Source of the DNA: an uncultured Holophagae bacterium
GTDB lineage: Bacteria > Acidobacteriota > Thermoanaerobaculia > Thermoanaerobaculales > Sulfomarinibacteraceae
DNA: 64,000 bases
Direction of reading: 5' to 3'
Assembly: GCA_963844865.1 (NCBI GenBank)
Contig: CAWJPY010000001.1
Span: 81,415 to 145,414 of the forward strand
In this document: positions 1 through 64,000 of the stretch, piece by piece
Numbering within the stretch: the stretch's first letter is position 1
How the letters are laid out: the number at the start of each line of letters is the position of its first letter
Notes under the pieces: model-generated
Databases searched by the model: none
The model's input: only the letters and a program-made list of their open reading frames with translations
Told to the model about the DNA's origin: nothing
Program-made: the position numbers and the translations under genes

Positions 1-152
1 GCCATCGCCGATTCCAGCTCCGTCCGGTCCCACTGCGGCTCGGGAGCCGCCGTCGCGCCGTTCTCCCCGGCACCGACCGCCGGCGTGCCGAGTAACGAGA
101 GCATCAGGACACACACCGGCAATCCCCAACGACCAAAGGTCCGTCCACTCAT
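1..152 (-). CDS. 5' end of a gene for an exported protein (signal-peptide-like N-terminus); the gene runs off the left edge of the window
   Basis: ATG at 152-150 on the minus strand, preceded by GAGGGGGA. Translation MSGRTFGRWGLPVCVLMLSLLGTPAVGAGENG... has a basic n-region and a hydrophobic core. It is too short in-window to appear in the ORF track. Confidence 0.35.
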   Translation of the reverse strand, partial: MSGRTFGRWGLPVCVLMLSLLGTPAVGAGENGATAAPEPQWDRTELESAM

Positions 153-472
153 GCAGTCTTCCCCCTCAGCTCGCTCCGCACCACCGGCTCTCGCCAGGCT
201 GGGCTCGGCGCGTACCGCGCACCACGCGCCGCCACCGAGCCGGACATCCATCGCACCCTGCAACTCGATGCTCGCGTCGGAGACGCGTGCGGAGAGCATG
301 ATCGAGCGGACCCGATCCTGCAATCGCAGGCGCCTGTGTCCGCGGCGCCGGGCCCAGTGACGGGCCATGCCCGGCGCACGGTGCCGTGCCCCGCGCACGA
401 CCTTCGCCCCCGCGGAGGAGTGGCCTGGAGGTTGTCCTCCGTGGGTCCGACGCTGCTGCCCGTTCGTGGTCC

Positions 473-1666
473 CTACCGCCGTCGGAGCACCTCGCCGCTG
501 CCGATGCCGCCGCCCACGCAACGGCTGGTGACCCCGAGGTTCGCGTCCCGCAACCGCAGCTGGTGGACCATGTCCACGACCTGTCGCGCCCCCGTGCACC
601 CCACCGGGTGACCGAGGGAGATGCCGCTGCCCCACCGGTTGGTGCGCTCGACCTCGAGCTCGGGGAGGTAGTGGAACGCCGCGGCGAGCACCGCGCCGAA
701 GGCCTCGTTGATCTCGAAGAAGTCCACTTCGGGGAGCTTGACGCCGGCGCGCTCGAGAAGCGGCGGCACGACCTTGAACGCGCCTTCGCCCATCAGCTCG
801 CGCTCGACGCCCACGTTGTGGAAGGCGACCAGCTCTGCGAGCGGTTCCAGGCCGAGCTCGGCGGCCCGCTCTTCGCTCGCCAGAAGGAGAGCCGCCGCTG
901 CATCGTTGAGGGTCGACGCATTGGCCGACGTGATGGTGCCGCCGTCGCGCTTGAAGTAGGGCTTCGCGGCCGCCAGCTGCTCGAAGGTCACCGGCCGCGG
1001 GCCCTCGTCCCTGGCCACGACCACCGGCTCGCCGCGGCGTTGCGGTACCTCCACCGGCGTCACGTACCCGTCGAACGCCCCCCGCTCCCAGGCGTCCAGG
1101 GCGGCGTGGTGGCTGCGGAAGGCCACCTGGTCCTGCGCCTCCCGGGTGACGCCGTACTTCTCCACCAGGCGTTCGGTGAGCAGGCCCATGAGCTCGCCGC
1201 CGCCGACGTGCGCGTCGGTGAGGGCGCCGAACAGCCCGTCCACCAGCGTCATATCGCCGTAGAGCTGGCTCCTGGTCCGGCCGGTGTAGAGGTAGCGCGC
1301 CACGTTGCTCATGGACTCGACCCCGCCGGCAATGCCCAGCGAGACCTCGCCCAGCAGGATGCGCCTGCTCAGGCTGTGGATCGCGGCGCCGCCCGAGGCG
1401 CAGTTCTCATGGAACGTGGTCCCCGGGGAGGTGGGCGGCACCCCCGCCAGCTCGGCCACGTTCTTGGCCAGGTTGGGGCTGCGCGGGTCCTGCATGACCC
1501 AGCCCATGCAGGTGTACTCCACCACGGCAGGGTCGACCCCAGACCTGGCGAGCAGGGCCTTGATGACGTGGGTCGCCAGCTGCTCGGCCTGGAGGCTGGC
1601 AAGCCCGCCACCGATGGCACCGATGGGCGTCCGCACCGCCCCGACGATCACGACCTTGCCTGGCAT
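473..1666 (-). CDS. acetyl-CoA acetyltransferase (thiolase)
   Basis: MPGKVVIVGAVRTPIG... N-terminus, an active-site Cys region (NENCASGG-like FHENCASGG) and the C-terminal GxGxG CVGGGIG motif. ATG at 1666 is preceded by GGGGAGG. The ORF-track start at 1714 is an upstream extension. Confidence 0.9.
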   Translation of the reverse strand: MPGKVVIVGAVRTPIGAIGGGLASLQAEQLATHVIKALLARSGVDPAVVEYTCMGWVMQDPRSPNLAKNVAELAGVPPTSPGTTFHENCASGGAAIHSLSRRILLGEVSLGIAGGVESMSNVARYLYTGRTRSQLYGDMTLVDGLFGALTDAHVGGGELMGLLTERLVEKYGVTREAQDQVAFRSHHAALDAWERGAFDGYVTPVEVPQRRGEPVVVARDEGPRPVTFEQLAAAKPYFKRDGGTITSANASTLNDAAAALLLASEERAAELGLEPLAELVAFHNVGVERELMGEGAFKVVPPLLERAGVKLPEVDFFEINEAFGAVLAAAFHYLPELEVERTNRWGSGISLGHPVGCTGARQVVDMVHQLRLRDANLGVTSRCVGGGIGSGEVLRRR

Positions 1667-1764
1667 ACACACCTCCCCAGTCTCCGACCGGCACGGGCAG
1701 CTCACGCCGAGCACTCCGTGCTCGCTTGACGCCCTCGGCCGGTCATGTTCATCACAGTGTGAAA

Positions 1765-1793
1765 GTATATAAGTATACCGGAAGGCCGGTCAA
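1765..1793 (-). promoter_or_regulatory. putative sigma-70 promoter for the thiolase gene
   Basis: On the minus strand: TTGACC, a 17-nt spacer, then TATACT, inside the only AT-rich patch of the 1667-2040 gap. It overlaps a short ACCGG..CCGGT inverted repeat. Confidence 0.3.
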
Positions 1794-2038
1794 GTTATAC
1801 GATCGGTAAGAGAGCCAATTCCGACACGCATGAGCCCCCGCTCTGGGATCGTCAGCGACGTCCTGGATCTGTCTGCGACGCCCCCGTGGATCTGACTTGG
1901 AAGATCGCCTACCAGGCGCCAGATCGCACTTCGGCAACGCCAGAGCGCGAGGGTTTCGGCGTCGTGAAAGGATGCCCCGTCGGTTCGCCGGATCCTGGCG
2001 CGGACGGGCGACGGCAGCCATGATCGCTGAAATCCCCC

Positions 2039-2246
2039 CCTCGCCAGGGCGTAGCTCTCAGCCGCCTCTCGCGGTTTGGAGCGGCCCGGCTTGCCAAGGC
2101 GAAGTCGCGGTGGGCGGGCGCAGACGAAGCCTGGTGGAGGCGGTGGGAATCGACCACGCCGAAGACAGCGGCTGCGGCTGTGGCCGAGGGGGTCCGCAGG
2201 AGGGGGTCGGACGGCCTACAGCCGCCCGCTGGTCTCGGCGGGGCGC
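2039..2246 (-). repeat. copy A of a ~210-240-nt repeat element containing a second copy of the ssrA T-arm/acceptor/CCA end (2132-2153)
   Basis: 22/22 nt identity between 2132-2153 and 2347-2368 (27/29 with a 2-nt gap). The flanks share ordered blocks with 22379-22614: GCGCCCCGCC, CCAGCGGG, GGCCGTCC, GACCCCCTCGGCCAC, CCGCTG, CGTGGTCGA, CCACCAGGCTTCGT, AAGCCGGG, CGGCTGAGA, CTACGCCCTGGC. Confidence 0.6.
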
Positions 2247-2306
2247 CGCGGCGGGAGGGGGATGGGGGGCCGCGAGCCACCCACAGTGAGATTCCCACCG
2301 TAACCG

Positions 2307-2338
2307 AAGACGAAAGAAGCCGCCCGTCTGGCGGCTTC
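2307..2338 (-). terminator. rho-independent terminator of ssrA
   Basis: On the minus strand, 9 nt after the CCA end: GAAGCCGCC-agacg-GGCGGCTTC followed by TTTCGTCTT. Confidence 0.55.
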
Positions 2339-2346
2339 GACGTCTT

Positions 2347-2696
2347 TGGTGGAGGCGGTGGGAATCGAACCCACGTCCGAGGAACTCCGGCCGGCGGTGT
2401 CTCCGTGTGCAGCCCACCGGGTGTATCTCGTCCCCCGGCCAGTCGGTGGGCACCCATGCCGGGGGACCAGCCCCTGAGTTCTCGACTACCGGGTCAGGGC
2501 TCCCCGGTGGTCCAGCCCGTCAAACGGCGCCGAGCCCTGGCCGACAGGCGGAGCCGTCGGGTCGGCGCGGCTGCTTACGCAGCCAGTGCGTAGTCGTTGT
2601 TGGCAGTTGTGTTTGCCCCACCCGTTTTACGAGCGGATGGACCTCGACACGCTGCCGACAGCCGGACATGTTCCCCGTCGAGCCCAGTACGCCCCC
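2347..2696 (-). ncRNA. ssrA: tmRNA (transfer-messenger RNA)
   Basis: On the minus strand: 5' GGGGGCGUACUGGGCUCGACGGGG acceptor/D-like start. The internal tag ORF GCC AAC AAC GAC TAC GCA CTG GCT GCG TAA encodes ANNDYALAA (2575-2604). The 3' end is CGTGGGTTCGATTCCCACCGCCTCCACCA (T-arm, acceptor, encoded CCA). Confidence 0.92.
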
Positions 2697-2928
2697 AGGT
2701 TCGACAGCACCGCGCATTCTAGCATCTCGGACGCCCCAAAGCGCTCCGAGACGCCGGTGCGCTGACGTACATTTCAACATCCGGAGGGCCGCAGACGTTC
2801 CCGATGATGCCAGCAGGAACAGTGATCCGGGACAGCGGCAGCGGCAGCGACCGGCGGCAGTCAGCAGCGTCAGCGATCATCGATCAGCAGCCGCGATCGC
2901 CGCGGCCGGAGCGGCTGTGCGCCGACCG

Positions 2929-3315
2929 TCACTGCGTGGGGTGAAGGAGGCGCCACGTCATTGCCCGAACCTGATCAAACCGGGCGAGCACGCTGCCAGC
3001 CGCCGCCGGATCGACTGCTCCTGTCGCAGCCAGGAGGCGCAGGTGGCTGTCGACCTCCTTGGCCGACGCGTACGCGATTCTCCAGAAGTGCTGGCGATCG
3101 CGACCGGAGCGACCGTGGCCTTCAGCCAAATTGGCTGCCACCGAGCTCGCCGAGCGGATCACCTGGTCGGTGATGGACTTCAGCGGAGCCGGCAGCCGCA
3201 TCACGAGCCTGATGGCGGTGCCCGCTGCGTCGAGGGCCTTGCAGTGGGCGATCAGGCCGGGGTTGGCGGGGGCGTCGAGCATGTTCACCTCCGGGTCGTT
3301 CATGCTCTCGCGCAA
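2929..3315 (-). CDS. four-helix-bundle protein (23S rRNA intervening-sequence protein family)
   Basis: Motifs typical of this family: SITDQVIRSASSVAANLAEGHGR...F..IA.GSA.E. The start is uncertain (Met at 3315, 3303 or 3282). Confidence 0.75.
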   Translation of the reverse strand: MRESMNDPEVNMLDAPANPGLIAHCKALDAAGTAIRLVMRLPAPLKSITDQVIRSASSVAANLAEGHGRSGRDRQHFWRIAYASAKEVDSHLRLLAATGAVDPAAAGSVLARFDQVRAMTWRLLHPTQ

Positions 3316-3733
3316 CAGGCCGGTGGGCAGCCCACCTCAAGGGTGCGAAGCATCGCTGCGAAGCGTGCGGAGCACCGGTCCACCGGACCGGGTCCCCTTG
3401 ACGTGGGCTGGCCACCGCCTACATTCCCGACCGAACGACCCGGAGGTGAACATGCCGCAGCGCGCTGGCCGCTGGCCGCTGTGCGCTGCCCGCGGTCGCT
3501 GCCGCTGACCGCTGCCGCTGCCGCCGCTGGCCTCACCTACGACCTCGCGCCCTGGAAGCACCAGAGAGGGTGCCAGGCAACGTCAAAGCCGCAACGGAAC
3601 ACTCGGTCTCTTCATCTCCAACGGTGCCTGGCACCCACTCTCGCCTGCCCATCGCCGCTCATGCAGCACTTGACTGAGAACCCTGCGGGTGCCATATTGA
3701 CCTCGTCCCACGCTGCAATTGAAGGGAATTTCC

Positions 3734-5293
3734 ATGCTGGCGAAGGCATACTCCGCCACGCCCTGCGGCGTGGGCGCGCTCTTTGTCACCGTCGAGGTGG
3801 ACCGCATCCGCTCCCAGCTCCCGTCGGTGACGGTGGTCGGCCTCCCCGACACCGCCGTCCGCGAGGCCCGGGAACGGATCTTCGCGGCCATCCGCCACCT
3901 CGGTCGCCGGGCCGAGCCCGCGAACGTCGTCATCAACCTGGCTCCCGCCGACGAGAAGAAGGAGGGGGCGCTCCTGGATCTGCCCATGGCGGCCGCCTTC
4001 CTGGCCGCTGCCGGCGAGATCCCGGCCAAGTCCCTGCGCCACCGTCTCCTCCTCGGCGAGCTCTCCCTGGAAGGTCGGCTGCAGCCGGTGCGCGGCGTGC
4101 TGCCCATCGTCCTCGCCGCCCGCGCGCGGGCGGTACCCGAGGTCGTGGTCCCGGCCGCCAACGCGGCCGAGGCCTCGGTGGTCGCCGACGTCCGGGTGGT
4201 GGCGGCCGCCACCCTCGGCCAGGTGGTCTCCTACTTGCGGGACGGCCACCTCCCCGAGGTGTCCGACCCCGAGCCCGGAGTCGCTCCTCCCGCCAATGGC
4301 CGGGCCCCCGACCTCGCGGACATGGTGGGCCAGGAGCAGGCGCGCCGAGCCCTGGAGATCGCGGCCGCCGGGGGGCACCACCTGCTGCTCATGGGCCCGC
4401 CGGGCAGCGGCAAGTCCATGCTGGCTCGCCGGCTGCCGGGGATCCTGCCGCCCATGTCGCCCCAGGAGGCGCTGGAGACGACCTGTGTCTACTCCGTCTC
4501 GACCCGGGTACCCCGACCCGCCGGGCTGCTGGCCCGCAGGCCGTTCCGAGCGCCCCATCACACCATCTCGTCGGCGGCCCTCATCGGCGGTGGTGCCCTC
4601 CCCCAGCCCGGGGAGGTGTCTTTGGCCCACCACGGCGTGCTCTTCCTGGACGAGCTCACCGAGTTTCGGCGGGACGTGCTGGAGGCGCTCCGCCAACCCC
4701 TGGAGGACCGCGCGGTGACGGTGGCGCGGGCCCGCTCGAGCCTCAGCTTTCCGGCCAGCTTCCAGCTCGTGGCCGCCGCCAATCCCTGCCCCTGCGGCTT
4801 CCTCGGAGATGAGCGCCGGGACTGCTCGTGCACCCCCCTCGCCGTGCACCGCTATCGCTCCCGCCTGTCCGGGCCCCTGCTCGAACGCATCGACCTCCAG
4901 GTCACCGTGCCCGCCGTACCGTGGCAGGCCCTCTCCGCCGACCGCCGGGGCGAGCCGTCCGAGGTGGTGGCCGAGCGGGTGCAGGTGGTCCGCCGCGTCC
5001 AGGAGGAACGCTTCCGCGGTCAGGGGGTGCACACCAACGGCGAGATGGGCCCGGACGAGATCAGGCGCTACGCCCCGCCCGACGCGGACGGGCGCCGCCT
5101 GCTCGAGCACGCCGCCCGCACCCTCGGTCTGTCCGCCCGCGCCTACCACCGCATCCTGCGGGTGGCGCGGACCATCGCCGACCTGGCCGGCTGCGACGGC
5201 CTGTCCGCCACGCACCTGGCCGAGGCCGTCGCCTACCGCAGCCTGGATCGGCGGGCCGACCACGGTCGCCGCGCCGTGGGCGACTGGAGCTGA
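3734..5293 (+). CDS. comM: YifB/ComM family Mg-chelatase-like ATPase
   Basis: MLAKAYSA...VEVD...VGLPD N-terminal Lon-like domain, Walker A GPPGSGKS, HGVLFLDE Walker B and a C-terminal ARAYHRILRVARTIADL helix. GAAGGGA RBS lies before ATG 3734. Confidence 0.9.
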   Translation: MLAKAYSATPCGVGALFVTVEVDRIRSQLPSVTVVGLPDTAVREARERIFAAIRHLGRRAEPANVVINLAPADEKKEGALLDLPMAAAFLAAAGEIPAKSLRHRLLLGELSLEGRLQPVRGVLPIVLAARARAVPEVVVPAANAAEASVVADVRVVAAATLGQVVSYLRDGHLPEVSDPEPGVAPPANGRAPDLADMVGQEQARRALEIAAAGGHHLLLMGPPGSGKSMLARRLPGILPPMSPQEALETTCVYSVSTRVPRPAGLLARRPFRAPHHTISSAALIGGGALPQPGEVSLAHHGVLFLDELTEFRRDVLEALRQPLEDRAVTVARARSSLSFPASFQLVAAANPCPCGFLGDERRDCSCTPLAVHRYRSRLSGPLLERIDLQVTVPAVPWQALSADRRGEPSEVVAERVQVVRRVQEERFRGQGVHTNGEMGPDEIRRYAPPDADGRRLLEHAARTLGLSARAYHRILRVARTIADLAGCDGLSATHLAEAVAYRSLDRRADHGRRAVGDWS

Positions 5294-5367
5294 GGAGAGG
5301 GTCGCGCGCGGTCCCGCCGCGCCGACCCGGCGCCCCCGTCCACGCGGCGCCTGGAAGGGAAGGACAC

Positions 5368-5805
5368 ATGCTCGCAGCATGCTTCAGCGATCTCGTCTAT
5401 CACGTGGTGGTGGTGACCTCCGAGCGCCGCCCCCTCCTCGTTCCCCCGCTTTCGAACGACCTGACCCGTCTCGTCTCGAGCATCCTGCGGGACCACGGCG
5501 GCGAGCTCATCGAGGCCGCGGCGCTGCCCGACCACCTCCACCTGCTGCTCCGCCTCGGCACCGAGCACTCCCTGGCGGCCGCCGTGGCGCTGGTCAAGAC
5601 CGCCTCGGCGGCCCGCCTGCGGCGGGCTGTGAACGGCGAGGGGTTCGCGTGGCAGCCCGGGTTCGCCGCCTTCACGGTGGGCGCCGGGGAGCTCGTCGGC
5701 GCCATCCACGGCCTGCGGGGACAGGACCGTCGCCACCGCAACCACACCCTGACCCACGAGCTGCTCGGGCTGGTCCAGCACCACCGCGTCAGGGCGCCGG
5801 GGTGA
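5368..5805 (+). CDS. IS200/IS605-type (Y1 HUH, RAYT-like) transposase-like protein, probably inactive
   Basis: YHVVVVTSERRPLL and the HUH motif HLHLLL are present. The only Tyr in the 145-aa product is at residue 11, so no C-terminal catalytic Tyr is visible. No terminal inverted repeats or a tnpB partner were seen. Confidence 0.6.
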   Translation: MLAACFSDLVYHVVVVTSERRPLLVPPLSNDLTRLVSSILRDHGGELIEAAALPDHLHLLLRLGTEHSLAAAVALVKTASAARLRRAVNGEGFAWQPGFAAFTVGAGELVGAIHGLRGQDRRHRNHTLTHELLGLVQHHRVRAPG

Positions 5806-5979
5806 GGGCTCTGGTCTCCCCTGTGAGTGGGGCGACCGCACCGCGATCTTCTCCGAGGCGCCATCCTCGGGTGGTGCGAGACGTCGCGGAGGCTGGCGCT
5901 GCTCGCCGGTTGCCGGTCCGGATCGCAGGTGCGGCATCTTACTAGTTATGGCTCCTGACCCTGGTTGCTTGTGAATTTA

Positions 5980-6007
5980 TTGACAAGCCGGGGTCGGTGA
6001 CTAGAAT
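5980..6007 (+). promoter_or_regulatory. putative sigma-70 promoter of the nuo cluster
   Basis: TTGACA (5980-5985), a 16-nt spacer, TAGAAT (6002-6007), about 30 nt upstream of nuoA. Confidence 0.5.
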
Positions 6008-6038
6008 AGTCGCGCCCGTCCGGGGAACGAGGAGGCCC

Positions 6039-6404
6039 ATGAACCCCATCGACCACTACATCCCGATCTTGGTCTTCACGTTGGTGGCGATCTCGTTCCC
6101 CGTGATCCTGCTGGTCCTGGCCAAGATCATCCGGGCGGGCTCACCGGACCCGGTCAAGGCGGAGCCCTATGAGTGCGGCGTCCGGGCGCCCACCTACGCC
6201 CACGACACGCGCTTCTCCATCCGCTACTACCTGATCGCGGTGCTGTTCGTGGTCTTCGACGTGGAGACGGTCTTCCTCTACCCCTGGGCGGTGATCTTCC
6301 GCAAGCTGGCCCTGTTCGGCTTCGTGGAGATGATGGTGTTCCTGGCGATCCTGCTGGTGGGTTACGTCTATGCCTGGCGGAGAGGAGCGCTGGAATGGGC
6401 TTGA
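6039..6404 (+). CDS. nuoA: NADH-quinone oxidoreductase subunit A
   Basis: Small 3-TM protein with PYECG and FDVE..FLYPW motifs. GGAGG lies before ATG 6039. Confidence 0.9.
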
Positions 6405-6883
6405 TCGAGGAGCGCTTCGACCGCAACATCATCACCACCACCTACGACAAGGTCTTCAACTGGGCGCGGCGGAGCTCCCTGTGGCCCATGCAGTTCGGCC
6501 TCGCGTGCTGCGCCATCGAGATGATGGCGGTGCTCGACCCCCGCTTCGACATGGCCCGCTTCGGCGCCGAGGTGTTCCGGGGGACCCCACGGCAGGCCGA
6601 CCTGATGATCGTCTCCGGCACGGTGACCGAGAAGATGGCGCCCATCGTGAAGCGCCTCTATCAGCAGATGGCCGACCCCAAGTGGGTGATCGCCATGGGA
6701 TCCTGCGCCACCTGCGGCGGCCCCTACCGGACCTACGCCGTCACCCAGGGCGTGGACCGGCTGATGCCGGTGGACGTCTACATCCCCGGCTGCCCGCCGC
6801 GACCGGAGGCGCTGCTCTACGGCCTGATGCAGCTGCAGCGCAAGATCGATCGCTCGACCATCGCACGCCGCCGGGCCTCGTGA
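6395..6883 (+). CDS. nuoB: NADH-quinone oxidoreductase subunit B
   Basis: N2-cluster motifs [17 protein letters not shown] and IPGCPPRPE. The ATG overlaps the nuoA end. Confidence 0.93.
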
Positions 6884-6890
6884 GGAGCCG

Positions 6891-7715
6891 ATGAGCGAGG
6901 ACAACAACACTCCGCGGCCGACCGACCCCACTCCGCCCGCCGAATCGAACGGCGAGGAGCAGGCCGAGTCACGCCCCCAGGACACCGGCGACCGAGCGAC
7001 GACCGACGCAGCCGCCGCCAAGCCGAAGCTGTCGGATGAGGAGAAGGCGGCCAAGGTCGCGGCCGCCAAGGCGAAGGCGGCGGCCAGGGCGGCGGAGAAG
7101 GCCAAGGAAAGCGATCAGCCGGCCGAGCCGAAACCGCCCTGGGAGGAGAAGCCGGTCCCCCCGGAGCACGCCGACGCCGGCGACGACCCTGACGTCCAGG
7201 CATTGGCCGCCGCGCTGCCGGAGGCGGTCCTGGGCGCCGACCGCTACGCGGACGAGGTCACCGTCACGGTCCCCGCGGAGCGCATCGTCGAGGTCTGCCG
7301 CCACCTCAAGGAGGAGGGCGGCTTCCACTTCCTGGTGGACGTCACCGCGGTGGACTGGCCGGAACGCGAGGACGGGCGCTTCGACGTCCTGTACTGGATG
7401 CACCGGCACTCGGACTCGCGGCGCCTCAGGCTGCGGACGGTGCTCGCAGACGGCGACGGGATCGCCTCGGTGACCGGCGTCTGGCGCACCGCCAACTGGC
7501 TGGAGCGCGAGGTCTACGACATGTTCGGGATCCTCTTCGAGGGCCACCCCGCCCTGGAGCGGATCCTCACCTGGGAAGGGTTCAACGGCCATCCCCTGCG
7601 CAAGGACTTCCCGGTCGAGGGCATCGACACCGGCGCCGCCGTCTACCCCGATGTCTACCCGCCGGGGGCCGGACCCGTGGGCGACGCCGAGGACTCCAAG
7701 GAGGCCTCCAAGTGA
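6891..7715 (+). CDS. nuoC: NADH-quinone oxidoreductase subunit C with a ~100-aa low-complexity N-terminal extension
   Basis: The C-terminal two thirds match the 30-kDa subunit (FHFLVDVTAVDW, WLEREVYDMFGILFEGHP). The N-terminus is Ala/Lys/Glu/Pro-rich (AAAKPKLSDEEKAAKVAAAKAKAAARAAEKAKE). Confidence 0.88.
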   Translation: MSEDNNTPRPTDPTPPAESNGEEQAESRPQDTGDRATTDAAAAKPKLSDEEKAAKVAAAKAKAAARAAEKAKESDQPAEPKPPWEEKPVPPEHADAGDDPDVQALAAALPEAVLGADRYADEVTVTVPAERIVEVCRHLKEEGGFHFLVDVTAVDWPEREDGRFDVLYWMHRHSDSRRLRLRTVLADGDGIASVTGVWRTANWLEREVYDMFGILFEGHPALERILTWEGFNGHPLRKDFPVEGIDTGAAVYPDVYPPGAGPVGDAEDSKEASK

Positions 7716-8836
7716 GCGACCCACGGCCGTCCTCCCTGTTCGACGTGGAGGAGATGGAGCTCAGCTTCGGCCCCCAGCACCCCGCCACCCACGGCGTGCT
7801 CCGGGTCCAGCTCCAGCTCGACGGCGAGAAGATCCTCGACGCCAAGCCCATCATCGGCTACCTCCACCGCGGCACCGAGAAGCTGTTCGAGACCATGCCG
7901 TTCCCCCAGTGCATCCCGCACACGGACCGCATGGACTACGTCGCCGCCGCCACCAACAACCAGGGCTTCTGCGTGGCCATGGAGAAGCTGCTGGGGATCA
8001 CCATCCCGCCGCGGGCGGCCTACATCCGCATGATTCTGGCCGAGCTCCAGCGCATCGCCTCGCACCTGGTGTGGTTGGCCACTCACGCCATCGACATCGG
8101 CGCCATCACGCCGTTCTTCTACACGTTCCGCGAGCGCGACGCGATCCTGGACCTGTTCGAGGACTACTGCGGCGCTCGGCTCACGCTGAACACCATGACC
8201 ATCGGCGGCGTGCCCTTCGAGCTACCCGACGGCTGGACGGACCGCGCTTCGGAGTTCATCGACGCCTTTCCCGCCCACGTGGACCAGTACGAGGAGCTGC
8301 TCACCAACAACCGGATCTGGAAGCGGCGGACGGTGGGCATCGGGGTGGTGTCCCCCGAGGACGCCATCGACTGGGGCCTGACGGGACCGCCCCTGCGCGG
8401 CTCCGGCGTCGAGTGGGACATCCGCAAGGTGTTCCCCTACGACCGCTACGACGAGGTGGACTTCATCGTCCCCACGGGGGCCAACGGCGACACCTACGAC
8501 CGCTACCTGGTGCGCATGCAGGAGCTCAGGCAGTCGGCCCGCATCGTCCGCCAGTGCCTGGACCGCCTGCCCGAGGGGCCGACGAGCGCCAAGGTGCCCA
8601 AGATCCTGCGCGCCCGCGAAGGCATGGTCTACGGCTCCGTGGAGTCGCCCAAGGGCGAGCTCGGCTACCTCATCGTGGCCACGGAGAAGGGCACCCAGCC
8701 CTACCGCTGCCACGTGCGCGCGCCGTCCTTCGTCAATTTGCAGATGCTGCCCGACATGGTGAAGGGGCACCTGATCGCCGACCTGGTCGCCGTCATCGGG
8801 ACGCTCGACATCGTGCTCGGCGAGATCGACAGGTAA
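7712..8836 (+). CDS. nuoD: NADH-quinone oxidoreductase subunit D
   Basis: FGPQHPATHGVLR, GYLHRGTEKL and the C-terminal DIVLGEIDR. The GTG start overlaps the nuoC stop. Confidence 0.93.
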   Translation: MSDPRPSSLFDVEEMELSFGPQHPATHGVLRVQLQLDGEKILDAKPIIGYLHRGTEKLFETMPFPQCIPHTDRMDYVAAATNNQGFCVAMEKLLGITIPPRAAYIRMILAELQRIASHLVWLATHAIDIGAITPFFYTFRERDAILDLFEDYCGARLTLNTMTIGGVPFELPDGWTDRASEFIDAFPAHVDQYEELLTNNRIWKRRTVGIGVVSPEDAIDWGLTGPPLRGSGVEWDIRKVFPYDRYDEVDFIVPTGANGDTYDRYLVRMQELRQSARIVRQCLDRLPEGPTSAKVPKILRAREGMVYGSVESPKGELGYLIVATEKGTQPYRCHVRAPSFVNLQMLPDMVKGHLIADLVAVIGTLDIVLGEIDR

Positions 8837-8905
8837 TGCCATGAGAGGACCTGCAATGTCGCTCGACCTCTGCCTTTCTCATGCCGCCGCCGGGGGGGTG
8901 CGCGG

Positions 8906-9952
8906 GTGAACCCCTGGATCACCTACCTCGCCATCCCGATGGCCAAGATCGTGGTCATCCTGAGCGTGCTGCTGCTGATCGTGGCCTACCTGACCTTCGC
9001 CGAGCGCAAGGTGCTGGCCTACATGCAGGCCCGCGTCGGCCCGAACCGGGTCGGCCCCCGGGGCTGGCTGCAGCCCATCGCCGACGTCCTGAAGCTGTTC
9101 GCCAAGGAGGACCTGGTCCCCGCCAAGGCCGAGCGCTTCGTGTTCCTGCTGGCGCCGATCTTGATCTTCGTCCCGGCCTTCATCGTCTGGGCGGTGATCC
9201 CCTTCGGCGAGCAGTTCACGGTCGCCGGCGTCCCCGTCGACGCCTTCATTTCGGACATCAACATCGCCATCCTGTTCGTCCTCGGGGTGTCCTCCATCGG
9301 CGTGTACGGCATCATCCTCGGCGGCTGGTCGTCCAACAACAAGTTCTCCCTCATGGGCGGCCTGCGGTCGGCGGCCCAGCTCGTCTCCTACGAGATCCCC
9401 CTCGGCTTCGCCGTGGTCTCGGTCCTGCTCATGGCCGAGTCCCTGTCCCTGGTGGACATCGTGGAGTCCCAGCGCCAGGCCGGGCTCTGGTACTTCGTCC
9501 CCGGCATCCTCGGCCTCGGCATCTACTTCATCTGCGGGGTGGCCGAGACCAACCGCAATCCCTTCGACCTCCCCGAGGCCGAGTCGGAGCTGGTGGCCGG
9601 GTTCCACACCGAGTACTCGGGCATGAAGTTCGCGCTGTTCTTCCTGTCCGAGTACATGAACATGCTGCTGGTGTCATCCCTGGCGGTGATCCTCTTCTTC
9701 GGCGGCTGGCTGCCGCCCTTCCCCAACCTCCTGGCCGGACTCTGGGCGTGGCCCGGGCTGGCCTGGATCCCGCCGTTCCTCTGGTACCTGGCCAAGGTGA
9801 TGGTCTTCATCTTCGCCTACATCTGGTTCCGCGGGACCTTCCCCCGCTACCGCTTCGACCAGCTCATGAGCGTGGGTTGGAAGTGGCTGCTGCCCCTGTC
9901 CCTGGCCAATGTGGCCCTGGTCGCGGTCGGGGTGCTCCTCGTCAAGGGATAG
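8906..9952 (+). CDS. nuoH: NADH-quinone oxidoreductase subunit H
   Basis: AERKVLAYMQARVGPNRVGP..GWLQPIADVLKL and ETNRNPFDLPEAESELVAGFHTEYSG motifs. It follows nuoD directly, with no nuoEFG between. Confidence 0.93.
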   Translation: MNPWITYLAIPMAKIVVILSVLLLIVAYLTFAERKVLAYMQARVGPNRVGPRGWLQPIADVLKLFAKEDLVPAKAERFVFLLAPILIFVPAFIVWAVIPFGEQFTVAGVPVDAFISDINIAILFVLGVSSIGVYGIILGGWSSNNKFSLMGGLRSAAQLVSYEIPLGFAVVSVLLMAESLSLVDIVESQRQAGLWYFVPGILGLGIYFICGVAETNRNPFDLPEAESELVAGFHTEYSGMKFALFFLSEYMNMLLVSSLAVILFFGGWLPPFPNLLAGLWAWPGLAWIPPFLWYLAKVMVFIFAYIWFRGTFPRYRFDQLMSVGWKWLLPLSLANVALVAVGVLLVKG

Positions 9953-9956
9953 GGTG

Positions 9957-10505
9957 ATGAAGATCAGGGACTTCCTCGCCAAGCTCACGCTCCTGGACCT
10001 GCTCCAGGGGCTCAAGGTCACGGGCAGCTACCTGTTCCGGCGCAAGGAGACGGTGCAGTACCCGGAGCACAGGCTCGAGCCCTCGGATCGCTTCCGCGGC
10101 ATGTTCGGCTACGACGAGGAGCGCTGCATCGACTGCGGACTGTGCGCCCGGGCCTGCCCCATCGACATCATCTTCATCGAGGACGAGACCCGGGTCGACC
10201 CGGAGACCAACAAGAAGAAGAAGGTCATCCTGCGCTACGACATCGACGTCAAGCGCTGCATGTTCTGCGCCCTCTGCCAGGAGGCATGCCCCACCGAGCC
10301 CCGCTCCATCTGGCTGACCTCCAAGTCCTACGAGGGCGCGACGTACGAGCGCAACCAGGGGCTGTACTTCGACAAGGAGCGCCTGCAGGGCTGGGAGGGC
10401 GTGGAGGCCTACCCGGGCGTCAAGACCCCCAGGGAGGGCGGCCTGCCGGGCGATCCCATGCGGAAGAAGCCTCACCCCGAGCTCGAAGAGAAGCCGAAGA
10501 AGTAG
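9957..10505 (+). CDS. nuoI: NADH-quinone oxidoreductase subunit I
   Basis: Two 4Fe-4S motifs (CIDCGLCARACP, CMFCALCQEACP), with a basic C-terminal tail. Confidence 0.9.
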   Translation: MKIRDFLAKLTLLDLLQGLKVTGSYLFRRKETVQYPEHRLEPSDRFRGMFGYDEERCIDCGLCARACPIDIIFIEDETRVDPETNKKKKVILRYDIDVKRCMFCALCQEACPTEPRSIWLTSKSYEGATYERNQGLYFDKERLQGWEGVEAYPGVKTPREGGLPGDPMRKKPHPELEEKPKK

Positions 10506-10568
10506 CGGGCGCCGAGGCGATCAGGAGGAACGAGTGGTGATCCGACACACCGAGCTCACGAGTCCGGA

Positions 10569-10588
10569 CCGGCCTCCCGGGAGGCCGG
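10569..10588. other. perfect 20-nt palindrome in the nuoI-nuoJ spacer
   Basis: CCGGCCTCCCGGGAGGCCGG lies within a 174-nt intra-operon gap. It could form a 10-bp hairpin in the mRNA. Confidence 0.5.
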
Positions 10589-10679
10589 CGACCCGTTGGG
10601 TCGTGGACGCTGGAGCTCTGGACCGCAGCCTGCTGCTTGACGCTCCGGGGCCCGTGGACCCGAAGAGGGAAGCCGTGTC

Positions 10680-11246
10680 ATGGACTTCATAGTCGTCCAC
10701 TTCGAGCAGATCGTGTTCTACGTGCTGGCCACCCTGACGGTGGCCGGGGCCCTCGGGGTCATCACCCTGAAGAGCCCCGTGCACGCGGCTTTGTCCCTGC
10801 TGTGGTCGTTCCTCATGGTCGCGGCCCTGTTCGTGCTCCGGCAGGCGGAGTTCCTGGCCGCGGTCCAGGTCCTGGTGTACGCCGGCGGGATCATGGTCCT
10901 GTTCCTGTTCGTCATCATGCTGGTGAACGTGAAGGGGCTGCACGCCGAGTCGGTCTTCCTGTCCCGGATCGCGCCGCTGGCCGTCATCGGAGGGGTCCTG
11001 GTGGGGGCGCTGCTGTCCATCGCCCTCCTTTTGGGCGTGGTCGCGGCAAGCCCGGCCGGCCCCGGTCTGGCCACGGTCGCCGGCGAGCACGCCGGCAACA
11101 CGCAGGCGGTCGGCACCCTCCTGTACACGAGGTACCTGGTGCCCTTCGAGGTGGTTTCGGTGGTGCTGCTGGTGGCCATGATCGGCGCCATCATCTTCGG
11201 TCGCAAGGACCCGGAGATGGAGGGCAGCGGGGAGGTCGGGCTGTGA
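10680..11246 (+). CDS. nuoJ: NADH-quinone oxidoreductase subunit J
   Basis: 5-TM protein in the nuo position, with the VLVYAGGIMVLFLFVIM motif. Confidence 0.88.
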   Translation: MDFIVVHFEQIVFYVLATLTVAGALGVITLKSPVHAALSLLWSFLMVAALFVLRQAEFLAAVQVLVYAGGIMVLFLFVIMLVNVKGLHAESVFLSRIAPLAVIGGVLVGALLSIALLLGVVAASPAGPGLATVAGEHAGNTQAVGTLLYTRYLVPFEVVSVVLLVAMIGAIIFGRKDPEMEGSGEVGL

Positions 11247-11545
11247 TCACCGCCACCCACTACCTGGGGCTGTCCCTGATCCTGTTCACCCTGGGCCTCA
11301 TCGGGGTGATGGTGCGGCGCAACTTCATCACCGTGCTCATGTCCCTGGAGCTGCTCTTCAACGCCGTGAACCTCAACCTGATCGCCTTCTCCTACCGCCT
11401 GGCCGACCTGGCGGGGCAGGTGCTGGCGATCTTCGTCATCACCATCGCCGCCGCCGAGGCGGCCATCGGCCTCGGCCTGATCATCGCCCTGGTGCGGCTC
11501 AAGAACACCGTGACCCTGGACGAGGCCGACGAGATGCGGGGCTAG
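11243..11545 (+). CDS. nuoK: NADH-quinone oxidoreductase subunit K
   Basis: 100-aa 3-TM protein LGLSLILFTLGLIGV...MSLELLFNAVNLN...AAAEAAIGL. The GTG start overlaps the nuoJ stop. Confidence 0.88.
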   Translation: MITATHYLGLSLILFTLGLIGVMVRRNFITVLMSLELLFNAVNLNLIAFSYRLADLAGQVLAIFVITIAAAEAAIGLGLIIALVRLKNTVTLDEADEMRG

Positions 11546-11548
11546 CCG

Positions 11549-13651
11549 ATGACGCCGTACGAGTTGATCTGGTTGGTTCCCCTGTTCCCCCTCGCGGGTG
11601 CGGCCTTCAACGGCTTCGTCTCCAACCGCCGAGGCTACTCCAAGACGACCGCTCACACCGTGGCCCTCCTCGGCTCGGGCCTGGCCTGGCTGTGGGGGTG
11701 GGCGGCGGTGATCTGGTGGGCCGTCGCCGAAGACCACGCCCGACCCTACGTGGTCCACCTCTTCGACTGGATCCTGGGCGGCTCGGTGCCCATCGCGGAC
11801 GGTTCCCTGGCGCCGATCCACATCGCCGCCTCCTTCCAGCTGGACCCGCTGTCGGCGGTGATGGTGGCGTTCGTGACCTTCGTGGGCTTCCTGATCCACC
11901 TCTACTCCGTGGGCTACATGCACTCGGAGTCGGACCGTGCCTACGCCCGGTACTTCGCCTACCTGAACCTGTTCATGTTCGCCATGCTGACCCTGGTGCT
12001 GGGCTCCAACCTGCCGGTCCTGTTCGTGGGCTGGGAGGGCGTGGGGCTGTGCTCGTACCTCCTCATCGGCTTCTACTTCGATAAGGAGTGGTGCGCGTCG
12101 GCCGGCAAGAAGGCGTTCATCGTCAACCGTATTGGTGACTTCGGCTTCCTGCTCGCGATCTTCGCGTGCTTTGCCACCTTCGGATCCACCGAGTTTCAGG
12201 CCATGTTCCCGGCCGCGGCGGCCCACCCCGAGCAGTACATGGGGGCGGCCACGGTGATCGCCCTGCTGCTCTTCGTGGGAGCGGTGGGCAAGTCGGCCCA
12301 GATCCCGCTGTACGTGTGGCTGCCGGACGCCATGGCCGGTCCGACCCCGGTGTCGGCCCTCATCCACGCCGCGACCATGGTCACGGCGGGGGTGTACATG
12401 GTGGCGCGGTGCAACGTGTTCTTCCGGCTCAGCCCCACGGCCATGCTGGTGGTGGCGCTCGTGGGCGGGGTGACGGCGGTGTTCGCGGCGACCATCGGTC
12501 TGGTGCAGAACGACATCAAGAAGGTGCTGGCCTACTCCACGGTGTCCCAGCTCGGGTACATGTTCCTGGGGGCGGGGGTGGGGGCCTTCGTGGCGGCCAT
12601 CTTCCACGTGGTGACCCACGCCTTCTTCAAGGCCTGCCTGTTCCTCGGCTCGGGGTCGGTGATCCACGCCTGCGGGGGCGAGCAGGACATGCGCAAGATG
12701 GGCGGGCTGAAGAAGGTGATGCCCACCACCTACTGGACGTTCCTGATGGCGACCATCGCCATCGCCGGCATCTTCCCGTTCGCGGGCTTCTTCTCCAAGG
12801 ACAAGATCCTGGCCGCCACCTTCGCCGCGGCCTACGGCGACCTCAACGGCTTCGGGACGGTGATCTCGGTGCTGTGGGTGCTGGGCCTGGGGGGCGCGTT
12901 CCTCACCGCCTTCTACATGTTCCGGCTGGTGTACATGACCTTCCACGGGGAGTTCCGGGGCTCAGACGAAGCGAAGCACCACCTGCACGAGTCGCCGTGG
13001 ACCATGACGCTGCCCCTGATCGTGCTCGGGAGCCTGTCGGTCGTCGGCGGCTTCATGGGCTTCCCCGGCGAGCTGGCGCAGCACGCCGAGCTGAACGGCA
13101 TCGAGCGCTTCCTGGAGCCCATCCTGCTGCCCATCCACCACGGGGCGGAGGCCGCGGAGCACGCCGTGCACCACGTGCCCCTGTCCCTGGAGCTGGGGCT
13201 GATCGCCCTCTCCCTGGTGGTCGCCGGCTCCGGGATCTGGGTGGCGGCGCGCTTCTACCACGGCGTCCACCCCTTCGAGCGGGCGCGCCGTCTCGCCGAC
13301 CGCTTCCCCTTCGCCTACCGGCTGCTCCTCAACAAGTACTGGGTGGACGAGCTGTATGAAGCGACGGTGGTGGCGGGCTCGGTCAAGCTGGCGGACCTCC
13401 TGTGGGAGGCCGATGCGCGGGTGGTGGACGGCGCGGTCAACGGCACCCGCCACGTGACGGTGGGATCGAGCTTTCTCTCCGGCATCTTCGACCTCAGGGT
13501 GGTGGACGGTCTGGTCAACCTCGTGGCGAGGATCTACGACGTGGCCAGCCACCGCTTCCGCCGCCTGCAGATGGGCTTCACCCAGGGCTACGCCATGGTG
13601 ATGGTCTTCGGAGCGGCCGTCCTGCTGGTCGCGTTCCTGATCACGTACTAG
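11549..13651 (+). CDS. nuoL: NADH-quinone oxidoreductase subunit L
   Basis: 700-aa antiporter-like subunit (WEGVGLCSYLLIGF, GKSAQIPLYVWLPDAMAGPTPVSALIHAATMV) with a long C-terminal lateral-helix region. Confidence 0.93.
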   Translation: MTPYELIWLVPLFPLAGAAFNGFVSNRRGYSKTTAHTVALLGSGLAWLWGWAAVIWWAVAEDHARPYVVHLFDWILGGSVPIADGSLAPIHIAASFQLDPLSAVMVAFVTFVGFLIHLYSVGYMHSESDRAYARYFAYLNLFMFAMLTLVLGSNLPVLFVGWEGVGLCSYLLIGFYFDKEWCASAGKKAFIVNRIGDFGFLLAIFACFATFGSTEFQAMFPAAAAHPEQYMGAATVIALLLFVGAVGKSAQIPLYVWLPDAMAGPTPVSALIHAATMVTAGVYMVARCNVFFRLSPTAMLVVALVGGVTAVFAATIGLVQNDIKKVLAYSTVSQLGYMFLGAGVGAFVAAIFHVVTHAFFKACLFLGSGSVIHACGGEQDMRKMGGLKKVMPTTYWTFLMATIAIAGIFPFAGFFSKDKILAATFAAAYGDLNGFGTVISVLWVLGLGGAFLTAFYMFRLVYMTFHGEFRGSDEAKHHLHESPWTMTLPLIVLGSLSVVGGFMGFPGELAQHAELNGIERFLEPILLPIHHGAEAAEHAVHHVPLSLELGLIALSLVVAGSGIWVAARFYHGVHPFERARRLADRFPFAYRLLLNKYWVDELYEATVVAGSVKLADLLWEADARVVDGAVNGTRHVTVGSSFLSGIFDLRVVDGLVNLVARIYDVASHRFRRLQMGFTQGYAMVMVFGAAVLLVAFLITY

Positions 13652-13666
13652 GGGGCAAGGGCAACA

Positions 13667-15292
13667 ATGGCATACGACGAAACCTACGGTTGGCTGCTCA
13701 ACCTGGTCTGCTACTTGCCGCTGGCCGGGGCGATCCTGACCGCGTTTGCGATCTCCAAGGACAACACCCGCGCCATCAAGTGGTTCGCCACCGTCATCAC
13801 GGGTGTGGACTTCCTGTTGGCGATCCCGCTGTGGCTGCTGTACCGGGCCGACGGGGCGGAGTTCCAGTTCGCCACCAAGGCGGCGTGGATCCCGTCGGTG
13901 GGCGTGCAGTACATCTTCGGGGTGGACGGCTTCTCGATTTTGCTCATCATGCTCACCACCCTGCTCGGCTTCATCGCGGTGTACTCCTCGTTCACCGCCA
14001 TCACCGAGCGCGAGAAGGAGTACTACATCTTCCTGCTCCTGCTCCAGACCGGGATGATGGGCGTGTTCTGCGCCCTCGACTTCATCCTCTTCTACGTCTT
14101 CTGGGAGGTCATGCTGGTCCCGATGTACTTCCTGATCGGGGTCTGGGGCGGCCCGCGCAAGCTGTATGCGGCCATCAAGTTCTTCCTCTACACCCTGGTC
14201 GGCTCGGTGCTCATGTTGTTGGGCATCCTGGCCCTGTACTTCTACCATGGGGACGGCCTCGCCGCCGTTGGGCTGCAGGGGCTCGGCCTGGGCAACACCT
14301 TCGAGATCCCCGTTCTGTACCAGATGGCGCCCCAGATCCCGGGCGGCCTCCAGTTCTGGATCTTCCTCGCCTTCTTCGTGGGCTTCGCCATCAAGGTCCC
14401 CATGTTCCCGTTCCACACCTGGCTGCCGGACGCCCACGTCGAGGCCCCCACCGCCGGGTCGGTGATCCTGGCCGGTGTCCTCCTGAAGATGGGCACCTAC
14501 GGCTTCGTCCGCCTCTCCCTGCCCCTGCTGCCTGAGGCCACCGTCAAGGCGGTGGGATGGATCGGGGTGCTGGCCATCATCGCCATCATCTACGGCGCGC
14601 TGGTGGCCATGGCCCAAAAGGACATGAAGAAGCTGGTGGCCTACTCCTCCGTCAGCCACATGGGCTTCGTGATGATCGGCATGTTCGCCCTCAACGCGGC
14701 GGGGCTCAGGGGCTCCATCCTGCAGATGATCAACCACGGCGTCTCCACCGGCGCCCTCTTCTTGCTCGTGGGCATCATCTACGAACGGCGCCACAACCGC
14801 ATGATCGCGGAGTACGGCGGCCTCGCCAAGGTCATGCCCCTGTACGCCACCTTCTTCTTGATCATCACCCTTTCGTCCATCGGCCTGCCCACCCTGAACG
14901 GCTTCGTGGGTGAGTTCACCATCCTCATCGGGGCCTTCCTCCACTCCTGGACGTGGGCGATCTTCGCGGCGAGCGGCATCGTGCTCGGAGCGGCCTACAT
15001 GCTGTGGATGTACCAGCGGGTCTTCTTCGGCGAGGTCAAGAACGACAAGAACAAGGGGCTGCCCGACCTCAACCTGCGCGAGCGCTGGACCCTGATCCCG
15101 CTCATCGTGATCGCGTTCTGGATCGGGCTCTACCCGAAGCCCTTCTTCAACCTCATGGAGCCGACCGTCAACAGGGTGCTGGCGAGGGTGGAGGTGGCTC
15201 TGCCCCGGACGCCGGCGCAACCGGCGGCCACCGCTGGAGCTGAGACTGCGCCCGAGGCCGGCCCGCACGGCCACGAGGTCGGTGGGGAGTAA
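13667..15292 (+). CDS. nuoM: NADH-quinone oxidoreductase subunit M
   Basis: Antiporter-like subunit (FFVGFAIKVPMFPFHTWLPDAHVEAPTAGSVILAGVLLKMG). Confidence 0.93.
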   Translation: MAYDETYGWLLNLVCYLPLAGAILTAFAISKDNTRAIKWFATVITGVDFLLAIPLWLLYRADGAEFQFATKAAWIPSVGVQYIFGVDGFSILLIMLTTLLGFIAVYSSFTAITEREKEYYIFLLLLQTGMMGVFCALDFILFYVFWEVMLVPMYFLIGVWGGPRKLYAAIKFFLYTLVGSVLMLLGILALYFYHGDGLAAVGLQGLGLGNTFEIPVLYQMAPQIPGGLQFWIFLAFFVGFAIKVPMFPFHTWLPDAHVEAPTAGSVILAGVLLKMGTYGFVRLSLPLLPEATVKAVGWIGVLAIIAIIYGALVAMAQKDMKKLVAYSSVSHMGFVMIGMFALNAAGLRGSILQMINHGVSTGALFLLVGIIYERRHNRMIAEYGGLAKVMPLYATFFLIITLSSIGLPTLNGFVGEFTILIGAFLHSWTWAIFAASGIVLGAAYMLWMYQRVFFGEVKNDKNKGLPDLNLRERWTLIPLIVIAFWIGLYPKPFFNLMEPTVNRVLARVEVALPRTPAQPAATAGAETAPEAGPHGHEVGGE

Positions 15293-15295
15293 GGC

Positions 15296-16741
15296 ATGAC
15301 GCCAAGCGGATTCGTGCCGTTCCTGCCAGAGATCGTGCTGGCGACGGCGGGCTTCCTGCTCCTGGTGGCGGGCATCCCCCTGGGCCGCCGCGCCACCCGG
15401 CAGCTCGCCCTGGCGGCGGTGGCCGCCCTGGCCGTCACCGTGGTTCTGGTGCTGGTGCTGGCGCGACCCGGCGTCGCCCCGCACTCCATCCTCGGCGACA
15501 TGCTGGTCATCGACCGCATGGCCGTCTTCTTCAAGATCCTGCTGGCCGCCGTGTCGGCCGTGACCGTGCTCATGGCAGCCGGCTACCTGGAGCGGTCGGG
15601 GTACGGGGGCGGAGAGTTCGTCTCCCTCATCCTGTGTGCCACCCTCGGCATGTACGTGATGGTCTCAGGCGCCAACCTGGCCAGCCTCTACGTGGGCCTC
15701 GAGCTCATGGCCCTGTCCGTGTACGTGCTCGTGGGCTACTTCAAGCTGGAGGCCCGGTCCAACGAGGGAGCGATCAAGTACTTCGTGCTCGGCGCCCTGT
15801 CCTCGGCGGTACTCCTGTACGGCATCTCCCTCGTCTACGGGGCCACCGGCACCCTGGACCTGGCCGCCATCCGCGCCCAGCTGGTCGCCCTGCCCGACAG
15901 CAACCCCACCCTGCTGCTGGGCATCGTCCTGGTGGGCTTCGGGATGCTCTTCAAGGTGGCCGCGGTGCCGTTCCACGTCTGGACCCCCGATGCCTACGAG
16001 GGCGCCCCGACGCCGGTCACCGCCTTCATGTCGGTGGGCCCGAAGGCCGCCGCCTTCGCCATGTTCCTGCGCCTGTTCGTGACCGCGTTCGCACCCGAGG
16101 TGGACTACTGGCGCATCATCCTCTGGCTGGCGGCCGCGGCGACCATGATCTACGGCAACGTCGCCGCACTCACCCAGGACAACGTCAAGCGGATGCTCGC
16201 CTACTCGTCCATCGCCCACGCCGGCTACGCCCTCTTGGGTCTGGTGGCGGCCACGCCCATGGGCACGTGGTCCGTGCTCCTGTACATGCTGGTCTACGCG
16301 TTCATGAACCTCGGCGCCTTCGGCTTCGTGATCCTCCTCGAGTCCCGGGGCTACGCCGGTGAGACCATCGCCGACTACGCGGGGCTCGCCCGGAGGCACC
16401 CCGGCGCCGCCGCCATCATGCTCTGGTTCATGCTCGCCCTCGCCGGGATCCCGCCCACCGCCGGCTTCATGGGCAAGCTCTACCTGTTCGCCGCGGCGGT
16501 GGGAGCGGGCTACGTGGGCCTCGCGGTCATCGCCGTCATCATGTCGGCGGTGAGCCTGTACTACTACTTCCGGATCGTGGTCCAGATGTACCTGCGGGAC
16601 GGCGAGGACGTGGAGCCCGCCCACATGCTCAGGGACCGCTGGGTGGAAGCGATGATCGGGGTGTGCGCCGTGGTCACGCTGGTGGTCGGGGTCTACCCCA
16701 CGCCCCTGGTCGGCTGGCTGAAGGCCCTGAGCCTGGTGTAG
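15296..16741 (+). CDS. nuoN: NADH-quinone oxidoreductase subunit N
   Basis: Antiporter-like subunit (FKVAAVPFHVWTPDAYEGAPTPVTAF), last gene of the cluster. Confidence 0.92.
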   Translation: MTPSGFVPFLPEIVLATAGFLLLVAGIPLGRRATRQLALAAVAALAVTVVLVLVLARPGVAPHSILGDMLVIDRMAVFFKILLAAVSAVTVLMAAGYLERSGYGGGEFVSLILCATLGMYVMVSGANLASLYVGLELMALSVYVLVGYFKLEARSNEGAIKYFVLGALSSAVLLYGISLVYGATGTLDLAAIRAQLVALPDSNPTLLLGIVLVGFGMLFKVAAVPFHVWTPDAYEGAPTPVTAFMSVGPKAAAFAMFLRLFVTAFAPEVDYWRIILWLAAAATMIYGNVAALTQDNVKRMLAYSSIAHAGYALLGLVAATPMGTWSVLLYMLVYAFMNLGAFGFVILLESRGYAGETIADYAGLARRHPGAAAIMLWFMLALAGIPPTAGFMGKLYLFAAAVGAGYVGLAVIAVIMSAVSLYYYFRIVVQMYLRDGEDVEPAHMLRDRWVEAMIGVCAVVTLVVGVYPTPLVGWLKALSLV

Positions 16742-16798
16742 GCGGCGTCATGGCACGCAGTCTCTCCGCGCGCGGCACGAGACGAGTAGAGTGGAGAC

Positions 16799-17077
16799 AT
16801 GGCCAAGAAGAAGGCACTCGAGGACGCGCGAACCTGGTTGAACGTGTCCATCGTCGGCATCCAGTTCCCGGTCGCCATCGCCATCGGCTACTTCTTCGGG
16901 AACTGGCTCGACCGACAGCTGCACACCGGCCCCTGGATGATGGTTGTCTTCTCCCTGTTCGGCATCGTCGCCGGCTTCGTGAACCTGTTCCGCATCACGG
17001 CCGAGGCGGCGCGGGAGGAGGAGGAGCAGGCGCGGCGGGAGGCCGAGGATCGACATGGACCCGCGGACGAACCCTGA
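16799..17077 (+). CDS. AtpZ/AtpI-like small membrane protein (putative F0F1-ATPase accessory subunit)
   Basis: 92 aa with two TM helices. It sits immediately upstream of atpI-atpB-atpE and has a charged C-terminal tail. Confidence 0.6.
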   Translation: MAKKKALEDARTWLNVSIVGIQFPVAIAIGYFFGNWLDRQLHTGPWMMVVFSLFGIVAGFVNLFRITAEAAREEEEQARREAEDRHGPADEP

Positions 17078-17444
17078 CGCGCTGTTCGTGCGCCGGGTGG
17101 CCAGAACCGCCTGGGGGTTGGTGATGGTGGGCGTCGCGGCCGAGCTGATCTTGAGACAATCCCTTTCGGGAGCGGCAAGCTTGACGCTGGCAGGTGGCGT
17201 GTCTATTATCAACTTCCGCTGGTTAGAGACGGTGCTGCAGGGGGTGGTGCAACCGGGCCAGCCGCACTTCGACCTCATTTCCCTGGCCCGCATCGTCGGC
17301 CGCTTCGTCCTCCTCGCCGGCGTATTCGCGGCCCTCCTGTGGGTCCCGCACATCGAGCCCGTGGCCATCGCGCTCGGCTTTTCGACCCTGGTGGTCGCCA
17401 TCGTCATCGAGGGCGCCCGCTGGGCTTTGGTTGGAGGAAGGTGA
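17055..17444 (+). CDS. atpI: ATP synthase protein I
   Basis: 129-aa 4-TM protein directly preceding atpB. It overlaps the preceding gene by 23 nt. Confidence 0.6.
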   Translation: MDPRTNPDALFVRRVARTAWGLVMVGVAAELILRQSLSGAASLTLAGGVSIINFRWLETVLQGVVQPGQPHFDLISLARIVGRFVLLAGVFAALLWVPHIEPVAIALGFSTLVVAIVIEGARWALVGGR

Positions 17445-18190
17445 TGGAGCATCCTCTCTCGATCCTGTACGGACCGGTCAATCATCTGTTGATGGTTCTC
17501 TTCGGCGCCTCCAGCGTCCGCTGGCGGGAGCTGATGGGGATCCACGAGGCGGGCTACTGGCTCCCCGACCACGTGATCATGTCGGCGCTGGTGGTGGTGC
17601 TGCTGGCGGCGGTCTTCATCCCCGTCAGCCGGAGCCTCTCCGTGGAGCGCCCGGGGCGCGCCCAGCAGGTCCTGGAGCTGCTCGTGGTGGGCCTCAGGGA
17701 CCTCATCGAGGACGTGGTGGGGCACGGCTTCGGACGCCAGTTCCTGCCCTTCATCGCCGGGCTGGCGGTGTTCATCTTCGTCGGCAACATCTTCGGTCTC
17801 TTCTTCTTCGTGCAGCCCCCCACCGCCAACCCGAATACCACCTTCGCCCTGTCCATCACGGCCTTCCTGTACTACAACGTCGTGGGCTTCAAGCGCAATG
17901 GGTTCCTCAACTACCTGAAGCAGTTCGTGGGCCCGGTGTGGTGGCTGTTCCTGATCATGGTGCCCATCGAGATCATCTCCCACTTCGCCCGCATCCTCTC
18001 CCTCGCCATCCGGCTCTTCGGCAACATCTTCGGCGAGCACACGGCGACCGGGATCTTCTTCTTCTTGTTCCCCTTCGTCGTTCCGTGGCCCATGATGGGC
18101 CTGGGGATCTTCGGAGCGCTCTTGCAGGCGTTCATCTTCATCATGTTGACCATGGCCTACCTCAACGGCGCGGTCGCCGCTGAGCACTGA
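17444..18190 (+). CDS. atpB: F0F1 ATP synthase subunit a
   Basis: LSLAIRLFGNIFGEH motif carrying the essential Arg. ATG 17444 is preceded by GGAGGAAGG. Confidence 0.9.
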   Translation: MEHPLSILYGPVNHLLMVLFGASSVRWRELMGIHEAGYWLPDHVIMSALVVVLLAAVFIPVSRSLSVERPGRAQQVLELLVVGLRDLIEDVVGHGFGRQFLPFIAGLAVFIFVGNIFGLFFFVQPPTANPNTTFALSITAFLYYNVVGFKRNGFLNYLKQFVGPVWWLFLIMVPIEIISHFARILSLAIRLFGNIFGEHTATGIFFFLFPFVVPWPMMGLGIFGALLQAFIFIMLTMAYLNGAVAAEH

Positions 18191-18228
18191 TGACCACGAC
18201 GTCAGAGATTGAGTCAAAGGAGGACCGT

Positions 18229-18546
18229 ATGAAGCGTTTCGCAGTCCTGGCAATCGTCCTGGTGGCCCTTGCCCTGGCCGCTCCAGCCTTCGCGCAGGAG
18301 CATGCCGGGGCCGCCGCCCCCGCCAAGAACATCTTCCAGTACATCGGCGCCTCGTTCGCCATCGGCCTCGCCGCCGCCCTGGGCTCCCTCGGGCAGGGCA
18401 AGGGCCTGTCGGCGGCCTGCGAGGCGATCGGCCGCAACCCCGGCGCGGTGGGGCCGATCCGCATCACCATGATCATCGGACTGGCCCTCATCGAGTCCCT
18501 GGTGATCTACGCCCTGGTGATCGCCTTCCTGATTCTCGCCGGCTGA
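18229..18546 (+). CDS. atpE: F0F1 ATP synthase subunit c with an N-terminal signal-peptide-like extension
   Basis: GSLGQGKG loop, AIGRNPG and the carboxylate helix IIGLALIESLVIYALVIAF. The N-terminus MKRFAVLAIVLVALALAAPAFA-QE looks like a Sec signal. AAGGAGG lies before ATG 18229. Confidence 0.88.
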   Translation: MKRFAVLAIVLVALALAAPAFAQEHAGAAAPAKNIFQYIGASFAIGLAAALGSLGQGKGLSAACEAIGRNPGAVGPIRITMIIGLALIESLVIYALVIAFLILAG

Positions 18547-18569
18547 CACCGACACCGCATCGCACGCAC

Positions 18570-18598
18570 GGGCTCCGGACTCCGGAGCCCTTTTTCTT
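18570..18598 (+). terminator. rho-independent terminator after atpE
   Basis: GGGCTCCGG-actc-CGGAGCCC followed by TTTTTCTTT. Confidence 0.75.
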
Positions 18599-19120
18599 TC
18601 CGCTCACAGTCTCGGCGCGGCACTCCCGCGCCCGCATCCGAATTCACCCCCGGGCCCGGCGGCAGGGATCGGCAGCAGTGGCAGACCATTCAGGCGGCAC
18701 AGTGGCCCCGGAGAGAGCACCCCCCCCTCGGGCGTGCCACTGGTGACACTTTCACGAGGTGGGACGGACCGATCGTGGGGGGAGCGCGGTCGTGAAGGTG
18801 TCAGCGGTGGCAGCCGCGGGGAACGCGTCGGCAGCATCGGCGCGTCGCGGCATCTCTCGCTTCGAATTCGCCCGAGGCACCGACTTTGCCCTCCCCAACT
18901 TCCGCTGGTCCGCCGCGGAACGCTGACCCCGCCGCCGCCGCTGAGCGCCACCACAGATCCCTGTCGCCGCCCCCGATCGCCGTGCTCGGCTGCGTCGTCC
19001 TGAACCCCTCAAACGCGTCGCCGCGCACTCCCTTCTCGTCTCTCCGGAGTTCCCCTATCCCTCACCTAGGGGTTTCTCCTATGAAACATTCGGAGTTTTC
19101 TGATAATTTCTCCGCCGCTA

Positions 19121-19149
19121 TTGACATGGATGTTTCAGGACTGTATCGT
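19121..19149 (+). promoter_or_regulatory. putative sigma-70 promoter of the ECF sigma gene
   Basis: TTGACA (19121-19126), a 17-nt spacer, TATCGT (19144-19149), 22 nt upstream of ATG 19171. This argues against the longer ORF-track start. Confidence 0.45.
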
Positions 19150-19170
19150 TCTTCACCGTGGAGGTTAGCC

Positions 19171-19812
19171 ATGGCGCAGATAGCGGAACCGAGAATGTGG
19201 GACTTCAGCTCGGGGCGTCTGCCCTACCGCGAACAGCTGTTCAAGAGTGCGCTCCGGATGACCCGGTCGGTGGAGGATGCCGAGGATCTGATCCAAGAGA
19301 CCTACCTCAAGGCCTACAAGTACTACGACCGCTTCGCCGAGGGGACGAACTTCAAGGCGTGGCTCTTCAAGATCATGAAGAACACCTTCATCAACTCCTA
19401 CCGCAAGAAGAAGCTGCAGCCACCCAAGGTGGACTTCGACGACGTGCAGCAGGGTCTCGAGGAGACCCTGATGGACGCCGCTCCGGACTCGTCCAGCGAC
19501 CCCGAGGGCTGGATCATGTCGTCGGAGATGGACCACGAGGTGCGTGAGGCCCTGGTGAGCCTGCCCCACGACTACAAGATGGTGGTCCTCCTCGCAGACC
19601 TCGAGGGCTTCTCCTACAAGGAGATCGCCCAGATCCTGGAGGTGCCCGTGGGCACCGTGATGTCGCGCCTGTACCGGGGACGGCGCATGCTGGAACGCAC
19701 CCTGCTCAGGTATGGGTGTCGCTACAACTACATCAGTGCTCCCCCGGAGAAGCTGCGCGACAACAAGATCGATCTCGGCGACTTCTTCGGCGGCCAGGCG
19801 GCCCATCACTGA
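19171..19812 (+). CDS. ECF-type RNA polymerase sigma factor with a ~35-aa C-terminal extension
   Basis: Region 2 (DAEDLIQETYLKAYKYYDRF...FKAWLFKIMKNTFIN) and region 4 (LADLEGFSYKEIAQILEVPVGTVMSRLYRGRRML). GGAGG lies before ATG 19171. Confidence 0.85.
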   Translation: MAQIAEPRMWDFSSGRLPYREQLFKSALRMTRSVEDAEDLIQETYLKAYKYYDRFAEGTNFKAWLFKIMKNTFINSYRKKKLQPPKVDFDDVQQGLEETLMDAAPDSSSDPEGWIMSSEMDHEVREALVSLPHDYKMVVLLADLEGFSYKEIAQILEVPVGTVMSRLYRGRRMLERTLLRYGCRYNYISAPPEKLRDNKIDLGDFFGGQAAHH

Positions 19813-19839
19813 GCCGGACCCGCAGCAGCTGAAGACCCC

Positions 19840-19867
19840 GCGGCCGGAGGGACATCCCTCCGGCCGC
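19840..19867. terminator. hairpin between convergent genes (possible bidirectional terminator)
   Basis: GCGGCCGGAGGG-acat-CCCTCCGGCCGC followed by TCTCATTT. Confidence 0.5.
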
Positions 19868-19970
19868 TCTCATTTCGGGCTCATGCGCAGCGCACTCCCC
19901 CTCCGCGCTCGCTCCCGTATCCGCGTCCGTATCCGGCGGCAGCGATCGGCGGCATGAAGCGGCGGCGTGG

Positions 19971-20723
19971 TCAGCGACTGCCGGGCGGATCCGCCGGGGG
20001 CTCACCCTGGGGAGCGACGGGCGTCGCCGGTGCGCCCGCGTTGACCTCCAGCAGCCGCCGTGGGACCAGCAGCCCCCCCGAGATGAGGAGCTTCACCCCC
20101 TCCTCCACGGTGACGTCCAGGGTCACCAGGTCGCGCTGGGGCACCACGACCAGGAATCCACTGGTGGGGTTGGGGGTGGTGGGGACGAACACCAGGGAGC
20201 ACGGCTCGGTGCAGAACGCCGTGGGTGAGGAGAACTCCCGGGTCACGAACCCCACGGACTGCATCCCCGGCCCCGGAAAGGAGAACAGCACCACCTTGCG
20301 GAACTCGGTGCTCCCGCGGACCTGGATCGCCTCCGTGATCTGGCGGGCGCCCTGGTAGATGGGGCTCAGCAGGGGCAGCCGGCCCAGCCACTGCTCGAAC
20401 ACGTTCAGCATGCGGCCACCGATGACGTTGGTCGCCAGCACCCCGAGCACGAACAACGCGGCCACGAAGATCAGGAAGCCCACACCGGGGATGGGAGCAC
20501 CGAAGAGCTCTCGCGAGATCGGCCGGAACCACCGGTCCAGCAGCTCGAAGATGAAGCGCGCGAAGAAGATGGTGATGACGAGGGGGAAGACGACCAGGAA
20601 GCCCACCACGAAGCGGCGACGGATCCACACCCCCACGCCCCGGGTGCGACCGTCGGGTACGCGCCCCAGATCGGCCAGGCGCCGGAAAAAACCGCTGGGC
20701 TGGTCCTGGCGTTCCTTCATCAC
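19971..20723 (-). CDS. DUF502-family membrane protein
   Basis: Two N-terminal TM helices and the conserved PLLSPIYQGARQI...F..VVL motif. Confidence 0.7.
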   Translation of the reverse strand: MMKERQDQPSGFFRRLADLGRVPDGRTRGVGVWIRRRFVVGFLVVFPLVITIFFARFIFELLDRWFRPISRELFGAPIPGVGFLIFVAALFVLGVLATNVIGGRMLNVFEQWLGRLPLLSPIYQGARQITEAIQVRGSTEFRKVVLFSFPGPGMQSVGFVTREFSSPTAFCTEPCSLVFVPTTPNPTSGFLVVVPQRDLVTLDVTVEEGVKLLISGGLLVPRRLLEVNAGAPATPVAPQGEPPADPPGSR

Positions 20724-20839
20724 ATGCAGATTCTATCGGAACCACGCTGCTCCGCGTGATCTGAAGACACTTTCCTGCAACGATTTCCCCTGGTGGTGCG
20801 AGGGCGATCCGCGCTATGATGGTCCGCCGGAGGAAGAAG

Positions 20840-22192
20840 GTGACTGCCGACCGTTCTCTGATGATCGTGGGCGGCCAGTGGGGCGACGAGGGCAAGGGGA
20901 AGGTCGTCGACCTCCTGTCCAGCGGCTACCCGGTGGTGGTGCGCTACAACGGCGGCCACAACGCCGGCCACACGGTGCGCTTCGCCGACCGCAAGTTCGC
21001 CCTCCACCTGGTGCCGTCTGGGATCATCCACCTCCACGTCACCTGCTACCTGGCCTCCGGGATGGTGATCCAGCCCTCGGCCCTGGTGGCGGAGATGGAC
21101 ACGTTGCTGGCGGAGGGGATCCCGCTCGAGGACAGGATGTTCCTGTCGCCGCGCGCCTCCCTGATCCTGCCCACCCATCAGGCTCTGGACGGCGCCCGGG
21201 AGAGCGCCCGCGGCCGCGACCCCATCGGCACGACCGGCCGCGGCATCGGACCGGCCTATGAAGACCAGGCGCAGCGCCGCGGCCTCCGCGCCTACCTGCT
21301 CACCGACTCCCACCGGTTGGTCGAGGTGGCCCGCACGCTCATGGAGGAGCACAACCAGGAGCTGACCGAGCTCTACGGCGCGCCCGCCGTGGACATCGAC
21401 CAGGCGGTCGCGGACCTGGAGAGCGCCGCCCAGCGGCTCGCCCCTCTCGTGCGGGAGGTCGGCCCCGAGATTCGGCGCCACACCGCCGCCGGCGACCCCA
21501 TCCTCTTCGAGGGCGCCCAGGGCGTCCTCCTGGACCTCTTCTGGGGCACCTACCCCTACGTCACGTCCTCCTCCTGCCTGCCGGGCGCCGCCGCCACCTC
21601 ATGCGGCATCTCCGCGAAGCTGCTCGGACCGGTCCTCGGGGTCATGAAGGCCTACGCGACCCGGGTCGGGGGTGGACCGTTCCCGTCGGAGATCGAGGGC
21701 GCCGAGGGCGACCGCCTGCGGGAGCGCGGAGCCGAGTACGGCACCACCACCGGGCGGCCCCGACGCTGCGGCTGGTTCGACGCGGTCGCGGCCCGCTACG
21801 CCGTCCAGGTCGCCGGCATCGACGCGCTGGCCATCACCAAGCTGGACGTGCTGGACGGTCTCGACACGCTACAAGTGGTGGTGGGCTATGAGGGCCCCGG
21901 TGGAGAGCACCTCGACACGATCCCCGCCGATCCCCGGCTCGTGAGCGCGATCGAACCCGTGTACGAGACCCTGCGCGGCTGGAAAACCGAGACTGCAGGC
22001 GTCACCGATCCGGCCGCCCTGCCGGCGCGCGCCGAGGCCTACCTGCGCTTCTTGGAGAAGCAGGTGGGCGTCCCCGTGGTGGTGGTGTCCACCGGACCGT
22101 GCCGCGATGAGACCCTGATCCGGGGGGACAGCCGCCTCGCCCAGCGCCTGGCCACCGTCATCGGCGGCGACCGCAACGTCCTGACTGCTTGA
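20840..22192 (+). CDS. purA: adenylosuccinate synthase
   Basis: GGQWGDEGKGKVVD P-loop, GTTGRGIGPAY and GTTTGRPRRCGWFD motifs. GTG 20840 after GGAGGA is preferred over ATG 20816, but the start is uncertain. Confidence 0.92.
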   Translation: MTADRSLMIVGGQWGDEGKGKVVDLLSSGYPVVVRYNGGHNAGHTVRFADRKFALHLVPSGIIHLHVTCYLASGMVIQPSALVAEMDTLLAEGIPLEDRMFLSPRASLILPTHQALDGARESARGRDPIGTTGRGIGPAYEDQAQRRGLRAYLLTDSHRLVEVARTLMEEHNQELTELYGAPAVDIDQAVADLESAAQRLAPLVREVGPEIRRHTAAGDPILFEGAQGVLLDLFWGTYPYVTSSSCLPGAAATSCGISAKLLGPVLGVMKAYATRVGGGPFPSEIEGAEGDRLRERGAEYGTTTGRPRRCGWFDAVAARYAVQVAGIDALAITKLDVLDGLDTLQVVVGYEGPGGEHLDTIPADPRLVSAIEPVYETLRGWKTETAGVTDPAALPARAEAYLRFLEKQVGVPVVVVSTGPCRDETLIRGDSRLAQRLATVIGGDRNVLTA

Positions 22193-22229
22193 ACCACGCA
22201 CTCCAGGGCGCTACCCTGGCCACTCCTCT

Positions 22230-22302
22230 GGGCCGTTAGCTCAGCTGGTAGAGCATCGGACTTTTAATCCGGTGGTCCCGGGTTCGAGTCCCGGACGGCC
22301 CA
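22230..22302 (+). tRNA. tRNA-Lys: tRNA-Lys (anticodon UUU)
   Basis: The cloverleaf was folded by hand: GGGCCGT/ACGGCCC acceptor, GCTC/GAGC D-stem, TCGGA-CTTTTAA-TCCGG anticodon arm, CCGGG-TTCGAGT-CCCGG T-arm, discriminator A. CCA is not encoded (CTC follows). Confidence 0.93.
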
Positions 22303-22378
22303 CTCACCCTGGAAGCACCTCTCACCGGAACGGCCTCGATATCGTTCGCGCCGTCCGCCCCGCACCCAACCTCACGGC

Positions 22379-22614
22379 GCGCCCCGCCCCGGCCAGCGGG
22401 TGGCCGTATGGCCGTCCCTCCCCCTCTCCGCCAGGCCTGCGACCCCCTCGGCCACGGCCACACACCGCTGCCCGAGCCGTGGTCGAGTCCCGGACGGCCC
22501 ACCAGGCTTCGTTCTCAGCCGTAGGATGAGAACGAAGCCTGCCACGGCGTAGCCGCAGGCGAAGCCGGGTCGCCCCGGGTCTCGAGACTCGGCTGAGAAC
22601 TACGCCCTGGCAGG
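22379..22614 (+). repeat. copy B of the repeat element, containing a second copy of the tRNA-Lys T-arm/acceptor end plus CCA (22483-22505)
   Basis: TCGAGTCCCGGACGGCCCAC at 22483-22502 is identical to tRNA positions 22284-22303 (24/26 when extended 5'). The flanks are homologous to 2039-2246 on the minus strand. The downstream part folds into a 12-bp hairpin (22505-22539) and a 16-bp long-range stem (22536-22551 with 22600-22615). Confidence 0.6.
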
Positions 22615-22789
22615 CGTTACGACGCGGGCGCTGATCACACCTGGAGACGCAACTCACAGCCTTATTTGTGAAACATCGTCTCATGATTTACGAGTGCTCC
22701 ACCACGGCGGGAAACGGCTATGATGGTGAGCGGACCAAGCATCGCGCGCAGTGGAGAGAGGCTGATCTTCCCGAGCCCGAGGGGGGCAC

Positions 22790-23788
22790 ATGGCGACACG
22801 CATGCCGAGCTCGACAGGGGTCGATCAACGTGAGCGGCCCGGCGAGCTCTGCGACACCTGCACGCTGTTTCCCGACTGCGCCCGTCGCCGCCAGCAGCAG
22901 ACTCCGGTACTCGAATGTGAGCTCTACCAGGAGGGCGACTGGAGTGTCGACCTGGTGGCGGCGCTGGTCGACCGCAACGCCGGGCAGCGGGGCGGGCTGA
23001 TCTCGACCCTGGAGGGCATCCAGGCCAAGTACGGCTACCTGCCCGAGGGTGCGCTGCGGGTGGTCGCGGAGCGCACCGGCCGGTCCCTGGTCGACATCTA
23101 CGGCGTGGCGACCTTCTACCGCGCCTTCAGCCTCGAGCCCCGCGGCAAGCACCTGTGCTCGGTCTGCGTCGGCACGGCGTGTCACGTCCGCGGCGCCCCG
23201 CTCGTCCATGACGAGTTCGAGCGCCAGCTCGAGGTGGAGGCCGGTCACACCACCTCAGACGGCGAGTTCACGCTCGAGACCGTCAACTGCCTGGGCGCCT
23301 GCGCCCTCGGGCCGATGGTGGTGATGGACGGGCACTACTTCTCGAACGTCGATCGGCGAAAGGTCGCAGATGTGATCTCGAAGACCCGGGTCGGCCTCGA
23401 CTTCGTGACGCCCGCCGGCGACGCCCGCGTATTTCCGGTGGAGGTCTACTGCGCCCGCTGCAATCACAGCCTGATGGACCCCGACCACCCCATCGAGGGC
23501 CAGCCGTCGGTGCGGGTCACCATCTCGTTCGGCCGCCGCCACGGTTGGCTGCGGCTCTCCTCCCTGTACGGCAGCTACACCATCGAGTCGGAGCACGACA
23601 TCCCGCCGGACACGGTGGCCAACTTCTTCTGTCCCCACTGCCACGGGGAGCTCGCCGGGGCCACCGACTGCCCGATGTGCGGGGCGCCCATGGTGCCGCT
23701 GATCGTGCGCGGCGGCGGCATGGTCCAGATCTGCTCGCGGCGCGGCTGCCACAGCCACATGCTCGACCTCAACGGCGTCAACCTGTGA
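22790..23788 (+). CDS. NuoE/HoxE/HydC-like [2Fe-2S] subunit with extra Cys-rich N- and C-terminal regions
   Basis: The central region LISTLEGIQAKYGYLP...VATFYRAF...HLCSVCVGTACHVRGA...VNCLGACALGP is the thioredoxin-like 2Fe-2S fold of NuoE. The C-terminal ~125 aa carry CxxC x3 plus CxxxxCH. The start is uncertain (a GTG near 22947 would give a canonical-length N-terminus). Confidence 0.8.
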   Translation: MATRMPSSTGVDQRERPGELCDTCTLFPDCARRRQQQTPVLECELYQEGDWSVDLVAALVDRNAGQRGGLISTLEGIQAKYGYLPEGALRVVAERTGRSLVDIYGVATFYRAFSLEPRGKHLCSVCVGTACHVRGAPLVHDEFERQLEVEAGHTTSDGEFTLETVNCLGACALGPMVVMDGHYFSNVDRRKVADVISKTRVGLDFVTPAGDARVFPVEVYCARCNHSLMDPDHPIEGQPSVRVTISFGRRHGWLRLSSLYGSYTIESEHDIPPDTVANFFCPHCHGELAGATDCPMCGAPMVPLIVRGGGMVQICSRRGCHSHMLDLNGVNL

Positions 23789-23804
23789 CGGTGACGGAGG
23801 CCTG

Positions 23805-26800
23805 ATGGAGAAGCTGCAGTCCATCGAGGAGTTCCACGGCCTCGGCGAGCGCCTGCGCGTCGACAGCCGGGCTGCTGTGGGGCCCACCATCGTCATTCCA
23901 GCCGGAACCTGCGGCCAGGCGAGCGGAGCCAACGACCTGATCCGGGTCACCAAACGGACGCTGCTCGAACGCGGCCTGGGGGATCGGGTGGCGCTCCGGA
24001 TCACCGGCTGCCACGGCTACTGCCAGGCGGAGCCGTCGGTGCTCGTGGAGCCGCACCGGACCTTCTACCCGAAGGTCGACATCGACGGCATGGTGCGCAT
24101 CGTCGAGGCGACGGCGGCAGGTGGGATCGTGGAGGACCTGCTGTTCTCAGACCCCGCGACCGGCCGCCGCATCGAGCGCCAGGACGACGTCCCGTTCTTC
24201 GTCCGTCAGCAGCGGCTGCTGCTGCGTCGCAACGAGGCGGTGGACCCGATCAGGATCTTCAACGCCATCGAGCGCGGCGGCTACGCGGCGTTCGTCGGCC
24301 TGCTGGAGTCCGGCCGCGCCGAGGATGTCCTCGACGCCCTGCGCCGATCCGGCCTGCGGGGCCGCGGCGGCGCCGGGTTCCCGACCTGGCGCAAGTGGCA
24401 GATGCTCGCCGAACGCCCCTCGGACCGCGGCAAGTTCCTGGTGTGCAACGCCGACGAGGGCGACCCCGGCGCCTACATGGACCGCAGCCTGCTCGAGGGC
24501 AACCCCCACTCGATCCTCGAGGGCATGCTGATCGGGGCCTTCACCACCGGCGCCACCGAGGGCGTGATCTACGTGCGCGCCGAGTACCCCCTCGCCATCA
24601 AACACCTGACCATCGCGCTCCGCCAGGCCCGCGAGCTGGGCCTGCTCGGCGACGACATCCTCGGCGCTGGCTTCGCTTTCGAGGTGGCGCTGGTGCGCGG
24701 CGCCGGCGCCTTCGTGTGCGGCGAGGAGACGGCGCTGATCGCGTCGATCGAGGGCCGCATGGGCGAGCCCCGACAGCGGCCGCCGTTCCCGGTCGAGCGC
24801 GGCATCGACGGCCGCCCGACGGTGATCAACAACGTCGAGACCTGGGCCAACATGCCGCTGATCGTCGGCGAGGGGGCGGAGGCGTACGCCGCCGCGAGCG
24901 GCGGCGCGGGAGGCGGTACCAAGATCTTCAGCCTGGTGGGAAAGGTCGCCAACACCGGTCTGGTGGAGGTGCCCATGGGCACCCCCATCGCCGACATCGT
25001 GTACGGGATCGGGGGCGGCTCGTCCTCGGGCAAGCGGATCAAGGCAGTGCAGACGGGAGGTCCTTCCGGCGGCTGCATCCCGGCCGCCCGCTTCGACCTG
25101 CCCATCGACTACGACAGCCTGGCGAGCGCCGGCTCGATCATGGGCTCCGGGGGCATGATCGTGATGGACGACGACACCTGCATGGTGGACGTCGCCAGGT
25201 ACTTCATGAGCTTCCTGCGCGAGGAGTCCTGCGGCAAGTGCTTCACCTGCCGCAAGGGCACCCAGCGCATGCAAGAGATCCTCTCCGACATCAGCGAGGG
25301 GCGGGGAACCCTTGCGCAGATCGACCTGCTCGAGGAGCTGGCGCAGGTGGTCCGCGACACCTCCATGTGCGGCCTCGGCCAGTCCGCGGCCAACCCGGTG
25401 CTGACCACCCTGCGCAGCTTCCACGACGAGTACCGCCGCCACGTTGTGGACCGCCGCTGCGACGCCTTCGTGTGCACCGAGCTGGTCGGAGCGCCCTGCC
25501 AGGCGGCGTGCCCGGTCGGCACCGAGGCGTGGCGCTACGTGGCGCACATCGCGCGCGGCGAGGTGGAGGAGGCCTACCGGGTGATCCGCGAGGCCAACCC
25601 CTTCCCGTCGGTGTGCGCGCGCGCCTGCGACCACCCGTGCGAGGAGCGCTGCCGGGCCGGCACCAGCGGCGGCGACGCGGTGGCCATCCGCGCCCTGAAG
25701 CGCTTCGTCACCGACCGCGTCGAGCCCTCCGCCTACCGTCCGGCGCGGCGTCCCTGGGCGGACGGCTCACCGCCGCGCATCGCGGTGATCGGCGCCGGGC
25801 CGGCGGGGCTCACGGCGGCCCACATGCTGTCCCTCGCCGGTGGTCGCGTCACCGTCTTCGAGGCGGACACCGAACCGGGCGGCATGCTCTATTGCGCCAT
25901 CCCTTCCTACCGGCTGCCCCGCGAGGTGGTCGAGCGCGAGATCGAGGCGCTGCTCGACGACACCGTCGAGGTCCGCTGCGGCGTCGCGCTGGGCCGCGAC
26001 GTCACCATCGACGGCCTCCTTGCAGACGGCTACGACGCGGTGCTCCTGGCCATGGGCGCCCACAAGAGCCGCGCGCTCGACCTCGACGGCGAGGACGCCC
26101 GGGGCGTCTTCCCCGCCATCGAGTTCCTGAAGGCGTTCAACCTCCGTGGGGAGCAGCTCGCCCGGGGACGGGTGGTGGTGGTCGGGGGCGGCAACTCGGC
26201 CATCGACGCCGCGCGGACGGCGATCCGCCAGCGCGACGTGGAAAGCGTCACCATCCTCTACCGTCGCACCCGCGCCGAGATGCCGGCCTTCGCCGAGGAG
26301 ATCGACGCCGCGCTCGAGGAGGGGATCGTCCTCGAGACGCTGGCGGCGCCGGCGGGCATCGACACCACCGACGGAGCACTGTCGCGCCTGGAGTGCCTCC
26401 GCAACACCCTCGGCGACGCCGACGCGAGCGGCCGCCGGCGCCCGGTACCGGTCCCCGGCAGCGAGTTCTCACTCGACCTCGACACCCTGATCGTCGCCAT
26501 CAGCGAGGACTCGGGCGTCGATGCCGTCACCCCGGCGCGCGGTGGAGGCATCGAGATCACCGCCCGCAACACCGTCAAGGTCGACCCCGAGACGCTGCAG
26601 ACCAGCCGGGAGGGGGTGTTCGCCGCCGGCGACGTGGTCAGCGGGCCCAACACCATCGTGGACGCCGTGGCGGCCGGCAAACGGGCGGCGGCGATGATCG
26701 AGCGCTTCCTCCTCGGGCGCCCGCTCCAGATACCGGCCACGGGTTCGGTCCCGACCGTCTACGTGGAACCTCCGGCGGCGGGCGACGCCACCGCCCCCGA

Positions 26801-26975
26801 GACGGACCGGGTCGAGACCCCCCGCGCGTCGGTGGCCTGGCGGCGGCGCAACTTCGCCGAGGTGGAGGTGACCTTGTCGCCGGAGGAAGCGCGGCGCGAG
26901 GCCGGCCGCTGCCTCCGCTGCGATCTCGAGTTCACGAAACCGGCGGAGCACGCGCTGGCGAAGGTGGGAGGGTAG
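23805..26975 (+). CDS. NuoF/HydB-like FMN/NADH subunit fused to a GltD-like FAD/NAD(P)H oxidoreductase
   Basis: The N-terminal 2Fe-2S-like domain is followed by GLRGRGGAGFPT, CGEETALIASIEG and ESCGKCFTCRKG..MCGLG (NuoF core). Then come the GltD-type FeS region (CQAACPV..., CARACDHPCEERC), VIGAGPAGLTAA and VVGGGNSAIDAA dinucleotide folds, and the C-terminal CLRCD. Confidence 0.88.
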   Translation: MEKLQSIEEFHGLGERLRVDSRAAVGPTIVIPAGTCGQASGANDLIRVTKRTLLERGLGDRVALRITGCHGYCQAEPSVLVEPHRTFYPKVDIDGMVRIVEATAAGGIVEDLLFSDPATGRRIERQDDVPFFVRQQRLLLRRNEAVDPIRIFNAIERGGYAAFVGLLESGRAEDVLDALRRSGLRGRGGAGFPTWRKWQMLAERPSDRGKFLVCNADEGDPGAYMDRSLLEGNPHSILEGMLIGAFTTGATEGVIYVRAEYPLAIKHLTIALRQARELGLLGDDILGAGFAFEVALVRGAGAFVCGEETALIASIEGRMGEPRQRPPFPVERGIDGRPTVINNVETWANMPLIVGEGAEAYAAASGGAGGGTKIFSLVGKVANTGLVEVPMGTPIADIVYGIGGGSSSGKRIKAVQTGGPSGGCIPAARFDLPIDYDSLASAGSIMGSGGMIVMDDDTCMVDVARYFMSFLREESCGKCFTCRKGTQRMQEILSDISEGRGTLAQIDLLEELAQVVRDTSMCGLGQSAANPVLTTLRSFHDEYRRHVVDRRCDAFVCTELVGAPCQAACPVGTEAWRYVAHIARGEVEEAYRVIREANPFPSVCARACDHPCEERCRAGTSGGDAVAIRALKRFVTDRVEPSAYRPARRPWADGSPPRIAVIGAGPAGLTAAHMLSLAGGRVTVFEADTEPGGMLYCAIPSYRLPREVVEREIEALLDDTVEVRCGVALGRDVTIDGLLADGYDAVLLAMGAHKSRALDLDGEDARGVFPAIEFLKAFNLRGEQLARGRVVVVGGGNSAIDAARTAIRQRDVESVTILYRRTRAEMPAFAEEIDAALEEGIVLETLAAPAGIDTTDGALSRLECLRNTLGDADASGRRRPVPVPGSEFSLDLDTLIVAISEDSGVDAVTPARGGGIEITARNTVKVDPETLQTSREGVFAAGDVVSGPNTIVDAVAAGKRAAAMIERFLLGRPLQIPATGSVPTVYVEPPAAGDATAPETDRVETPRASVAWRRRNFAEVEVTLSPEEARREAGRCLRCDLEFTKPAEHALAKVGG

Positions 26976-26978
26976 CCG

Positions 26979-27656
26979 ATGGTCACGCTCACCATCAACG
27001 GCCTCGAGGTGTCCGTCGAGCGGGGCTCGACGATCCTGGAGGCGGCGCAGTTCCTCGGCTTCCCGATCCCGACCCTGTGCCACATGGAGGGCCTGTCGCC
27101 CTACGGCGCCTGCCGCCTGTGCGTGGTCGAGGTCGGCAACGGCTCCCGTACCCAGCTCGTCACGTCCTGCACCCACCCGGTGGTCGAGGGCATCACGGTC
27201 CGCACCGCCTCGGAGCGCGTGGTGCGGGCGCGGCGGATGATCGTCGAGCTGCTGCTGGCGTCGTGCCCGCAGTCGAAGACGATCCAGGACCTGGCGTCGG
27301 CGCTCGACGTCCGCCAGCAGCGCTTCCGGCAGGAGCACGAGGACTGCATCCTGTGCGGCCGCTGCGTCCGCATGTGCGCCGAACAAATGGCCGGCTCGGC
27401 GATCGGCTTCCGCGGCCGCGGACCGACCCGCAGCATCGGCACACCGTTCGACGCCGCCTCCGAGAAGTGCCGGCTCTGCGGCGGCTGCATGTACGTCTGT
27501 CCCGCGTGCGAGCTGCGCTGCACCTACACCGAGCCGGAGAAGGCCATCTGCGGCGGCTGCGCCAACCTGGCGCCGCCGTGCGTGGACAAGCCCCGGTTCG
27601 ACGACATGATGTGCTTCCTGGACCCGTGCGTGGCCTGCGAGATCAAACCCGACTGA
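26979..27656 (+). CDS. NuoG/HydA N-terminal-like [2Fe-2S]/[4Fe-4S] ferredoxin subunit (no catalytic domain)
   Basis: TINGLEVSVERGSTILEAA...PTLCH...GACRLCVVEV (plant-type 2Fe-2S as in NuoG), followed by CILCGRCVRMC and CRLCGGCMYVCP cluster motifs. Confidence 0.82.
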   Translation: MVTLTINGLEVSVERGSTILEAAQFLGFPIPTLCHMEGLSPYGACRLCVVEVGNGSRTQLVTSCTHPVVEGITVRTASERVVRARRMIVELLLASCPQSKTIQDLASALDVRQQRFRQEHEDCILCGRCVRMCAEQMAGSAIGFRGRGPTRSIGTPFDAASEKCRLCGGCMYVCPACELRCTYTEPEKAICGGCANLAPPCVDKPRFDDMMCFLDPCVACEIKPD

Positions 27657-27676
27657 GTGCGGGGGGAGGAGAGAAG

Positions 27677-29266
27677 ATGTCTCTGTCGAGAATCAACGCG
27701 ACGGCGGCGACGCTGACCAAGAATCGGACCGAGGGCTCGGTGGTCCCCACCTCCGGGATGTGCGTCACCTGCGTCGACGGCTGCATCGGCATGTGCGAGA
27801 TCGGCAAGTCCGCCTACCGCGGCCACGAGGTGATCTACCCGCAGCCGTTCGGCGTCATCACCACCGCCGGCGAGAAGCTCTACCCCGTGGACTACTCGCA
27901 CTTCAACATCATGGGCACGGCGGTCGGCGCCCACGGCATCGAGGCCGACAGCGACCGGGCGGTGTTCCCGGCGGTGGACCTGGAGGTGCGCTTCGGCCAC
28001 GACGACGGTCTCAAGTTCCGGCGGCCGTGGATCATCCCCGGCATCGGCTCCACCGACGTGGCGCGCAACAACTGGGAGGGCATCGCCATCGGCTCGGCGC
28101 TCGCCGGGACCGGGCTGACCATCGGCGAGAACGTGGTCGGCATGGACATGGAGGCGGTCATCAAGGACGGTCGCGTCACCGACACCTCAGACCTCAAGCG
28201 CCGCGTCAAGCTCTACAAGGACCACCAGATCGACGGCTACGGCGCGATCATCGTCCAGGCCAACGTGGAGGACACGCGGCTGGGCACGCAGGAGTACGCG
28301 ATCCAGGAGCTCGGTGTGGAGTGCGTCGAGCTCAAGTGGGGTCAGGGCGCCAAGAACATCGGCGGCGAGGTCAAGATCAAGGACCTCGCCAAGGCCCAGG
28401 AGCTGTACCGCCGCGGGTACATCGTGCTGCCGGACCCGACCGACGAGCGCGTCGTCCAGGCCTTCCACCGCGGGACGTTCCGCGAGTTCGAGCGCCACTC
28501 ACGGGTCGGCATGGTCGAGGAGGAGGCGTTCGCCCAGAGGGTCGAGGAGCTGCGCTCAGCCGGCGCCCGCTACGTCTTCCTGAAGACCGGGGCCTACCGT
28601 CCGGCGGACCTGGCGCGGGCGGTGGCCTGGTCGTCGAAGTACGGGATCGACCTGCTGACCGTGGACGGAGCGGGAGGTGGAACGGGCATGAGCCCGTGGC
28701 ACATGATGAACGAGTGGGGGGTCCCGCCGGTGGAGCTCCACTCCCTGCTCTACCAGTACGCCGACCGGCTCTTCAGCGAGGGCCGCCCGCTGCCCGCGAT
28801 CGCGCTGGCCGGCGGCTTCGTCTTCGAGGACCAGATCTTCAAGGGGCTCGCCCTCGGTGCGCCGTACGTCAAGCTCGTGGGCATGGCGCGGGCGCCCATC
28901 GCGGCCGCCATGGTCGGCAAGACCATCGGCCGCACCATCGACGAGGGCCAGATCCCGGTCTACGTGGAGCGCTTCGGCCGCAGCCGCGACGAGATCTTCG
29001 TCACCGCCGCCGAGCTCCGCGTCCTGGTCGGCGACGAGGCGTTCGAGAAGCTCCCGACCGGCGCCATCGGGCTCTACACCTACTTCGAGCGGCTCGCCCA
29101 GGGGCTGCGGCAGCTCATGTGCGGGGCACGCAAGTTCACGCTCGAGCACATGTCGCGGGACGATCTCGCGTGCCTGACCCGCGAGGCCGCCGACATCAGC
29201 GGCATCCGCTACCTGCTGGACGTGGACCGCGAGGAGGTGGACACGATTCTCGACGGCCGCCACTGA
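27677..29266 (+). CDS. glutamate-synthase-related FMN-binding (GltS FMN domain) protein with an N-terminal Cys cluster
   Basis: LKWGQGAKNIGGEVK, TVDGAGGGTGMSP and LAGGFVFEDQIFKGLALGAPYVKLVGMAR match the GltB FMN/TIM-barrel domain. The N-terminus has CVTCVDGCIGMC. No amidotransferase or GXGXG domains are present. ATG 27677 follows GGAGGAGAG. Confidence 0.82.
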   Translation: MSLSRINATAATLTKNRTEGSVVPTSGMCVTCVDGCIGMCEIGKSAYRGHEVIYPQPFGVITTAGEKLYPVDYSHFNIMGTAVGAHGIEADSDRAVFPAVDLEVRFGHDDGLKFRRPWIIPGIGSTDVARNNWEGIAIGSALAGTGLTIGENVVGMDMEAVIKDGRVTDTSDLKRRVKLYKDHQIDGYGAIIVQANVEDTRLGTQEYAIQELGVECVELKWGQGAKNIGGEVKIKDLAKAQELYRRGYIVLPDPTDERVVQAFHRGTFREFERHSRVGMVEEEAFAQRVEELRSAGARYVFLKTGAYRPADLARAVAWSSKYGIDLLTVDGAGGGTGMSPWHMMNEWGVPPVELHSLLYQYADRLFSEGRPLPAIALAGGFVFEDQIFKGLALGAPYVKLVGMARAPIAAAMVGKTIGRTIDEGQIPVYVERFGRSRDEIFVTAAELRVLVGDEAFEKLPTGAIGLYTYFERLAQGLRQLMCGARKFTLEHMSRDDLACLTREAADISGIRYLLDVDREEVDTILDGRH

Positions 29267-29283
29267 GCGGCGGAGGAGGCACC

Positions 29284-29616
29284 ATGAAGCTCGCGATGCC
29301 GGTTGCCAAGGGTCGCCTGGCGTCGTCCCTCGAGGTCGCCGAGTCCTTCGACATCGTCGAGGTGGACCTCGTGGCGCGAAGCGCGTCGAACGCCTGGCGC
29401 TCGGACCCGGCGCACCGCAGCGGCGCGGAGCTCGCCGAGTGGCTCCTCGGCGAGGGCGTCGACCTCGTGATCGCCGGGAACATCGGGTCGTGGGAGCGCG
29501 GCTGGCTCGAGGGACGCGGGCTGCGAGTCCTCGCCGGGGTGCCCCGGGAAGCGCCTCGCGAGCTCGTCAGGGCGTACCTCGAGGACGAGCTCGAGCAGGC
29601 GACGACCACAGCCTAG
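29284..29616 (+). CDS. NifX/NifB-C-terminal/NafY-like (dinitrogenase FeMo-cofactor-binding fold) small protein
   Basis: MKLAMPVAKGRLAS...FDIVEV...LVIAGNIGSWERGWLEGRGLRVL matches the pattern of this family. GGAGGAGG RBS is present. It is the last gene of the operon. Confidence 0.6.
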   Translation: MKLAMPVAKGRLASSLEVAESFDIVEVDLVARSASNAWRSDPAHRSGAELAEWLLGEGVDLVIAGNIGSWERGWLEGRGLRVLAGVPREAPRELVRAYLEDELEQATTTA

Positions 29617-29875
29617 CCCGGACCGAGAGCCGTTCCTCGAGTCCGGAGGTGTGATTCGAGGTCCATCCGAGACGCCATGGGACGGGGCCTCGCCGGCGGC
29701 CGCCCCTCGTCGGCGGCGTTCGGCTGCAGCGATCAAACCCCGGAGATGGGCGGCGGTCGTCGACGGCGTGCTACGCTCGCGCAATGCCAGAGGGTACCTC
29801 TGGCCGACCTGCCTGGTCCCGACAACGTCCTCCCTGCGCGGAACGGCGTCGGGGTCGGGAATTGGAGACTCGCCC

Positions 29876-32800
29876 ATGCGCAACCACCCGCTTCGCCATG
29901 CCCTCCTTCTGCTCGCCCTCTCACTGCTCGTCGGCGGCCCACTCACCGCAGGCGAGAAGCGCGAGCCCGTGGGGCCCTCCGCAAACCTCACCTACCGGCT
30001 GATCGGGCCCGCGGCGGGCGGCCGCGTATCCCGGGTCGCCGGGGTGCCCGGCGACGGGCGCACGTTCTGGGTCGCGTCCGCAGCGGGCGGCGTGTGGAGG
30101 TCGAGCGACGATGGCCACCAGTGGGATCCGGTGTTCGACGGGCAGCCGGTGTCGTCCATCGGCTCCGTCGCTGTCGCCCCGTCCGATCCCAACGTCGTCT
30201 GGGTGGGCTCCGGCGAGGCCAACATCCGCGGCAACGTAGGAGAGGGCGACGGGATCTACCGTTCCACCGATGGCGGCGAGACGTGGTCGCACTCATGGAC
30301 CGCGGAGGGGCAGATCGGGACCATCGCCGTGCACCCGCGCGACGCGGACGTCGCATTCGCCGCCGTCCTGGGCAGCCCGTTCGGCCCTCAGACCCGAGCG
30401 CGGGGTGTACCGGACGACCGACGGCGGGGCGACCTGGCAGCGGGTGCTGTTCGTCGATCGCGACACCGGCGCCTCGGACGTCTGCTTCGACCCCTCGAAC
30501 CCGCACATCCTGTTCGCCGGGACGTGGCAGGCGCGGCGCACGCCCTGGAGCTTCACCAGCGGCGGTCCGGGCAGCGGCTTGTACGTGTCCCGCGACGGCG
30601 GCGGCACCTGGAAGCGCCTGCAGGGGGATGCGGCTGCCGGAGGGGATCTGGGGCAAGGTCGGGGTGCGGGTGGCGCCGACCGACGGCCGGCGCGTGTACG
30701 CGCTCATCGAGGCCGACAAGGGCGGGCTCTTCCGCTCCGACGACGGCGGCAGCACCTGGGCGCTGGTCAACCCGTCGCGCGGCCTGCGCCAGCGCGCCTG
30801 GTACTACACCACGCCTGACCGTCGAACCCCGCAACCCGGACGTCGTCTGGTTCCCCGAGGTCGACCTGCTCAAGACCATCGACGGCGGCGACACCATGCG
30901 CTCCGTGAAGGGCGGCGGATGGGACTACCACGACCTGTGGATCGACCCCTCGGAACCGACACGGATCATCGTCGGCAGCGACGCCGGCGTGTCCCTGACC
31001 TCCGACGGCGGTGAGACCTGGCGTGCGACCGGCGCTGCCCATCTCGCAGCTCTACCACGTGGCCGCGGACACACGGGTGCCCTACCGGGTCCTGGGCAGT
31101 CTCCAGGACCTGGGCACCGCGTCCGGCCCCAGCCTGGCCCTCGACGCGGAGAAGCATCCTGCTCTCGGACTGGCACGCCGTTGGCGGCGGCGAGGCCGGG
31201 TGGGTCGTGCCCGATCCCGAGGACCCGGACGTCGTGTACGCCGGCGAGTACCTGGGGCTCATCTCCCGCTACGACGCGGCGCACCCGCCGCCGCGCAGCG
31301 TGGGCATCTACCCGGACGACGGGGATGGTCACGGCGCCGGAGACCTGCGGTACCGCTTCCAGTGGACGGCGCCCATCGTCGTCTCGCCCCACGACCCGGA
31401 GGTCGTCTACCACGCCGCCAACGTGCTCTTCCGCACCCGCGACGGCGGCCAGACCTGGCAGGCGATCAGCCCGGACCTGACCCGCAACGACCCGGTCAAG
31501 CAGCGCTGGTCCGGGGGCCCCATCACCGGCGACAACACGGGCGTGGAGTTCTACGACACCATCTTCGCGGTCGCCGAGTCCCCGGTGCAGGCGGGGGTGA
31601 TCTGGGCCGGAAGCGACGACGGCCTCGTCCACGTCACCCGGGACGACGGCGCCAGCTGGACCGACGTCACCGCCGCCCGGCCTGCCCGGAGTGGGGCACC
31701 GTGGCCTGCATCGAGCCGTCGCCCTTCGAACGCCGGCACGGCGTACGTGGTGGTCGACGCCCATCGCCTGGACGACGAGACGCCCTATCTGTGGAAGACC
31801 ACCGACTACGGCGCGAGCTGGGAGCGTCTGGGCGACAAGCTGGATCGCGAGGTCTACCTGCATGTCGTGCGCGAGGACGCGAGCTCCCCGGCCTGCTCTA
31901 CCTGGGCACCGAGCGGGGCGTGATGGTCTCCCACGATGGGGGCGAGAGCTGGCAGTCGCTGCAGCTCAACATGCCCACCGTGGCCATCGCCGATCTGGTC
32001 GTCGCCGGCGACGACCTGGTGGTGGGCACCATCGGCCGGTCGGCGTGGATCCTCGACGACCTGACGCCGGTCAGGGAGCTCTCGGAGTCGATGCGGAGCG
32101 AGCCGGTGCACCTCTTCCCGGTGCGGCCGGCGATCCGCTGGCACCGCGCCTCGGCGTACGACGGGCGCCTGGGCTCGCGGGACGGGGCCGGGGACAATCC
32201 GCCCACCGGCGCGACCTTCACATACTGGCTGGCCGCCAAGCCCGCGCAACCGATCACGGCGGAGGTCCTGGACGGCGACGGCACCGTGATCCGCACGCTT
32301 CGCAGCGAGCTGGAACCGCCCTACACCACACCCGACCACCCGGACTGGGACCCGGAGGAGGAGCGCGAGCCGGAGCTCGAGACCAAGGCGGGCCTGAACC
32401 GCGCGACGTGGGACCTCGCGTATGAGAAGTCGCGCTGGGTCGCCGGTGCGCGCAACGAGACAGGCGGCGCCGTGCCGGGTCCCGTCGCGCTGCCGGGCGA
32501 GTACACGCTGCGCCTCAACGTCGCCGGCGAGGCGTACACCCAGCCACTGCGGATCGAACCGGATCCGGAGTCCACGGCGTCGCGCACCGACCTGGAGGCG
32601 CAGCTCGCGTTCGGGCTCGAGCTGCGGGACCGGATGTCCGAGATCACCGACCTGGTGATGCGGATCCGCGACGTCCGAGACCAGCTCGCCGGGTACGAGG
32701 GGCGGCTGGCGGGACGCCCGGACGCCGGCGACCTCGCCGCGCAGGCGAAGCGCATCTCGGCGGGGCTGACCGAGGTCGAGGGCGCGCTCATCGCGCGGCG

Positions 32801-33077
32801 TGCGGAGGTGGACTACGACATCCTGGCCGGCCGCGACGGCGGAACCAAGCTCGCCTCGCGGCTGGGCTGGTTGGCCGCCGGCTCCCTCGACCACGAGGGC
32901 CCGCCGACCCAGGGCATGCGCGAGGTGGCCTTCGATATCGCCCGCGGGGTCGCGGAGCAGAAGAAGGCGCTGGAGCGCTGGATCGGGCAGGACCTGGCCG
33001 CCTTCAACGCCGCGGCGGCCCGGCTCGGGCTGCCGCACGTCGTCTCCGATGCCACAAGCGAGGCTCAGTCGAAGTAG
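29876..33077 (+). pseudogene. BNR/sortilin (VPS10)-like repeat glycosidase-like exported protein, disrupted by about 8 frameshifts
   Basis: Signal peptide MRNHPLRHALLLLALSLLVGG, then repeated S.DGG.TW motifs. The conserved sequence continues across all three forward frames, with switches near 30385, 30625, 30815, 31025, 31140, 31680, 31730 and 31885. The last 1.2 kb is a single frame. Confidence 0.8.
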
Positions 33078-33370
33078 TCGACCTTGCAGCCGCAGCCGTC
33101 CCACATCCGCTCGTAGATCTCCAGGCGGCTGTCCAGGAGGTGGTTCGCCTGCTCCCTGGTCGACGTCCGACGCACCAGGATCTTTCCGTCCGGCGTCTCC
33201 TCTTGGACGACGGTCATTCCCCGCACGTCCAGGATGCGGATCATGCCGGCCACCAGGGTGTCGTCCTCGCGGATGGCCACGGCTGCGGCGAGCAGGGCAT
33301 CCAGGGTCTCGCGGTCGATGACGGTGTAGGCCTCACGGCCCAGGTCGCCGATCAGCGTGTCCAGATCCAC
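33065..33370 (-). CDS. small protein of unknown function, paralog 1 (C-terminal YERMWDGCGCKVDYF motif)
   Basis: About 50% identical to the 39326-39676 product over ~95 aa. GTG 33370 after GGAGGA aligns with the paralog's Met. The upstream part of ORF 33065-33595 is Arg-rich and not coding-like. Confidence 0.6.
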   Translation of the reverse strand: MDLDTLIGDLGREAYTVIDRETLDALLAAAVAIREDDTLVAGMIRILDVRGMTVVQEETPDGKILVRRTSTREQANHLLDSRLEIYERMWDGCGCKVDYFD

Positions 33371-33679
33371 GGGTCCTCCATTCCCGGCGAACGCGTTCAC
33401 ACGCCGTCGCCCTCTCAACACGACTTCGAGGTGCCGGCATTTCGGTGAGCCGCATCCCTGGCGCACCACAGCCACGTGACAACGCGAGGTCCGGTCGCGC
33501 CTGGCGGTGATGCTCGTGCAGGTCGGTGGGCCCGTCTCCTCCCCGCGGATCGACGATCCAGCCCCCCCACCCCCGAGCCCTCGCGACGACTCCACCTGTG
33601 TGGTTGACGCCGAGCCGCGGGAAATGGCGTGTCGAGGCGGGCCGTCCGTGGATTTCCGAGAGTCGCCACCCCATCGCCC

Positions 33680-33708
33680 TTGCCATTTTTGAACATATGA
33701 TCTAAATT
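33680..33708 (+). promoter_or_regulatory. putative sigma-70 promoter giving a near-leaderless DUF134 transcript
   Basis: TTGCCA, a 17-nt spacer, TAAATT. The -10 element ends 8 nt before ATG 33717, and there is no SD sequence before that ATG. Confidence 0.4.
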
Positions 33709-33716
33709 ACTCCTCG

Positions 33717-34103
33717 ATGGGCAGACCCGAGAAGCTCAGGACTGTGGGTTGCCGCGCCGGGGTGCGCGGTTTCAAACCCGTGGGACGGCCGGTGGTGGAG
33801 CTCGAGGTGGAGGTGCTGCGCCTCGACGAGCTCGAGGCGCTGCGCCTGGCGGACCTGGAAGGTCTTTACCAGGAGGCTGCCGCGGAGAGGATGGGGGTCT
33901 CCCGTCCCACCTTCGCCCGCATCCTCCAGCGGGCCAGGGCGACCGTCGCCAGGGCCCTGCTGGAGGAGCGGTTCCTGGCCGTGGGCGAGGGCCCAGTGGT
34001 CCGCTCACCGGACGGGACGCTGCCCTGCCCGATCCACGGTGGACGCCGGCGGCGCGGCCGCGGCTGCCGCTGCCGGCGCGGTCAGGGCCGGACCGAGACC
34101 TGA
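33717..34103 (+). CDS. DUF134 (UPF0251) putative DNA-binding protein with a Cys/Arg-rich tail
   Basis: MGRPEKLRTVGC...FKPVGRP N-terminus and the sigma-70 region-4-like HTH (EAAERMGVSRPTFARILQRAR). The tail is CPIHGGRRRRGRGCRCRRG. Confidence 0.75.
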   Translation: MGRPEKLRTVGCRAGVRGFKPVGRPVVELEVEVLRLDELEALRLADLEGLYQEAAAERMGVSRPTFARILQRARATVARALLEERFLAVGEGPVVRSPDGTLPCPIHGGRRRRGRGCRCRRGQGRTET

Positions 34104-34138
34104 GGACGTCGACGACGGGACAGAGAGGAGAACAGGGA

Positions 34139-34546
34139 ATGATGACGATCGCGGTTCCGATGATCGGTGAGAGGTTCAGCGAGCACTTCGGGGGCGCCCA
34201 GTCGTTCGCGCTGTATGACGTGGACGAGGAAGGACGGACGTTCGACGGACGGCGAGTCCTGGCCACGCCTGCCCATGAACGGGGGGTCTTCCCCGCTTGG
34301 CTGCGGGAGATCGGCGCCACGGTGGTGCTGGCCAGCGGCATGGGACCGCGGGCCAGCGGCATGCTCGCCCAGTACGGCATCGAGGTCGTGCTCGGGGTAC
34401 AGGGAGACGACCCCGATCAGGTCGTACGCGACTTCCTGGCCGGGACCCTGCAGGCAACCGGCGAGCCCTGCCACGACCAGAGCTTCCACGACTGCTCGCA
34501 CCACGAACGACGTGGCGGCGGCGGGTGCGGCGGTCACCACAACTGA
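34139..34546 (+). CDS. NifX/NafY-like cofactor-binding-fold protein with a Cys/His-rich tail
   Basis: IAVPM...SEHFGGAQSFALYDV...VLASGMGPRASGMLAQYGIEVV. The tail is CHDQSFHDCSHHERRGGGGCGGHH. Confidence 0.7.
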   Translation: MMTIAVPMIGERFSEHFGGAQSFALYDVDEEGRTFDGRRVLATPAHERGVFPAWLREIGATVVLASGMGPRASGMLAQYGIEVVLGVQGDDPDQVVRDFLAGTLQATGEPCHDQSFHDCSHHERRGGGGCGGHHN

Positions 34547-34556
34547 GGAGGATTGG

Positions 34557-34955
34557 ATGGCACAGGACAGAAGCAGTGCCCAGAGCACGGGAATCAGGGG
34601 CCGCACCCCCGGCGGGCGTGGCAGTGGGGGCGGACGAGGCATGGGAGGAGGTGGACGAGGCATGGGAGGAGGTGGACGAGGCATGGGAGGAGGTGGGGGA
34701 AGAGGAGCCGGCGGAGGCGGAGGAATGGGTGGTGGCGGCGGCAGGGGAATGGGCCCGGGCGGGGGCGGCATGGGCGGGGGCGGCTTCTGCGTCTGCGCCA
34801 AGTGCGGCCAGCGATTCCCTCATCGCCCAGGTGTGCCGTGTCTGGAGGAGCGCTGCCCCGATTGCGGCGTCGCACTGGTGCGGGAGGGCTCGGCACATCA
34901 CCGCGAGATCGAGGCGCGCCGGAGCCGCAGAGGTGGTGACAACGACGCGGGCTGA
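34557..34955 (+). CDS. Gly/Arg-rich low-complexity protein with a C-terminal zinc-ribbon-like Cys motif
   Basis: About 70 aa of GGRGMGGG-type repeats, then FCVCAKCGQRFPHRPGVPCLEERCPDCG. GGAGGA lies before ATG 34557. Confidence 0.6.
   Translation: MAQDRSSAQSTGIRGRTPGGRGSGGGRGMGGGGRGMGGGGRGMGGGGGRGAGGGGGMGGGGGRGMGPGGGGMGGGGFCVCAKCGQRFPHRPGVPCLEERCPDCGVALVREGSAHHREIEARRSRRGGDNDAG
34632..34694 (+). repeat. perfect in-frame 21-bp tandem repeat x3
   Basis: GGACGAGGCATGGGAGGAGGT occurs three times, encoding GRGMGGG x3. Confidence 0.9.
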
Positions 34956-34996
34956 TGCCTGACTCAGGGCGAGACAGCCCGGAGAGGAGCACGGAG

Positions 34997-35299
34997 ATGC
35001 CGTTTGGAGATGGAACTGGACCGTTGGGAGCGGGCCCCGGAACGGGATGGGGTGCAGGCTGGTGTCGCGGCCCTCGGGGTGGCCGTGGCGGCCACGGCTG
35101 GCGGAACGTCTACCACGCCACCGGCATGCCCGGGTGGATGCGCGGCGGCTGGTCGGGGGCGAGGGGAGCCTATCCCACGGCGCCCCACGGCGGCGAGCGC
35201 GACCTGCTCGAGCGCCAGGTCGAGGCCGTGGAGGCGGAGCTGCGATGGATGAGGCAGCGGCTCGAGGAACTCGGCCACGAGGACGGAAAGTCGCAGTAG
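34997..35299 (+). CDS. DUF5320-like protein (Gly-rich N-terminus plus coiled coil)
   Basis: MPFGDGTGPLGAGPGTGWGAGWC... start and the C-terminal heptad-like LLERQVEAVEAELRWMRQRLEEL. Confidence 0.6.
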   Translation: MPFGDGTGPLGAGPGTGWGAGWCRGPRGGRGGHGWRNVYHATGMPGWMRGGWSGARGAYPTAPHGGERDLLERQVEAVEAELRWMRQRLEELGHEDGKSQ

Positions 35300-35349
35300 C
35301 CGCAAGACGACAGACGCGCCCGCGGCGGGCACAGGACAAGGAGAGGCAC

Positions 35350-35712
35350 ATGAAGGTCGTAGTTACCTCGAGTGGGAAGAGTCTGGATGCAGCGGTGGAC
35401 CCACGCTTCGGGCGGGCGCCGCAGTTCATATGCGTCGACACGGCAACCGGCGAGACCACGGTGGTCGACAACACGGCCGGTGTGAGCGCGGCCCAGGGCG
35501 CCGGCGTGCAGGCCGCCGAGACGGTGGCACGGCTCGGCGCCGACTGCCTTCTCACCGGGCACTGCGGACCGAAGGCGTTCCGAGCTCTGGAGGCCGCCAA
35601 CATCCCCGTGTACGTGGGCGCGTCCGGAACCGTCGCCGACGCACTTCAGCAGCTCGAGAAGGGCCGGCTCGAGCGTGCCACAAAGCCGGACGTGGGGGGT
35701 CACTGGGCGTGA
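35350..35712 (+). CDS. NifX/NafY-like cofactor-binding-fold protein
   Basis: MKVVVTSSGKSLDAAVDPRFGRAPQFICVD...LTGHCGPKAFRALEAANIPVY is the canonical pattern of this family. Confidence 0.75.
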   Translation: MKVVVTSSGKSLDAAVDPRFGRAPQFICVDTATGETTVVDNTAGVSAAQGAGVQAAETVARLGADCLLTGHCGPKAFRALEAANIPVYVGASGTVADALQQLEKGRLERATKPDVGGHWA

Positions 35713-36593
35713 TCGTAACCATCGCTTCCGGCAAGGGCGGTACCGGCAAGACCACGCTCGCCGTCAACCTGGCCCTCAGCTTCGGCCGCCCGGTGCAGCT
35801 TCTGGACTGCGACGTGGAGGCGCCGAACGACCACCTCTTTCTGCGGCCCCGGATCACTGCCAGCAACCCGGCCGGAATCCCGGTGCCCCGCATCGACCCC
35901 GAGGTCTGCTCTGCGTGCGGAGACTGCGCCGCCCTCTGCCAGTTCAACGCCCTGGCGGTGCTCCAAGACAGGGTCCTGGTCTTCGACGAGCTGTGCCATG
36001 GCTGCGGGGGCTGTCTGCTGGTCTGCCCGGAAGGGGCCGTCACCGAGGTCCTGCGGCCGATCGGCGTGGTGGAGCGAGGTCACGCGGGAGCGGTGCGGGT
36101 GGTGCAGGGCCGTCTCGACGTGGGGGAGCCGCAGTCACCACCCCTCATCCGGGAGGTGATCAGGCACGCGGACCGCGACGGCGTCGTGCTCATCGACGCA
36201 CCGCCCGGCACCTCCTGCCCCATGATCAACGCCGTCCGCGGCAGCGACCTGGTGCTCCTGGTGACCGAGCCGACCCCATTCGGCCTCAACGACCTGACCC
36301 TCGCGGTCGAAGCGGTCCGCGCATTGGGCCTGCCGTGCGCCGTGATTCTCAACCGCTCCGATTGCGGCGACCGCCGGGTCCATGAGTACTGCGCGGCCGA
36401 GGACATCGAGATCCTCCTGGAGATCCCCGATGACCGACGGATCGCCGAAGCGTCGACGCGAGGGGAATGCGCGGTGGACGCCGTACCGGAGCTGCGACCG
36501 GTGTTCGAGCGTCTCGCGCGCCGGATCGAGGAGGTCGTGGCCGATGCGCAGCCCATGGCCATGGAAGGAGTTCGATTCCGTGCCGACATATGA
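35709..36593 (+). CDS. MinD/ParA-type P-loop ATPase with inserted 2x[4Fe-4S] ferredoxin domain (COG1149-like), copy 1
   Basis: Deviant Walker A SGKGGTGKTT, ferredoxin insert CSACGDCAALC...CHGCGGCLLVCP, and Walker B VLIDAPPG. The GTG start overlaps the preceding stop. Confidence 0.8.
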   Translation: MIVTIASGKGGTGKTTLAVNLALSFGRPVQLLDCDVEAPNDHLFLRPRITASNPAGIPVPRIDPEVCSACGDCAALCQFNALAVLQDRVLVFDELCHGCGGCLLVCPEGAVTEVLRPIGVVERGHAGAVRVVQGRLDVGEPQSPPLIREVIRHADRDGVVLIDAPPGTSCPMINAVRGSDLVLLVTEPTPFGLNDLTLAVEAVRALGLPCAVILNRSDCGDRRVHEYCAAEDIEILLEIPDDRRIAEASTRGECAVDAVPELRPVFERLARRIEEVVADAQPMAMEGVRFRADI

Positions 36594-36846
36594 ATATGTG
36601 TGCGATGAGTGCGGACACCGCTTCGAGCGCTTTCAGCTCATGAGTGCGCCGCCAGCAAAGGTCTGTCCGTCCTGCGGGGGCCCGGTGCGCCGTCTGATCG
36701 GGAGCGGCTCCGGCTTCCTGATCCGGGGTCGGCAGCATGCCCGCTCGACGGCTGCGGGGGCCGGTCGTTGCGGTCACGAGGCGCCTTGCTGCGGCCGCGA
36801 GGAGCGCTGTGAGCGGCCACCTTGCGGTGAGCAGCGCGATGCCTGA
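36580..36846 (+). CDS. FmdB-family zinc-ribbon protein
   Basis: PTYEYVCDECGHRFE...CPSCGG is the CxxC..CxxC signature. GTG start after GGAAGGAG. Confidence 0.7.
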   Translation: MPTYEYVCDECGHRFERFQLMSAPPAKVCPSCGGPVRRLIGSGSGFLIRGRQHARSTAAGAGRCGHEAPCCGREERCERPPCGEQRDA

Positions 36847-37806
36847 CAGTAGGATGCGATCCCTGCCTCTCGCGCCGAGCCGAGGTGACCAGGCCCCGGT
36901 GAGGGAGCTGGTGGTGGTCAGCGGCAAGGGGGGAACGGGCAAGACGAGCCTGCTCGCCTCGTTCGCCGCCCTCGCGCGCGACGCCGTGCTCGCCGACTGC
37001 GACGTGGACGCCGCCGACCTCCATCTCGTGCTCGGCCCCCGGGTCGAGGAACGCCACGTCTTTTCGAGCGGTCACGATGCCGTGATCCGGGAGCGGGACT
37101 GTACCGGTTGCGGCGACTGTGTCGAGCTCTGTCGTTTCGACGCCATCGCTTGGGCGGACGGAGCTCCGTCGCCGGTCGTCGACCCGATCGCCTGCGAGGG
37201 CTGCGGGGTGTGCGTCCACCTCTGTCCCGCCAGGGCCATCGACTTCGAGTCCCGACGCTGCGGCGAGTGGTTCATCTCCGAAACCCGTTGGGGCCCCATG
37301 GTGCACGCCCGCCTCGGCATCGCCGCCGAGAACTCGGGCAAGCTGGTGACCACGGTACGGAACGAGGCCAGAAGAGTGGCCGCCGCCAGCGACCGCGACC
37401 TCATCCTCGTCGATGGGCCGCCGGGCATCGGCTGCCCCGTCATCGCGAGCATCACCGGCGCCTCGGCGGTGCTGGCGGTGGCCGAGCCCTCCGTCTCCGG
37501 CGAGCACGACGTGGACCGGGTGCTCCAGCTCGCGGACCACTTCAAGGTCCCGACCGCGGTCTGCGTCAACCGCTGGGACCTCAACCCGGAGGTTGCTGAC
37601 CGCATCGAGCACAGGGCGCGCGAGCGGGGCGGGATCATCGCCGGCAGGGTCCGCTATGACCCTTCGGTCACGGTTGCCCAGGTCAGGGGAATCAGCGTCC
37701 TCGAGCTGGGGGAGGGGCTGCGAACGACATTCGGGGGGTCTTCGAGACCGTCGTCGCGTCGTGCAGCGCACTGCACGGAGCCGGGACCAGACCCGAGGGC
37801 GCCTGA
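36839..37806 (+). CDS. MinD/ParA-type ATPase with inserted ferredoxin domain, copy 2 (apparent -1 frameshift near 37717)
   Basis: SGKGGTGKTS, CTGCGDCVELC...CEGCGVCVHLCP and LVDGPPG motifs. After ...VLELGEG the family-like, high-GC3 continuation AANDIRGVFETVVASCSALHGAGTRPEGA* is in the -1 frame and stops at 37806. The in-frame continuation to 38122 has poor codon bias and overlaps the convergent gene. Confidence 0.65.
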
Positions 37807-38010
37807 CGCTACCGCTGCACAACGCACCAGAAGGGTCCTTTCGAGTGGGCAGTGTGCCGCACAACGCGGGACGCAGACGCGTCCGACGTGCGCAGCCAGT
37901 GCCCTACTTCCAGCGCTACCTGGATGCAATGCACAAGCTGCAGGCGATCGTGATGAACCTGGCCCTGGAGAGCGAGCCAGGACACAGGGCCGGAGCGTCC
38001 GTGCGAGAGC

Positions 38011-39294
38011 TCAACCTCCGAAGCCGCCGGCCGGCGCCGGACGCGATGAGCGGACCGCCTCCAGGACCTCGGGAAGCCCCGCCGCCAGCCGCTCGATGGC
38101 GGCCAGCGGCATGCCCGCATAGCCGAACCTAATGCAGCCGGGCGCGCCGAACGCACTCCCCGGGATGGCGCTGAAGCGCCCCATGTCGATGGCGGTATCG
38201 ATGACGGCCTGGTCGTTCTCGATCCCCTCCGGAAGGCGAGCCAGCAGGGAGATACCTCCCCGCGGCACGCCGTGTCGCGACACCACGGCGAAGCCGAGCG
38301 AGCGCAGCGCATCGACCATCGCGTCCCGGCGACGCCGCAGCTCCTCCTTGACGGCTCCCAGGATGGAGGGGCTCCGTCCGACCTCGAGATCGGCGACGTC
38401 GGACGCCAGCATGTCGATCGTGAGGCGTTGGCCGAGGACGTTCGGGGACGACGAGGTGGAGCGGATCAGTCGCGGCATCCACTCGCCGCTGAAGGTCGCG
38501 TCGGCGCTCAGCACGTAGCCGGTGCGGGCGCCGGGGATGAGGTACTCCTTGGAGGCGGCGCCGATCACGAGGGTGCGCTCCGGCGCGAAGGCGAGCAGGG
38601 TGCGGGGCTCATCGTCGTACCGGATCCAGTTGTACACCTCGTCCGCCACCAGGATCAGGTCGTGCTCCCGCGCCAGGTCGGCCAGCGCCGCCAGCTCGTC
38701 GTCTGAGAGCACGTCCCCGGTGGGGTTGGCGGGGAAGTTCACGAGCAAGGTGCGGATGTCCGAACCATGGACGGCCGCGGCCAGGCCCGCCCCGTCGAAG
38801 CTGCCGTCCTCTTGAAAGAAGTCCAAGACCTCGACGCTGCCGCCCGCGTGGGCGATGATGTTGCGGTAGTTCCCCCAGAAGAACCTCTGCACGCCGACCC
38901 TGCGACCGGGAGCCAGCAAGCGCATCAGGATCGCGATCCCCTCCGTGGCCCCGGAGACAATGGCCACGTGCTGGGGCCCGAGACCCCCTTCAGGCAGGCC
39001 TTCCTTCTTCTCGAGGCCGTACGCCAAGGTCCAGAACCGTCCCGCCAGGCGACGCAGGTCGGGCAAGCCCGAGGACGGGCCATAGTAGACCTCCCGCTGC
39101 GGCATCACGCCCACCACCTGGCCCTGATCGCCGCGCACGAACCCCGGGTGCGCCGCAGCAGCGGCCGCAGCCCTGGCCGCGATCTGCGGGATCACCGGCG
39201 CCGAGGTGACGGTCTGCCGCATGGCGGGCGGCATGGCCTTCCACATCGCGGCGAGCATCGGCCGTTCAGCGATTGCTGTCTCCGGAGCGCTCAT
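38011..39294 (-). CDS. class I/II PLP-dependent aminotransferase
   Basis: NFPANPTG, the ASKEYLIPGARTGY (Lys) motif and C-terminal CIRFGY. Confidence 0.8.
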   Translation of the reverse strand: MSAPETAIAERPMLAAMWKAMPPAMRQTVTSAPVIPQIAARAAAAAAAHPGFVRGDQGQVVGVMPQREVYYGPSSGLPDLRRLAGRFWTLAYGLEKKEGLPEGGLGPQHVAIVSGATEGIAILMRLLAPGRRVGVQRFFWGNYRNIIAHAGGSVEVLDFFQEDGSFDGAGLAAAVHGSDIRTLLVNFPANPTGDVLSDDELAALADLAREHDLILVADEVYNWIRYDDEPRTLLAFAPERTLVIGAASKEYLIPGARTGYVLSADATFSGEWMPRLIRSTSSSPNVLGQRLTIDMLASDVADLEVGRSPSILGAVKEELRRRRDAMVDALRSLGFAVVSRHGVPRGGISLLARLPEGIENDQAVIDTAIDMGRFSAIPGSAFGAPGCIRFGYAGMPLAAIERLAAGLPEVLEAVRSSRPAPAGGFGG

Positions 39295-39325
39295 GGGTCA
39301 CCTCCACGGTGCGATGGTCTCACCC

Positions 39326-39676
39326 CTACAGGCTCGCATCCCGCTCTGGGCCGGGGCCTTCCCGGTCTTGACCACCGAAGTAGTCGATCCTGCAGCCGCA
39401 CCTGTCCCACATGCGCTCGTAGCTGGCCAGCCGGTGCTCGACGAGACGCTCTGCGTCCTCCTGGGACGGAACCCGGCGCACCAGCACCTCTCCGCCCGGG
39501 GTCTCCTCCTGGACGATCGTCAGCCCGTCGATCGTGAGGATGCGGATCCAGCCCGTGATGCAGGTGTCGTCCCGGCGCACGAGCTCGGCTGCTGCGAGCA
39601 ACTCGCCCAGCGTGCTGCGGTCGATCGCCGTCAGAGCGTGCCGGCTCAGGTCGGTGACCAGTCTCTCGAGGCTCAA
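39326..39676 (-). CDS. small protein of unknown function, paralog 2 (YERMWDRCGCRIDYF motif)
   Basis: It aligns with the 33065-33370 product: IDR.TL..LLAAA...R.DDT...G.IRIL...G.T.VQEETP.G..LVRR......A..L...RL..YERMWD.CGC..DYF. Confidence 0.65.
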   Translation of the reverse strand: MSLERLVTDLSRHALTAIDRSTLGELLAAAELVRRDDTCITGWIRILTIDGLTIVQEETPGGEVLVRRVPSQEDAERLVEHRLASYERMWDRCGCRIDYFGGQDREGPGPERDASL

Positions 39677-39793
39677 CGTGTCCTCCCATGCTCTGGCGCG
39701 GGGTCGCCCCTCGTCACGGCCACCCCGGCGCGCTCTCCCCGCGACCGGGGCGGGACCCGGATCTCATCGCCGCCCACCTCGGCGGCAAACCCG

Positions 39794-40231
39794 TCAATCG
39801 TACCTCCGGCGGGTATCCTCGTCGGTGACGACCGAGCGAATCATGTCCTGCCATTCAGCGGACTCCCAGGTCCCGAGCGCCTGATGGGTGGCGTAGTAGC
39901 TCTGTGGAATGGGATGGGTGCCGAGCACCACCTTCATGGCGTACCGCTCCTCGATGAACCTGCGGAAGTCGTCGAGGTACGGGCACGGGGGATAACCCAC
40001 GAGCAGCCCGGTGGCGAGGTGCATGACCTCGACCCCGTTGCTCTTCATTTCGGCCGGAGCGTACTCAACATTGCCTCCCGGGCAGCCGTCGCAGGTCGTG
40101 TACCCCGCCAGCTCCACGTCCTCGTCCCGGTAGGCCGCGAACGCCCCCTCGCGCGCCTTGAGCGCCCGCAGGCACTTCCCTCCGGCGCACCTGCGCCAGC
40201 GGTCACAGATGATGATGCCGAGCTTCTTCAT
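39794..40231 (-). CDS. CGGC-domain protein
   Basis: MKKLGIIICD...CAGGKC...YTTCDGCPGG pattern. ATG 40231 after GGAAAGGAA. Confidence 0.7.
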   Translation of the reverse strand: MKKLGIIICDRWRRCAGGKCLRALKAREGAFAAYRDEDVELAGYTTCDGCPGGNVEYAPAEMKSNGVEVMHLATGLLVGYPPCPYLDDFRRFIEERYAMKVVLGTHPIPQSYYATHQALGTWESAEWQDMIRSVVTDEDTRRRYD

Positions 40232-40254
40232 GTCGGGTTCCTTTCCAATGATGG

Positions 40255-41151
40255 TCACACAACGCTCGTGTCGGTGGTCCCCCCAGCCGGTGTCGGGGCT
40301 CCCAGGTGGCCCTCCCTACCCATGATCGCGACGATGGCGTTGGCGATCACTGCCATCGCCGGGCTCGGCGTGTCATCGGCGGCAAGCAGCCTTCCAGCGT
40401 CGCCGCGGGTCACGATCTGCGGGTCGATCGGGACTCTGCCGAGAAATCGCACCCCCGTAGCCTCGGCCAGCCTCTCACCGCCCCCCGCCTTGAAGAGGTC
40501 GATGTGGTGGCCGCACGTCGGACAGATCAGGCCGCTCATGTTCTCGAGAATGCCTTCCACCGGCAGCGACACCTCACGGCAGAAGCTGAGCGATCGTCGG
40601 ACGTCGGCCACCGCCAGGTCCTGCGGCGTCGTGACAAGCACGGCCGACACCCTGGGTCGGACGAGCTCTGCCACGGCGAGGGGCTCGTCGCCGGTCCCGG
40701 GCGGGGCGTCGATGATGAGAAAATCGAGGGCCCCCCACTCCACCTGCTGCAGGAACTGGCGAATGATCATGTACTTACGGGGCCCCCTCCAGACCACTGC
40801 ATCGTTGTCGCTGGGCAAGAGAAAGCCGATGGACATCACCTTGATCCCGGCGGCCGCAGTCACCGGGAGGAGGCGCTCGTCATCGCCGATGACCTGCTGG
40901 CCTTCCAGGCCCATGAGCTTCGGGATGCTCGGCCCGTGAATGTCGACGTCCAGCAGCCCCACGGCCTTGCCCGCAGCCGCCAGAGCAAGGGCGAGGCCGG
41001 CGGCCACCGTGCTCTTGCCGACTCCCCCCTTGCCGGAGAGCACGAGAATCTTGCGGTCGATCCGCTCCATCCGCTCCCGAAGGGCCTGGTCGGCAACCTC
41101 TCTGGCGGCCCGATCCGTGTTGGAATGCGCCTGACCCGGCTTTCCCGCCAT
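40255..41151 (-). CDS. Mrp/NBP35 (ApbC-like) Fe-S cluster carrier ATPase
   Basis: SGKGGVGKST, FLIIDAPPGTGDE and the CPTCGHHIDLF (CxxC) motif. ATG 41151 after GGAAGAAGG; an alternative ATG is at 41244. Confidence 0.85.
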   Translation of the reverse strand: MAGKPGQAHSNTDRAAREVADQALRERMERIDRKILVLSGKGGVGKSTVAAGLALALAAAGKAVGLLDVDIHGPSIPKLMGLEGQQVIGDDERLLPVTAAAGIKVMSIGFLLPSDNDAVVWRGPRKYMIIRQFLQQVEWGALDFLIIDAPPGTGDEPLAVAELVRPRVSAVLVTTPQDLAVADVRRSLSFCREVSLPVEGILENMSGLICPTCGHHIDLFKAGGGERLAEATGVRFLGRVPIDPQIVTRGDAGRLLAADDTPSPAMAVIANAIVAIMGREGHLGAPTPAGGTTDTSVV

Positions 41152-41282
41152 GTGCGACCTTCTTCCTGACCTTGTCACCTCTCCCCAGCCCCACCAGAGC
41201 GGCACGAGGACGCGAGCGGCGATCCGTTCCTCCTCGGGCGCCATGTCTCTGACGCCAGGGTTTCGCCTTCCAGTGCAAGGCA

Positions 41283-41298
41283 TGCAACCGAGCTGCCA
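41283..41298 (-). promoter_or_regulatory. putative sigma-54 promoter upstream of the mrp-CGGC-paralog2-aminotransferase operon
   Basis: The minus strand reads TGGCAG-CTCGG-TTGCA, with GG and GC exactly 12 nt apart as in the TGGCAC-N5-TTGCW consensus. The predicted TSS is near 41272. Confidence 0.5.
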
Positions 41299-41653
41299 AC
41301 CCCGCGGAGAGCATGAGACGGTGAGGAGCAACGGCGGGACATGAGGCCCGAGCAAGGACCCGGAAGCTCTCGATGCTTCGATGAGCCGCCTCCGGGACCT
41401 CCAGACCTGGGAAGCAAGACTCGCATTTTGCTCATGACCGGTTCGAGATGCGCGAGCGAAATGCACGCCGACGGGAGGACCGCTCCAGGTGGCATCCTCT
41501 CTCGAGCGGGCTGCACACCCCGTCCGACTCGGCCGAACCTCGTTTCGACGATCGCGGCACTGATCTTGCTCTCACTGGATCAGGCGTACGACCACGAGGC
41601 GACCGAGCTTGCTCGGCCGAGACCGTGAGAGATGACGACGAGGAGGTGTGAGG

Positions 41654-43591
41654 ATGACCAGCACACCATTTTCTGAGCTGAGGGTCGGTCCGGTGGAGCT
41701 GCCCAACCGGTTGGCCATGGCGCCGGTCAAGACCGCATTCGGCATGCCGGGGGGCCTGGTGTGCCCTCAGCACGTGTCCTACTACCGGAGGCGGGCGGAG
41801 GGCGGCGCCGGACTGATCATCGTCGAGCCGCTGTTCGTGGACCCTCGGGGGCGGGAGCACCCCAAGCAGCTCGGCGCGCACACCGACGACGTGGTCGTCG
41901 GCCTGCATGCAGTGGTGGAGGCGATCCACGCGCACGGCACGATCGCCTTCGCTCACCTCAACCATGCCGGCCGCGCCGCCAACCCGAAGGCGATCGGAGG
42001 GCCGTCGGAGGCTCCGTCGGCGGTACCCTGCCCGTCCACCGGCGCGACGCCGGAGCCGATGGATGCCGCGAGGATCCTCTCCGTCCTCGAGTCCTATGGT
42101 GACGCCGCGCGCAGGTCGAGGGAGGCCGGGTTCGACGGTGTCGAGCTGCAGCTCGGGCTCGGTTACCTGCCGGCGCAGTTCATGTCGCCCAGGACGAACC
42201 ACCGCGGGGATGAGTACGGCGGTGTGGGAGACAGCCGCTGGCGCTTCGTCGAGGAGCTGGTCCGCATCGTCCGGCAGGCCGTCGGGTCCCACATGGCCCT
42301 GACCGCCCGCATCTCCGCCGACGAGAGGTGCGAGGGCGGGCTGGGGCTCGACGACGCCGTGCAGCTGGTGGAGCGCCTCGCCGCGTGGGGCTTCCACGGG
42401 GTGCACGTGGTGACCGGATCGGCGTGCGACAGCCCGCCCTGGTACTACCAGCACATGGCCCTTCCTCCGGGCGTCAACGAGGAGCTCGCCGCCCGGATCC
42501 GCGGCTCTGCATCGATCCCGGTGATGGTGGCCGGCAGGCTCGGCGTGCCCGCGCGCATCCGCGACATCCTCGGAAAGGGCATGGCGGATGTGGTCGCCCT
42601 GGGCCGGCCGCTCGTGGCCGATCCGGATCTGCCCCGCAAGATGCGGGAGGGCCGCGACGAGGACATCATGTCGTGCGGGGCGTGCCTCCAGGGATGCCTG
42701 GCCAAGGTCAAGGGGGGCGGGCCCATCGGCTGCATCGTCAACCCCGAGATCGGCCACGAGGCCGAGTGGCCCCTGCCGGCCGCGGCCGTCGGCGAGCGCC
42801 TCGTGGTGATCGGTGGAGGTCCGGCGGGAATGGAGGCGGCGCTGACGGCGCAGCTGGCGGGGTACAGCGTCACCCTCCTCGAGCGGCGCGGATCGCTCGG
42901 CGGACAGTTCACGCTCGCCCCGCTGACCACCGGCAAGGAGGCCATGGAGCGGCCGCTGCGGTCCCTGATCACCGCGGTGGAGCGATCCGGCGTGGAGATC
43001 CGCACCGGGGTGGAAGCAGCGGCAGCGGAGGTTCTCGAGCTCGGTCCTTCCCACGTCATCGTCGGCACCGGCTCGCGTCCGATGATCCCGCCCATCCCCG
43101 GTCTCGACGACCCGCTCACGGCCGAGGAGGTGCTCACCGGTGTCCGCGAGCCGGGCCACCGCGTGCTCATCCTGGGCGGCGGTCTGGTGGGAATCGAGAT
43201 GGCGGAGCACCTGGCCCGGGCCGGCCACGAGGTGGTGGTCGTCGAACTCCTCGACGACGTCGCCCGGGACATGGAGGCGATCACCCGCAAGATGACGCTG
43301 AAACGGCTGGAGTCTCTGCCGGTGGAGATCTTCACGTCCACGCGGCTCGTCCGCTCCTCGGACGGCGAAGCGTTCACACGTAGCGCAGGTGGCGGTGACG
43401 AGAGATCCATCGGTCGCTTCGACTCCCTGCTGGTCGCGATCGGCCACCGCTCGCACGATCCTCTGTCCGAGGAGCTCCGATCGGCCGGCGTCACCGTGAC
43501 GGTCATCGGCGATGCTCATGAGCCCCGACAGATCTTCGATGCTGTCCACGCCGGCCGCGATGCGGTGGACGCCCTCCTGCGGGGAGCGTGA
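41654..43591 (+). CDS. FadH-like NADH:flavin oxidoreductase (OYE domain, 4Fe-4S, FAD/NAD(P) domain)
   Basis: N-terminal OYE TIM barrel (MAPVKT...HLNHAGR), CGACLQGC cluster motif and VIGGGPAGMEAA plus ILGGGLVGIEMA dinucleotide folds. AGGAGG lies before ATG 41654. Confidence 0.82.
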   Translation: MTSTPFSELRVGPVELPNRLAMAPVKTAFGMPGGLVCPQHVSYYRRRAEGGAGLIIVEPLFVDPRGREHPKQLGAHTDDVVVGLHAVVEAIHAHGTIAFAHLNHAGRAANPKAIGGPSEAPSAVPCPSTGATPEPMDAARILSVLESYGDAARRSREAGFDGVELQLGLGYLPAQFMSPRTNHRGDEYGGVGDSRWRFVEELVRIVRQAVGSHMALTARISADERCEGGLGLDDAVQLVERLAAWGFHGVHVVTGSACDSPPWYYQHMALPPGVNEELAARIRGSASIPVMVAGRLGVPARIRDILGKGMADVVALGRPLVADPDLPRKMREGRDEDIMSCGACLQGCLAKVKGGGPIGCIVNPEIGHEAEWPLPAAAVGERLVVIGGGPAGMEAALTAQLAGYSVTLLERRGSLGGQFTLAPLTTGKEAMERPLRSLITAVERSGVEIRTGVEAAAAEVLELGPSHVIVGTGSRPMIPPIPGLDDPLTAEEVLTGVREPGHRVLILGGGLVGIEMAEHLARAGHEVVVVELLDDVARDMEAITRKMTLKRLESLPVEIFTSTRLVRSSDGEAFTRSAGGGDERSIGRFDSLLVAIGHRSHDPLSEELRSAGVTVTVIGDAHEPRQIFDAVHAGRDAVDALLRGA

Positions 43592-43783
43592 GGGCAGATC
43601 GCAGTGCCGAGGAATGCGGTGCGCCCGCGGGGCCACGAACACCCGTGCTGCTGTATCCTGCAGAGATGGTGGTCCCGTAACCTCGCAAAACGCATCTCCG
43701 CCGCACCACCGGCGTGGCCATAGTCGGGCAACCGCGAGGGAACAGGACTTGCAGAGTGGCCCAACGAACGCCGGGAGGCGACC

Positions 43784-44149
43784 ATGGCACACATGATCCT
43801 GGTGGTGGATGACGAGGACGATGTGCGGACCTTCCTCAGCGGCGTCCTGGAGCGAGCGGGGTATCGGACGGCGGTGGCCGCTGACGGTGAGGAGGCCTTC
43901 GACCTCGTCGAGCAGGAGAGGCCGGCGGTGATCATCCTCGACCTCCAGATGCCCAATCAGACCGGGACCCAGTTCTACCGCAGGCTCCACAACCACCACG
44001 AGCTGGCGGACATCCCGGTGATCGTGGTCAGCGGAATCGCGGGACGTCACCTGGCGGTGCGGGAGCCGTTCGCCGTCTTCGACAAGCCGATCGACCCGGA
44101 CGAGTTCATCGCCGCGGTCGAGAGGGCCGCCGGCGAGGTCGTGGCGTAG
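43784..44149 (+). CDS. single-domain response regulator (CheY-like receiver)
   Basis: ILVVDDEDD...IILDLQMP...VSG...KP receiver signature. Confidence 0.85.
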   Translation: MAHMILVVDDEDDVRTFLSGVLERAGYRTAVAADGEEAFDLVEQERPAVIILDLQMPNQTGTQFYRRLHNHHELADIPVIVVSGIAGRHLAVREPFAVFDKPIDPDEFIAAVERAAGEVVA

Positions 44150-44181
44150 CCGGACCCGGAAGGTCTCGCGACCCCGAGTCT

Positions 44182-44721
44182 CTATGAAGCTCCTCGCTCC
44201 TTCTCGAGGGCTTCCTGGATTCTCTTGAGGGTCGCGATATCGGCATCGCCGAGGCGGGTGGAGATGTCCGATCGGAGGCGATCCGGTTCGTCCATCCCTG
44301 CCTCCTGATCGAGGGGGGCGAGACCGAGGATCTTCCTGACGTTGTTGAGGAACCTCTCCGGACTGACCGGCTTCTCGAGATAGGTGAGGGGGCCGGCCAT
44401 GATCTTGCTCGAGAAGATCTCGTCGAAGTCGTCCTTGCCCAGGTCGTCTCTCGCGTGGGCCGTGACGATCATGATCGGGATCCTGGCCCAGTCCCGATTC
44501 TTGCGCAGCTCGTACAAGAACCTGATCCCGGACTTACCGGGCATGACCAAGTCGAGGGAGATGAAGTCCGGCCTCCTCTCCTTGACCGCCTGCAGCGCCT
44601 CGTTGCCGTCCGAGGCGGTCATCACGTTGAAGCCGGCGCGCTCGAGGATGCCGGAGAAGTACGCGATGACGTCGGGCTCGTCGTCCACGATCAGGATCGT
44701 CTTGTCCTCGGGACGGGTCAT
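44182..44721 (-). CDS. response regulator (receiver plus ~50-aa C-terminal tail)
   Basis: ILIVDDEPD...SLDLVMPGKSG...TAH...KP. The ATG overlaps the kinase stop (ATGA). Confidence 0.85.
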   Translation of the reverse strand: MTRPEDKTILIVDDEPDVIAYFSGILERAGFNVMTASDGNEALQAVKERRPDFISLDLVMPGKSGIRFLYELRKNRDWARIPIMIVTAHARDDLGKDDFDEIFSSKIMAGPLTYLEKPVSPERFLNNVRKILGLAPLDQEAGMDEPDRLRSDISTRLGDADIATLKRIQEALEKERGAS

Positions 44722-46529
44722 TGCTCTCTCCCTCCTTGCTTGGGGCGATCACCGTGCGCGGTCAGCGCGGGGAGACGGTGACGCGGAAAGAGGAGGCGAA
44801 CCGTCGAGCCAACGCCGGGCGTCGACTCGATGTCTACGTTGCCTCCGTGCTCGGTGACCGTCTTCTTGGTCACCAGCAGACCGAGGCCGGTGCCGGCGGT
44901 TCCCTTGGTCGTGAAGAAGCTGGTGAACACCTTGCGCGTGATCTCGGCGTCCATGCCGCAGCCGTTGTCCTCGACCTCGAACTCGAGACACCCGCGTCGA
45001 TCTCGGGTTCGAACCACGACTCGGCCTCCATCGCGGTCGCTCACGAGGCAGGCGTCGATCGCGTTCGAGATCAGGTTGGCCAGGCAACGGTGAATGCCGT
45101 CGGCGTCCAGGTTCGCGGCCCGGATCCCCTCCTGGAGCTCGCTGGAGATCACCACGCCCTTCTCGCGCGCCGCCTCCTCGAACAGAGCCACCACGTCCTT
45201 CACGAGGGCATTCGGATCGGTGGGTGCGACCTTCGCCTCGCGGCCCTTCGCGAAGCTCAGAAACTCGCGTACGAAGGTCGTGATCTTGTGGAAGTTCCGA
45301 TCGAGCATCTCCCAGCCCTGCTGGAGCTTGTCTCGCCGGTCCTCCTCGATCCCCCAGCGCACCAGGAACATCCCACCCTCCAGCCCGGTCAGGATGTTCT
45401 TGACCCCGTGGGCGAGCCCGGCCACGGTCTGGCCGACGGCCGCCAGCCGCTCCGCATCCAGCTTCTCCCGCTCGAGCCTCTTGACGTCCCGCAGGTCCTG
45501 CAGGAAGCCCGCGGTGCCGAGCGTCCGGTCACCGCGACGGACCACCACGCCGGCAAAGCGAACGGGAATCTCGACGTTCCCGGCTCGTATCGTGGTCTCG
45601 CGCAGGATCGAGCTGCTTCCCCCGTCACCCAGCACAGCCAGGAACTCCGCCGGGTAGACGCGCTCCAGCTCGGTACTCCCCCGCATCTCATCCGCGGTGA
45701 CGCCGAGCAGGGCCTCGGCCGCAGGGTTGAGCACGGTGATTCGCCTCTCGGCATCGGTGGCGACGATGGCGTCGAACGACTGATCGATGGTGCTGGCCAA
45801 GAACTGCCGCTCCCGCTCCAGCGCCGCCTCGAGGACCTCGACGTCGGTGACATCGTGCAGGATCTCGATGATGTACTCGATCGGCTCTCCCTTGCGGGCC
45901 AGGGGCGCGGTGGTCACTACGTAGGACGCCTGCTGTCCGTCCTTCCGACGTGCGACGGAGCGGGCGCTGTGGACCCCTCCGTCCTCGAGGCTGCGCAGCG
46001 CGGGGCAGCCCGGGCAGCGCTCATCGGTGTTCTTGTACGCCTCGTGGCAGAGCTTGCCCACCTGGTCGCCAAACGTCGTGCGCAGCAGCTCGTTGGTGCG
46101 TACGATGCGCAGCCGGCGATCGAGCACGGCGACGTAGCATGGAACCCGCTCGAACAGGATCTGGTGCTCGCGCTCGAGGTGCTTGCTCTGGGTGACGTCG
46201 GTGGCCATGGTGAGGACGTAGGCCACACGGCCGTCCTCCCCGGGCACCGGAACGCAGTGGACGACGTAGTGCCCGTGCCGGCCCGCCTTGTCGACCCAGA
46301 CCTCGGTCGTGGTGCGGCTCCGTCCGTCCGCGAAGACCCGAGCTGCCTCACACCCTTCGCAGCGGGTGCTGCAGCCGCGGAGAACGTCGTAGCATCGCCG
46401 GTTCTCCCACTCCCCGAAGACACTGGCGAGCCGCCGGTTGGCCTTGACGATGCGGTACTCACGGTCGAGCACGCCGAGGATCTGCGGGACCTCCTCGAAG
46501 AGGTGCGACTGGATCCAGGAGTCGATCAT
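44718..46529 (-). CDS. cytoplasmic sensor histidine kinase with three PAS domains (two Cys-rich)
   Basis: H-box LAHGVKNIL; N, G1 and G2 boxes (LISNAIDA, DNGCGM, GTGLGL). No TM segments. ATG 46529 overlaps the upstream RR stop; the ORF-track start at 46775 is an extension. Confidence 0.88.
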   Translation of the reverse strand: MIDSWIQSHLFEEVPQILGVLDREYRIVKANRRLASVFGEWENRRCYDVLRGCSTRCEGCEAARVFADGRSRTTTEVWVDKAGRHGHYVVHCVPVPGEDGRVAYVLTMATDVTQSKHLEREHQILFERVPCYVAVLDRRLRIVRTNELLRTTFGDQVGKLCHEAYKNTDERCPGCPALRSLEDGGVHSARSVARRKDGQQASYVVTTAPLARKGEPIEYIIEILHDVTDVEVLEAALERERQFLASTIDQSFDAIVATDAERRITVLNPAAEALLGVTADEMRGSTELERVYPAEFLAVLGDGGSSSILRETTIRAGNVEIPVRFAGVVVRRGDRTLGTAGFLQDLRDVKRLEREKLDAERLAAVGQTVAGLAHGVKNILTGLEGGMFLVRWGIEEDRRDKLQQGWEMLDRNFHKITTFVREFLSFAKGREAKVAPTDPNALVKDVVALFEEAAREKGVVISSELQEGIRAANLDADGIHRCLANLISNAIDACLVSDRDGGRVVVRTRDRRGCLEFEVEDNGCGMDAEITRKVFTSFFTTKGTAGTGLGLLVTKKTVTEHGGNVDIESTPGVGSTVRLLFPRHRLPALTAHGDRPKQGGREQ

Positions 46530-46954
46530 GTCGTTGCCCTCCGCGAGCGCGCCGCCATCTCCACGGTTGCCACGAAGGCGTCGGCGTTGGGAGGCTTCTC
46601 GATGTACTCGTACGGACCGGCGACCGGCTCGTCGATCGGTTCGTCCGGCGGGAAGGTGATGTGCGGCTTGAGGGCGCTGATGAAGACCACCGGCGTCTGG
46701 TCGATCTCCTCGTCGGCGCGGATTCTCCGTAGCAGGGCGGTTCCGCTCTCCTCGGGCATCACGATGTCGATGCACGCGACGTCCGGGTGCACCCGCTTGA
46801 TCAGCTCGAACCCTTCAGCGGCGCTGGCCGCGGTGTAGGCCCGGTGGCCGCGCCTCTCCAGCACCGCCGCCAGATAGGCCGCCACGTCGGGTTCGTCGTC
46901 GATGATGATCACCGACAGGGGGCCTGCGCCGCTCTCATCTCGCTTCCCCTTCAT
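46526..46954 (-). CDS. single-domain response regulator
   Basis: VIIIDDEPD...CIDIVMPEESG...KP. ATG 46954 overlaps the stop of the NrfD-cytochrome gene (ATGA). Confidence 0.8.
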   Translation of the reverse strand: MKGKRDESGAGPLSVIIIDDEPDVAAYLAAVLERRGHRAYTAASAAEGFELIKRVHPDVACIDIVMPEESGTALLRRIRADEEIDQTPVVFISALKPHITFPPDEPIDEPVAGPYEYIEKPPNADAFVATVEMAARSRRATT

Positions 46955-48837
46955 CCGCCACCTCGGGTGGCCAGCTCGTGGCTCTGCCGCTGGCGAGCGA
47001 GAGTCGCCATCTGGACCTTGCCGGCTTCGTGATGGCACGTGGCGCAGTCACCGTGGTGCGGCCGCTCCAGCTCCGCGGCGCGCTCCTTGTGGCATGGGAT
47101 GCACAGATTGTGCATGGCGTCCATGTATCCGGCGGCCGCCCGATAGCGCTCCGGATCCTCGGGCTCGATCCTCGACTTTTCACGGTTGATGGCGAGCTCG
47201 TGGCGGTGGCAGCCTTCGGCCGTGCAGCCCACCGTCGTCTCCGCACACCTCGGTCCCGCCTGGGGCGGGTGACAGACCACACACGGTTTGCGGTGCTCAC
47301 GCTCCTCGATCGTGCGGACGTGACCATCGTGGTCGAAGATGCTCGTGGGCGACCACATGTCCCGGTGACAGCTCCAGCACGGTGTGTCCTCGTCGAGCGG
47401 CAGCGCCATGTGGTGACAGACCGGGCACGACTCCTCGCCCCCCAGCTTGTCCTCGTGCTTGCGGTGAGGGAAGCGGACAACCTCGCCGGCCCGGTCACCG
47501 TCGATCAGGAGAACGTCACGGCCGCGCGGCCGACTGACCGCCTCGGGGACGGCGGAGGCGCCGAACAGGGCGGCCCGGGGCAGCAGCCCGAAGGCGACCG
47601 CCGCGCCGAAGACGAAGGCCAGCGAGTAGCGCTTGAAGCCGCCGAGCACGGAGCCGTCCCGAAACACGCCGGAGACTCTGTCCCGCTCTGGAGGTGAGAA
47701 CCTCGTGTCCCGGTCATCGAGCTCGGGTTCGGGCTGCCACACCTCATAGTGCTCCACGAGAAACATCCAGATCAGCACGGCGATCCCCGGGACGAGGCCC
47801 AGGCTCATCAGCAGCTCCAGGGCCGACGGGAAGTAGGTCGTTCCGGTGGGGGCGATCGTCGCCAGCCCGGCAACGCTCACCCGGTTGAGGACGAACCCGA
47901 CCACCACAGCGAGCGCCACCAACCCGAGCAGGGTCCGGTTCTCCCGGACCCGGCGCCACTGCAGCAGCAGCGACGGCACCAGGAGCAGCGGCACCATCTC
48001 GAACCAGAACAGGGCGCCGCTCCAGCTCCGCTCGATCAGGTAGGCAACGTCTCCCCGGACAACGAGATCGACCAGGCGGATCGCCATGAACAGCCACACC
48101 ACCAGGGCCAGGAAGCGGCCGAGGTGCTGCAGCTGGCGGTCGTTGACTTTCCTGCGATACAGGAAGTTCGCGATGTACGACTCGACGATGACCGCCGCCA
48201 GGCCCATGGCCACGCAGGAGACGAAGAACTGGACGTTGATGATCGGCGTGTAGAACAGGGGGTGCAGCCGATGCGGCATGATGGCGAACAGGGTGCCCAG
48301 GGACGACTGGTGGAGCACCGACAGCGCGATGCCGAACACCACCAGGGGGATGGCCACGCGTCTGAGAAAGCCCAAGCAGAGATCGCACAGCCGGGACTGC
48401 TCGCGGTGCTTCTCGAGGACCACCGGTGCAAACTCCAGCGCCAGCACCGTGAGGTAGAGCATGACGCACCAGGCGACCTCGAAGAGCGGTGAGTGGAGGT
48501 TCCAGAAGACCACGGGCCGCCAGATGTTCCACGGGATCCCGAGGTCGACGATGAGGCTGACCACGAAGAAGGTGTAGCCGAGGAAGCCGAGCAGCACCGC
48601 CCGCCGGGCCAGCAGATGGTACGGCTCCAGCCTGAAGATGTAGACCACCGCCGCGATCGTGAAGCCACCGGCGGCGAACGCGACGCCAGCCAGCTTGAGC
48701 CCGATCCACAGCCCCCACGGCGTCACATCGCTGAGATTGGTGGTGGCGCCGAGGCCGGTGGCAAAACGGGCGGCGAGCGCCACCAGCGCAGCGCCGACGA
48801 CCGCCCACAGGATCGTCTTGACCACCCGGACTCTCAT
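46951..48837 (-). CDS. NrfD/PsrC/DsrP-like quinone-interacting membrane subunit fused to a C-terminal multiheme cytochrome c domain
   Basis: About 10 TM helices of the NrfD type (GLWIGLKLAGVAFAAGGF...), one further TM, then a ~190-aa domain with CPVCH, CWSCH, CVVCH, CTAEGCH (CX4CH), CIPCH and CATCH. ATG 48837 overlaps the upstream stop. Confidence 0.8.
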   Translation of the reverse strand: MRVRVVKTILWAVVGAALVALAARFATGLGATTNLSDVTPWGLWIGLKLAGVAFAAGGFTIAAVVYIFRLEPYHLLARRAVLLGFLGYTFFVVSLIVDLGIPWNIWRPVVFWNLHSPLFEVAWCVMLYLTVLALEFAPVVLEKHREQSRLCDLCLGFLRRVAIPLVVFGIALSVLHQSSLGTLFAIMPHRLHPLFYTPIINVQFFVSCVAMGLAAVIVESYIANFLYRRKVNDRQLQHLGRFLALVVWLFMAIRLVDLVVRGDVAYLIERSWSGALFWFEMVPLLLVPSLLLQWRRVRENRTLLGLVALAVVVGFVLNRVSVAGLATIAPTGTTYFPSALELLMSLGLVPGIAVLIWMFLVEHYEVWQPEPELDDRDTRFSPPERDRVSGVFRDGSVLGGFKRYSLAFVFGAAVAFGLLPRAALFGASAVPEAVSRPRGRDVLLIDGDRAGEVVRFPHRKHEDKLGGEESCPVCHHMALPLDEDTPCWSCHRDMWSPTSIFDHDGHVRTIEEREHRKPCVVCHPPQAGPRCAETTVGCTAEGCHRHELAINREKSRIEPEDPERYRAAAGYMDAMHNLCIPCHKERAAELERPHHGDCATCHHEAGKVQMATLARQRQSHELATRGGG

Positions 48838-49658
48838 GCCTCCCCCCCATCCTCCGGCTCGGAGCGCTGTGAAGAGCTCGGTGGCACCTTTCCTCTCCCC
48901 TCCTCCTCCATGACCCGATCGCGGCGCCTGAGGAAAAGATAGGTCCCGGCCATCACGGCGCACGCGCTGACGAAGGTAGCGGGCACCGTCGACAGGATGC
49001 GCTCGGTGGCGTGGGGATAGGGCTCGTCGCCCAGCGAGCCATACCGGGGGCCGAAGACGTCGTCCAGATTGACCTCGGAGAGGTAGAGGACCGAGGTGCC
49101 GCCGACCTGGTGCTCGCCCCAGATCCGGTTGGAGAAGTAGACCCCAGGGTTGTCGGCGATGCGTCGCCGCGCCTCATCGAGGGCCTCCTCGCGGCTCGTG
49201 AAGAACACCGTGGCCTCCTCCGGGCAGGCCTTGGTACAGGCAGGCTGATCGATGTCGCCCCGGCGCATGGCCTCGTAGCACATGGTGCACTTGCTGATGT
49301 AGGGGAAGTTCTTCTCCCACATGTAGCGGGGGATCTCGTACGGGCAGGCCATCATGCAGTAGCGACAGCCCATGCAGATCTCGCGATCGTAGACCACGGG
49401 GCCGTCCGCGGTCTTGTGCAGGGCGCCGACCGGGCAGACGGCGGCGCAGGCCGGCTCCAGGCAGTGTCGGCACTGCAGGCGTACGTAGTGATCACCCGGT
49501 TCGTGCACAACCGAGGTGTAGCGGGCGCCGTTGAGCCCGTCGGGCTCCCGCCACCGGTAGCGCATGTCCGATGAGAGGTGGTTGATCTCGACGCACGCGT
49601 CCACGCAGCGCTCACAACCGGTGCACCTGGTGGTGTCGGTGAGGATGGCGAAGCTCAT
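48834..49658 (-). CDS. 4x[4Fe-4S] ferredoxin subunit (DmsB/HmcB/DsrO-like) with a C-terminal TM anchor and no recognisable signal peptide
   Basis: CTGCERCVDAC, CRHCLEPACAAVCP, CMGCRYCMMACP and CTMC...CTKACP cluster motifs. TM helix VPATFVSACAVMAGTYLFL. The protein starts MSFAILTDTTRC with no RR motif. ATG 49658 follows GGAGGG. Confidence 0.82.
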   Translation of the reverse strand: MSFAILTDTTRCTGCERCVDACVEINHLSSDMRYRWREPDGLNGARYTSVVHEPGDHYVRLQCRHCLEPACAAVCPVGALHKTADGPVVYDREICMGCRYCMMACPYEIPRYMWEKNFPYISKCTMCYEAMRRGDIDQPACTKACPEEATVFFTSREEALDEARRRIADNPGVYFSNRIWGEHQVGGTSVLYLSEVNLDDVFGPRYGSLGDEPYPHATERILSTVPATFVSACAVMAGTYLFLRRRDRVMEEEGRGKVPPSSSQRSEPEDGGEA

Positions 49659-50356
49659 ATGGGCTGACCCTCCTTGCCGACCTGGCGAGCAACCGCCTCG
49701 GGGTAGCTGTCGGGGAAGCGCCACGCCAGCTCGGACGGCAACCTGGTCAACGGCAGCAACGCCATGTGGGCGAGCTTGGTGAAGGGAATGACCAGGAAGC
49801 AGACGCCGCCGCTCAGGACGTGCACGAGCATGGTGGGGTCGTAGGGAAACGGGTTGACGCCGGGGTGGGCGGCCAGAAATCCGGACAGGAACGGGACCGT
49901 CAGCAACGCGGGCAGGGTCCAGTCCTGGGCCCTGCTGATGACCCTGGATGCACGTCCGGCCAACCGCGAGAGCAGCAGCGCCAACGCAGCCCCCACCGTC
50001 ACCAGGGACAGCACGTCCGCGACGCCCCCGGGCAACGCCCACCACGAGAGGCCGAGGTTGGCGTCGATCAGCTGAATGTGAGCCCACAGGAGGATCGGCG
50101 TGAGGATCACTCCGATGTGGAACAGGACCGAAAGTCCCGAGAAGAGCCGGTGTTGGCGCAGGTGGCGCAGGGGAACGATCCAGTCCACAGTCTGGGCGGC
50201 GACGCGGCCCCAGGAGACGTCCTTGTGCTCGGTGAGCCGACGGGCTCGGGCGACACTCCACAGTGTCACGATCACGCTGCGCGCCAGCCCCAGCACCATG
50301 ACGGCGAACGTGAAACGGAAGAACGGGCCACGCGCGAATGCCAGCCACTCATCCAT
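49655..50356 (-). CDS. NarI/DsrM/HmcE-like membrane cytochrome b subunit
   Basis: 5-6 TM helices with conserved His (FHIGVILTPILLWAH, MLVHVLSG) in the position typical for DsrM next to DsrK. ATG 50356 after GGAGGGAGAGAAGGAG. Confidence 0.7.
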   Translation of the reverse strand: MDEWLAFARGPFFRFTFAVMVLGLARSVIVTLWSVARARRLTEHKDVSWGRVAAQTVDWIVPLRHLRQHRLFSGLSVLFHIGVILTPILLWAHIQLIDANLGLSWWALPGGVADVLSLVTVGAALALLLSRLAGRASRVISRAQDWTLPALLTVPFLSGFLAAHPGVNPFPYDPTMLVHVLSGGVCFLVIPFTKLAHMALLPLTRLPSELAWRFPDSYPEAVARQVGKEGQPI

Positions 50357-50375
50357 TGCTCCTTCTCTCCCTCCC

Positions 50376-51833
50376 TCAGATGGCGGTCGGATCCTCGACG
50401 CGACGCTCGGCGGCGGGCCTCGCACCAGGGATCTCGATCGCCTTCAGGATCAGGTCGTGGAGACCCACGACCTCGACCTCCCCCAGCTCGTGATCCTCGA
50501 CGAGCTCGCGGAGCTGCTTCTTGCAGTTGGCGCAGGGGGCAACCACGTACCGGGCGCCGGAGGCACGGATCTGGTCCGCCTTGCGCTTGCCGCCGACGCC
50601 GGTGCGGAAGCTGCGAATCTCATCGATGGAAACGGTGCCCCCGCCGCCGCCGCAGCAGTAGTTGTCGCTGCCGCAAGGGTCCATCTCGACGTAGTTCGCG
50701 CAGAACGAGCGCAGGATCTCGCGCGGCTGATCGATGATCCACCCCTTGCGGGCCACGTTGCAGGGGTCGTGATAGGTCACCACGTCGGTGACGATGTCCG
50801 GGTTGAGGGTCAGCCTGCCCTCCTCCAGCATCCGGTGCGTCCACTCGACGCAGCTCACCACCTCCGGTGGATCCGCCCCGCCGAACACCGGAACGTAGTC
50901 CTTGGCCGAACGAGAGGCGTGGCCGCACTCGCCGACCATGATCTTGGAGCACCGCAGACGTCGGACCTCCGCGGTGAGCTGCCGGATGATGCGGCGCAGG
51001 TAACGGTCGTTGATGAACAACCCGTAGTTGATGCCGTCGAAGTCGCCGGAACCGATGGTCCACGAGCAGCCCGTCGCATAGAACACCGCCGCGTTGCCCA
51101 TCAGGGTGTCGGCCTCCAGCAGGAAGTCGCTGACCGCCGGCACGAAGAGATACTCTGCCTCCCCGACGTCGATCGGAAACCTGACCTGGTCGAAGCCGAG
51201 CTGCTCCTCCAGCTCCTCCTCGAGGAACTCGCAGGTGTCGGCCATGGCCGCCACGGGGATCGCAGAGGTGTTGTGGGTCCTGCCCTCCAGCTGCTCACGC
51301 ACCGCCACCACCAGCGCCTTGGGCGCCAGCCCGATCTCCGACAGGATGTGGCGCATCAGGTGGGTCATCAGGCCGTGGTCGATGCCCAGCGGACACTCCA
51401 TGGTGCAGCGGCGGCACGCGGTGCATCGGTAGACCGACTCCGCCATCTCGTCGAGGTATGAGTCGGTGAGCTCCCACGCCGTGCCGAGACGGGCGCGGAG
51501 CATGCCGGAGACGGTGAAGTATCGGCGGTAGATCCTGAGAATGAGCTCGGTTCGATAGCAGGGAATGTCCCGAGGGTCCCCACTGGTGTCGTACACCGGG
51601 CAGACGTCGGCACAGCGGGAGCACTTGGTGGTGACGCGCGAGTACAGATCGAGCCAGTATCCGTAGGCGCTGTGACGGACGACGGCCGCCATCACCGAGA
51701 GGAACCGCCGGACCCGGTTGCGCTCATCGTAGGGTTCGACGTAGAACGAGTATCGTCCGGCGCCCTCGACCCCGGCACCACTACGCGGACTCGATTCCGG
51801 GTCAACATCGATCGCCGCCTCGTGCACCATCAC
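50376..51833 (-). CDS. HdrD/DsrK/HmcF-like Fe-S protein with two CCG domains
   Basis: CSRCADVCPV and CTACRRCTMECPLG ferredoxin motifs, plus CCG-type motifs (HDPCNVAR, CCGGGGG, PCANCKKQL). Confidence 0.85.
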   Translation of the reverse strand: MMVHEAAIDVDPESSPRSGAGVEGAGRYSFYVEPYDERNRVRRFLSVMAAVVRHSAYGYWLDLYSRVTTKCSRCADVCPVYDTSGDPRDIPCYRTELILRIYRRYFTVSGMLRARLGTAWELTDSYLDEMAESVYRCTACRRCTMECPLGIDHGLMTHLMRHILSEIGLAPKALVVAVREQLEGRTHNTSAIPVAAMADTCEFLEEELEEQLGFDQVRFPIDVGEAEYLFVPAVSDFLLEADTLMGNAAVFYATGCSWTIGSGDFDGINYGLFINDRYLRRIIRQLTAEVRRLRCSKIMVGECGHASRSAKDYVPVFGGADPPEVVSCVEWTHRMLEEGRLTLNPDIVTDVVTYHDPCNVARKGWIIDQPREILRSFCANYVEMDPCGSDNYCCGGGGGTVSIDEIRSFRTGVGGKRKADQIRASGARYVVAPCANCKKQLRELVEDHELGEVEVVGLHDLILKAIEIPGARPAAERRVEDPTAI

Positions 51834-52511
51834 CCTCCTCGCCAGGACCCACAGAGGTCCTGTCCTTCATGACCCGAGCAAGATCTGAACCAGCTCCGCG
51901 AGGTGCGCCCGAGGTCCGTCGGCGGGGACCGTAGCAAGCTCGAGCGTCGCCGTGACCGGGTCGACCGCCCCGGGCGAGCAGAGGGCGCGACGGCAGCGTC
52001 CGTGGACAGGGCCGAAACGGAAACCTCCGTGCGACATGAGCCTCCGAGGGCGTCACGACGCGTCCTCGCAGCGCGAGGCCGGTCTCGGCGAGGGCAGCGC
52101 TCTCATCCACGACGCGGACGTTCGCGACGGACATACCACTGCGGATCCGGGACGAGGATCCCACCCCGGCAAGTGCTGCAAAGTGCATTGTTACAGCTCG
52201 ACGATCTTCACAGGATGCTCGCGTGGGACTGGACCAGGCGACCTGCTGGAACACCAGCGAAGCATGCCCGGCCCGCCGCCCAAGACCTCCTGCCGGCGCC
52301 CTTCTCCGGCGGCTCGCCGGAAGGTCTGCCACCCCTTCTCGCGTCTCCCCCCTGATCCTCCGACCGAGGTGGAAGGCACCTTGCTTGAACGCGTCTGTGT
52401 GGTGTCTGAGGCGGAGGCAGAGCAACCGATGCTGAGTGTCCAGGCGACCCGGTCCCGCGCGACGCCGGTGGAGGGTGACGCGCTCGGCCCGACACACCTC
52501 GGGGGAACGAC

Positions 52512-52910
52512 ATGAAGGCACTGCTGGTCCTCTCTGAGCGTGAGCCGCTCCTGATCGTCACCCCGCGCGCGGCCATCCGTGATGGCCGCCTGGCGGCTGA
52601 CCTTGCCGGCAGAGGGTTGCCGAGGTTCATCGCGTACGACCTGCCGCTGGAGAAGGTGCGCGAGAGATATGGCCCGTCGTTCTCAGTCATCGAGCGGGCG
52701 GTCATGACGGGCCGGCGGTCCCGCGTGCTCGACTTCGACGGCGCGAGGACCTTCCGCCACCTCTCCATCTCCGACCTCGGCTCATCGTTCGTCTGCGACC
52801 GCGATGAGCGTCAAGCTTCGGATGTTCCGCGGCGGGGGGCCTCCCCCCTCTGGGAAAGCGAGCGTCCGCCGAGCACCAGAACCGGGTGCCGAGACGATCG
52901 ACCGTGGTGA
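52512..52910 (+). CDS. hypothetical small cytoplasmic protein
   Basis: Strong GC3 bias over roughly the first 95 codons (MKALLVLSEREPLLIVTP...FIAYDLPLEKVRERYG...VLDFDGARTFRHLSISDLG), GGGGGA before the ATG. The 3' tail overlaps the convergent rSAM gene and loses codon bias. Confidence 0.5.
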   Translation: MKALLVLSEREPLLIVTPRAAIRDGRLAADLAGRGLPRFIAYDLPLEKVRERYGPSFSVIERAVMTGRRSRVLDFDGARTFRHLSISDLGSSFVCDRDERQASDVPRRGASPLWESERPPSTRTGCRDDRPW

Positions 52911-53796
52911 CCTCATCACTGGCGGCGAGCTCGGCGAGCGCCTCCTGGGCCCACGGCTGCGACCAGCCTTCCAGGGCGGACAGCACCTCATCCTGGCGCA
53001 GGGGATGGCGCCGAATGATCCCGACCAAGTGATCGGCGGACTCGGCGACCAACCTGAGGGCTCGCCCCCCGGCACCGGCCACGACCACCGGTGAAACTCC
53101 ACCCAGGATCGACACAGCTCGGTCGAGCTGCGAGCGCTCCGGGGGCCACACCCACGCCTCCGCGGGCGGCCGCGTGGGAACGTTGATCTGGACCTCGTCG
53201 GGCTGGATGCGACGCAACGCTTCGGCCAGGTCCGTGAGCGCTTCCTCGCTGTCATTGAGCCCGCGCACGAGCATGACCTCCAGCCACAGCCGTCCCTCGT
53301 ACTGCCGGCGGAAGGCGGACAGCCCGCCGATGATCTGCTCGACACGGAGCGAGCGGTGGGGGCGGTTGATGGTGTCGAAGAGCGGGTCGCTGGCGGCGTC
53401 CAGGCTCGGCAGGACGGCGTCCGCCCCCGCCAACTCTCGATGCATCTCCCCCCGGTGCAGGAGGGAGCCGTTGGTGATGACCGCGATCGGCAGGTCGCTG
53501 ATCGTCCGCAGCCTCCGGATCATCCAGCCCAGGCGAGAGTGGAGGGTGGTCTCCCCCGAGCCCACGAACGTGAGCCAATCCACGGATCCCGGCCGAAGGC
53601 GCGCGAGCGTCTCCTCGACCTCGGACACGATTTCTTCTGCGGGGACGTACTCCTTGCGGCCCACGACCAGAGGATGAGTCCGGCCCAGCTGGCAGTACAC
53701 GCAGCTGAGGTCGCAGGTTTTCAGAGGAAGGGGGTCGATCCCGAGAGAGCGACCCAGCCGCCGTGAGGGTACCGGTCCGAAGACATACTTCACCAC
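52702..53796 (-). CDS. radical SAM protein (COG0731-like)
   Basis: FGPVPSRRLGRSLGIDP...CDLSCVYCQLG CxxxCxxC motif and the GSGETTL SAM-binding motif. The last ~55 codons are Arg-rich and low in GC3. Confidence 0.8.
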   Translation of the reverse strand: MVKYVFGPVPSRRLGRSLGIDPLPLKTCDLSCVYCQLGRTHPLVVGRKEYVPAEEIVSEVEETLARLRPGSVDWLTFVGSGETTLHSRLGWMIRRLRTISDLPIAVITNGSLLHRGEMHRELAGADAVLPSLDAASDPLFDTINRPHRSLRVEQIIGGLSAFRRQYEGRLWLEVMLVRGLNDSEEALTDLAEALRRIQPDEVQINVPTRPPAEAWVWPPERSQLDRAVSILGGVSPVVVAGAGGRALRLVAESADHLVGIIRRHPLRQDEVLSALEGWSQPWAQEALAELAASDEVTTVDRLGTRFWCSADARFPRGGRPPAAEHPKLDAHRGRRRTMSRGRRWRGGGRSSRRRSRARGTAGPS

Positions 53797-54251
53797 GCCT
53801 CCTTCGTCAGCGCGGGCTTGAGATCCAGGACCGGCGTCCCGTCGAAGGCGTCCATTCCCCGCACCCGCACCACGTTGCCGGCGACCTCGACGATGTCGAC
53901 CACCGTGACCCCGATCGGGTTCGGGCGGCGTGGGCTGCGGAGCGAGAACACGCCGCGCTTGGGACGACCGGCGTCGCCTCGCGGGTGCTGGAGCAGCTCG
54001 AACGTCCCGGCACGATGGAACGCGAAGACCACCATCATCCGCTGGCCTGACTCGAGCCCTGCCAAACCCTCCGCCAGGGACGGATCGAGGACGATGCGAG
54101 CCTCCCCTCGCTCGTTGTGCGGCCCGGCAGGCCCCGGCGACGATTCGCGCTCCACGCGGCCGATGGGGCGCATCGCGGGAAGCGCGGGCGTACGGTCGAT
54201 CTCCTCGAGCTCGAGCAGGTCTTCGTCCGTCCAGTAGAACGATGCAGCCAC
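53790..54251 (-). CDS. TrmO/TsaA (YaeB, UPF0066)-family SAM-dependent methyltransferase-like protein
   Basis: MRPIGRVE..., RSPRRPNPIGVTVVDIVEV and GMDAFDGTPVLDLKP motifs. GTG 54251 after GGGGAGGAGAGG; an alternative ATG is at 54173. Confidence 0.78.
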   Translation of the reverse strand: MAASFYWTDEDLLELEEIDRTPALPAMRPIGRVERESSPGPAGPHNERGEARIVLDPSLAEGLAGLESGQRMMVVFAFHRAGTFELLQHPRGDAGRPKRGVFSLRSPRRPNPIGVTVVDIVEVAGNVVRVRGMDAFDGTPVLDLKPALTKEAW

Positions 54252-54299
54252 CTTGTCACCTCTCCTCCCCAGCCCATCATGGACACCACGCGGTCCGGC

Positions 54300-54749
54300 T
54301 CACGTGATTGGCGTCTTGGGCTGACCCGGCTCGTCGTGTCCACCCGCCTCAGGAGGCTCCTTATCATGAGCGCCGCGGTCGCCTCCTGCCTCTCCGGCCG
54401 CAGCCTCCTGCCGCCTTGGGCGCCGAGTGGAGGCGGGCGTGAGGAACCGTTCCTCCGCCAGCGTCCCGTTCACATAGGCTTGCACGACCTCATCCACGGG
54501 CCCGCAGACCTCGCGCACGACCTCGATCCCGACGGCCCGCAGCGCGGTCTCCAGGGTGCGGGACAAGGCCGAGCAGAGAACCACGTCCACGGCGAGGATG
54601 GACAAGGTGGCGGGCCGAGCTCTGCTGCCCAGCCGGTGCTCCGAACGTCCGGTGACAGCCCCGTTCTCCACGGTAAAGATGTCCACCCGACTCGCCACGT
54701 CGAACACCGGCGAGACCCGATCCTTCCAGACGGGGACGGCGAGTCTCAT
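54300..54749 (-). CDS. NifX/NafY-like cofactor-binding-fold protein with a long acidic/Pro-rich tail
   Basis: MRLAVPVWKDRVSPVFDVA...VVLCSALSRTLETALRAVGIEVV is the pattern of the NifX-like subfamily often found next to sigma-54 activators. Confidence 0.65.
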   Translation of the reverse strand: MRLAVPVWKDRVSPVFDVASRVDIFTVENGAVTGRSEHRLGSRARPATLSILAVDVVLCSALSRTLETALRAVGIEVVREVCGPVDEVVQAYVNGTLAEERFLTPASTRRPRRQEAAAGEAGGDRGAHDKEPPEAGGHDEPGQPKTPIT

Positions 54750-54762
54750 CTCGATCATCACC

Positions 54763-54778
54763 AGCAATGTTCCTGCCA
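54763..54778 (-). promoter_or_regulatory. putative sigma-54 promoter of the NifX-like/TrmO/rSAM operon
   Basis: The minus strand reads TGGCAG-GAACA-TTGCT (GG/GC spacing as in the consensus), located between the sigma-54 activator stop and the NifX-like ATG. The predicted TSS is 3-4 nt before ATG 54749, so the transcript would be near-leaderless. Confidence 0.45.
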
Positions 54779-54894
54779 GGTTCGACGGCCGGTAGGGAGG
54801 AAGAGAGCTGCGATCCGCATGACAAGCCGGCGCCGACGGCTCTCGTACTGCAGCTTTCTGCCGGCGGTCGCCGCGCCGGCCGCGCTTCCTTCCG

Positions 54895-56268
54895 CTAATG
54901 CCCCCGCTTGGAGCGGGTGCTGCGGCCGTCGCTCGCCGGCGGTGTGACCCCGAGTGCTTTCATCTTGCGAGCCAGCGTCGTGGGGTGGATCCCCAGCTCC
55001 TTTGCCACCGCCTTGCGGTTGCCCTCGTGGCGCCTGAGGGCGTCGCTGATGTGAAACGCCACCAGGGAGTCCAGGGACGCTCCCGGCCTCAGGTCGGGTG
55101 GTGACGCATACGCACTCTCGAGCAGCTCCCTGGGCATGTGCTGACTCTCGACGAGTCCGCCCTGGCACAGGACGAAGGCGTGTTCGATGATGTTCTCGAG
55201 CTCCCGCGCGTTGCCGGGAAAATCATATCCCATGAGCATGCTCAGGACATCGTCCGAGACTCCGACGATGTCCTTGTTCTGAATGCGGTTGAAGCGAGCG
55301 ATGAAGTGCTCGATCAGGAGCGGGATGTCCTCCCTACGGTCGCGCAGAGTCGGGAGATCCAGTCGAAACACGTTGATCCGGTAGTAGAGGTCCTCACGGA
55401 ACTTGCCCTCGCGCACCAACTTCTCGAGGTCCTGGTGGGTGGCGGTGATCACCCGGACGTCCGCCTGTACCGGCTCCACTGACCCGAGGGGTTCGTACAC
55501 GCGCTCCTGGAGCACCCGCAGCAAGCGCACCTGCATCGCCGGTGAAATGTCCCCGATCTCGTCGAGAAGGATGGTGCCGCCCTCGGCGAGGGCGAAACGT
55601 CCCGGCTTGTCCTTGCGAGCGTCGGTGAAAGCTCCCGCTCTGTACCCGAACAGCTCCGATTCGAGCAGGGTGTCGGGCAGGGCACCACAGTTTATCGCCA
55701 CGAAGCGCTTGCCTCTGCGCGACGACAGATCGTGAATGGCTCGTGCGAAGAGCTCCTTGCCGGTGCCGCTCTCGCCGTGGATCACGATCGTGCTGTCGCT
55801 GTCCGCGATGATCGGGAGCAGGTCGAAGAGCGATCGCATCGCCGCACTCCGCCCGATGATGTCCGCGAACCGGTAGCGACCCTCGAGCTCACGCCGCAGC
55901 TCCTCGACCTGGGTGAGATCGCGGAACGTCTCCACGCCTCCCACGATGTTCCCGGCGTCGTCTCTCAGGATGGCGGTCGATATGCTGACCGGAACCTCCC
56001 GTCCTTCGGCGTCGATGATGTAGATGGCCTTGTTGACCACGGGGCGTTTGGATGCGAGCGTCTGTCTCAGGGCGCACTCGGTCTCGCAGATGCTGGCCCT
56101 GAACACGTCGCAGCACTCTCGTCCCATCGCCTCCTGCTGAGAGATGCCGGTGATCCTGGAGGCCGAGGCGTTGAACGACGTGATCCGCCACTCCGTATCG
56201 ACGGTGAAGACACCGTCGGTGACGCTGTCCAGGATCGTCTGCGCGGCCTCCGGATTCGGATGATGCAC
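54895..56268 (-). CDS. sigma-54-dependent transcriptional activator (Cys-rich PAS, AAA+, Fis HTH)
   Basis: GESGTGKE Walker A, the GAFTDA (GAFTGA-type) sigma-54 contact loop, ESELFGY and the C-terminal HTH AKELGIHPTTLARKMK. GTG 56268 after GAGGTGG; the ORF-track start 56283 is also GTG. Confidence 0.9.
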   Translation of the reverse strand: MHHPNPEAAQTILDSVTDGVFTVDTEWRITSFNASASRITGISQQEAMGRECCDVFRASICETECALRQTLASKRPVVNKAIYIIDAEGREVPVSISTAILRDDAGNIVGGVETFRDLTQVEELRRELEGRYRFADIIGRSAAMRSLFDLLPIIADSDSTIVIHGESGTGKELFARAIHDLSSRRGKRFVAINCGALPDTLLESELFGYRAGAFTDARKDKPGRFALAEGGTILLDEIGDISPAMQVRLLRVLQERVYEPLGSVEPVQADVRVITATHQDLEKLVREGKFREDLYYRINVFRLDLPTLRDRREDIPLLIEHFIARFNRIQNKDIVGVSDDVLSMLMGYDFPGNARELENIIEHAFVLCQGGLVESQHMPRELLESAYASPPDLRPGASLDSLVAFHISDALRRHEGNRKAVAKELGIHPTTLARKMKALGVTPPASDGRSTRSKRGH

Positions 56269-56474
56269 GATAGCCCACCTCACGCGTGCGCACTGCGACC
56301 GTTGATCTCTCCTTGCGATCGGCCCCGGCGCGGTCGCAGCCTCGTCTACGCTCTATGATCAGATCTCGGCCGATCGATGTCAAAGGCGGCACACGACGAC
56401 CGTCCGGCCTCGGGTAGCTGCAGTGTTGAAGGACCCGTTTGGCGAGCCGGCGTCCTTTCCTCATAATGCGGCCG

Positions 56475-57698
56475 ATGTCTGAGGATCAGGCTGCGGGCAG
56501 CCGCGAGGCAGGCTCGCCGGGGTGGGCCGGTCTACCGCGGGGCGTGTGGGCACTGGGTCTGGTGAGCCTGCTCATGGACACCTCGTCGGAGGCGATCCAC
56601 AGCCTCCTGCCTGTGTTCCTGGTGTCGACGCTGGGGGCGAGCGCGCTCTCCGTGGGACTGGTGGAGGGCGTTGCCGAGGCCACCGCCCTCATCACCCGCA
56701 CCTTCTCGGGCGCGCTGTCGGACCGGCTGGGCAAGCGCAAAGCGCTGGCGGTGGCAGGCTACGGCCTGGCCGCGGCCAGCAAGCCCCTGTTCGCCATCGC
56801 CGGCAGCGTCGGCGCCGTGCTCGGTGCGCGCTTCGTGGACCGCATCGGCAAGGGAGTGCGGGGAGCGCCCCGCGACGCCCTGGTGGCGGACATCACACCC
56901 GATCACATGCGGGGCGCGGCCTTCGGCCTGCGCCAATCCATGGACACGGTGGGCGCCGTGCTCGGACCAGGTCTGGCCATGGCGCTCATGGCCACCTTCG
57001 CATCGAGCTTCCGGACCGTGTTCTGGCTGGCCACGATCCCGGCCGCAACCTCCGTCATCGTCCTGGTGGCGGGCGTGGAGGAACCTGCGCACGAGCTCCA
57101 GCCCGCTCCCCGGTTCCCCCTCCGCCGGCGGGAGCTCACGAGCCTGCCCCGCGCCTACTGGCTGGTGGCGGGTGTGGCGGCGGTGTTCACCCTCGCTCGT
57201 TTCAGCGAGGCGTTCATCCTCCTCCAGGCGGACGAGGTCGGTCTCAGCCAGCGCCTGATCCCGCTCATGCTCCTGGTCCTCAACGTGGCCTACGCGGCCA
57301 CCGCCTACCCGGTGGGACGGCTCTCCGACCGGGTCGGTCGTTGGCAGCTGCTGGCCGCGGGCCTGGTGGCGCTCATCGTCGCCGACCTGGTCCTCGCCCT
57401 CGCCGGCCGCCCGCTGGTGGTGGCCGTCGGAGCGGCCCTCTGGGGCCTGCACATGGGCCTCACCCAGGGCCTGTTGGCGGCGCTGGTGGCCGACACCGCG
57501 GGGGCACGGCTGCGCGGCACAGCCTACGGAGTGTTCAGCCTCCTGGGCGGCGTGGCCATGCTCATCGCCAGCGTGGTCGCCGGGGAGCTGTGGCAGACCT
57601 TCGGTCCGGGGGCCACCTTTCTGACCGGCGCCGCCATCACCTCCCTCGCATTGGTGGGGTTCATGTGGCTGCGCGCTCGGGTCGAGCCGACAGGCTGA
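56475..57698 (+). CDS. MFS transporter
   Basis: 12 predicted TM helices and a D-R-x-G-K/R-R-like loop (SDRLGKRKAL). The start is uncertain (56439 TTG, 56466 or 56475 ATG). Confidence 0.75.
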   Translation: MSEDQAAGSREAGSPGWAGLPRGVWALGLVSLLMDTSSEAIHSLLPVFLVSTLGASALSVGLVEGVAEATALITRTFSGALSDRLGKRKALAVAGYGLAAASKPLFAIAGSVGAVLGARFVDRIGKGVRGAPRDALVADITPDHMRGAAFGLRQSMDTVGAVLGPGLAMALMATFASSFRTVFWLATIPAATSVIVLVAGVEEPAHELQPAPRFPLRRRELTSLPRAYWLVAGVAAVFTLARFSEAFILLQADEVGLSQRLIPLMLLVLNVAYAATAYPVGRLSDRVGRWQLLAAGLVALIVADLVLALAGRPLVVAVGAALWGLHMGLTQGLLAALVADTAGARLRGTAYGVFSLLGGVAMLIASVVAGELWQTFGPGATFLTGAAITSLALVGFMWLRARVEPTG

Positions 57699-57791
57699 GG
57701 GTTCGCCGATTATGAGAACGGCCCCGCCTGTGCGGGACCGCTCCCGTGGTTCGCGGAACGGCCCATGCCGCCCCGCGTGCGACGACCGGCG

Positions 57792-58304
57792 TCACCAACC
57801 CTTGGCGCTCTTGTTGTGGTTCGACTGCGACGAGCCCCAGGACCCTTGCCCGGCCTCGTTCGCCGTTACGTGCCGCATGTTGGTCATCTGCCCCTCCGGT
57901 GGTGCCTGCACCAGCTGCCAGCCGCTGTCGCTGCCGGCGAACCAGATCTGCGCCAGGTGCTCTCTGTTGCCCTGCTGGCCGAACACGAGCATGTCCTTCT
58001 TGGGGGCCTTGGCGGTGGTCACGGCGGTGACGTTGAAGGTGTCGAGGACCTGGCCCGTGGCGTCCTTGATCTGCCACTGGGTCGTGTCCGCCGGCGTCAC
58101 CGGGTCGAGCTCGTACTTGCCCGCGTGCATGCCGTTGTCCCCGATCTCGAAGCTGAACGGGACCTTGGCCTGCAACTGCCTGACCACAGGGGTCTGGGTA
58201 TACGCCTGGTTGGTCGCGCTGGTGTTGGCTGAGGCGACTCCCCCCACACCGAGCATGGCGAGCGCGCCGACCAGGACCAACGTCTTCTGGTATAGCTGAT
58301 TCAT
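57792..58304 (-). CDS. secreted hypothetical protein
   Basis: Signal peptide MNQLYQKTLVLVGALAMLGVGGVASA. AAAGGAGAG lies before ATG 58304. The upstream part of ORF 57792-58622 is not coding-like. Confidence 0.6.
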   Translation of the reverse strand: MNQLYQKTLVLVGALAMLGVGGVASANTSATNQAYTQTPVVRQLQAKVPFSFEIGDNGMHAGKYELDPVTPADTTQWQIKDATGQVLDTFNVTAVTTAKAPKKDMLVFGQQGNREHLAQIWFAGSDSGWQLVQAPPEGQMTNMRHVTANEAGQGSWGSSQSNHNKSAKGW

Positions 58305-58509
58305 GGTGCTCTCCTTTCGTTCGCTTCCAGGGCGGCGAGGACGTCGGCTGGGCGCCGGCTTCCTCGATTGCCCCTCGCTCAGAATATAAGACGGGGTCTC
58401 TTTCCCAACAACCGCACAATCATGCGGGAGGGCAGGGGGACCGGAGATCGCCTCGCGCCTGTGGCACAATCCTCCCCGGTCCGATCGACCTGACGACGGA
58501 GGGAGCACC

Positions 58510-59292
58510 ATGCATGAGCGGCTCGCGCTGGCACAGGCGGTCGCCAGGGAAGCCGGAGAGATCCTGCGGCGGTCACTGTCCGATCTGGAGGTGGAGACCA
58601 AGGGGGCGACCGAGCTGGTCACCCGCGTCGACTACGCCTCCCAGGAGCTCATCTTCGGCCGCATCCACGAGCGCTACCGGGACGACGCCTTCCTCGGCGA
58701 GGAGGGCGATGGTCAGGCCGGGACCGACGCCCCCCGTCTGTGGGTGGTGGATCCCCTGGACGGCACCAACAACTACGTCCACGGCATCCCCCAGTTCTGC
58801 GTCTCCATCGCCTACGCCGAGGAGGGAGGAGTGCGCGCAGGTGTCGTGTACGACCCCACCCGGGACGAGATGTTCGCCGCCGCCTCGGGGGGCGGGGCGT
58901 TCCTGAACGGCCGGCCCATCCGGGTCAGCGAGCGCGAGCGCCTCGATGACATCATCGTAGCCACCGGTTTCTACTACGACCGGGACGAGCTCATGGAGCG
59001 CACCCTGGAAGCCATGGGCCGCCTCTTCCGCCACAACGTCCACGGCATCCGACGCTTCGGCAGCGCCGCCCTGGACCTGTGCTGGCTGGCCTGCGGCCGC
59101 TTCGACGCCTACTTCGAGTACCGGCTGTCACCCTGGGACTTCGCCGCCGCCAGTCTGGTGGCCCGGGAAGCAGGGGGCCGCCTCAGCGATCGCTCCGGCG
59201 CGCCCCTCACCCTCGCCAGCTCCAGCATGCTGGCCGCCAACCCGCTCGTGTACGACGCCTTCGCCGCGGTGGTCCGACTGCAGAGCCCGTGA
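58510..59292 (+). CDS. inositol monophosphatase family protein (SuhB-like)
   Basis: LGEEG, WVVDPLDGTNNYVHG and WDFAAA motifs. Confidence 0.88.
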   Translation: MHERLALAQAVAREAGEILRRSLSDLEVETKGATELVTRVDYASQELIFGRIHERYRDDAFLGEEGDGQAGTDAPRLWVVDPLDGTNNYVHGIPQFCVSIAYAEEGGVRAGVVYDPTRDEMFAAASGGGAFLNGRPIRVSERERLDDIIVATGFYYDRDELMERTLEAMGRLFRHNVHGIRRFGSAALDLCWLACGRFDAYFEYRLSPWDFAAASLVAREAGGRLSDRSGAPLTLASSSMLAANPLVYDAFAAVVRLQSP

Positions 59293-59302
59293 CGCGGGTG
59301 GC

Positions 59303-59782
59303 CTAACCGCCGCTCGCCGAGCGGCGCGCAACGGCCCACGCCCTCCACAGGACCCGGGAGGCCACGAGGAGACCAGTGCCCACCAGCACATAGAGGAGAC
59401 CGACGATGTGGCGCGCCACCACGCCGGTCCGCAGGAGGCGCCCGGCGGCCATCATGACCGCCACCAACGCCCAGGTCCGGGCCGACAGGAACCCGCCGAT
59501 GCAGCGACCGTCACCGCGGGTGCGGATGCGCTCGGCGATGCGCCGACCCGCTCGGTCCAGCACCAGCCTGGCCTTGACCACGCCTCCCACCGCCGCGGCG
59601 AGCAACAACCACGGGGTGAGGCCGGTCCGCACCTGGTGGGCCCACAGCGCCCCGAAGGCGAGCAGCGCGACGCCCACCGCCGACCACATGAGGGCTGCCG
59701 CCAGCAGGTGCACCCGTGCCGGCGCCCCCGGCTTCATGGTCTCGATCCACGGCCTCGCCATCCGCAACCCCTCCCCTGCCAT
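59303..59782 (-). CDS. hypothetical 4-TM membrane protein
   Basis: Hydrophobic segments with good codon bias. The start is uncertain (59782, 59761 or 59737). Confidence 0.5.
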   Translation of the reverse strand: MAGEGLRMARPWIETMKPGAPARVHLLAAALMWSAVGVALLAFGALWAHQVRTGLTPWLLLAAAVGGVVKARLVLDRAGRRIAERIRTRGDGRCIGGFLSARTWALVAVMMAAGRLLRTGVVARHIVGLLYVLVGTGLLVASRVLWRAWAVARRSASGG

Positions 59783-59890
59783 CCTACGCCCATCACCTTC
59801 GGAGCCTCACGCGGCGCGTTCGCTCGGTGTCGGCCCCCCGGGCTCCGGGCTTGACAGGTCCGCCCCGAGCCGCCACCGTGGCCCACGACG

Positions 59891-60766
59891 ATGAGGGTGA
59901 CCCGCCTCCTGCCGGCCCACGGCTGGTTGGGCGTCGGCCTGGTGGCCGTGTCCTGGCCGTTGAACTGGCTCCTCCCCGGCATGCGCACCAACTGGCTGTT
60001 CTTCCCGCTCTGGCTGGGCTACTGCCTGACCGTGGACGGTCTCGTCCTGGTGCGGCGGGGCAGCTCGTTGTGGTCTCGTCACCGCCTGGCCTACGTGGGT
60101 CTCTTCGTCACGTCGGTGCCGGCCTGGTGGTTGTTCGAGGCCATCAATGAGCGCACCCAGAACTGGGTCTACCTTTCCCATCCCGTGGGCCGGGTGGAGT
60201 ACGCGCTGCTCGCATCGCTCAGCTTCTCGACCGTCATCCCGGCGCTGTTCGGCACCGCCGAGCTCGCGGCGAGCTGGCGTTGGCTGCGGCGCCTGCCGCG
60301 GGGGCCGCGTCTGCCCGGCACGAGGCCGGTCACCATCGCCTTCTTCGCCGGCGGCTGGGTGATGCTGGCCCTCCTCCTGGCCTGGCCGCGCATTTTCTTT
60401 CCCTTCGTCTGGCTGTCCCTGTACTTCATCCTGGAGCCGGTCAACGTGTGGCTCGGCAACCACTCCCTGTTCGACCACACCGCCCGTCGTGACTGGCGGC
60501 CCGTCGTGGCGCTGTGGGTGGCGGGGCTCGTCTGCGGCTTCTTCTGGGAGATGTGGAACTCCCACTCCTACCCCAAGTGGACCTATCACGTGCCGGGAGT
60601 GGGGCACCCGAAGCTGTTCGAGATGCCGCTGCTGGGGTACGGCGGCTATCTCCCGTTCACCATGGAGCTGCACGCCCTCTACCACCTGGTCGGACGCCTG
60701 GCGGGCTGGTCGGGCGCGCAGCGCTACCTCCATCTCGCCGGGGACGGGGCGACGGATCGGGTCTGA
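59891..60766 (+). CDS. hypothetical polytopic membrane protein
   Basis: Trp-rich TM segments (WLFEAINERTQNWVY, FFWEMWNSHSYPKWTY). I do not recognise the family. Confidence 0.55.
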   Translation: MRVTRLLPAHGWLGVGLVAVSWPLNWLLPGMRTNWLFFPLWLGYCLTVDGLVLVRRGSSLWSRHRLAYVGLFVTSVPAWWLFEAINERTQNWVYLSHPVGRVEYALLASLSFSTVIPALFGTAELAASWRWLRRLPRGPRLPGTRPVTIAFFAGGWVMLALLLAWPRIFFPFVWLSLYFILEPVNVWLGNHSLFDHTARRDWRPVVALWVAGLVCGFFWEMWNSHSYPKWTYHVPGVGHPKLFEMPLLGYGGYLPFTMELHALYHLVGRLAGWSGAQRYLHLAGDGATDRV

Positions 60767-60824
60767 ACCCGGCACCCACGCCGGGCTGTGCGCCGGTATA
60801 CTCTGCCCTGCGGGAGAGCACGTC

Positions 60825-61934
60825 ATGGCCGCTTCGCGTACCTTCATCGGGGTCCTCCTCCTCGGCATCGGGTTCGCCGCCGGGGCGACCTTCAGTGCCC
60901 GGGAAGGCACCCACCAGGTCCCGGAGGAGGCCACCCGCCCTCGTTCCGTCACCCCGCGACCGGCGCTCACATCGGAGGAGCGCAGCGTCACGTCGCTGTT
61001 CGAGGAGTCCTCACCGTCGGTGGTCTACGTCACGTCGTTGGCGGTGCGGCGCGACCTCTTCAGCCTCAACGTGATGGAGATCCCACGGGGCACCGGCTCC
61101 GGCTTCGTGTGGGACAACTACGGCCACGTGGTGACCAACTTCCACGTCATCCAGGACGGAGACGCCTTCGAGGTCACGCTCGCGGACCGCAGCTCGTGGC
61201 CGGCCACCCCCATCGGAAGGGCACCGGAGAAGGACCTCGCCGTGCTGCGGGTGGACGCCCCGCCAGAGCTGCTGAAGCCCATCACCGTGGGCAGCTCCTC
61301 GGACCTCAAGGTCGGTCAGACGGTGCTCGCCATCGGCAACCCCTTCGGCTTCGACCAGACCCTCACCACGGGGGTGATCTCGGCCCTCGGTCGCGAGATC
61401 GAGTCCCTGGCCCGGGTCCCCATCTCGGACGTCATCCAGACCGATGCCGCCATCAACCCCGGCAACTCGGGGGGGCCGCTCCTGGACAGCGCGGGACGCC
61501 TCATCGGCGTCAACACCGCCATCTACAGCCCCTCAGGCAGCTATGCCGGCATCGGCTTCGCCATTCCGGTCGACACCGTGAACTGGGTCGTGCCCGACCT
61601 CATCGCCTTCGGCCAGATCCGTCGGCCCAGCCTCGGCGTGCAGCTCGCCTCCGACAGCATCAACCGCCGCCTGGGCGTGAAGGGCGTGCTGGTGCTCGGA
61701 GTGGCGCCCCACAGCGGCGCCGAGGAAGCGGGCATCCGGCCGTCCCGTCGGGACCGCCGCGGCCGGGTCGTCCTCGGCGACATCATCACCGCCATCGATG
61801 CCGAGCCGGTGCGCTCCACCGACGAGCTGCGGCTGCGGCTCGAGAAGCGCCGGCCGGGGGACGTCGTCACGGTGACGGTGTACCGCAACGGCGACACCGA
61901 GGACCTGAAGATCCGCCTCGGCGAGCCCACCTGA
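60825..61934 (+). CDS. HtrA/DegP-family serine protease with one PDZ domain
   Basis: TNFHVI (His), DLAVL (Asp) and GNSGGPL (Ser) catalytic triad motifs, N-terminal TM/signal segment and C-terminal PDZ. Confidence 0.9.
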   Translation: MAASRTFIGVLLLGIGFAAGATFSAREGTHQVPEEATRPRSVTPRPALTSEERSVTSLFEESSPSVVYVTSLAVRRDLFSLNVMEIPRGTGSGFVWDNYGHVVTNFHVIQDGDAFEVTLADRSSWPATPIGRAPEKDLAVLRVDAPPELLKPITVGSSSDLKVGQTVLAIGNPFGFDQTLTTGVISALGREIESLARVPISDVIQTDAAINPGNSGGPLLDSAGRLIGVNTAIYSPSGSYAGIGFAIPVDTVNWVVPDLIAFGQIRRPSLGVQLASDSINRRLGVKGVLVLGVAPHSGAEEAGIRPSRRDRRGRVVLGDIITAIDAEPVRSTDELRLRLEKRRPGDVVTVTVYRNGDTEDLKIRLGEPT

Positions 61935-62063
61935 GCGCGACGGAGGAGACCGGCGGCTGCGACCGGGGGCCGTCGTCGGTGGCCGGGGCAGCGATCAGCG
62001 GCCGCGTTCGGTGTCGCTGGTCGTTGCTCCTGTCGCTGACGCGGTCGCCGTGCCTGCCGATGT

Positions 62064-62915
62064 TCAGGGATCGAGCTCGAAGAAGGCTCGGATGTGGGGG
62101 GCCACCCGCTCCGGGCAGGTGAGGTGCACGTGATGGCCGCCGTGCACCTCCACCACCTCGGCCTGGGGGATGCTGGCCAGGCGACCGATGAGGACCTCCG
62201 GCGGAAAGGGCCATCCCTGATCGGCGCGTACCGCCAGCACCGGGCACTGGATGACGGCCAGGAAGGCCAGCACCTGCTCCTCGGTGAGCCGCACCAGAGA
62301 GCTGGTCTTCAACCGCGGGTCGTGGGTGAAGCGCACGCCTCCGTCCAGGACCTCCGCCCCCCGCTCCACCAGCAGGCGCGCACCCTCCTCGGTGAGGTCG
62401 GAGCCCTTGCGGCGGGCGGCGATCGCCCGCGCGAGATCCGGGAAGAACCGGTTGGAGGTGCCCTCCAGGGCCGCCTCCGAGGCCAGGGCCGCGGCCACCT
62501 GACGGGGCGCCTCCGCCGCGGGGGTGGTCATGGGGCCGACCCCCTCCAGGAGCACCAGGCGCCGGATCCGTTCCGGCTCCACCGCGGGGACGAGGGCGGC
62601 GATGCCCGCTCCCATGGAGTGCCCGAGGAGCGAGAACTCGTTCCAGCCCAGGGCTCCGGCCGCCTGCAGCACCACCGGCACCCAGTCCACGACGTGGTGG
62701 AAGCAGCCCGCCGGGCGATGGTCGGAGCGTCCGTGCCCCGGGAGGTCGAGGGCCACCAGGTGCAGCTCGCCGAGCAGCGGCGCCAGGCGCGCGAAGCTGG
62801 CCGCGTTGTCCAGCCACCCGTGGAGGGCCAGGACGGGCGGCCCGTCCCGCCTCCCCCACTCCAGCGCCGCCAGCTCGAGATGCGGCAGCTTCAGCCGGCG
62901 CTCACGGCCGCTCAT
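62064..62915 (-). CDS. alpha/beta-fold hydrolase
   Basis: HGWLDN, nucleophile elbow GHSMGA and C-terminal GGHHVH. Confidence 0.8.
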   Translation of the reverse strand: MSGRERRLKLPHLELAALEWGRRDGPPVLALHGWLDNAASFARLAPLLGELHLVALDLPGHGRSDHRPAGCFHHVVDWVPVVLQAAGALGWNEFSLLGHSMGAGIAALVPAVEPERIRRLVLLEGVGPMTTPAAEAPRQVAAALASEAALEGTSNRFFPDLARAIAARRKGSDLTEEGARLLVERGAEVLDGGVRFTHDPRLKTSSLVRLTEEQVLAFLAVIQCPVLAVRADQGWPFPPEVLIGRLASIPQAEVVEVHGGHHVHLTCPERVAPHIRAFFELDP

Positions 62916-63663
62916 CTCAGGTCACGGTAGAGGCGCAGCGCGAACGAGCCCGCTGCGGTCTGGCGGAGATCATCCACCACCGCCAGGAACGGCGAGGGGA
63001 GGTCGGCGAGGGACGGCAGGTGCGAGCCAAACCCGCGCGGCAGCAATATGGGCGCCGCGAGGGCCGCGAAGCTCAGGTCGGCGGCGGTGAAGCAGTCTCC
63101 CACCAGGAAGGCCCGGCCGTCGTCGATCCGGTCGCCGATGAGAGCGAACACCTCCTGCACGACCGCCAGCGAGCGTGCCGCCGACTCCGGGCTGATGCGC
63201 AAGCCGCGGCGCAGCAGGGTCCGCATGAGGGGCAGTGCGACCGTGAACACGAACCGATCGCGACGGGACACCCCGTCCAACGCAGTCTCCAGGAGCACAC
63301 GGCGGTGCGGCAGCAGATGAAAGTACGCCAGGCGCCGCACATGTGGGCCCAGGCGGGCGCTGCAGAGCTCCTCCAGCTCCTCCACCTGGTCGCGCAGCGC
63401 GGCGACCTCGGGATAGAGCTGTGAGCTCTCGGGATGACGTACGTCCAGGAAGTGCAGGATGTCGGTGGAGTCTGCGAAGGTCCCGAGATCGGTGACGAGC
63501 ACCGGCACCTACGACTGCCGCCGGCGCCGCGGCTCGCGCGGAAGTGCAGGATGGGTGGATGCCGCTCCTCCCGGTACCGTGCCCCGCAGCGATCCAGAGC
63601 CCAGCGTGCCTTTTCACAGTAGTGCGAGGGAGGGATGGTGATCAGTCGGTAGCCACCGTCCAT
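62912..63663 (-). pseudogene. glutathione S-transferase-like gene with a frameshift near 63510
   Basis: The N-terminal thioredoxin-like part MDGGYRLITIPPSHYCEKARWALD... (ATG 63663) is in one frame. The continuation VPVLVTDLGTFADSTDIL... and the helical C-domain are in another, with an in-frame TAG just before VPVL. Confidence 0.6.
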
Positions 63664-63816
63664 GGGGGGAGCGTACTCGCCTCGCCACCCCCTGTCGAGA
63701 GAGGATGCCAGGCGCCCCCTCCGGCCGACCCGACACGCTCGAACCTGGCGCCCCGAACCTCCGTGTGCCACCGGTATCGGTGCTGCTGTTGACGACCTGC
63801 TCCGGACCGCGAGCCT

Positions 63817-63862
63817 CAAAAGGCAGCCCCTCCCGCCGGGAGGTGATCAAGCGGGAGGGGCT
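63817..63862 (-). terminator. rho-independent terminator downstream of ftsZ
   Basis: On the minus strand: AGCCCCTCCCGC...GCGGGAGGGGCT (12-bp stem) followed by GCCTTTTGAGG. Confidence 0.6.
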
Positions 63863-63904
63863 TCTGATCGGGCCCGCCGTACGTGTCCTCGTCAGGCCGG
63901 CCTC

Positions 63905-64000
63905 TCAGTCCATCTGCTTGCGAAGGATCGCCGGGATCTCGTAGTCGTCGGTCTGGTTGATGCCGTACTCGGAGTTGGGTCCACCGGGCACGAAGAAGCG
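63905..64000 (-). CDS. ftsZ: 3' end of the cell-division GTPase FtsZ gene (partial; continues beyond the window)
   Basis: The minus-strand translation ends ...FFVPGGPNSEYGINQTDDYEIPAILRKQMD*, the conserved FtsZ C-terminal peptide (D-x-x-[D/E]-IP-A-[F/I]-LR-[K/R]-Q). Confidence 0.7.
   Translation of the reverse strand, partial: RFFVPGGPNSEYGINQTDDYEIPAILRKQMD

What the first reader, a model, noticed from the sequence alone, without database searches (positions are those of the whole stretch)
2039..2368. A second copy of the ssrA 3' end lies 215 nt downstream of tmRNA, inside an element that recurs at tRNA-Lys
Seen directly:
- The last 22 nt of tmRNA (T-loop, acceptor, CCA; 2347-2368) are repeated in direct orientation at 2132-2153. 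Identity is 27/29 if a 2-nt gap is allowed, so the copy covers the whole T-arm.
- The sequence on both sides of this copy is homologous to the region downstream of tRNA-Lys 20 kb away. Ordered shared blocks include GACCCCCTCGGCCAC (15 nt), CCACCAGGCTTCGT, CTACGCCCTGGC, CGGCTGAGA and GCGCCCCGCC.

Inference:
- A plain attL/attR pair would explain the direct repeat.
- It would not obviously explain why the unit between the repeats is only ~190 nt at both loci.
- It also would not explain why homology continues past the second copy.
- Candidate explanations are miniature non-autonomous integrative elements (CIME-like, att-flanked, no integrase), twice-decayed related islands plus a shared REP-like downstream element, or a functional tRNA-like RNA module.
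- An 11-nt inverted copy of the T-arm (CGGTGGGAATC, about 2290-2300) also sits between the repeats.
Basis: seen in the sequence. Interest (0 to 1): 0.7.

Follow-up and report, generated by a model that had tools for sequence, protein, structure and literature searches.

The report
Hairpin element splitting spare tRNA ends
Downstream of both the tmRNA gene and a tRNA-Lys gene sits a spare copy of the gene's last 20-22 bases, left by an old site-specific insertion, and a small gene-less palindromic DNA element sits at the T-loop position in front of that copy; the repeat itself is ordinary, but the element may be a new kind of T-loop-seeking parasite.

Summary
The last 22 nt of ssrA recur at 2132-2153. 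The last 20 nt of tRNA-Lys recur at 22483-22504. About 200 nt around each second copy are homologous (E 8e-17).

The region has three layers.

1. The second copy plus the DNA after it ("Y") is the ancestral gene end. Relatives L127, L133 and L135 have tRNA-Lys-CCA joined directly to Y. The repeat is therefore an att-type scar at the T loop, as known for ssrA islands.

2. Y is a REP/BIME-like flank module. It forms tandem arrays in relatives that also encode REP-associated transposases.

3. The homologous core upstream of the second copy ("X-body", about 125 nt) is probably a discrete element.
- It always lies between GGT(T) and TCGA of a T loop.
- In L090 and L135 it splits displaced tRNA-Lys fragments without duplication.
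- It occurs once as an abutting tandem pair.
- Its long stem has 12 of 19 pairs with compensatory changes and no G-U pairs.
- Copies group by lineage, not by locus.

No integrase, transposase, Rfam family, phage match or plasmid match was found. My best reading is a non-autonomous, T-loop-specific palindromic element. Its mobilising enzyme is unknown.

The parts
2347..2696 (-). tmRNA gene (ssrA), tag ANNDYALAA, CCA encoded. Its last 22 nt (2347-2368) are copy 1 of the direct repeat.
   Evidence: ARAGORN; Rfam RF00023, 150 bits.
2280..2346 (-). X-left at the tm locus. It holds the intrinsic terminator of ssrA (2316-2338), then GGTTACGGTGGGAATCTCACTGTGGGT. It contains the 11-nt inverted T-arm match (2290-2300) and ends in a T-stem-5'-like GTGGGT. 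This may be a decayed fossil of the tmRNA sequence 5' of the T loop.
   Evidence: Terminator scan. 69% identity to L124. GAATCTCA..GGT(T) is kept in L124 and L136, and more loosely in L142 (GAAATCC..CGGT). Anchored similarity to the gene: p 0.016.
2154..2279 (-). X-body at the tm locus. Stem 1 is CGCGG...CCGCG. The long imperfect stem 2 pairs 2212-2231 with 2166-2186. The right end is TCTTCGGCGTGG.
   Evidence: Covariance model R1: 98.5 bits, E 5.5e-16. The minimum-energy fold is one long hairpin, z -4.0. Covariation.
2132..2153 (-). Copy 2 of the ssrA 3' end: TCGATTCCCACCGCCTCCACCA, running from the T-loop 3' half to CCA. Homology with the syntenic relative L124 stops exactly at its CCA.
   Evidence: 22/22 identical to L124, then 28% identity after CCA.
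2039..2131 (-). Y module at the tm locus: GGCTTCGT...AAGCCGGG...CGGCTGAGAGCTACGCCCTGGC. It is a REP/BIME-like flank.
   Evidence: Homology to 22505-22611, E 1.5e-10. The same module follows copy 2 in L136 and L142, where it is tandemly repeated 4 times.
22230..22303 (+). tRNA-Lys(UUU) gene with no encoded CCA (...GGCCCA|CTCACC). Its last 20 nt (22284-22303) are copy 1.
22304..22346 (+). X-left at the Lys locus. It is 43 nt, is not homologous to the tm X-left, and ends in ...ATCGTT.
22347..22482 (+). X-body at the Lys locus. Stem 1 is CGCGCCG...CGGCGCG. Stem 2 pairs 22394-22414 with 22449-22470. The right end is CCCGAGCCGTGG.
   Evidence: Model R1: 82.9 bits, E 4.3e-13. 84% identical to the tm X-body over the stem 2 region.
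22483..22504 (+). Copy 2 of the tRNA-Lys 3' end with CCA: TCGAGTCCCGGACGGCCCACCA. This is the ancestral end of the gene.
   Evidence: In L127, L133 and L135 the intact gene ends ...CCCACCA and is followed directly by the Y-type module.
22505..22611 (+). Y module at the Lys locus. A 15-bp hairpin (about 22503-22541) is followed by TGCCACGGCGTAGCC...GCGAAGCCGGG...CGGCTGAGAACTACGCCCTGGC. This is the native tRNA-Lys flank.
   Evidence: 83% identical to the sequence directly after tRNA-Lys in L127 (sequence).
22505..29286 (+). Strain-variable segment that starts exactly after the CCA of copy 2. It holds Y plus 6.8 kb: a NuoE-like gene, a NuoF-GltD fusion, a 2Fe-2S/4Fe-4S protein and an unknown ORF of about 500 aa. 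A 99.5%-identical relative (L002) has 195 unrelated nt in its place.
   Evidence: blastn of L001 and L002 against the window; sequences; Pfam.

Best explanation
Three superimposed things explain the locus.

**(1) An att-type scar.** Foreign DNA once recombined into the T loop of ssrA and of tRNA-Lys. It brought a replacement 3' end, which is now part of the working gene. It pushed the original 3' end (copy 2, with CCA) and its native flank about 200 nt downstream.

**(2) A REP/BIME-like flank.** The flank (Y) is a repeat module that normally follows these genes in Thermoanaerobaculales. That is why homology continues past copy 2.

**(3) A separate palindromic element.** The homologous core between the repeats (X-body) is about 102-136 nt and carries no gene. 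It has a short left hairpin and a long bulged right hairpin. It lies between GGT(T) and TCGA of a T loop.

**Inferred mechanism.** The element is mobilised in trans by a structure-recognising DNA recombinase or transposase. A Y1/HUH-type enzyme or a site-specific recombinase acting on a folded strand are the candidates. It inserts without target duplication into T-loop sequences. It survives only in spare, non-essential 3' fragments, because a hit in the working gene would be lethal.

**Shown versus inferred.** Shown: the repeats, the empty sites, the discrete body with constant flanks, the tandem pair, the covarying stem, and the grouping by lineage. Inferred: mobility, the enzyme, and the order of events in the window.
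For: **Scar.**
- Relatives without the insert have tRNA-Lys-CCA fused to Y: L127, L133 and L135.
- The window gene lacks CCA, whereas copy 2 has it.
- Synteny with L124 (about 75% nt identity) and with L002 (99.5%) breaks exactly at the CCA of copy 2.

**Y.**
- The module follows tRNA-Lys or tmRNA copy 2 in L127, L133, L135, L136 and L142. It is tandem in L127, L133 and L142.
- It has GTAG/CTAC-flanked palindromes.
- A REP-associated tyrosine transposase is encoded in L132 (NF047646).

**X-body as a separate insertion.**
- In L090 (7179-7434) and L135 (12104-12271), a tRNA-Lys fragment runs from the anticodon stem to GGTT. It is joined directly to the X-body, then to TCGAG...CCA.
- In L135 the two T-stem halves on either side match each other (GCTGG/CCAGC) but not the working gene.
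- In L135, at 13255-13483, two X-bodies of different subtypes abut with nothing between them.
- All six copies that keep their 5' gene-side flank are preceded by GGT(T) or GTT. All five with an intact 3' flank are followed by TCGA.
- The covariance model finds only 2 copies in the 64-kb window, both at T loops.
- Stem 2: 19 pairs, 96.5% paired, 12 with changes on both sides, 0 one-sided changes, 0 of 500 shuffles as high.
- A purine-rich bulge on the 3' arm is kept in every copy.
- Grouping by lineage: win_tm-win_Lys 84% and L124_tm-L090_Lys 91%, against 73-74% for the same locus across lineages.
- There is a weak fossil of tmRNA sequence just 5' of the X-body at four tm loci (p 0.006-0.044).
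Against: - No transposase or integrase with matching ends was found in about 290 kb of related DNA.
- The Y1 genes seen (L132, L142) are flanked by unrelated repeats.
- All known copies come from loci that were fetched because they carry tRNA-Lys or tmRNA. T-loop specificity therefore rests on a biased sample plus the two window copies.
- The L090 and L135 structures could also arise from a window-type arrangement by deletion between short GGTT repeats. The two may share ancestry.
- In the window itself, the tRNA-Lys X-left shows no significant fossil of the gene (p 0.17).
- The tm arrangement is present in all five lineages examined, with X-left 69% conserved. This could mean old vertical inheritance under some host constraint rather than mobility.
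- The covariation count used arms I trimmed by hand. The percentage paired is therefore biased upward.
Confidence: 0.5

Rival explanations
1. The whole roughly 200-nt unit is one miniature integrative element: the replacement 3' end, X-left and X-body together. On this view it is an attP-only circle, CIME-like. A T-loop-specific integrase encoded elsewhere integrates it, and the X-body is its P arm abutting the crossover.
For: - The size and layout are the same at two loci in one genome and in other lineages.
- The unit is flanked by 20-22-nt repeats that start in the T loop.
- The right end GCGTGG resembles a T-stem 5' strand, as a core-type binding site would.
- Presence and absence at tRNA-Lys vary among relatives.
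- Grouping by lineage fits repeated visits by one element family.
- Precedent for gene-poor, att-flanked ssrA units: PMC3146451.
Against: - The tandem X-bodies in L135 have no core copy or X-left between them.
- X-bodies in L090 and L135 follow tRNA fragments that begin in the anticodon stem. That is the signature of anticodon-loop islands, in which everything to the right of the crossover is old host sequence.
- X-left is not homologous between the tm and Lys units.
- No integrase-bearing relative was found in genome, metagenome, viral, phage or plasmid searches.
Confidence: 0.25
2. X (or the X-body plus copy 2) is kept because it serves the host. It could be a long bidirectional terminator or insulator between an essential RNA gene and a variable island region. 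It could be a decoy landing pad that diverts integrases from the working gene. It could be a small RNA from the 3' trailer.
For: - The tm arrangement is present in 5 of 5 lineages, down to about 75% genome identity.
- Between the window and L124, X-left is 69% and X-right 73% identical with no gaps in X-right. The tmRNA promoter region was not aligned by BLAST.
- The island junction lies at copy 2, not at the gene.
Against: - At tRNA-Lys the insert is absent in L127, L133, L134 and L135, and it is decaying in L128 and L132.
- The downstream genes differ between lineages.
- There is no promoter-like site in X and no Rfam family.
- The absence of G-U pairs argues against an RNA structure.
- Grouping by lineage rather than by locus is not expected for a vertically kept host feature.
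Confidence: 0.12
3. The X-body is the scaffold of a guide RNA, and the adjacent 18-22 nt of tRNA or tmRNA sequence is its guide. This is the layout of the omega-RNA of IS200/IS605 TnpB elements, where the scaffold lies in the right end and the guide is the flanking DNA. A nuclease encoded elsewhere would re-cut emptied T-loop sites and drive the element back in.
For: - The layout fits: a conserved structured body of about 102-136 nt, immediately followed by the only locus-specific segment.
- Insertion is without duplication, downstream of a constant short motif (GGTT).
- Gene-less IS200/IS605 derivatives that still encode such RNAs are described (PMC10055086).
Against: - No TnpB or IscB gene appears among the Pfam-annotated genes of the related loci.
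- There is no Rfam hit and no promoter-like site.
- Stem 2 has no G-U pairs.
- A 4-nt adjacent motif would not by itself explain T-loop exclusivity.
Confidence: 0.08

Closest known systems
ssrA- and tRNA-specific genomic islands with T-loop insertion, e.g. Dehalococcoides ssrA-GIs (PMC3146451). The integration sublocations in tRNA/tmRNA genes described by K. P. Williams (2002-2003) are recalled from memory; the paper is not held.
   Same: - A direct repeat of the last 20-22 nt of the gene.
- A junction in the T loop.
- A conserved non-gene motif just upstream of the repeat.
- A working gene rebuilt from incoming DNA.
- A variable region beginning at the repeat.
- Tandem fossils, as in L135.
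   Different: - The bounded segment is only about 195-215 nt and holds no integrase or any other gene.
- Its conserved part is a bulged palindrome. That palindrome also occurs alone inside T loops and in tandem.
Gene-less derivatives of IS200/IS605 elements (PATEs) and other hairpin-ended MITEs (PMC10055086).
   Same: - Small, with no gene.
- Hairpins near both ends.
- Insertion without target duplication next to a constant short motif.
- Must be mobilised in trans.
- Copies within a genome resemble each other most.
   Different: - No partner element with the same ends was found.
- The target appears to be a whole T-loop context rather than 4-5 nt.
- Few copies are known.
REP/BIME repeats and their RAYT transposases.
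   Same: - Applies to Y: GTAG/CTAC-flanked palindromes, extragenic position, tandem clusters, and a RAYT gene in a relative.
- The X-body shares the covarying-palindrome character.
   Different: - The X-body is much longer than a REP.
- It has two different hairpins and conserved bulges.
- It is found only at T loops in the data at hand.
Integron attC sites and folded single-strand attP of CTX-type phages.
   Same: - A long imperfect hairpin whose structure, extrahelical bases and variable terminal loop are kept while the sequence drifts.
- Head-to-tail arrays at one site.
   Different: - There is no GTTRRRY core at the junctions.
- No IntI or Xer link was tested.
- The element carries no cassette ORF.

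Membership tests
Integrase-borne tRNA/tmRNA genomic island (attL-island-attR) | Direct repeat of the 3' part of the target gene bounding the insert | tested here: met
   A 22-nt repeat (ssrA) and a 20-nt repeat (tRNA-Lys), against 0.01-0.04 expected by chance.
Integrase-borne tRNA/tmRNA genomic island (attL-island-attR) | Empty site in relatives: gene end contiguous with the DNA that follows the distal repeat | tested here: met
   In L127, L133 and L135, tRNA-Lys-CCA is directly followed by the Y module. No empty tm site was found among 5 lineages.
Integrase-borne tRNA/tmRNA genomic island (attL-island-attR) | Integrase gene, and usually cargo, inside the bounded segment | tested here: not met
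   Only 193 nt (tm) and 179 nt (Lys) lie between the repeats. The ORFs listed over these stretches overlap the RNA genes or each other in GC-rich DNA and were not treated as genes.
CIME (cis-mobilisable element: att-flanked, no recombination genes, derived from and mobilised with an autonomous element) | att sites on both sides and no recombinase gene | tested here: met
CIME (cis-mobilisable element: att-flanked, no recombination genes, derived from and mobilised with an autonomous element) | A related autonomous element using the same att site | tested here: inconclusive
   None was found in the viral, genome or metagenome pattern scans, nor in phages or plasmids.
CIME (cis-mobilisable element: att-flanked, no recombination genes, derived from and mobilised with an autonomous element) | Excision as a circle by attL x attR recombination | not testable with these tools
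   Needs PCR or read-level data.
IS200/IS605-derived gene-less element (PATE) | Insertion without target-site duplication | tested here: met
   In L090 and L135 the flanks rebuild a canonical T arm with at most one ambiguous T.
IS200/IS605-derived gene-less element (PATE) | Constant short motif immediately 5' of the left end | tested here: met
   GGT(T) or GTT precedes all six copies that keep their 5' gene-side flank: win_tm, win_Lys, L124, L128, L090, L135a. The same holds for the L135 tandem pair.
IS200/IS605-derived gene-less element (PATE) | Imperfect hairpins near both ends | tested here: met
   Stem 1 (CGCGCC...GGCGCG) and stem 2.
IS200/IS605-derived gene-less element (PATE) | Autonomous relative (Y1 TnpA, with or without TnpB) carrying the same ends | tested here: inconclusive
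   Y1 genes exist in L132 (RAYT) and L142 (150 aa). Their flanks are unrelated repeats. Only about 290 kb of related DNA was searched.
REP/BIME (for the Y module) | Short GTAG/CTAC-associated palindromes, extragenic and clustered, with a RAYT gene in the genome | tested here: met
   GCCACGGCGTAG/CTACGCCCTGGC inverted pair. Tandem arrays in L127, L133 and L142. RAYT NF047646 in L132. No RAYT was looked for in the window's own genome.
Known RNA family or tRNA-like gene | Match to an Rfam model or to a tRNA/tmRNA detector | tested here: not met
   Only the two genuine genes were found. Nothing appeared in X or Y at E up to 5, including group I introns.
Integron attC site | R'' / R' boxes with a GTTRRRY core at the cassette junction | tested here: not met
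   The junctions read GGGT|TGCTCG, GTGA|TGACTG and GTGG|TCGA.

The most novel reading that the evidence does not exclude
The X-body is the first member of a class of gene-less mobile elements that home specifically to the T loop of tRNA-like sequences. They would do so either by a structure-specific recombinase acting on the folded palindrome, or by an RNA guide made of the X-body scaffold plus the adjacent tRNA 3' end. They would persist by living in the spare gene ends that genomic islands leave behind.
Probability: 0.2. Interest if true: 0.75.

Novelty: new variant of a known kind. Interest (0 to 1): 0.45.

Why it matters
tRNA and tmRNA genes are the main docking sites for genomic islands, and the short repeats left behind are usually treated as inert scars. 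Here the scars are occupied by a small palindromic element that keeps its structure across lineages. It sits at one exact position of the T loop and marks the point where strain-specific DNA begins.

If the element is truly mobile and T-loop-specific, three things follow:
- It adds a new target-selection mode for non-autonomous bacterial elements.
- It gives a search handle (model R1 plus the GGT^TCGA context) for finding the enzyme.
- It warns island-finding software that a duplicated tRNA end need not bound an island.

If it is not mobile, the locus is an ordinary but well-documented example of layered integration scars in Thermoanaerobaculales.

Tried and rejected
- **Retro-element idea.** I considered that copy 2 is a primer-binding-site-like copy of the mature tRNA. 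The locus-specific part is exactly 18 nt, ends in CCA, and the Lys gene lacks CCA. I rejected this because relatives show that CCA-Y is the ancestral genomic sequence.
- **tRNA-like RNA or intron in the T loop.** ARAGORN and Rfam found nothing, including group I introns.
- **Y as the left end of a second island.** This is not needed, since Y follows the intact gene in relatives. No third copy of either 3' end exists in the window.
- **X-left as a fossil of the gene.** Unanchored alignments were not significant. Anchored ones are weakly significant for tm only.
- **Pattern scans.**
  - Two viral scans found nothing, and a third gave only chance hits in coding DNA.
  - The genome scan returned 118 loci, almost all of them chance. 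The Dehalococcoidia hit I read (L095) lies in coding DNA. Only L090 was real.
  - The metagenome scan gave 3 loci.
- **Phage and plasmid BLAST.** No match.
- **Y1 transposase neighbourhoods in L132 and L142.** Their repeats are unrelated to the X-body.
- **Exact-protein look-ups.** The first ORF starts I tried failed until the thiolase start was corrected.
- **Williams 2002.** The paper could not be read.
Full report
**1. Observation**

ARAGORN and Rfam place tmRNA at 2347-2696 (-) and tRNA-Lys(UUU) at 22230-22303 (+). The last 22 nt of ssrA recur at 2132-2153. A 20-mer search finds exactly these two sites, against 0.01 expected. tRNA-Lys behaves the same way: TCGAGTCCCGGACGGCCCAC lies at 22284-22303 and again at 22483-22502.

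A formal comparison gives one alignment of window 2044-2244 (-) with 22381-22611 (+) at E 8e-17. The parts upstream and downstream of the second copy are significant on their own (E 5e-14 and 1.5e-10). The first 43-68 nt after each gene are not homologous.

I name the parts as follows:
- copy 1: the end of the gene
- X-left: the non-homologous stretch after the gene
- X-body: the homologous stretch upstream of copy 2
- copy 2: the second copy of the gene end
- Y: the homologous stretch after copy 2

**2. Organism and relatives**

Exact-protein look-ups and homologue names place the window in Thermoanaerobaculales (Acidobacteriota). The following related sequences were fetched:
- L001, L002 and L122: 98-99.6% identical to the window
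- L124: syntenic at about 75% nt identity over 13 kb
- L090: from the genome pattern scan
- tRNA-Lys loci of six more lineages, reached through PurA homologues
- tmRNA loci of two more lineages, reached through ComM homologues

**3. Copy 2 plus Y is the ancestral gene end**

In L127, L133 and L135 the intact tRNA-Lys ends ...GGCCCACCA. It is followed directly by a hairpin and TGCCACGGCG(A/T)AGC...GCGAAGCCGG...GAACTACGCCCTGGC, which is the Y module. L127 is 83% identical to the window's copy 2 plus Y.

In the window the working gene has no CCA (...GGCCCA|CTCACC), whereas copy 2 has CCA followed by Y. DNA carrying a replacement 3' end was therefore inserted at the T loop, and the original end was displaced. 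This is the classical signature of site-specific integration into tRNA and tmRNA genes.

A close precedent exists in Dehalococcoides ssrA islands. [quoted passage not shown]

Consistent with an att site, homology with L124 ends exactly at the CCA of copy 2 (22/22 identical, then 28%). The 99.5%-identical L002 diverges from the window exactly there. It lacks Y and the next 6.8 kb (22505-29286) and has 195 unrelated nt instead.

**4. Y is a repeat module, not part of the insert**

Y-type modules follow copy 2 of tmRNA in L136 and L142 as well. They form tandem arrays: four units of about 120 nt in L142, and several units in L127 and L133. They contain inverted GGCGTAG/CTACGCC palindromes. A REP-associated tyrosine transposase is encoded 4.4 kb from tRNA-Lys in L132 (NF047646). 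This accounts for the homology that continues past the second copy.

**5. The X-body looks like a discrete element**

*Split tRNA fragments.* In L090 (7179-7434) and L135 (12104-12271), a tRNA-Lys fragment runs from the anticodon stem to the T-stem 5' strand and GGTT. It is joined directly to an X-body, which is followed by TCGAG...CCA and Y. Three points support reading these as old gene halves:
- In L135 the T-stem halves on the two sides match each other (GCTGG/CCAGC) but not the working gene (CTGGG/CCCAG).
- The DNA left of both fragments is homologous between L090 and L135.
- Identity to the gene starts in the anticodon stem, as expected for the right end of an anticodon-loop island, where everything to the right is old host sequence. 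That expectation comes from my own knowledge of island integration sites.

The X-body therefore lies inside the T loop of a displaced gene half, with no duplicated 3' end.

*Tandem pair.* A third fragment in L135 (from 13213) is followed by two X-bodies of different subtypes that abut each other (13255-13379 and 13380-13483).

*Constant flanks.* All six copies that keep their 5' gene-side flank are preceded by GGT(T) or GTT. All five with an intact right flank are followed by TCGA.

*Copy number.* A covariance model built from six copies was run over 214 kb of related DNA. It finds significant hits only at these places, and only two in the 64-kb window.

*Fossil at tm loci.* At the tm loci the 20 nt just 5' of the X-body weakly resemble the tmRNA sequence 5' of the T loop (p 0.006-0.044). 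The Lys loci do not show this.

**6. Structure**

The X-body has a short left hairpin (CGCGCC...GGCGCG, with a variable loop) and a long imperfect right hairpin whose base reaches the right end.

I counted pairs on arms trimmed to the three paired segments. I made this trimming by hand, so the percentage paired is biased upward. The counts were:
- 19 pairs, 96.5% paired
- 12 pairs with changes on both sides
- no one-sided change and no G-U pair
- no shuffle out of 500 reached these values

A purine-rich bulge of 2-4 nt on the 3' arm is kept in every copy, while the terminal loop varies from about 14 nt (L135) to over 100 nt (L090). The absence of G-U pairs points to a DNA palindrome recognised as a folded strand or cruciform, not to an RNA. 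The reverse strand also folds at least as well in most copies.

**7. Evolutionary pattern**

X-bodies group by lineage, not by locus:

| Comparison | Identity |
|---|---|
| win_tm vs win_Lys (same lineage, different locus) | 84% |
| L124_tm vs L090_Lys (same lineage, different locus) | 91% |
| win_tm vs L124_tm (same locus, different lineage) | 74% |
| win_Lys vs L090_Lys (same locus, different lineage) | 73% |

That L124 and L090 belong to one lineage is inferred from this similarity and from synteny shared with L142. It was not shown directly.

At tRNA-Lys the insert has a patchy distribution:
- next to the gene in the window, L002, L128 and L129
- absent in L127, L133 and L134, and absent next to the working gene of L135
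- decayed in L128 and L132

At tmRNA it is present in all five lineages seen: the window, L124, L136-L141 and L142.

**8. Interpretation**

The repeat is an ordinary att-type scar, and Y is an ordinary repeat module. The X-body is best read as a gene-less palindromic element that inserts, without duplication, between GGT and TCGA of T-loop sequences. It would survive in spare gene ends.

Its mobilising enzyme is unknown. Nothing with matching ends was found in the held DNA, in three viral scans, or in phages and plasmids. The Y1 transposase genes seen in relatives are flanked by other repeats.

The IS200/IS605 way of life fits the anatomy: a single-strand hairpin-ended element, no duplication, a constant adjacent motif, and gene-less derivatives mobilised in trans (PMC10055086). 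Membership is not shown.

**9. Main rival and caveats**

The main rival is that the whole 200-nt unit is a miniature integrative element with the X-body as its P arm. It explains the window alone equally well. It does not explain the abutting tandem pair or the split fragments without further deletions.

Caveats:
- The sample is biased towards tRNA-Lys and tmRNA loci.
- L090 and L135 may not be independent.
- The order of events in the window is inferred.

**10. Verdict**

I rate the finding of moderate interest (0.45). The scar and the flank are already known kinds. The T-loop-embedded palindromic element is a possible new variant of a non-autonomous mobile element, and a genome-wide census would decide it.

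Noticed in passing
window 22505-29286: A 6.8-kb block is absent from two relatives (L001, L002) that are 99.3-99.6% identical on its left. It encodes a NuoE-like 2Fe-2S protein, a 1056-aa NuoF-GltD-type fusion, a 2Fe-2S/4Fe-4S protein and an unknown ORF of about 500 aa. The relatives carry 195 unrelated nt instead. The right flank is only 96.8-98.3% identical, which suggests recombination with a diverged donor.
   Followed up: partly
window 2929-3315 (-), with inverted repeats 2835-2892 / 3467-3524: A gene of the '23S rRNA intervening sequence protein' family (PF05635) lies just upstream of ssrA. It is bracketed by 58-nt GC-rich inverted repeats that are 72% complementary. No function was inferred.
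   Followed up: no
window 34626-34775: A 21-nt tandem repeat (GGAGGTGGACGAGGCATGGGA, 3-4 copies). It presumably encodes a glycine-rich repeat in a protein.
   Followed up: no
window 33070-33216 and 39376-39522: A 147-nt direct repeat at 75% identity, 6.3 kb apart, in a region with several Nitro_FeMo-Co and CbiA/Fer4 family genes. These are probably paralogous genes.
   Followed up: no
L135 9356-13900: Three successive tRNA-Lys ends (one working gene and two fossils) separate small islands. One carries a DUF4185 protein, and BrnT/CopG and HigB/HTH toxin-antitoxin pairs also lie in this stretch. It is a textbook tandem island array at one tRNA gene.
   Followed up: partly
L142 8640-9060 and 5520-5990: A 62-nt unit is repeated about 7 times next to an IS200-like Y1 transposase gene (9262-9714). 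A roughly 120-nt Y-type unit is repeated 4 times downstream of the tmRNA copy 2. These genomes are rich in REP-like arrays.
   Followed up: partly
L001 11477-11596; L130 and L131 contig ends: Assemblies of relatives break or carry an N run right after tRNA-Lys. The locus is evidently repeat-rich or heterogeneous within populations, so MAGs will tend to miss this structure.
   Followed up: no
L133 9777-9813: A fragment resembling the C-rich loop region of the L128 X-body (GGCCGCCCATCCCCCTCTCCGGCCCGGCC) lies about 330 nt downstream of tRNA-Lys, after the Y array. No tRNA-like flank is attached to it.
   Followed up: no

What the first reader, a model, noticed from the sequence alone, without database searches (positions are those of the whole stretch)
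22284..22614. The tRNA-Lys 3' half is duplicated 200 nt downstream, with an encoded CCA that the gene itself lacks, followed by nested hairpins
Seen directly:
- TCGAGTCCCGGACGGCCCAC (tRNA positions 22284-22303) recurs at 22483-22502.
- The copy continues ...CCA-GG, whereas the tRNA gene is followed by CTC.
- Just 5' of the copy, the T-stem half reads CGTGG-TCGA, which is identical to the ssrA-side copy rather than to the tRNA-Lys gene (CCGGGTTCGA).

Inference:
- That pattern suggests a recombination crossover inside the T-loop. Left of it would be element-derived (shared between loci), right of it locus-specific.
- In that reading the original tRNA-Lys 3' end encoded CCA and was displaced.

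Also seen: immediately after the copy come a perfect 12-bp hairpin (GGCTTCGTTCTC...GAGAACGAAGCC, 22505-22539) and a 16-bp long-range stem (GCCTGCCACGGCGTAG with CTACGCCCTGGCAGGC). These enclose a GTCTCGAGAC palindrome. Parts of this downstream arm are again conserved at the ssrA locus.
Basis: seen in the sequence. Interest (0 to 1): 0.65.

Follow-up and report, generated by a model that had tools for sequence, protein, structure and literature searches.

The report
Stacked selfish inserts behind tRNA-Lys
The repeated tRNA-Lys end is the gene's displaced original tail, pushed 200 bases downstream by a tiny gene-less insert that also sits behind the tmRNA gene, and the hairpins after it are the leftover leader of a small nuclease gene cassette that in many bacteria sits right after the CCA end of tmRNA and tRNA genes.

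Summary
The last 20 nt of tRNA-Lys (22284-22303) recur at 22483-22502 and continue as CCA.

Two separate non-coding modules are stacked here.

1. X (22304-22482, 179 nt, no ORF) lies between the regenerated gene end and the displaced original end.
- Homologous X inserts, each flanked by 20-22 nt repeats of their own target, sit behind the tmRNA gene in this window and behind tRNA-Ala and tRNA-Lys in related Thermoanaerobaculia-like contigs.
- Other contigs show the unoccupied state, with the gene's CCA followed directly by Y.
- This is the signature of T-loop site-specific integration, but X carries no integrase. The enzyme is inferred.

2. Y (22505-22615, the "nested hairpins") is built from a REP-like unit with a conserved GUA/GAA internal loop and a covarying inner stem.
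- In 8 of 8 sampled relatives from at least four phyla, Y is the leader of an 82-aa GIY-YIG nuclease gene.
- That gene starts right after the CCA of a tmRNA or tRNA gene, or after a displaced 3' fragment of one.
- The window copies have lost the ORF.

I found no link to the nearby IS200-like gene. Y matches no Rfam family, and no paper found describes the Y-nuclease arrangement.

The parts
22230..22303 (+). tRNA-Lys(UUU) gene. It is intact, and its 3' end is followed by TC rather than by an encoded CCA.
   Evidence: ARAGORN; Rfam tRNA, 75 bits.
22284..22303 (+). Left copy of the repeat (O-left): T-loop position 55 through the first C after the discriminator. This is the regenerated end of the gene.
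   Evidence: Exact 20-mer repeat; layout.
22304..22482 (+). X: a 179-nt ORF-less insert. Its right ~150 nt (the C module, 22337-22484) are homologous to the inserts at ssrA, tRNA-Ala and tRNA-Lys in other contigs. It ends in CCGTGG.
   Evidence: nhmmer, E = 1e-19; alignments; no unusual RNA fold, z = -0.63.
22483..22504 (+). Right copy of the repeat with CCA (O-right): the displaced original tRNA-Lys 3' end. Similarity to strain variant L002 stops exactly after it.
22505..22615 (+). Y: nested hairpin module with no ORF. The outer inverted REP-like unit reads GGCTTCG-TTCTCAGCC...GGCTGAGAA-CTACGCCCTGGCA, and the gene-side CCA can pair with its TGG. It encloses the 12-bp hairpin 22505-22539 and a forward unit.
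   Evidence: homologous to the leaders of GIY-YIG genes.
22539..22572 (+). Forward REP-like unit M: outer stem, 3x3 internal loop GUA/GAA, variable inner stem-loop.
   Evidence: Covariance model R1, 46.3 bits, E = 2.8e-10; folds; pair counts.
2347..2696 (-). tmRNA gene (tag ANNDYALAA). Its last 22 nt (2347-2368) form the left repeat at this locus.
2154..2346 (-). X at the ssrA locus (193 nt). It starts with a terminator-like hairpin (2316-2338) directly after the tmRNA CCA, and its C module spans 2152-2299.
2132..2153 (-). Displaced copy of the tmRNA 3' end (TCGATTCCCACCGCCTCCACCA), preceded by GGCGTGG.
2042..2131 (-). Y at the ssrA locus. It has no ORF and includes an inverted M unit abutting CCA.
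   Evidence: R1 hit at 2091-2137, 22.7 bits, E = 8e-4.

Best explanation
Two unrelated, non-coding selfish modules are stacked at the 3' end of tRNA-Lys, and the same pair is stacked at ssrA 20 kb away.

(1) X is a miniature insert with no genes.
- It entered the gene in the T-loop-to-CCA segment. It brought a replacement 3' end that lacks CCA at this locus, and pushed the original 3' end (with CCA) 201 nt downstream.
- This is the regenerated-target-plus-displaced-fragment geometry of site-specific integration at the T-loop sublocation of tRNA and tmRNA genes.
- Because X has no recombinase, I infer that an integrase encoded elsewhere moved it, or moved a longer ancestor. The attP core would have to match each target.
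- What is shown: X is an insertion, its repeats are target-specific, and it occurs at three kinds of target.
- What is inferred: the enzyme, and how the core became retargeted.

(2) Y was already there as the flank after CCA.
- It is a cluster of REP-like hairpin units. In other bacteria these form the structured leader of an 82-aa GIY-YIG nuclease gene that begins right after the CCA of tmRNA or tRNA genes.
- In the window the ORF has been lost and only the hairpins remain.
- In the ssrA and tRNA-Ala versions X starts with a terminator-like hairpin. This would cut Y off from read-through transcription from the upstream gene and may explain the decay of the cassette. That step is inferred.
For: X is an insertion:
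- Exact repeat of the gene's 3' end.
- Occupied versus unoccupied sites are tabulated. tRNA-Ala|X|O|Y (L129, L134, L135) compares with tRNA-Ala|Y (L142), and L134 and L142 share the same tRNA-SeC neighbour. tmRNA|X|O|Y (window, L130) compares with tmRNA|Y (L152, L153 and L162; L165).
- The repeats equal the adjacent gene in every case.
- X+O is 201-215 nt at all three kinds of target, and 347 nt where the C module is doubled.
- X copies resemble each other by genome or sample rather than by target. Window-Lys versus window-ssrA is 67% identical, against 53% for window-Lys versus L124-Lys.

The breakpoint after the copy:
- Strain variant L002 is 99.6% identical to the window up to the CCA of the copy. 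It then diverges and rejoins at 29287.

Parallels with true islands:
- Islands with displaced fragments that start in the T-loop sit at the same genes elsewhere (L154-L156).
- The regenerated-target-plus-displaced-fragment principle, and the frequency of T-stem attP sites, are described in PMC4383910.
- For phage Ms6, changing the attP core switches integration between tRNA-Ala T-loops (PMC1762012).

Y:
- All 8 sampled GIY-YIG family members lie right after a tmRNA gene, a tRNA-Ala gene or a displaced 3' fragment, separated only by Y.
- The M unit forms a standard pair in 96.6% of cells, with changes on both sides at 3 pairs. 0 of 500 shuffles reach its covariation score.
- The covariance model finds M only at the two tRNA-like loci in the 64-kb window at significant scores.
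- The window has no GIY-YIG coding remnant.
Against: - There is no integrase in X, next to it, or among the window ORFs I scanned. No full-length X relative with an integrase was found.
- A single integrase family using three different cores (Lys, Ala, tmRNA) needs a retargeting step that I cannot explain. A plain T-loop crossover from an ssrA-type element would produce a hybrid, non-functional tRNA.
- In L124 the insert joins the T-loop of a displaced tRNA-Lys fragment directly, with no left repeat.
- C modules also occur away from tRNA genes and in tandem.
- No unoccupied tRNA-Lys|Y site with an intact gene was recovered.
- The sample of X copies is small (7 loci) and was partly selected by my own search pattern.
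- The contexts of Y come from one protein family picked through a single contig.
Confidence: 0.6

Rival explanations
1. X was copied between loci by replication or repair template switching, with no dedicated recombinase. A nascent strand would leave the recipient gene after CCACCA, copy X from another locus, and return at the T-loop TCGA. This duplicates the recipient's own 22 nt. CCACCA, TCGA and Y are the only sequences the loci share, so the junctions would recur.
For: - All targets end in CCACCA and share TCGA in the T-loop.
- Both repeats are always locus-specific. This model explains that without any retargeting.
- L145 shows a bare tandem duplication of the tRNA-Ala 3' 25 nt at the same place, without X.
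- X copies group by genome or sample.
- X carries no recombinase.
Against: - It would need several independent rare events with the same outcome.
- At the window tRNA-Lys locus the left junction is CCCAC|TC, not CCACCA, and the terminator hairpin is missing.
- It does not explain the conserved internal motifs of X.
- L145 is a single metagenome contig and could be an assembly artefact.
Confidence: 0.15
2. The whole region, X and Y together, is REP/REPIN or IS200/IS605-type single-strand DNA. A Y1 (HUH) transposase such as the IS200-like gene at 5368-5805 would move it, inserting next to a short target such as CCACCA or GGTT.
For: - M has a GTAG next to a hairpin, occurs in both orientations, is nested at 22505-22615, and occurs in tandem arrays in L129 and L165.
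- GTAG-tagged REPs and RAYTs are described in PMC3733652.
- A Y1_Tnp gene lies 3 kb from ssrA.
- The L124 insert looks like a plain insertion after GGGTT with no duplication.
- One M unit lies away from any tRNA gene (L142 1259-1294).
Against: - No M or C unit flanks the Y1 gene.
- That gene scores 54.8 bits against the IS200 family's cut-off of 55, and well below the RAYT cut-off, 37 against 80 bits. Its Pfam match stops before the region that carries the catalytic tyrosine.
- M is not dispersed in the window: there are two loci in 64 kb, both at tRNA-like genes.
- IS200/IS605 insertion makes no 20-22-nt duplication.
- The gene that consistently accompanies Y is GIY-YIG, not Y1 (8 of 8 sampled).
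Confidence: 0.12
3. X plus the copy is a functional transcript: an RNA with a tRNA-like 3' end, or a scaffold-plus-guide RNA like the guide RNAs (omega-RNAs) of TnpB nucleases encoded by IS200/IS605 transposons. The 20-22 nt matching the neighbouring gene would serve as a decoy or guide.
For: - A conserved ~150-nt module is followed directly by a target-matching 20-22-mer ending in CCA, at three targets.
- The copy carries CCA where the gene lacks it.
Against: - X-O folds no better than shuffles, z = -0.63.
- No Rfam match.
- No promoter-like site was found.
- The copy is in the same sense as the gene, not complementary to it.
- No TnpB-like or IscB-like ORF was found among the window ORFs scanned.
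- X sequence is poorly conserved, 47-72% between loci.
Confidence: 0.06

Closest known systems
Genomic islands and prophages integrated by tyrosine integrases into the T-loop-to-3'-end segment of tRNA and tmRNA genes, and their decayed remnants (Islander principle, PMC4383910; Ms6 attP core, PMC1762012)
   Same: - A regenerated gene plus a displaced 3' fragment in direct orientation.
- An identity block running from the T-loop to CCA.
- tmRNA and tRNA genes as targets.
- In the ssrA and tRNA-Ala versions the insert supplies a new 3' end and a terminator-like hairpin.
   Different: - The bounded segment is only 179-193 nt and has no integrase or any other ORF.
- The same mini-insert family occurs at three different targets, each with matching repeats.
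- No full-length parent was found.
Cis-mobilizable elements (CIMEs): att-flanked elements without recombination genes, moved by a related element's integrase. The term is listed in ICEberg 2.0 (PMC6323972). The mechanism is from my own knowledge of the Streptococcus thermophilus ICESt work.
   Same: Flanked by att-type repeats, lacks its own integrase, and sits in arrays with other elements at the same site.
   Different: - CIMEs are kilobases long and derive from known ICEs.
- X is about 0.2 kb, roughly the size of a bare attP.
- No helper element has been identified.
REP/REPIN elements with a GTAG tag, mobilised by RAYTs (PMC3733652, PMC3116915)
   Same: The M units of Y are short hairpins containing GTAG. 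They occur singly, as inverted pairs and in arrays, and show compensatory stem changes.
   Different: - GTAG lies inside a conserved 3x3 internal loop (GUA/GAA) flanked by a conserved outer stem.
- Copy number in the window is two loci, both at tRNA-like genes.
- The associated gene is a GIY-YIG nuclease, not a RAYT.
Free-standing GIY-YIG homing endonuclease genes such as phage T4 segB in the tRNA gene region. PMC13096335 mentions SegB; the details are from my own knowledge.
   Same: A small GIY-YIG gene placed directly beside tRNA-type genes. Presence varies between strains.
   Different: - The 82-aa protein is a bare catalytic domain with no DNA-binding domain.
- It is chromosomal and found across several phyla.
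- It has a conserved structured leader that starts exactly at CCA.
- Nuclease activity and homing are untested. The window has only the leader.
The E. coli tyrT locus, where a 178-bp unit that begins with the last ~19 nt of tRNA-Tyr is repeated about three times downstream of the gene (from memory, not checked here)
   Same: The 3' end of a tRNA, including CCA, is repeated a couple of hundred bases downstream of the gene.
   Different: The tyrT repeats are a local tandem duplication at one locus. Here the spacer is a family shared between different genes and genomes.

Membership tests
tRNA/tmRNA-gene-integrating island (tyrosine integrase) or its remnant | Intact regenerated target gene plus a displaced 3' fragment of the same gene in direct orientation | tested here: met
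   This holds for the tRNA-Lys and ssrA loci in the window and for tRNA-Ala in L129, L134 and L135.
tRNA/tmRNA-gene-integrating island (tyrosine integrase) or its remnant | Identity block at a recognised sublocation (T-loop or T-stem through the 3' end) | tested here: met
   The repeats start at TCGA of the T-loop and end at or in CCA. The same sublocation is used by a larger insert in L154-L156. PMC4383910 counts 1836 of 3919 islands with a T-stem-region attP site.
tRNA/tmRNA-gene-integrating island (tyrosine integrase) or its remnant | An integrase gene inside the bounded segment | tested here: not met
   The bounded segment is 179 nt (tRNA-Lys) or 193 nt (ssrA) with no gene. The flanking genes are purA, NuoE/F-like genes, a thiolase and ComM. 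No integrase was found among the other window ORFs scanned.
tRNA/tmRNA-gene-integrating island (tyrosine integrase) or its remnant | An unoccupied site in relatives | tested here: met
   Found for tRNA-Ala (L142) and for tmRNA (L152, L153 and L162; L165). Not found for an intact tRNA-Lys.
tRNA/tmRNA-gene-integrating island (tyrosine integrase) or its remnant | Excision to a circle carrying attP, dependent on an integrase | not testable with these tools
   Needs PCR or read-level population data.
REP/REPIN mobilised by a RAYT | A short palindromic unit with a GTAG tag | tested here: met
   The M unit reads ..GGCGTAG-[hairpin]-CGAAGCC... 96.6% of cells are paired, with covariation. However, GTAG is internal to the unit rather than terminal.
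REP/REPIN mobilised by a RAYT | High copy number, dispersed in intergenic regions | tested here: inconclusive
   Only two loci in the 64-kb window, both at tRNA-like genes. One stray unit lies at L142 1259-1294. The whole genome was not available.
REP/REPIN mobilised by a RAYT | A RAYT gene flanked by the repeats | tested here: not met
   The Y1 gene at 5368-5805 has no M or C unit nearby. It scores 37 bits against the RAYT model's cut-off of 80, and 54.8 against IS200's cut-off of 55.
Free-standing GIY-YIG homing endonuclease cassette | A GIY-YIG ORF with conserved catalytic residues | tested here: not met
   The window has none (tblastn). Relatives do: PF01541 at E = 1e-10, with invariant Y6, Y8, Y20, G22, R30, H34, N35 and E66.
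Free-standing GIY-YIG homing endonuclease cassette | A DNA-binding domain that confers site specificity | tested here: not met
   The proteins are 81-83 aa, the catalytic domain only. The nearest solved structures are UPF0213 proteins of unknown function.
Free-standing GIY-YIG homing endonuclease cassette | Cleavage of the cassette-free allele, and presence/absence polymorphism at a fixed site | tested here: inconclusive
   Y is present in the window and absent in L002, with the breakpoint exactly after CCA. But the difference is a 6.8-kb replacement, not a clean cassette indel. Cleavage cannot be tested here.
IS200/IS605 element with a TnpB guide RNA (omega-RNA) | A structured scaffold RNA followed by a guide taken from the flank, with a TnpB gene present | tested here: not met
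   X-O fold z = -0.63. No Rfam hit. No TnpB-like ORF among the ORFs scanned; that scan was not exhaustive.

The most novel reading that the evidence does not exclude
The hairpin module Y, together with its 82-aa GIY-YIG gene, would be an undescribed mobile or homing cassette. It would occupy the position immediately after the CCA of tmRNA and tRNA genes across at least four phyla: Acidobacteriota, Desulfobacterota, Verrucomicrobiota and Lentisphaerota. The M hairpin (GUA/GAA loop) would be its recognition or processing element. X would be a second, miniature parasite, essentially a bare attachment site. It would hop between Y-bearing tRNA and tmRNA genes in one genome while always carrying a core that matches its target.
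Probability: 0.3. Interest if true: 0.8.

Novelty: new variant of a known kind. Interest (0 to 1): 0.6.

Why it matters
tRNA and tmRNA gene ends are the main landing sites for genomic islands.

This window shows two layers of very small, gene-less DNA at such sites:
- a ~200-nt insert family that behaves like an integrating element but has no recombinase and fits three different targets;
- a conserved hairpin module that is fixed to the CCA end in many phyla and normally leads a tiny GIY-YIG nuclease gene.

If the mini-insert moves as such, it gives a natural example of attachment-site retargeting. That is relevant to work on integrases for targeted genomic insertion (PMC12884075).

If the GIY-YIG cassette is a homing or site-guarding element, it is a new player at integration hot spots. 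It would also give a first functional lead for a widespread protein family of unknown function.

In practice, such relics explain assembly breaks (L001 has a gap of Ns at this spot) and spurious tRNA fragments next to tRNA genes.

Tried and rejected
Searches that found nothing useful:
- Viral contig scans with right-arm, C-module and Y motifs gave no true hits.
- The 15-mer GACCCCCTCGGCCAC gave only chance hits.
- Plasmid searches with Y DNA and with the GIY-YIG protein found nothing.
- Rfam gave nothing for X or Y, at gathering thresholds or at E <= 10, in the window, L142 and L162.
- Four literature searches combining GIY-YIG with tmRNA, ssrA or tRNA found no description of this arrangement.

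Ideas I dropped:
- Tandem accretion, with X-right + O + Y as an attP-like junction between two copies of one element. Dropped because Y follows uninterrupted genes without X in many genomes.
- The right end of X as a longer degenerate copy of the tmRNA 3' domain. The similarity beyond CGTGG is not significant, p = 0.02-0.97.
- The same Y-GIY cassette sitting behind two different tRNAs (L142 versus L149). Withdrawn because L149 shares its downstream genes with L142 and simply has an island inserted.
- The 7.2-kb island of L124 as the full-length parent of X. By inspecting its ORF translations I saw no integrase, only DDE-transposase-like pieces, an HTH protein and a repeat protein. No domain search was run on them.

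Look-ups that did not help:
- Exact-protein look-ups for ssrA-side neighbours returned only the window's own sequence or nothing.
Full report
**Observation**

- ARAGORN and Rfam place tRNA-Lys(UUU) at 22230-22303 (+) and a tmRNA gene at 2347-2696 (-). These are the only tRNA-like genes in the window.
- The last 20 nt of tRNA-Lys, TCGAGTCCCGGACGGCCCAC, recur exactly once, at 22483-22502. Shuffles give 0.03 matches on average.
- The gene copy is followed by TC. The downstream copy is followed by CA and then GGCTTCG, so only the copy carries an encoded CCA.
- The hairpins are as described, except that the 16-bp stem has a central C.C mismatch. The region 22499-22618 folds with z = -4.57 against shuffles.
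- The ssrA locus has the same layout on the minus strand. The last 22 nt of the tmRNA gene (2347-2368) recur at 2132-2153.

**The two loci are homologous on both sides of the copy**

Alignment and BLAST show similarity both to the left of the copy (about 22337-22482) and to its right (22505-22612). About 15 locus-specific nucleotides lie in between. A simple reading of island end, then core, then host flank does not explain the shared right side. I therefore looked for relatives.

**Strain variant**

- Contig L002 encodes the identical PurA protein. It matches the window at 99.6% up to 22504, the A of the copy's CCA.
- It then has 195 unrelated nt and rejoins the window at 29287 at 95% identity.
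- So the copy with its CCA marks the end of the conserved tRNA-linked block. What follows it differs between strains.
- L001 (MAG GCA_964576825.1) has a gap of Ns at this spot.

**Relatives found with a pattern that leaves the core free**

I scanned with GTGGTC[G/R]A-NN-CC-N11-CCAGGCTTCG, which fixes the flanks but leaves the core free.
- The genome collection gave one true hit, L124, a Ca. Sulfomarinibacteraceae MAG (Acidobacteriota, Thermoanaerobaculia).
- The metagenome collection gave L129, L130, L134 and L135.
- L130 is the window's ssrA locus at 98% identity.
- L129, L134 and L135 carry tRNA-Ala(GGC), followed by a homologous insert, then a copy of the tRNA-Ala 3' end (TCGATCCCGATCGGCTCCACCA), then GGCTTCG....

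The general layout is gene-O | X | O-CCA | Y.
- O always equals the adjacent gene.
- X+O is 201-215 nt, or 347 nt where an internal module is doubled.
- In the ssrA and tRNA-Ala versions X begins with a terminator-like hairpin directly after the gene's CCA.
- X contains conserved motifs (CTCGCGGCC..GGCCGCGG and CCCGCC.AGA..AGCGGG.GGC) and ends in CTTCGGCGTGG.
- An HMM of this C module finds only the two loci in the window.

**What Y is**

- In L135, Y is followed by an 82-aa ORF that matches the GIY-YIG domain (PF01541, E = 1e-10).
- The family has 465 database hits at E below 1e-5. Most are 81-83 aa and most lie on short contigs.
- I looked up genomic contexts for seven further members, 61-80% identical to the first.
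- With L135, every one of the eight lies directly downstream of a tmRNA gene, a tRNA-Ala gene, or a displaced 3' fragment of such a gene, separated only by Y:

| Upstream feature | Loci |
|---|---|
| tmRNA gene | L152; L153 (Desulfosarcina variabilis); L158 (Chthoniobacter flavus); L162; L165 (Lentisphaerae MAG) |
| tRNA-Ala(GGC) gene | L135; L142 |
| Displaced 3' fragment next to an island | L141 |

- The junction is CCACCA|G[G/T]CTTCG in all but Chthoniobacter.
- These loci have Y but no X. Y is therefore independent of X and was the pre-existing flank when X inserted. That explains why the sequence to the right of the copy is shared between the tRNA-Lys and ssrA loci.
- The window has no GIY-YIG coding remnant, so both of its Y copies have lost the ORF.
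- The protein family keeps the catalytic-type residues Y6, Y8, Y20, G22, R30, H34, N35 and E66.
- It has no NCBIfam name. Its nearest solved structures are UPF0213 proteins of unknown function.

**Anatomy of Y**

- Y is built from a unit M, TGCCAnGGCGTAG-[variable hairpin]-CGAAGCC, which occurs in both orientations.
- The copy that abuts the gene is inverted. The plus strand there reads CCA|GGCTTCG-[hairpin]-CTACGCCCTGGCA, and the gene's CCA can pair with the TGG of the unit.
- Fourteen units all fold alike: an outer stem, a 3x3 internal loop GUA/GAA, and a variable inner stem-loop.
- On 12 aligned forward units, 96.6% of cells form a standard pair and three pairs change on both sides. 0 of 500 shuffles reach the covariation score, and slid controls collapse to 20-39% paired.
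- A covariance model of M finds 22539-22572 (46 bits) and the ssrA-side unit (22.7 bits). Its third-best hit is a partial match at 13574-13594 (20.7 bits, E = 0.003), which I take to be a chance match; every other hit has E of 0.14 or more.
- At the tRNA-Lys locus, an outer inverted unit with stem TTCTCAGCC/GGCTGAGAA encloses the 12-bp hairpin and a forward unit.
- M resembles GTAG-tagged REPs (PMC3733652). It differs in that GTAG is internal, and that the accompanying gene is GIY-YIG rather than a RAYT.
- Y has no Rfam match.

**What X is**

The geometry is that of site-specific integration at the T-loop sublocation. There is an intact gene, an insert, and a displaced 3' fragment starting in the T-loop.
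- The regenerated target and the displaced fragment mark the ends of an island, and T-stem-region attP sites are common (PMC4383910).
- Unoccupied counterparts exist for tRNA-Ala and tmRNA.
- The downstream copy keeps the ancestral CCA|Y junction, so it is the original end. The replacement end at the tRNA-Lys locus lacks CCA and the terminator hairpin.
- X copies group by genome or sample, not by target. Window-Lys versus window-ssrA is 67% identical. L129 (tRNA-Ala, from the same metagenome as L130 and L002) versus window-ssrA is 72%. Window-Lys versus L124-Lys is 53%. X has therefore moved between targets.
- X has no ORF. X-O does not fold better than shuffles, z = -0.63.
- No integrase is present near either locus or among the window ORFs I scanned.

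My best reading is a miniature, attP-sized integrative element, or a recurrent minimal remnant, moved by an integrase encoded elsewhere. Ms6 shows that changing the attP core retargets integration between tRNA T-loops (PMC1762012). How natural X copies acquired cores matching three targets remains unexplained. Template switching at the shared CCACCA and TCGA microhomologies is a serious rival, because it yields locus-specific repeats without any retargeting.

**Things that do not fit neatly**

- In L124 the insert joins the T-loop of a displaced tRNA-Lys fragment directly, with no left repeat. The intact tRNA-Lys lies 7.2 kb upstream, followed by a Y-like unit.
- A C-C tandem junction lies inside that 7.2-kb segment.
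- L145 has a bare tandem duplication of the tRNA-Ala 3' end.
- One M unit lies away from any tRNA gene.

**The nearby 'RAYT-like' gene**

- The ORF at 5368-5805 matches Y1_Tnp (E = 3e-17).
- It scores 54.8 bits against NCBI's IS200 model, whose cut-off is 55, and far below the RAYT cut-off, 37 against 80 bits.
- No M or C unit flanks it.
- I found no link between this gene and the finding.

**Verdict**

The REP-like intuition for the hairpins is structurally right.
- The region is better described as two stacked relics: a gene-less mini-insert family at tRNA and tmRNA T-loops, and the ORF-less leader of a GIY-YIG cassette that sits right after CCA.
- The first is a new variant of a known kind.
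- The second appears undescribed in Rfam and in the papers I could search. It is the more interesting lead.

Noticed in passing
window 22505-29286: This whole 6.8-kb stretch holds Y plus an operon of NuoE-like, NuoF/GltD-like and ferredoxin-like genes and one further ORF. In strain variant L002 it is replaced by 195 unrelated nt. Identity is 99.6% to its left and 95% to its right. The right breakpoint lies at the start codon region of a Nitro_FeMo-Co-like gene (29285).
   Followed up: partly
window 5368-5805 (+): IS200-like Y1 transposase ORF (PF01797). The HUH motif is present (HLH). The Pfam match ends before the region that normally carries the catalytic tyrosine, where the sequence reads AIHGL. 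It may be inactive or divergent. No hairpin repeats of the M or C type lie around it.
   Followed up: partly
L124 1-7480 (CAWCLO010000006.1): An intact tRNA-Lys with CCA is followed by a Y-like unit. Then come 7.2 kb of lower-GC DNA with DDE-transposase-like pieces, an HTH protein and a repeat protein, and no integrase that I could see in the ORF translations. Then comes a tRNA-Lys fragment running from the anticodon loop to the T-loop, interrupted by X. This looks like an anticodon-loop island stacked on an older T-loop insert.
   Followed up: partly
L141 2640-2860 and L149 1-200: An island with an AEP-TOTE primase-helicase and HTH_17 genes ends with the same degenerate tRNA-like 3' end (GGTTCGAATTCTTCGCGTTCGCGTCCACCA) directly before Y, in two different contigs. 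Some islands therefore seem to integrate right at the CCA|Y junction.
   Followed up: no
L145 625-690: The last 25 nt of tRNA-Ala are duplicated in direct tandem (..CCACCA-GG-GGTTCGATCCCGTTCGGCTCCACCA|Y) with no insert between them. This could be a footprint, a slippage product or an assembly artefact.
   Followed up: no
L129 420-700; L165 790-1120; L152 1240-1480: Y units occur as tandem arrays, with a period of about 110-120 nt, between the tRNA or tmRNA gene and the GIY-YIG start or the next gene.
   Followed up: no
L142 1200-1390: An M unit sits in the centre of a palindrome made of GGAATTC repeats, in an intergenic region far from any tRNA gene.
   Followed up: no
window 34626-34775: Imperfect 21-nt tandem repeats (GGAGGTGGACGAGGCATGGGA).
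   Followed up: no
window 2835-2892 and 3467-3524: 58-nt inverted repeats, 72% complementary and rich in GCGGCAGC, flank the unassigned ORF 3059-3508 just upstream of the tmRNA promoter side.
   Followed up: no

What the first reader, a model, noticed from the sequence alone, without database searches (positions are those of the whole stretch)
22790..29616. A HydABC/Bfu-type NADH module (NuoE-like, NuoF::GltD fusion, NuoG-N-like) is coupled to a stand-alone GltS FMN domain and a NifX-like protein
Five tightly spaced genes (gaps of 3-20 nt) encode:
- a NuoE/HydC-like 2Fe-2S protein;
- a 1056-aa fusion of a HydB/NuoF-like FMN-NADH subunit with a GltD-like FAD/NAD(P)H subunit;
- a NuoG/HydA N-terminal FeS protein with no hydrogenase or molybdopterin domain;
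- a 529-aa protein consisting of the glutamate-synthase FMN/TIM-barrel domain plus an N-terminal CxxCxxxCxxxC motif, with no amidotransferase or GXGXG domains;
- a NifX-fold protein.

Established knowledge: NuoE/F/G-N trios form the core of flavin-based electron-bifurcating HydABC-type enzymes. In glutamate synthase, GltD feeds electrons to the GltB FMN site.

Inference: this could be a bifurcating or confurcating NADH/NADPH/ferredoxin-linked reductase whose catalytic site is a GltB-like FMN centre acting on an unknown 2-oxo-acid- or imine-type substrate, possibly ammonia-dependent glutamate formation. The same window holds a complex I cluster that lacks NuoEFG.
Basis: partly seen in the sequence, partly recalled or inferred. 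Interest (0 to 1): 0.65.

Follow-up and report, generated by a model that had tools for sequence, protein, structure and literature searches.

The report
Bfu redox complex with GltS-like subunit
Four tightly linked genes encode an uncharacterised iron-sulfur flavoenzyme complex, kept almost unchanged in hundreds of uncultured sediment bacteria, that joins an electron-bifurcation-type NADH module to a catalytic subunit distantly like glutamate synthase; it probably links NADH, NADPH or ferredoxin to glutamate/ammonia metabolism.

Summary
The five genes are real and sit at the stated coordinates, with gaps of 16, 3, 20 and 17 nt. Genes 1-4 form a strictly conserved cassette:
- a BfuC/HydC-like protein with extra Cys4 domains;
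- a BfuB/HydB-like protein fused to a GltD-like module;
- a short BfuA-like FeS protein;
- a 529-aa FMN TIM-barrel protein with an N-terminal Cys4 motif.

All 60 related loci with enough upstream DNA carry the whole cassette in the same order. They come from more than 12 phyla and are all MAGs. Gene 4 stays about 80% identical while its GC3 ranges from 0.31 to 0.92, so the conservation reflects old, strong constraint rather than recent transfer.

The GltD fusion is optional: 8 of the 60 loci have a canonical HydB with a ferredoxin-type C-terminus instead. Gene 4 is never missing, so it is the constant catalytic partner. The NifX-like gene 5 is a lineage-specific addition.

Gene 4 is only a distant relative of the GltB FMN domain. 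It keeps the QGAK...R and GGTGxSP motifs but lacks the 3Fe-4S cysteines. Glutamate dehydrogenase genes lie within 8 kb in 14 loci.

Best reading: a new Bfu-family class whose third substrate is an imino/2-oxo acid, probably 2-oxoglutarate plus NH3. Substrate and bifurcation are untested. I found no description of it in the literature I searched.

The parts
22790..23788 (+). g1: BfuC/HydC-like subunit with a thioredoxin-like [2Fe-2S] domain (residues 58-199), plus a conserved 127-aa C-terminal domain
   Evidence: PF01257 E 7e-44. Best PDB match is HydC 8a6t_C. The NuoE cluster ligands C126/C131/C167/C171 and 8 C-terminal cysteines (C221...C320) are 100% conserved in 33 orthologues.
22850..22927 (+). 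N-terminal Cys4 motif of g1 (CDTCTLFPDCARRRQQQTPVLECELY). In other phyla it is encoded as a separate ~113-aa protein with 1-2 copies, directly upstream of g1.
   Evidence: Motif scan: in frame with the NuoE domain in the window and in Acidobacteriota loci L005-L014, and in a separate upstream ORF elsewhere. The small ORF family is present in 42 loci and has no Pfam hit.
23405..23785 (+). C-terminal double-Cys4 (zinc-ribbon-like) domain of g1
   Evidence: Only weak zinc-ribbon Pfam hits (DZR, 9e-5). 55-89% identical in all cassettes. The 8 cysteines are invariant.
23805..26975 (+). g2: BfuB/HydB-like NADH/FMN subunit (N-terminal thioredoxin-like domain, FMN, SLBB, [4Fe-4S]; residues 1-549) fused to a GltD/NfnA-like module (2x[4Fe-4S], FAD, NAD(P)H; residues 553-1041). 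The module takes the place of the usual C-terminal ferredoxin-type domain.
   Evidence: Pfam and NCBIfam. PDB ranking. Cluster cysteines are 100% conserved. 52 of 60 cassettes are fused and 8 of 60 are unfused, with a Fer4 C-terminus shown for L001.
26979..27656 (+). g3: short BfuA-like FeS subunit with [2Fe-2S], 2x[4Fe-4S], and a C-terminal tail carrying 8 further invariant cysteines
   Evidence: Fer2_4 and Fer4_7. Best PDB match is the 247-aa NuoG-like chain 9mqx_A, 131 bits. Cysteine conservation in 79 orthologues.
27677..29266 (+). g4: FMN TIM-barrel catalytic subunit, a distant PF01645 (GltS FMN domain) relative with an N-terminal C29xxC32xxxC36xxxC40 cluster motif
   Evidence: Pfam. AF2 model with pLDDT 84. 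Foldseek. hhalign to E. coli GltB, probability 79%. Cys4 is 100% conserved in 83 sequences. About 80% identity across phyla.
29284..29616 (+). g5: NifX/Nitro_FeMo-Co-fold protein, a lineage-specific accessory gene and possibly a cofactor or cluster carrier
   Evidence: PF02579 E 2e-7. Matches the MrpORP C-terminal domain at E 2e-15, below the cutoff. Found downstream of g4 only in L007, L008 and L011. Paralogue at 33749-34546, next to two MinD/Fer4 ATPases.

Best explanation
g1-g4, together with the small Cys4 module that is fused to g1 in this genome, encode one soluble multi-flavin iron-sulfur complex of the Bfu (HydABC-like) family.

Proposed wiring:
- NADH binds at the FMN of the HydB-like part of g2.
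- The [2Fe-2S] cluster of g1 and the [4Fe-4S] cluster next to that FMN form the core that is conserved in bifurcating enzymes.
- g3 is a wire of Fe-S clusters. Its extra cysteine-rich tail hands electrons to the Cys4 cluster of g4, and from there to the FMN of g4.
- g4 is the site of the 'third substrate'. This is most probably the reduction of an imino/2-oxo acid, and my best guess is 2-oxoglutarate + NH3 <-> L-glutamate, using free ammonia because there is no amidotransferase domain.
- The second, low-potential partner is ferredoxin in the minority form, which has a canonical HydB C-terminus. In the form present in this window it is NADP(H), bound by the GltD-like module that replaces that C-terminus.

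The thermodynamically easy direction is NADH plus NADPH (or reduced ferredoxin) driving glutamate formation.

Shown: the gene set, the domains, the conserved ligands, the strict co-conservation and the optional GltD.
Inferred: that the proteins form one complex, the electron path, the substrate and any energetic coupling.

My probabilities:
- one complex with g4 as the catalytic subunit: about 0.8;
- true bifurcation or confurcation: about 0.5;
- substrate is 2-oxoglutarate/glutamate: about 0.4.
For: Co-conservation:
- 60 of 60 loci with at least 5.3 kb upstream carry g1-g2-g3-g4 in order; 77 of 80 g3-g4 gaps are 55 nt or less.
- The loci span Acidobacteriota, Planctomycetota, Ignavibacteriales, Zixibacteria, KSB1, Latescibacterota, Fibrobacterota, Calditrichaceae, Bacteroidota, Gemmatimonadaceae, Myxococcia and Coatesbacteria. 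513 of the 600 matched stretches in the GTDB species-genome collection encode a relative.
- g4 stays about 80% identical while its GC3 runs from 0.31 to 0.92, tracking the host. This indicates long-standing strong constraint, as expected of a subunit with many contacts.

Bfu type:
- PDB ranking of g2, g3 and g1.
- The Pfam counterparts of the InterPro domains that define BfuB, BfuC and BfuA (PMC9304861) are present.

g4 as the constant catalytic module:
- GltD is missing in 8 of the 60 cassettes, whereas g4 is never missing.
- More distant g4 paralogues (48-50% identity) stand alone without Bfu genes, as a self-contained redox enzyme would.

Electron hand-over:
- 8 extra invariant cysteines in the g3 tail and an invariant Cys4 in g4.

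GltS-like chemistry:
- PF01645 hit above the cutoff.
- hhalign aligns g4 'ELKWGQGAK226' with GltB 'QIKVAQGAK', R246 with the Arg of GltB 'AKLR', 'DGAGGGTGMSP' with 'GYDGGTGASP', and the following GG...D..K..LGA motif.
- Among the 50 Foldseek hits listed, GltS (7mfm_G) has the highest query TM-score and the highest identity.

Glutamate link:
- GDH genes of two different families lie within 8 kb in 14 loci from at least 6 phyla.
- In 5 of these loci the GDH is directly downstream; the representative of that group that was scanned (L056) passes the NADP-specific GdhA cutoff.

Regulation:
- A dedicated sigma-54 response regulator (40 loci) and a histidine kinase (34 loci) lie upstream.
Against: - No biochemical data exist, and all carriers found are MAGs.
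- g4 is so divergent that HMMER does not connect it to solved GltS sequences. hhalign gives only 79% probability, and outside residues 320-500 the alignment has low confidence.
- Foldseek ranks FMN-dependent 2-hydroxy-acid oxidases slightly ahead of GltS by E-value.
- g4 has no cysteines where GltB has its 3Fe-4S cysteine motif, and there is no ammonia-delivering domain.
- Thermodynamics (my estimate from textbook potentials): the glutamate couple, about -130 mV standard and lower in vivo, is neither a mid-potential donor like H2 or NADPH nor a strong enough sink to drive ferredoxin reduction from NADH. Coupling is therefore not obviously needed.
- In the fused form the ferredoxin-binding C-terminal domain of HydB, which is part of the published Bfu definition, is absent.
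- 68 of 82 loci show no GDH within 8 kb.
- The window itself lacks the regulator genes and has no sigma-54-like site.
Confidence: 0.45

Rival explanations
1. The same complex, but g4 acts on a different substrate. Candidates are another 2-oxo, 2-hydroxy or imino acid such as pyruvate/lactate, glyoxylate/glycolate, 2-hydroxyglutarate, pyrroline-carboxylate or an N-alkyl-glutamate-type compound. The Bfu module supplies or accepts the electrons.
For: - The best Foldseek E-values are to lactate monooxygenase, flavocytochrome b2 and glycolate, mandelate and lactate oxidases.
- Only about a third of the PF01645 model is matched.
- NCBIfam has no model for g4.
- Most loci have no GDH nearby.
- A confurcating lactate-type dehydrogenase would make thermodynamic sense (my inference, by analogy with Etf-dependent lactate dehydrogenase).
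Against: - g4 has 'DGAGGGTGMSP' where, from my own knowledge of the family signature (PROSITE PS00557, S-N-H-G-[AG]-R-Q), 2-hydroxy-acid oxidases carry their catalytic His. g4 matches the GltS motif there instead.
- The QGAK...R loop motif is GltS-like.
- The GDH neighbourhood is enriched, with two GDH families involved.
Confidence: 0.3
2. A non-bifurcating enzyme. Electrons flow linearly from NADH (HydB-like FMN) and/or NADPH (GltD FAD) through Fe-S clusters to g4, giving an ammonia-dependent NAD(P)H glutamate synthase with an unusual HydBC-derived input module and no energetic coupling.
For: - Both pyridine-nucleotide couples are already more negative than the glutamate couple, so no coupling is required (my estimate).
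- The fused form lacks the ferredoxin-interacting C-terminal domain.
- GltD-to-GltB electron transfer is the textbook precedent (PMC8097209).
Against: - The core is of the bifurcating HydB/HydC type, including the N-terminal thioredoxin-like domain.
- The unfused form keeps the canonical ferredoxin-type C-terminus.
- Keeping two separate nucleotide sites plus a mobile-type HydC subunit with extra invariant metal sites is hard to explain for a simple linear reductase.
Confidence: 0.15
3. g1-g3 form an Nfn/Stn-type NADH/NADPH(/ferredoxin) transhydrogenase. g4 is an independent enzyme that merely shares the operon.
For: The GltD part is most similar to the NADPH modules of StnC, NfnA and NfnB, and the BfuB part is close to NfnB 9n5u_B.
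Against: - 8 of the 60 cassettes have no GltD, and so no NADPH site, yet keep g4.
- g4 is never absent and is the most conserved protein of the set.
- The g3 tail and the g4 N-terminus carry matching invariant cysteine sets.
- In the fused form no ferredoxin-binding domain remains for an Nfn reaction.
Confidence: 0.07
4. g1-g3 are the missing NADH-input (N) module of the NuoEFG-less complex I encoded 6 kb upstream.
For: The window's nuo cluster lacks E, F and G. Nuo-type Bfu complexes have been proposed (PMC9304861).
Against: - The two clusters are separated by an ECF-type sigma factor gene, purA and a tRNA.
- No nuo genes were seen beside the cassette in related loci: none among the called genes of L001-L004 or among the recurrent neighbour clusters.
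- g3 lacks the NuoG C-terminal domain.
- g2 scores nearly twice as high against HydB-type chains as against NuoF.
Confidence: 0.03

Closest known systems
Nfn-Bfu / Stn transhydrogenases (NfnABC of Caldicellulosiruptor and Thermococcus; StnABC of Sporomusa ovata; PDB entries 9bov, 9n5u and 8oh5 assigned to these from memory)
   Same: HydB-like FMN subunit, HydC-like [2Fe-2S] subunit, N-terminal HydA-like FeS domain, and a GltD/NfnB-like FAD-NADPH module with two [4Fe-4S]. These are the best PDB matches for both halves of g2.
   Different: - Here the GltD module is fused to the C-terminus of BfuB, where it replaces the ferredoxin-type domain. In Nfn/Stn it is part of BfuA.
- BfuA is only 225 aa, with no Fdh/NuoG-like domain.
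- A fourth FMN subunit (g4) is always present.
- GltD is dispensable, being absent in 8 of 60 cassettes.
Type 2 Bfu enzymes with a short BfuA and separate catalytic subunits, such as the tungsten aldehyde oxidoreductase Wor-Bfu (I take PDB 9mqx to be this enzyme; that assignment is from memory)
   Same: A small BfuA-like protein of 225-247 aa wires a BfuBC core to an unrelated catalytic subunit. 9mqx_A is the best PDB hit of g3. The classification logic follows PMC9304861.
   Different: - The catalytic subunit is an FMN TIM barrel rather than a tungstopterin enzyme.
- g3 has an extra tail with 8 cysteines.
- BfuC has two additional Cys4-bearing domains.
Bacterial NADPH-glutamate synthase (GltB/GltD)
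   Same: A GltD-type FAD/2x[4Fe-4S] NADPH module together with an FMN TIM barrel of family PF01645 that keeps the QGAK...R, GGTGxSP and GG..D..K..LGA motifs.
   Different: - No amidotransferase, central or GXGXG domain.
- No 3Fe-4S cysteines; an N-terminal Cys4 motif instead.
- GltD is fused to a HydB-like protein and is optional.
- Sequence similarity is so low that HMMER does not link g4 to solved GltS sequences.
HydABC electron-bifurcating [FeFe]-hydrogenase
   Same: HydB- and HydC-type core and the HydA N-terminal FeS domain.
   Different: No H-cluster domain. The third-substrate site is a flavin on a separate subunit.
Dihydropyrimidine dehydrogenase (works-like comparison only)
   Same: Combines a GltD-like NADPH/FAD/2x[4Fe-4S] module with an FMN TIM barrel that reduces an organic substrate through an Fe-S wire. 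DPD is among the PDB hits of the g2 C-terminal part.
   Different: DPD is a single polypeptide with a DHODH-type barrel and has no HydBC module.

Membership tests
Bfu (HydABC-like) family as defined by Schut et al. 2022 (PMC9304861) | BfuB carries the NuoF FMN domain, the SLBB domain and the NuoF [4Fe-4S] domain (IPR011538, IPR019554, IPR019575) | tested here: met
   PF01512 (150 bits), PF10531 (28.9 bits against a cutoff of 27) and PF10589 (110 bits) on g2. These are the Pfam counterparts of the InterPro entries. g2 1-560 scores 514-634 bits against solved BfuB chains, against about 325 for NuoF.
Bfu (HydABC-like) family as defined by Schut et al. 2022 (PMC9304861) | BfuB carries a C-terminal 4Fe-4S ferredoxin-type domain (IPR017896; clusters B3/B4, the route to ferredoxin) | tested here: not met
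   The window's g2 has no Fer4-type hit after the NuoF part; the GltD Fer4_20 domain starts at residue 553. The feature is met in the unfused form shown for L001 (616 aa with Fer4_7); 8 of the 60 cassettes lack GltD. The window's protein would not have been caught by the published domain query.
Bfu (HydABC-like) family as defined by Schut et al. 2022 (PMC9304861) | BfuC is a NuoE-type thioredoxin-like [2Fe-2S] protein (IPR002023) | tested here: met
   PF01257 E 7e-44. The four ligand cysteines are invariant. Best PDB hit is HydC.
Bfu (HydABC-like) family as defined by Schut et al. 2022 (PMC9304861) | BfuA has at least a 2Fe-2S ferredoxin-type domain and a 4Fe-4S ferredoxin-type domain, and is encoded with BfuB and BfuC | tested here: met
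   Fer2_4 and Fer4_7 on g3. g3 lies 3 nt after g2. It is conserved in all cassettes.
Bfu (HydABC-like) family as defined by Schut et al. 2022 (PMC9304861) | Catalyses electron bifurcation or confurcation between NAD(H), ferredoxin and a third substrate | not testable with these tools
   Needs an anaerobic enzyme assay.
Glutamate synthase large subunit (GltB / Fd-GltS) | N-terminal class II glutamine amidotransferase domain, central domain and C-terminal GXGXG domain | tested here: not met
   Pfam finds only PF01645 on g4. None of these domains is found on g1-g5.
Glutamate synthase large subunit (GltB / Fd-GltS) | FMN-binding synthase domain (PF01645) | tested here: met
   46.8 bits against a gathering score of 20.4, but only model positions 185-303 of 369 are matched. 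hhalign to E. coli GltB gives probability 79% and E 1.6e-5. Foldseek finds GltS 7mfm_G at E 2e-9 and TMq 0.48.
Glutamate synthase large subunit (GltB / Fd-GltS) | [3Fe-4S] cluster bound by three cysteines after the last barrel strands (E. coli 'CKYLRICHLNNC') | tested here: not met
   The aligned g4 segment 'AAMVGKTIGRTIDEG' has no cysteine. The only invariant cysteines are C29/32/36/40.
Glutamate synthase large subunit (GltB / Fd-GltS) | Synthase-site loop motif Q-G-A-K...R. Its role in binding 2-oxoglutarate is from my own knowledge of the Synechocystis and Azospirillum structures. | tested here: inconclusive
   g4 Q223-G-A-K226 and R246 align with GltB QGAK and 'AKLR', but in the low-confidence part of the hhalign alignment. 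These residues are invariant within the close orthologues.
Nfn-Bfu / Stn transhydrogenase | The GltD/NfnB-like NADPH module is part of the BfuA subunit, which also has an Fdh/NuoG-like domain, and BfuB has a ferredoxin-binding C-terminal domain | tested here: not met
   The GltD module is fused to BfuB. g3 is 225 aa with no such domain. There is no BfuB C-terminal ferredoxin domain.
FMN-dependent 2-hydroxy-acid oxidase/dehydrogenase family (PF01070) | Family HMM match and the catalytic His/Arg signature S-N-H-G-[AG]-R-Q (the signature is from my own knowledge) | tested here: not met
   There is no PF01070 hit on g4 at E <= 0.01. The corresponding segment reads DGAGGGTGMSP. Only fold-level similarity is seen.

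The most novel reading that the evidence does not exclude
This is a previously unrecognised, widespread class of Bfu electron-bifurcating enzyme. Its third-substrate site is a GltS-like FMN subunit, making it an ammonia-dependent, energy-coupled glutamate synthase/dehydrogenase. In the majority form the ferredoxin-binding domain of BfuB has been replaced by a GltD module, so that NADP(H) rather than ferredoxin is the low-potential partner. The enzyme would then link the NADH pool, the NADPH pool and nitrogen assimilation in many uncultured anaerobic phyla.
Probability: 0.25. Interest if true: 0.85.

Novelty: new variant of a known kind. Interest (0 to 1): 0.68.

Why it matters
Bfu-type enzymes are the least understood family of flavin-based electron bifurcators. 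Their published catalogue lists hydrogenase, formate dehydrogenase, NADPH, F420, CO, pyruvate, aldehyde, aryl-CoA, peroxide and quinone modules, but no GltS-like one.

What this cassette would add:
- a flavin-based third-substrate site;
- a natural experiment in which the ferredoxin-binding domain is swapped for an NADPH/FAD module. The two forms could be compared directly to ask how the low-potential branch of Bfu enzymes works.

It is under exceptional sequence constraint, so it probably carries a substantial and currently unannotated flux. In metabolic reconstructions these genes are probably read as 'NuoEF', 'glutamate synthase small subunit' and 'glutamate synthase family protein'.

If the substrate is 2-oxoglutarate plus ammonia, this would be an ATP-independent route of ammonia assimilation, or an electron sink, that current models of these organisms lack.

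Tried and rejected
- A first AlphaFold run used 21 orthologues at about 85% identity. It gave pLDDT 53 and only generic TIM-barrel hits. A second run with 40-57%-identical relatives from the exhaustive search gave pLDDT 84.
- phmmer of g4 and hmmsearch of its family profile against PDB sequences gave no GltS hit. They returned only a chance ZZ-finger match and designed TIM barrels.
- The exhaustive HMMER search of 1.84 billion representatives found only 1055 clusters at E <= 1e-3. Canonical GltB is evidently not reached, so the search gave no functional name.
- NCBIfam returned nothing for g4.
- Literature searches combined Bfu/HydABC/NuoF with glutamate synthase/GltB, and also used the NCBI product name. 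They found no description of this cassette. The residue-level GltS literature is not in the library, so statements about Lys972/Arg992 rest on my memory.
- There is no Rfam element or riboswitch upstream of g1 in the window or in 8 loci.
- A sigma-54 -24/-12 scan found sites in about 17 of 68 loci, but none in the window. The sigma-70 and terminator scans found nothing informative inside the operon.
- Genomic island hypothesis: the 26-nt repeat of the tRNA-Lys 3' end occurs only twice, 199 nt apart, and does not flank the cassette. Cassette GC equals flank GC. Rejected.
- Recent horizontal transfer as the reason for 80% identity: rejected, because GC3 tracks each host.
- The listing of cluster members gave no organism names, so I identified no cultured carrier.
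- g1-g3 as the N-module of the neighbouring complex I: rejected (see rival explanations).

Full report
**The observation**

The window has about 70% G+C, so many spurious ORFs overlap the region. Five same-strand ORFs nevertheless have clear homologues and purine-rich ribosome-binding sites:
- g1, 22790-23788, 332 aa
- g2, 23805-26975, 1056 aa
- g3, 26979-27656, 225 aa
- g4, 27677-29266, 529 aa
- g5, 29284-29616, 110 aa

The gaps are 16, 3, 20 and 17 nt.
- g1 has a NuoE-type [2Fe-2S] domain.
- g2 has NuoF FMN, SLBB and [4Fe-4S] domains at residues 148-549, followed directly by a GltD-type Fer4_20 plus pyridine-nucleotide-disulfide oxidoreductase module at 553-1041.
- g3 has Fer2_4 plus a 4Fe-4S dicluster domain and nothing else.
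- g4 has only PF01645 and the motif C29xxC32xxxC36xxxC40.
- g5 has Nitro_FeMo-Co.

The nuo cluster at 5997-16741 runs nuoABCD then nuoHIJKLMN, with about 70 nt between D and H, so it indeed lacks E, F and G.

**What the parts are closest to**

Against all PDB sequences, residues 1-560 of g2 score 514-634 bits with nine chains of 584-630 residues deposited as HydB, NfnB, HoxF or NADH-dehydrogenase subunits, which I take to be the BfuB subunits of solved Bfu enzymes. These include NiFe-HydB 7t2r_B, NfnB 9n5u_B, 9mqx_B and HydB 8a6t_B, 7q4v_B and 7p5h_B. Complex I NuoF scores about 325 bits and formate dehydrogenase FdsB 347 bits. The alignments start at residue 29, so they include the N-terminal thioredoxin-like domain.

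Residues 563-1040 are closest to the GltD-like NADPH modules of chains 9bov_A, 9n5u_A (NfnA) and 8oh5_C and of Thermotoga NfnB. From memory I assign 9bov and 8oh5 to the Caldicellulosiruptor Nfn and the Sporomusa Stn enzymes; the depositors' molecule names do not say so.

g3 is closest to the 247-aa NuoG-like chain 9mqx_A, and next to the N-terminal parts of HydA. g1 residues 55-197 are closest to HydC.

At the junction in g2, the C-terminal ferredoxin-type domain of BfuB is absent and the GltD Fe-S region takes its place. In Bfu enzymes that domain carries clusters B3/B4 and is the route to ferredoxin.

**g4**

g4 is a very divergent member of the GltS FMN-domain family:
- The Pfam hit is above the gathering score but covers only a third of the model.
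- NCBIfam has no model for it.
- phmmer and a family profile do not reach solved GltS sequences.
- An exhaustive HMMER search of 1.84 billion cluster representatives finds only 1055 related clusters.

A good AlphaFold model (pLDDT 84, pTM 0.87) is an FMN-type TIM barrel. Its Foldseek hits are FMN-dependent 2-hydroxy-acid oxidases (E about 3e-10), type 2 IDI, and glutamate synthase 7mfm_G. Among the hits listed, the last has the highest query TM-score (0.48) and identity (17%).

Profile-sequence alignment with E. coli GltB (probability 79%, E 1.6e-5) is confident for residues 320-500:
- DGAGGGTGMSP aligns with GYDGGTGASP.
- AGGF..EDQIFKGLALGA aligns with DGGL..GVDIIKAAILGA.

When the alignment is extended, three further points emerge:
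- g4 ELKWGQGAK226 pairs with GltB QIKVAQGAK.
- R246 pairs with the arginine of 'AKLR'.
- No g4 cysteines fall where GltB has its 3Fe-4S ligands.

From my own knowledge, the QGAK...R loop contacts 2-oxoglutarate in GltS, and 2-hydroxy-acid oxidases have S-N-H-G-G-R-Q where g4 has GGGTGMSP. The active site therefore looks GltS-like rather than oxidase-like, but this is not proven.

**Conservation elsewhere**

Close g4 homologues are at least 80% identical across phyla. The best 80 are all MAGs, from Acidobacteriota (Holophagae and Thermoanaerobaculia, up to 91% identity, so the window is probably from that group), Planctomycetota, Ignavibacteriales, Zixibacteria, KSB1, Latescibacterota, Fibrobacterota, Calditrichaceae, Bacteroidota, Gemmatimonadaceae, Myxococcia and Coatesbacteria.

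Mapping the window's proteins onto these loci gave the following:
- Every locus with at least 5.3 kb upstream (60 of 60) has g1, g2, g3 and g4 in the same order.
- The g3-g4 gap has a median of 28 nt and is 55 nt or less in 77 of 80 loci.
- 52 cassettes have the NuoF::GltD fusion.
- 8 have no GltD match anywhere in the locus. In L001 (Phycisphaerales, CP070827) the g2 orthologue is a 616-aa HydB-type protein with a Fer4 C-terminus.
- g5 follows g4 only in three Thermoanaerobaculia or Sulfomarinibacter loci.
- Third-position GC of g4 ranges from 0.31 to 0.92 and follows the host locus, while the protein stays about 80% identical. The conservation therefore reflects long-term purifying selection, not recent spread.
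- Relatives at 48-50% identity, including an archaeal one, are not next to Bfu genes.

**Conserved metal ligands**

- g4: C29/32/36/40 are invariant in 83 sequences.
- g3: the 12 canonical cysteines ([2Fe-2S] plus two [4Fe-4S]) and eight more in the C-terminal tail (C177-C220) are all about 100% conserved in 79 sequences.
- g1: the four NuoE ligands and eight cysteines in the extra C-terminal domain are invariant in 33 sequences.
- g2: the NuoF [4Fe-4S] ligands, eight GltD cysteines and a C-terminal CxxC are conserved.

g1 also begins with a Cys4 motif (CxxCx5Cx12CELY at 22850-22927). In other phyla this motif is encoded, in one or two copies, by a separate ~113-aa ORF immediately upstream of g1. 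In the window and in Acidobacteriota loci L005-L014 it is fused in frame. That fusion argues that the small protein belongs to the complex.

**Neighbourhood**

Recurrent neighbours are:
- a sigma-54-dependent NtrC-family response regulator, in 40 loci;
- a histidine kinase with an unassigned N-terminal sensor domain, in 34 loci;
- the small Cys4 protein, in 42 loci;
- glutamate dehydrogenase, in 14 loci.

The GDH gene is directly downstream (178-348 nt) in five loci and elsewhere within 8 kb in the others. The GDHs belong to two different families. The representative of the directly downstream group that was scanned (L056) passes the NCBIfam cutoff for NADP-specific GdhA.

By my rough estimate, with one to three GDH genes per genome and about 14 flanking genes per locus, chance would give fewer than one such locus in 80. 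The adjacency also arose in several phyla and at different positions.

The window itself has purA and tRNA-Lys upstream and a BNR/sortilin-like ORF downstream. It has no regulator genes and no sigma-54-like site.

**Interpretation**

The data support one complex made of g1-g4, plus the Cys4 module, with a Bfu-type core. g4 is the invariant catalytic subunit that defines the third substrate, and g3 is the wire.

GltD cannot be the obligatory donor to the g4 FMN, because cassettes without GltD keep g4. The GltD module instead sits where BfuB normally carries the ferredoxin-reducing clusters. This suggests that NADP(H) replaces ferredoxin as the low-potential partner in the majority form.

The most likely chemistry at g4 is reduction of 2-iminoglutarate formed from 2-oxoglutarate and free ammonia. 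The evidence is the GltS-type motifs, the absence of an amidotransferase domain and the GDH neighbours.

Using textbook potentials, the direction NADH + NADPH (or reduced ferredoxin) to glutamate is strongly downhill. Neither glutamate-driven bifurcation nor NADH bifurcation to ferredoxin with glutamate formation as the sink looks favourable. The purpose of a coupled mechanism is therefore unclear. Possible purposes are high-affinity, ATP-independent ammonia assimilation, joint disposal of two reductant pools, or NADH-to-NADPH transhydrogenation driven by the amination step. These are inferences.

**Comparison with what is known, and novelty**

The 2022 Bfu classification defines the family by domains of BfuB, BfuC and BfuA. 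It lists hydrogenase, Fdh, Nfn, F420, Por, Codh, Wor, Bam, Rub, Mbh and Nuo types and 17 unassigned clades. Glutamate synthase is mentioned neither in the text nor in the one supplementary file held as text. Its domain query required a ferredoxin-type C-terminus and excluded metagenomic data, so it would have missed both the fused form and these MAG lineages.

Other full-text searches found no description of the cassette. Subscription-only literature cannot be excluded.

I file it as a new variant of a known kind. It is a Bfu-type complex, Type 2 in the sense of having a short BfuA and a separate catalytic subunit, with three new features:
- a new GltS-like flavin module;
- a new BfuB::GltD fusion;
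- extra Cys4 domains on BfuC.

It is not a member of GltB proper, of Nfn/Stn as defined, or of the 2-hydroxy-acid oxidase family. The fused form also fails one published Bfu criterion.

Noticed in passing
window 22230-22303 and 22477-22502: A tRNA-Lys(UUU) gene lies between purA and g1. A 26-nt copy of its 3' end (24 of 26 identical) lies 199 nt downstream, which looks like an att-site scar of a lost integrative element. There are only these two copies in the window, so it does not bracket the cassette.
   Followed up: yes
window 5997-16741 (+): An 11-subunit complex I operon, nuoABCD-HIJKLMN, with no nuoE, F or G. Its electron-input module is unknown. It is probably unrelated to g1-g3.
   Followed up: partly
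window 33749-38122 (+): A second Nitro_FeMo-Co (NifX-like) protein (33749-34546) is followed by two MinD/CbiA-type P-loop ATPases with inserted 4Fe-4S ferredoxin domains (35430-36593 and 36737-38122). Together with g5 this makes two NifX-fold genes within 5 kb, which suggests a cofactor- or cluster-handling system.
   Followed up: partly
window 46951-51833 (-): A membrane redox module: an NrfD-like protein fused to a class III cytochrome c domain, a Fer4_11 protein and a CCG/HdrD-like protein. It has an Hmc/Dsr/Qrc-like architecture, which points to an anaerobic respiratory lifestyle.
   Followed up: no
window 29651-33077 (+): A BNR/sortilin-like secreted protein appears split between two overlapping reading frames (29651-31480 and 31011-33077). 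This may be a frameshift, a pseudogene or a sequencing error.
   Followed up: no
window 2347-2696 (-): A tmRNA gene with tag peptide ANNDYALAA.
   Followed up: no
related loci, e.g. L022 2823-3176, L070 9971-10774, L034 78-1247, L042 11415-14630: An unassigned N-terminal sensor domain (...KELxCLYxI...P.AWQ(Y/H)PE...ARI.L...) recurs in three proteins near the cassette: the cassette-linked histidine kinase, a protein that also carries two copies of the Cys4 motif, and ~1070-aa PEP-utilising/PPDK-like proteins. The Cys4 motif (CxxCx5Cx~13CEE[FY]) itself has no Pfam family.
   Followed up: partly
L021 (Ignavibacteriaceae MAG) 1444-2856, 9758-11119, 14465-15712: Three glutamate dehydrogenase genes lie within 17 kb around one cassette.
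   Followed up: no
L088/L089 (archaeal contigs) 7824-7991 and 2052-2219: The stand-alone archaeal paralogue of g4 (48% identity) is preceded at 10 nt by a conserved 55-aa ORF of unknown function. A CCG/Fer4 (HdrD-like) gene and a LarA-like gene lie nearby.
   Followed up: no
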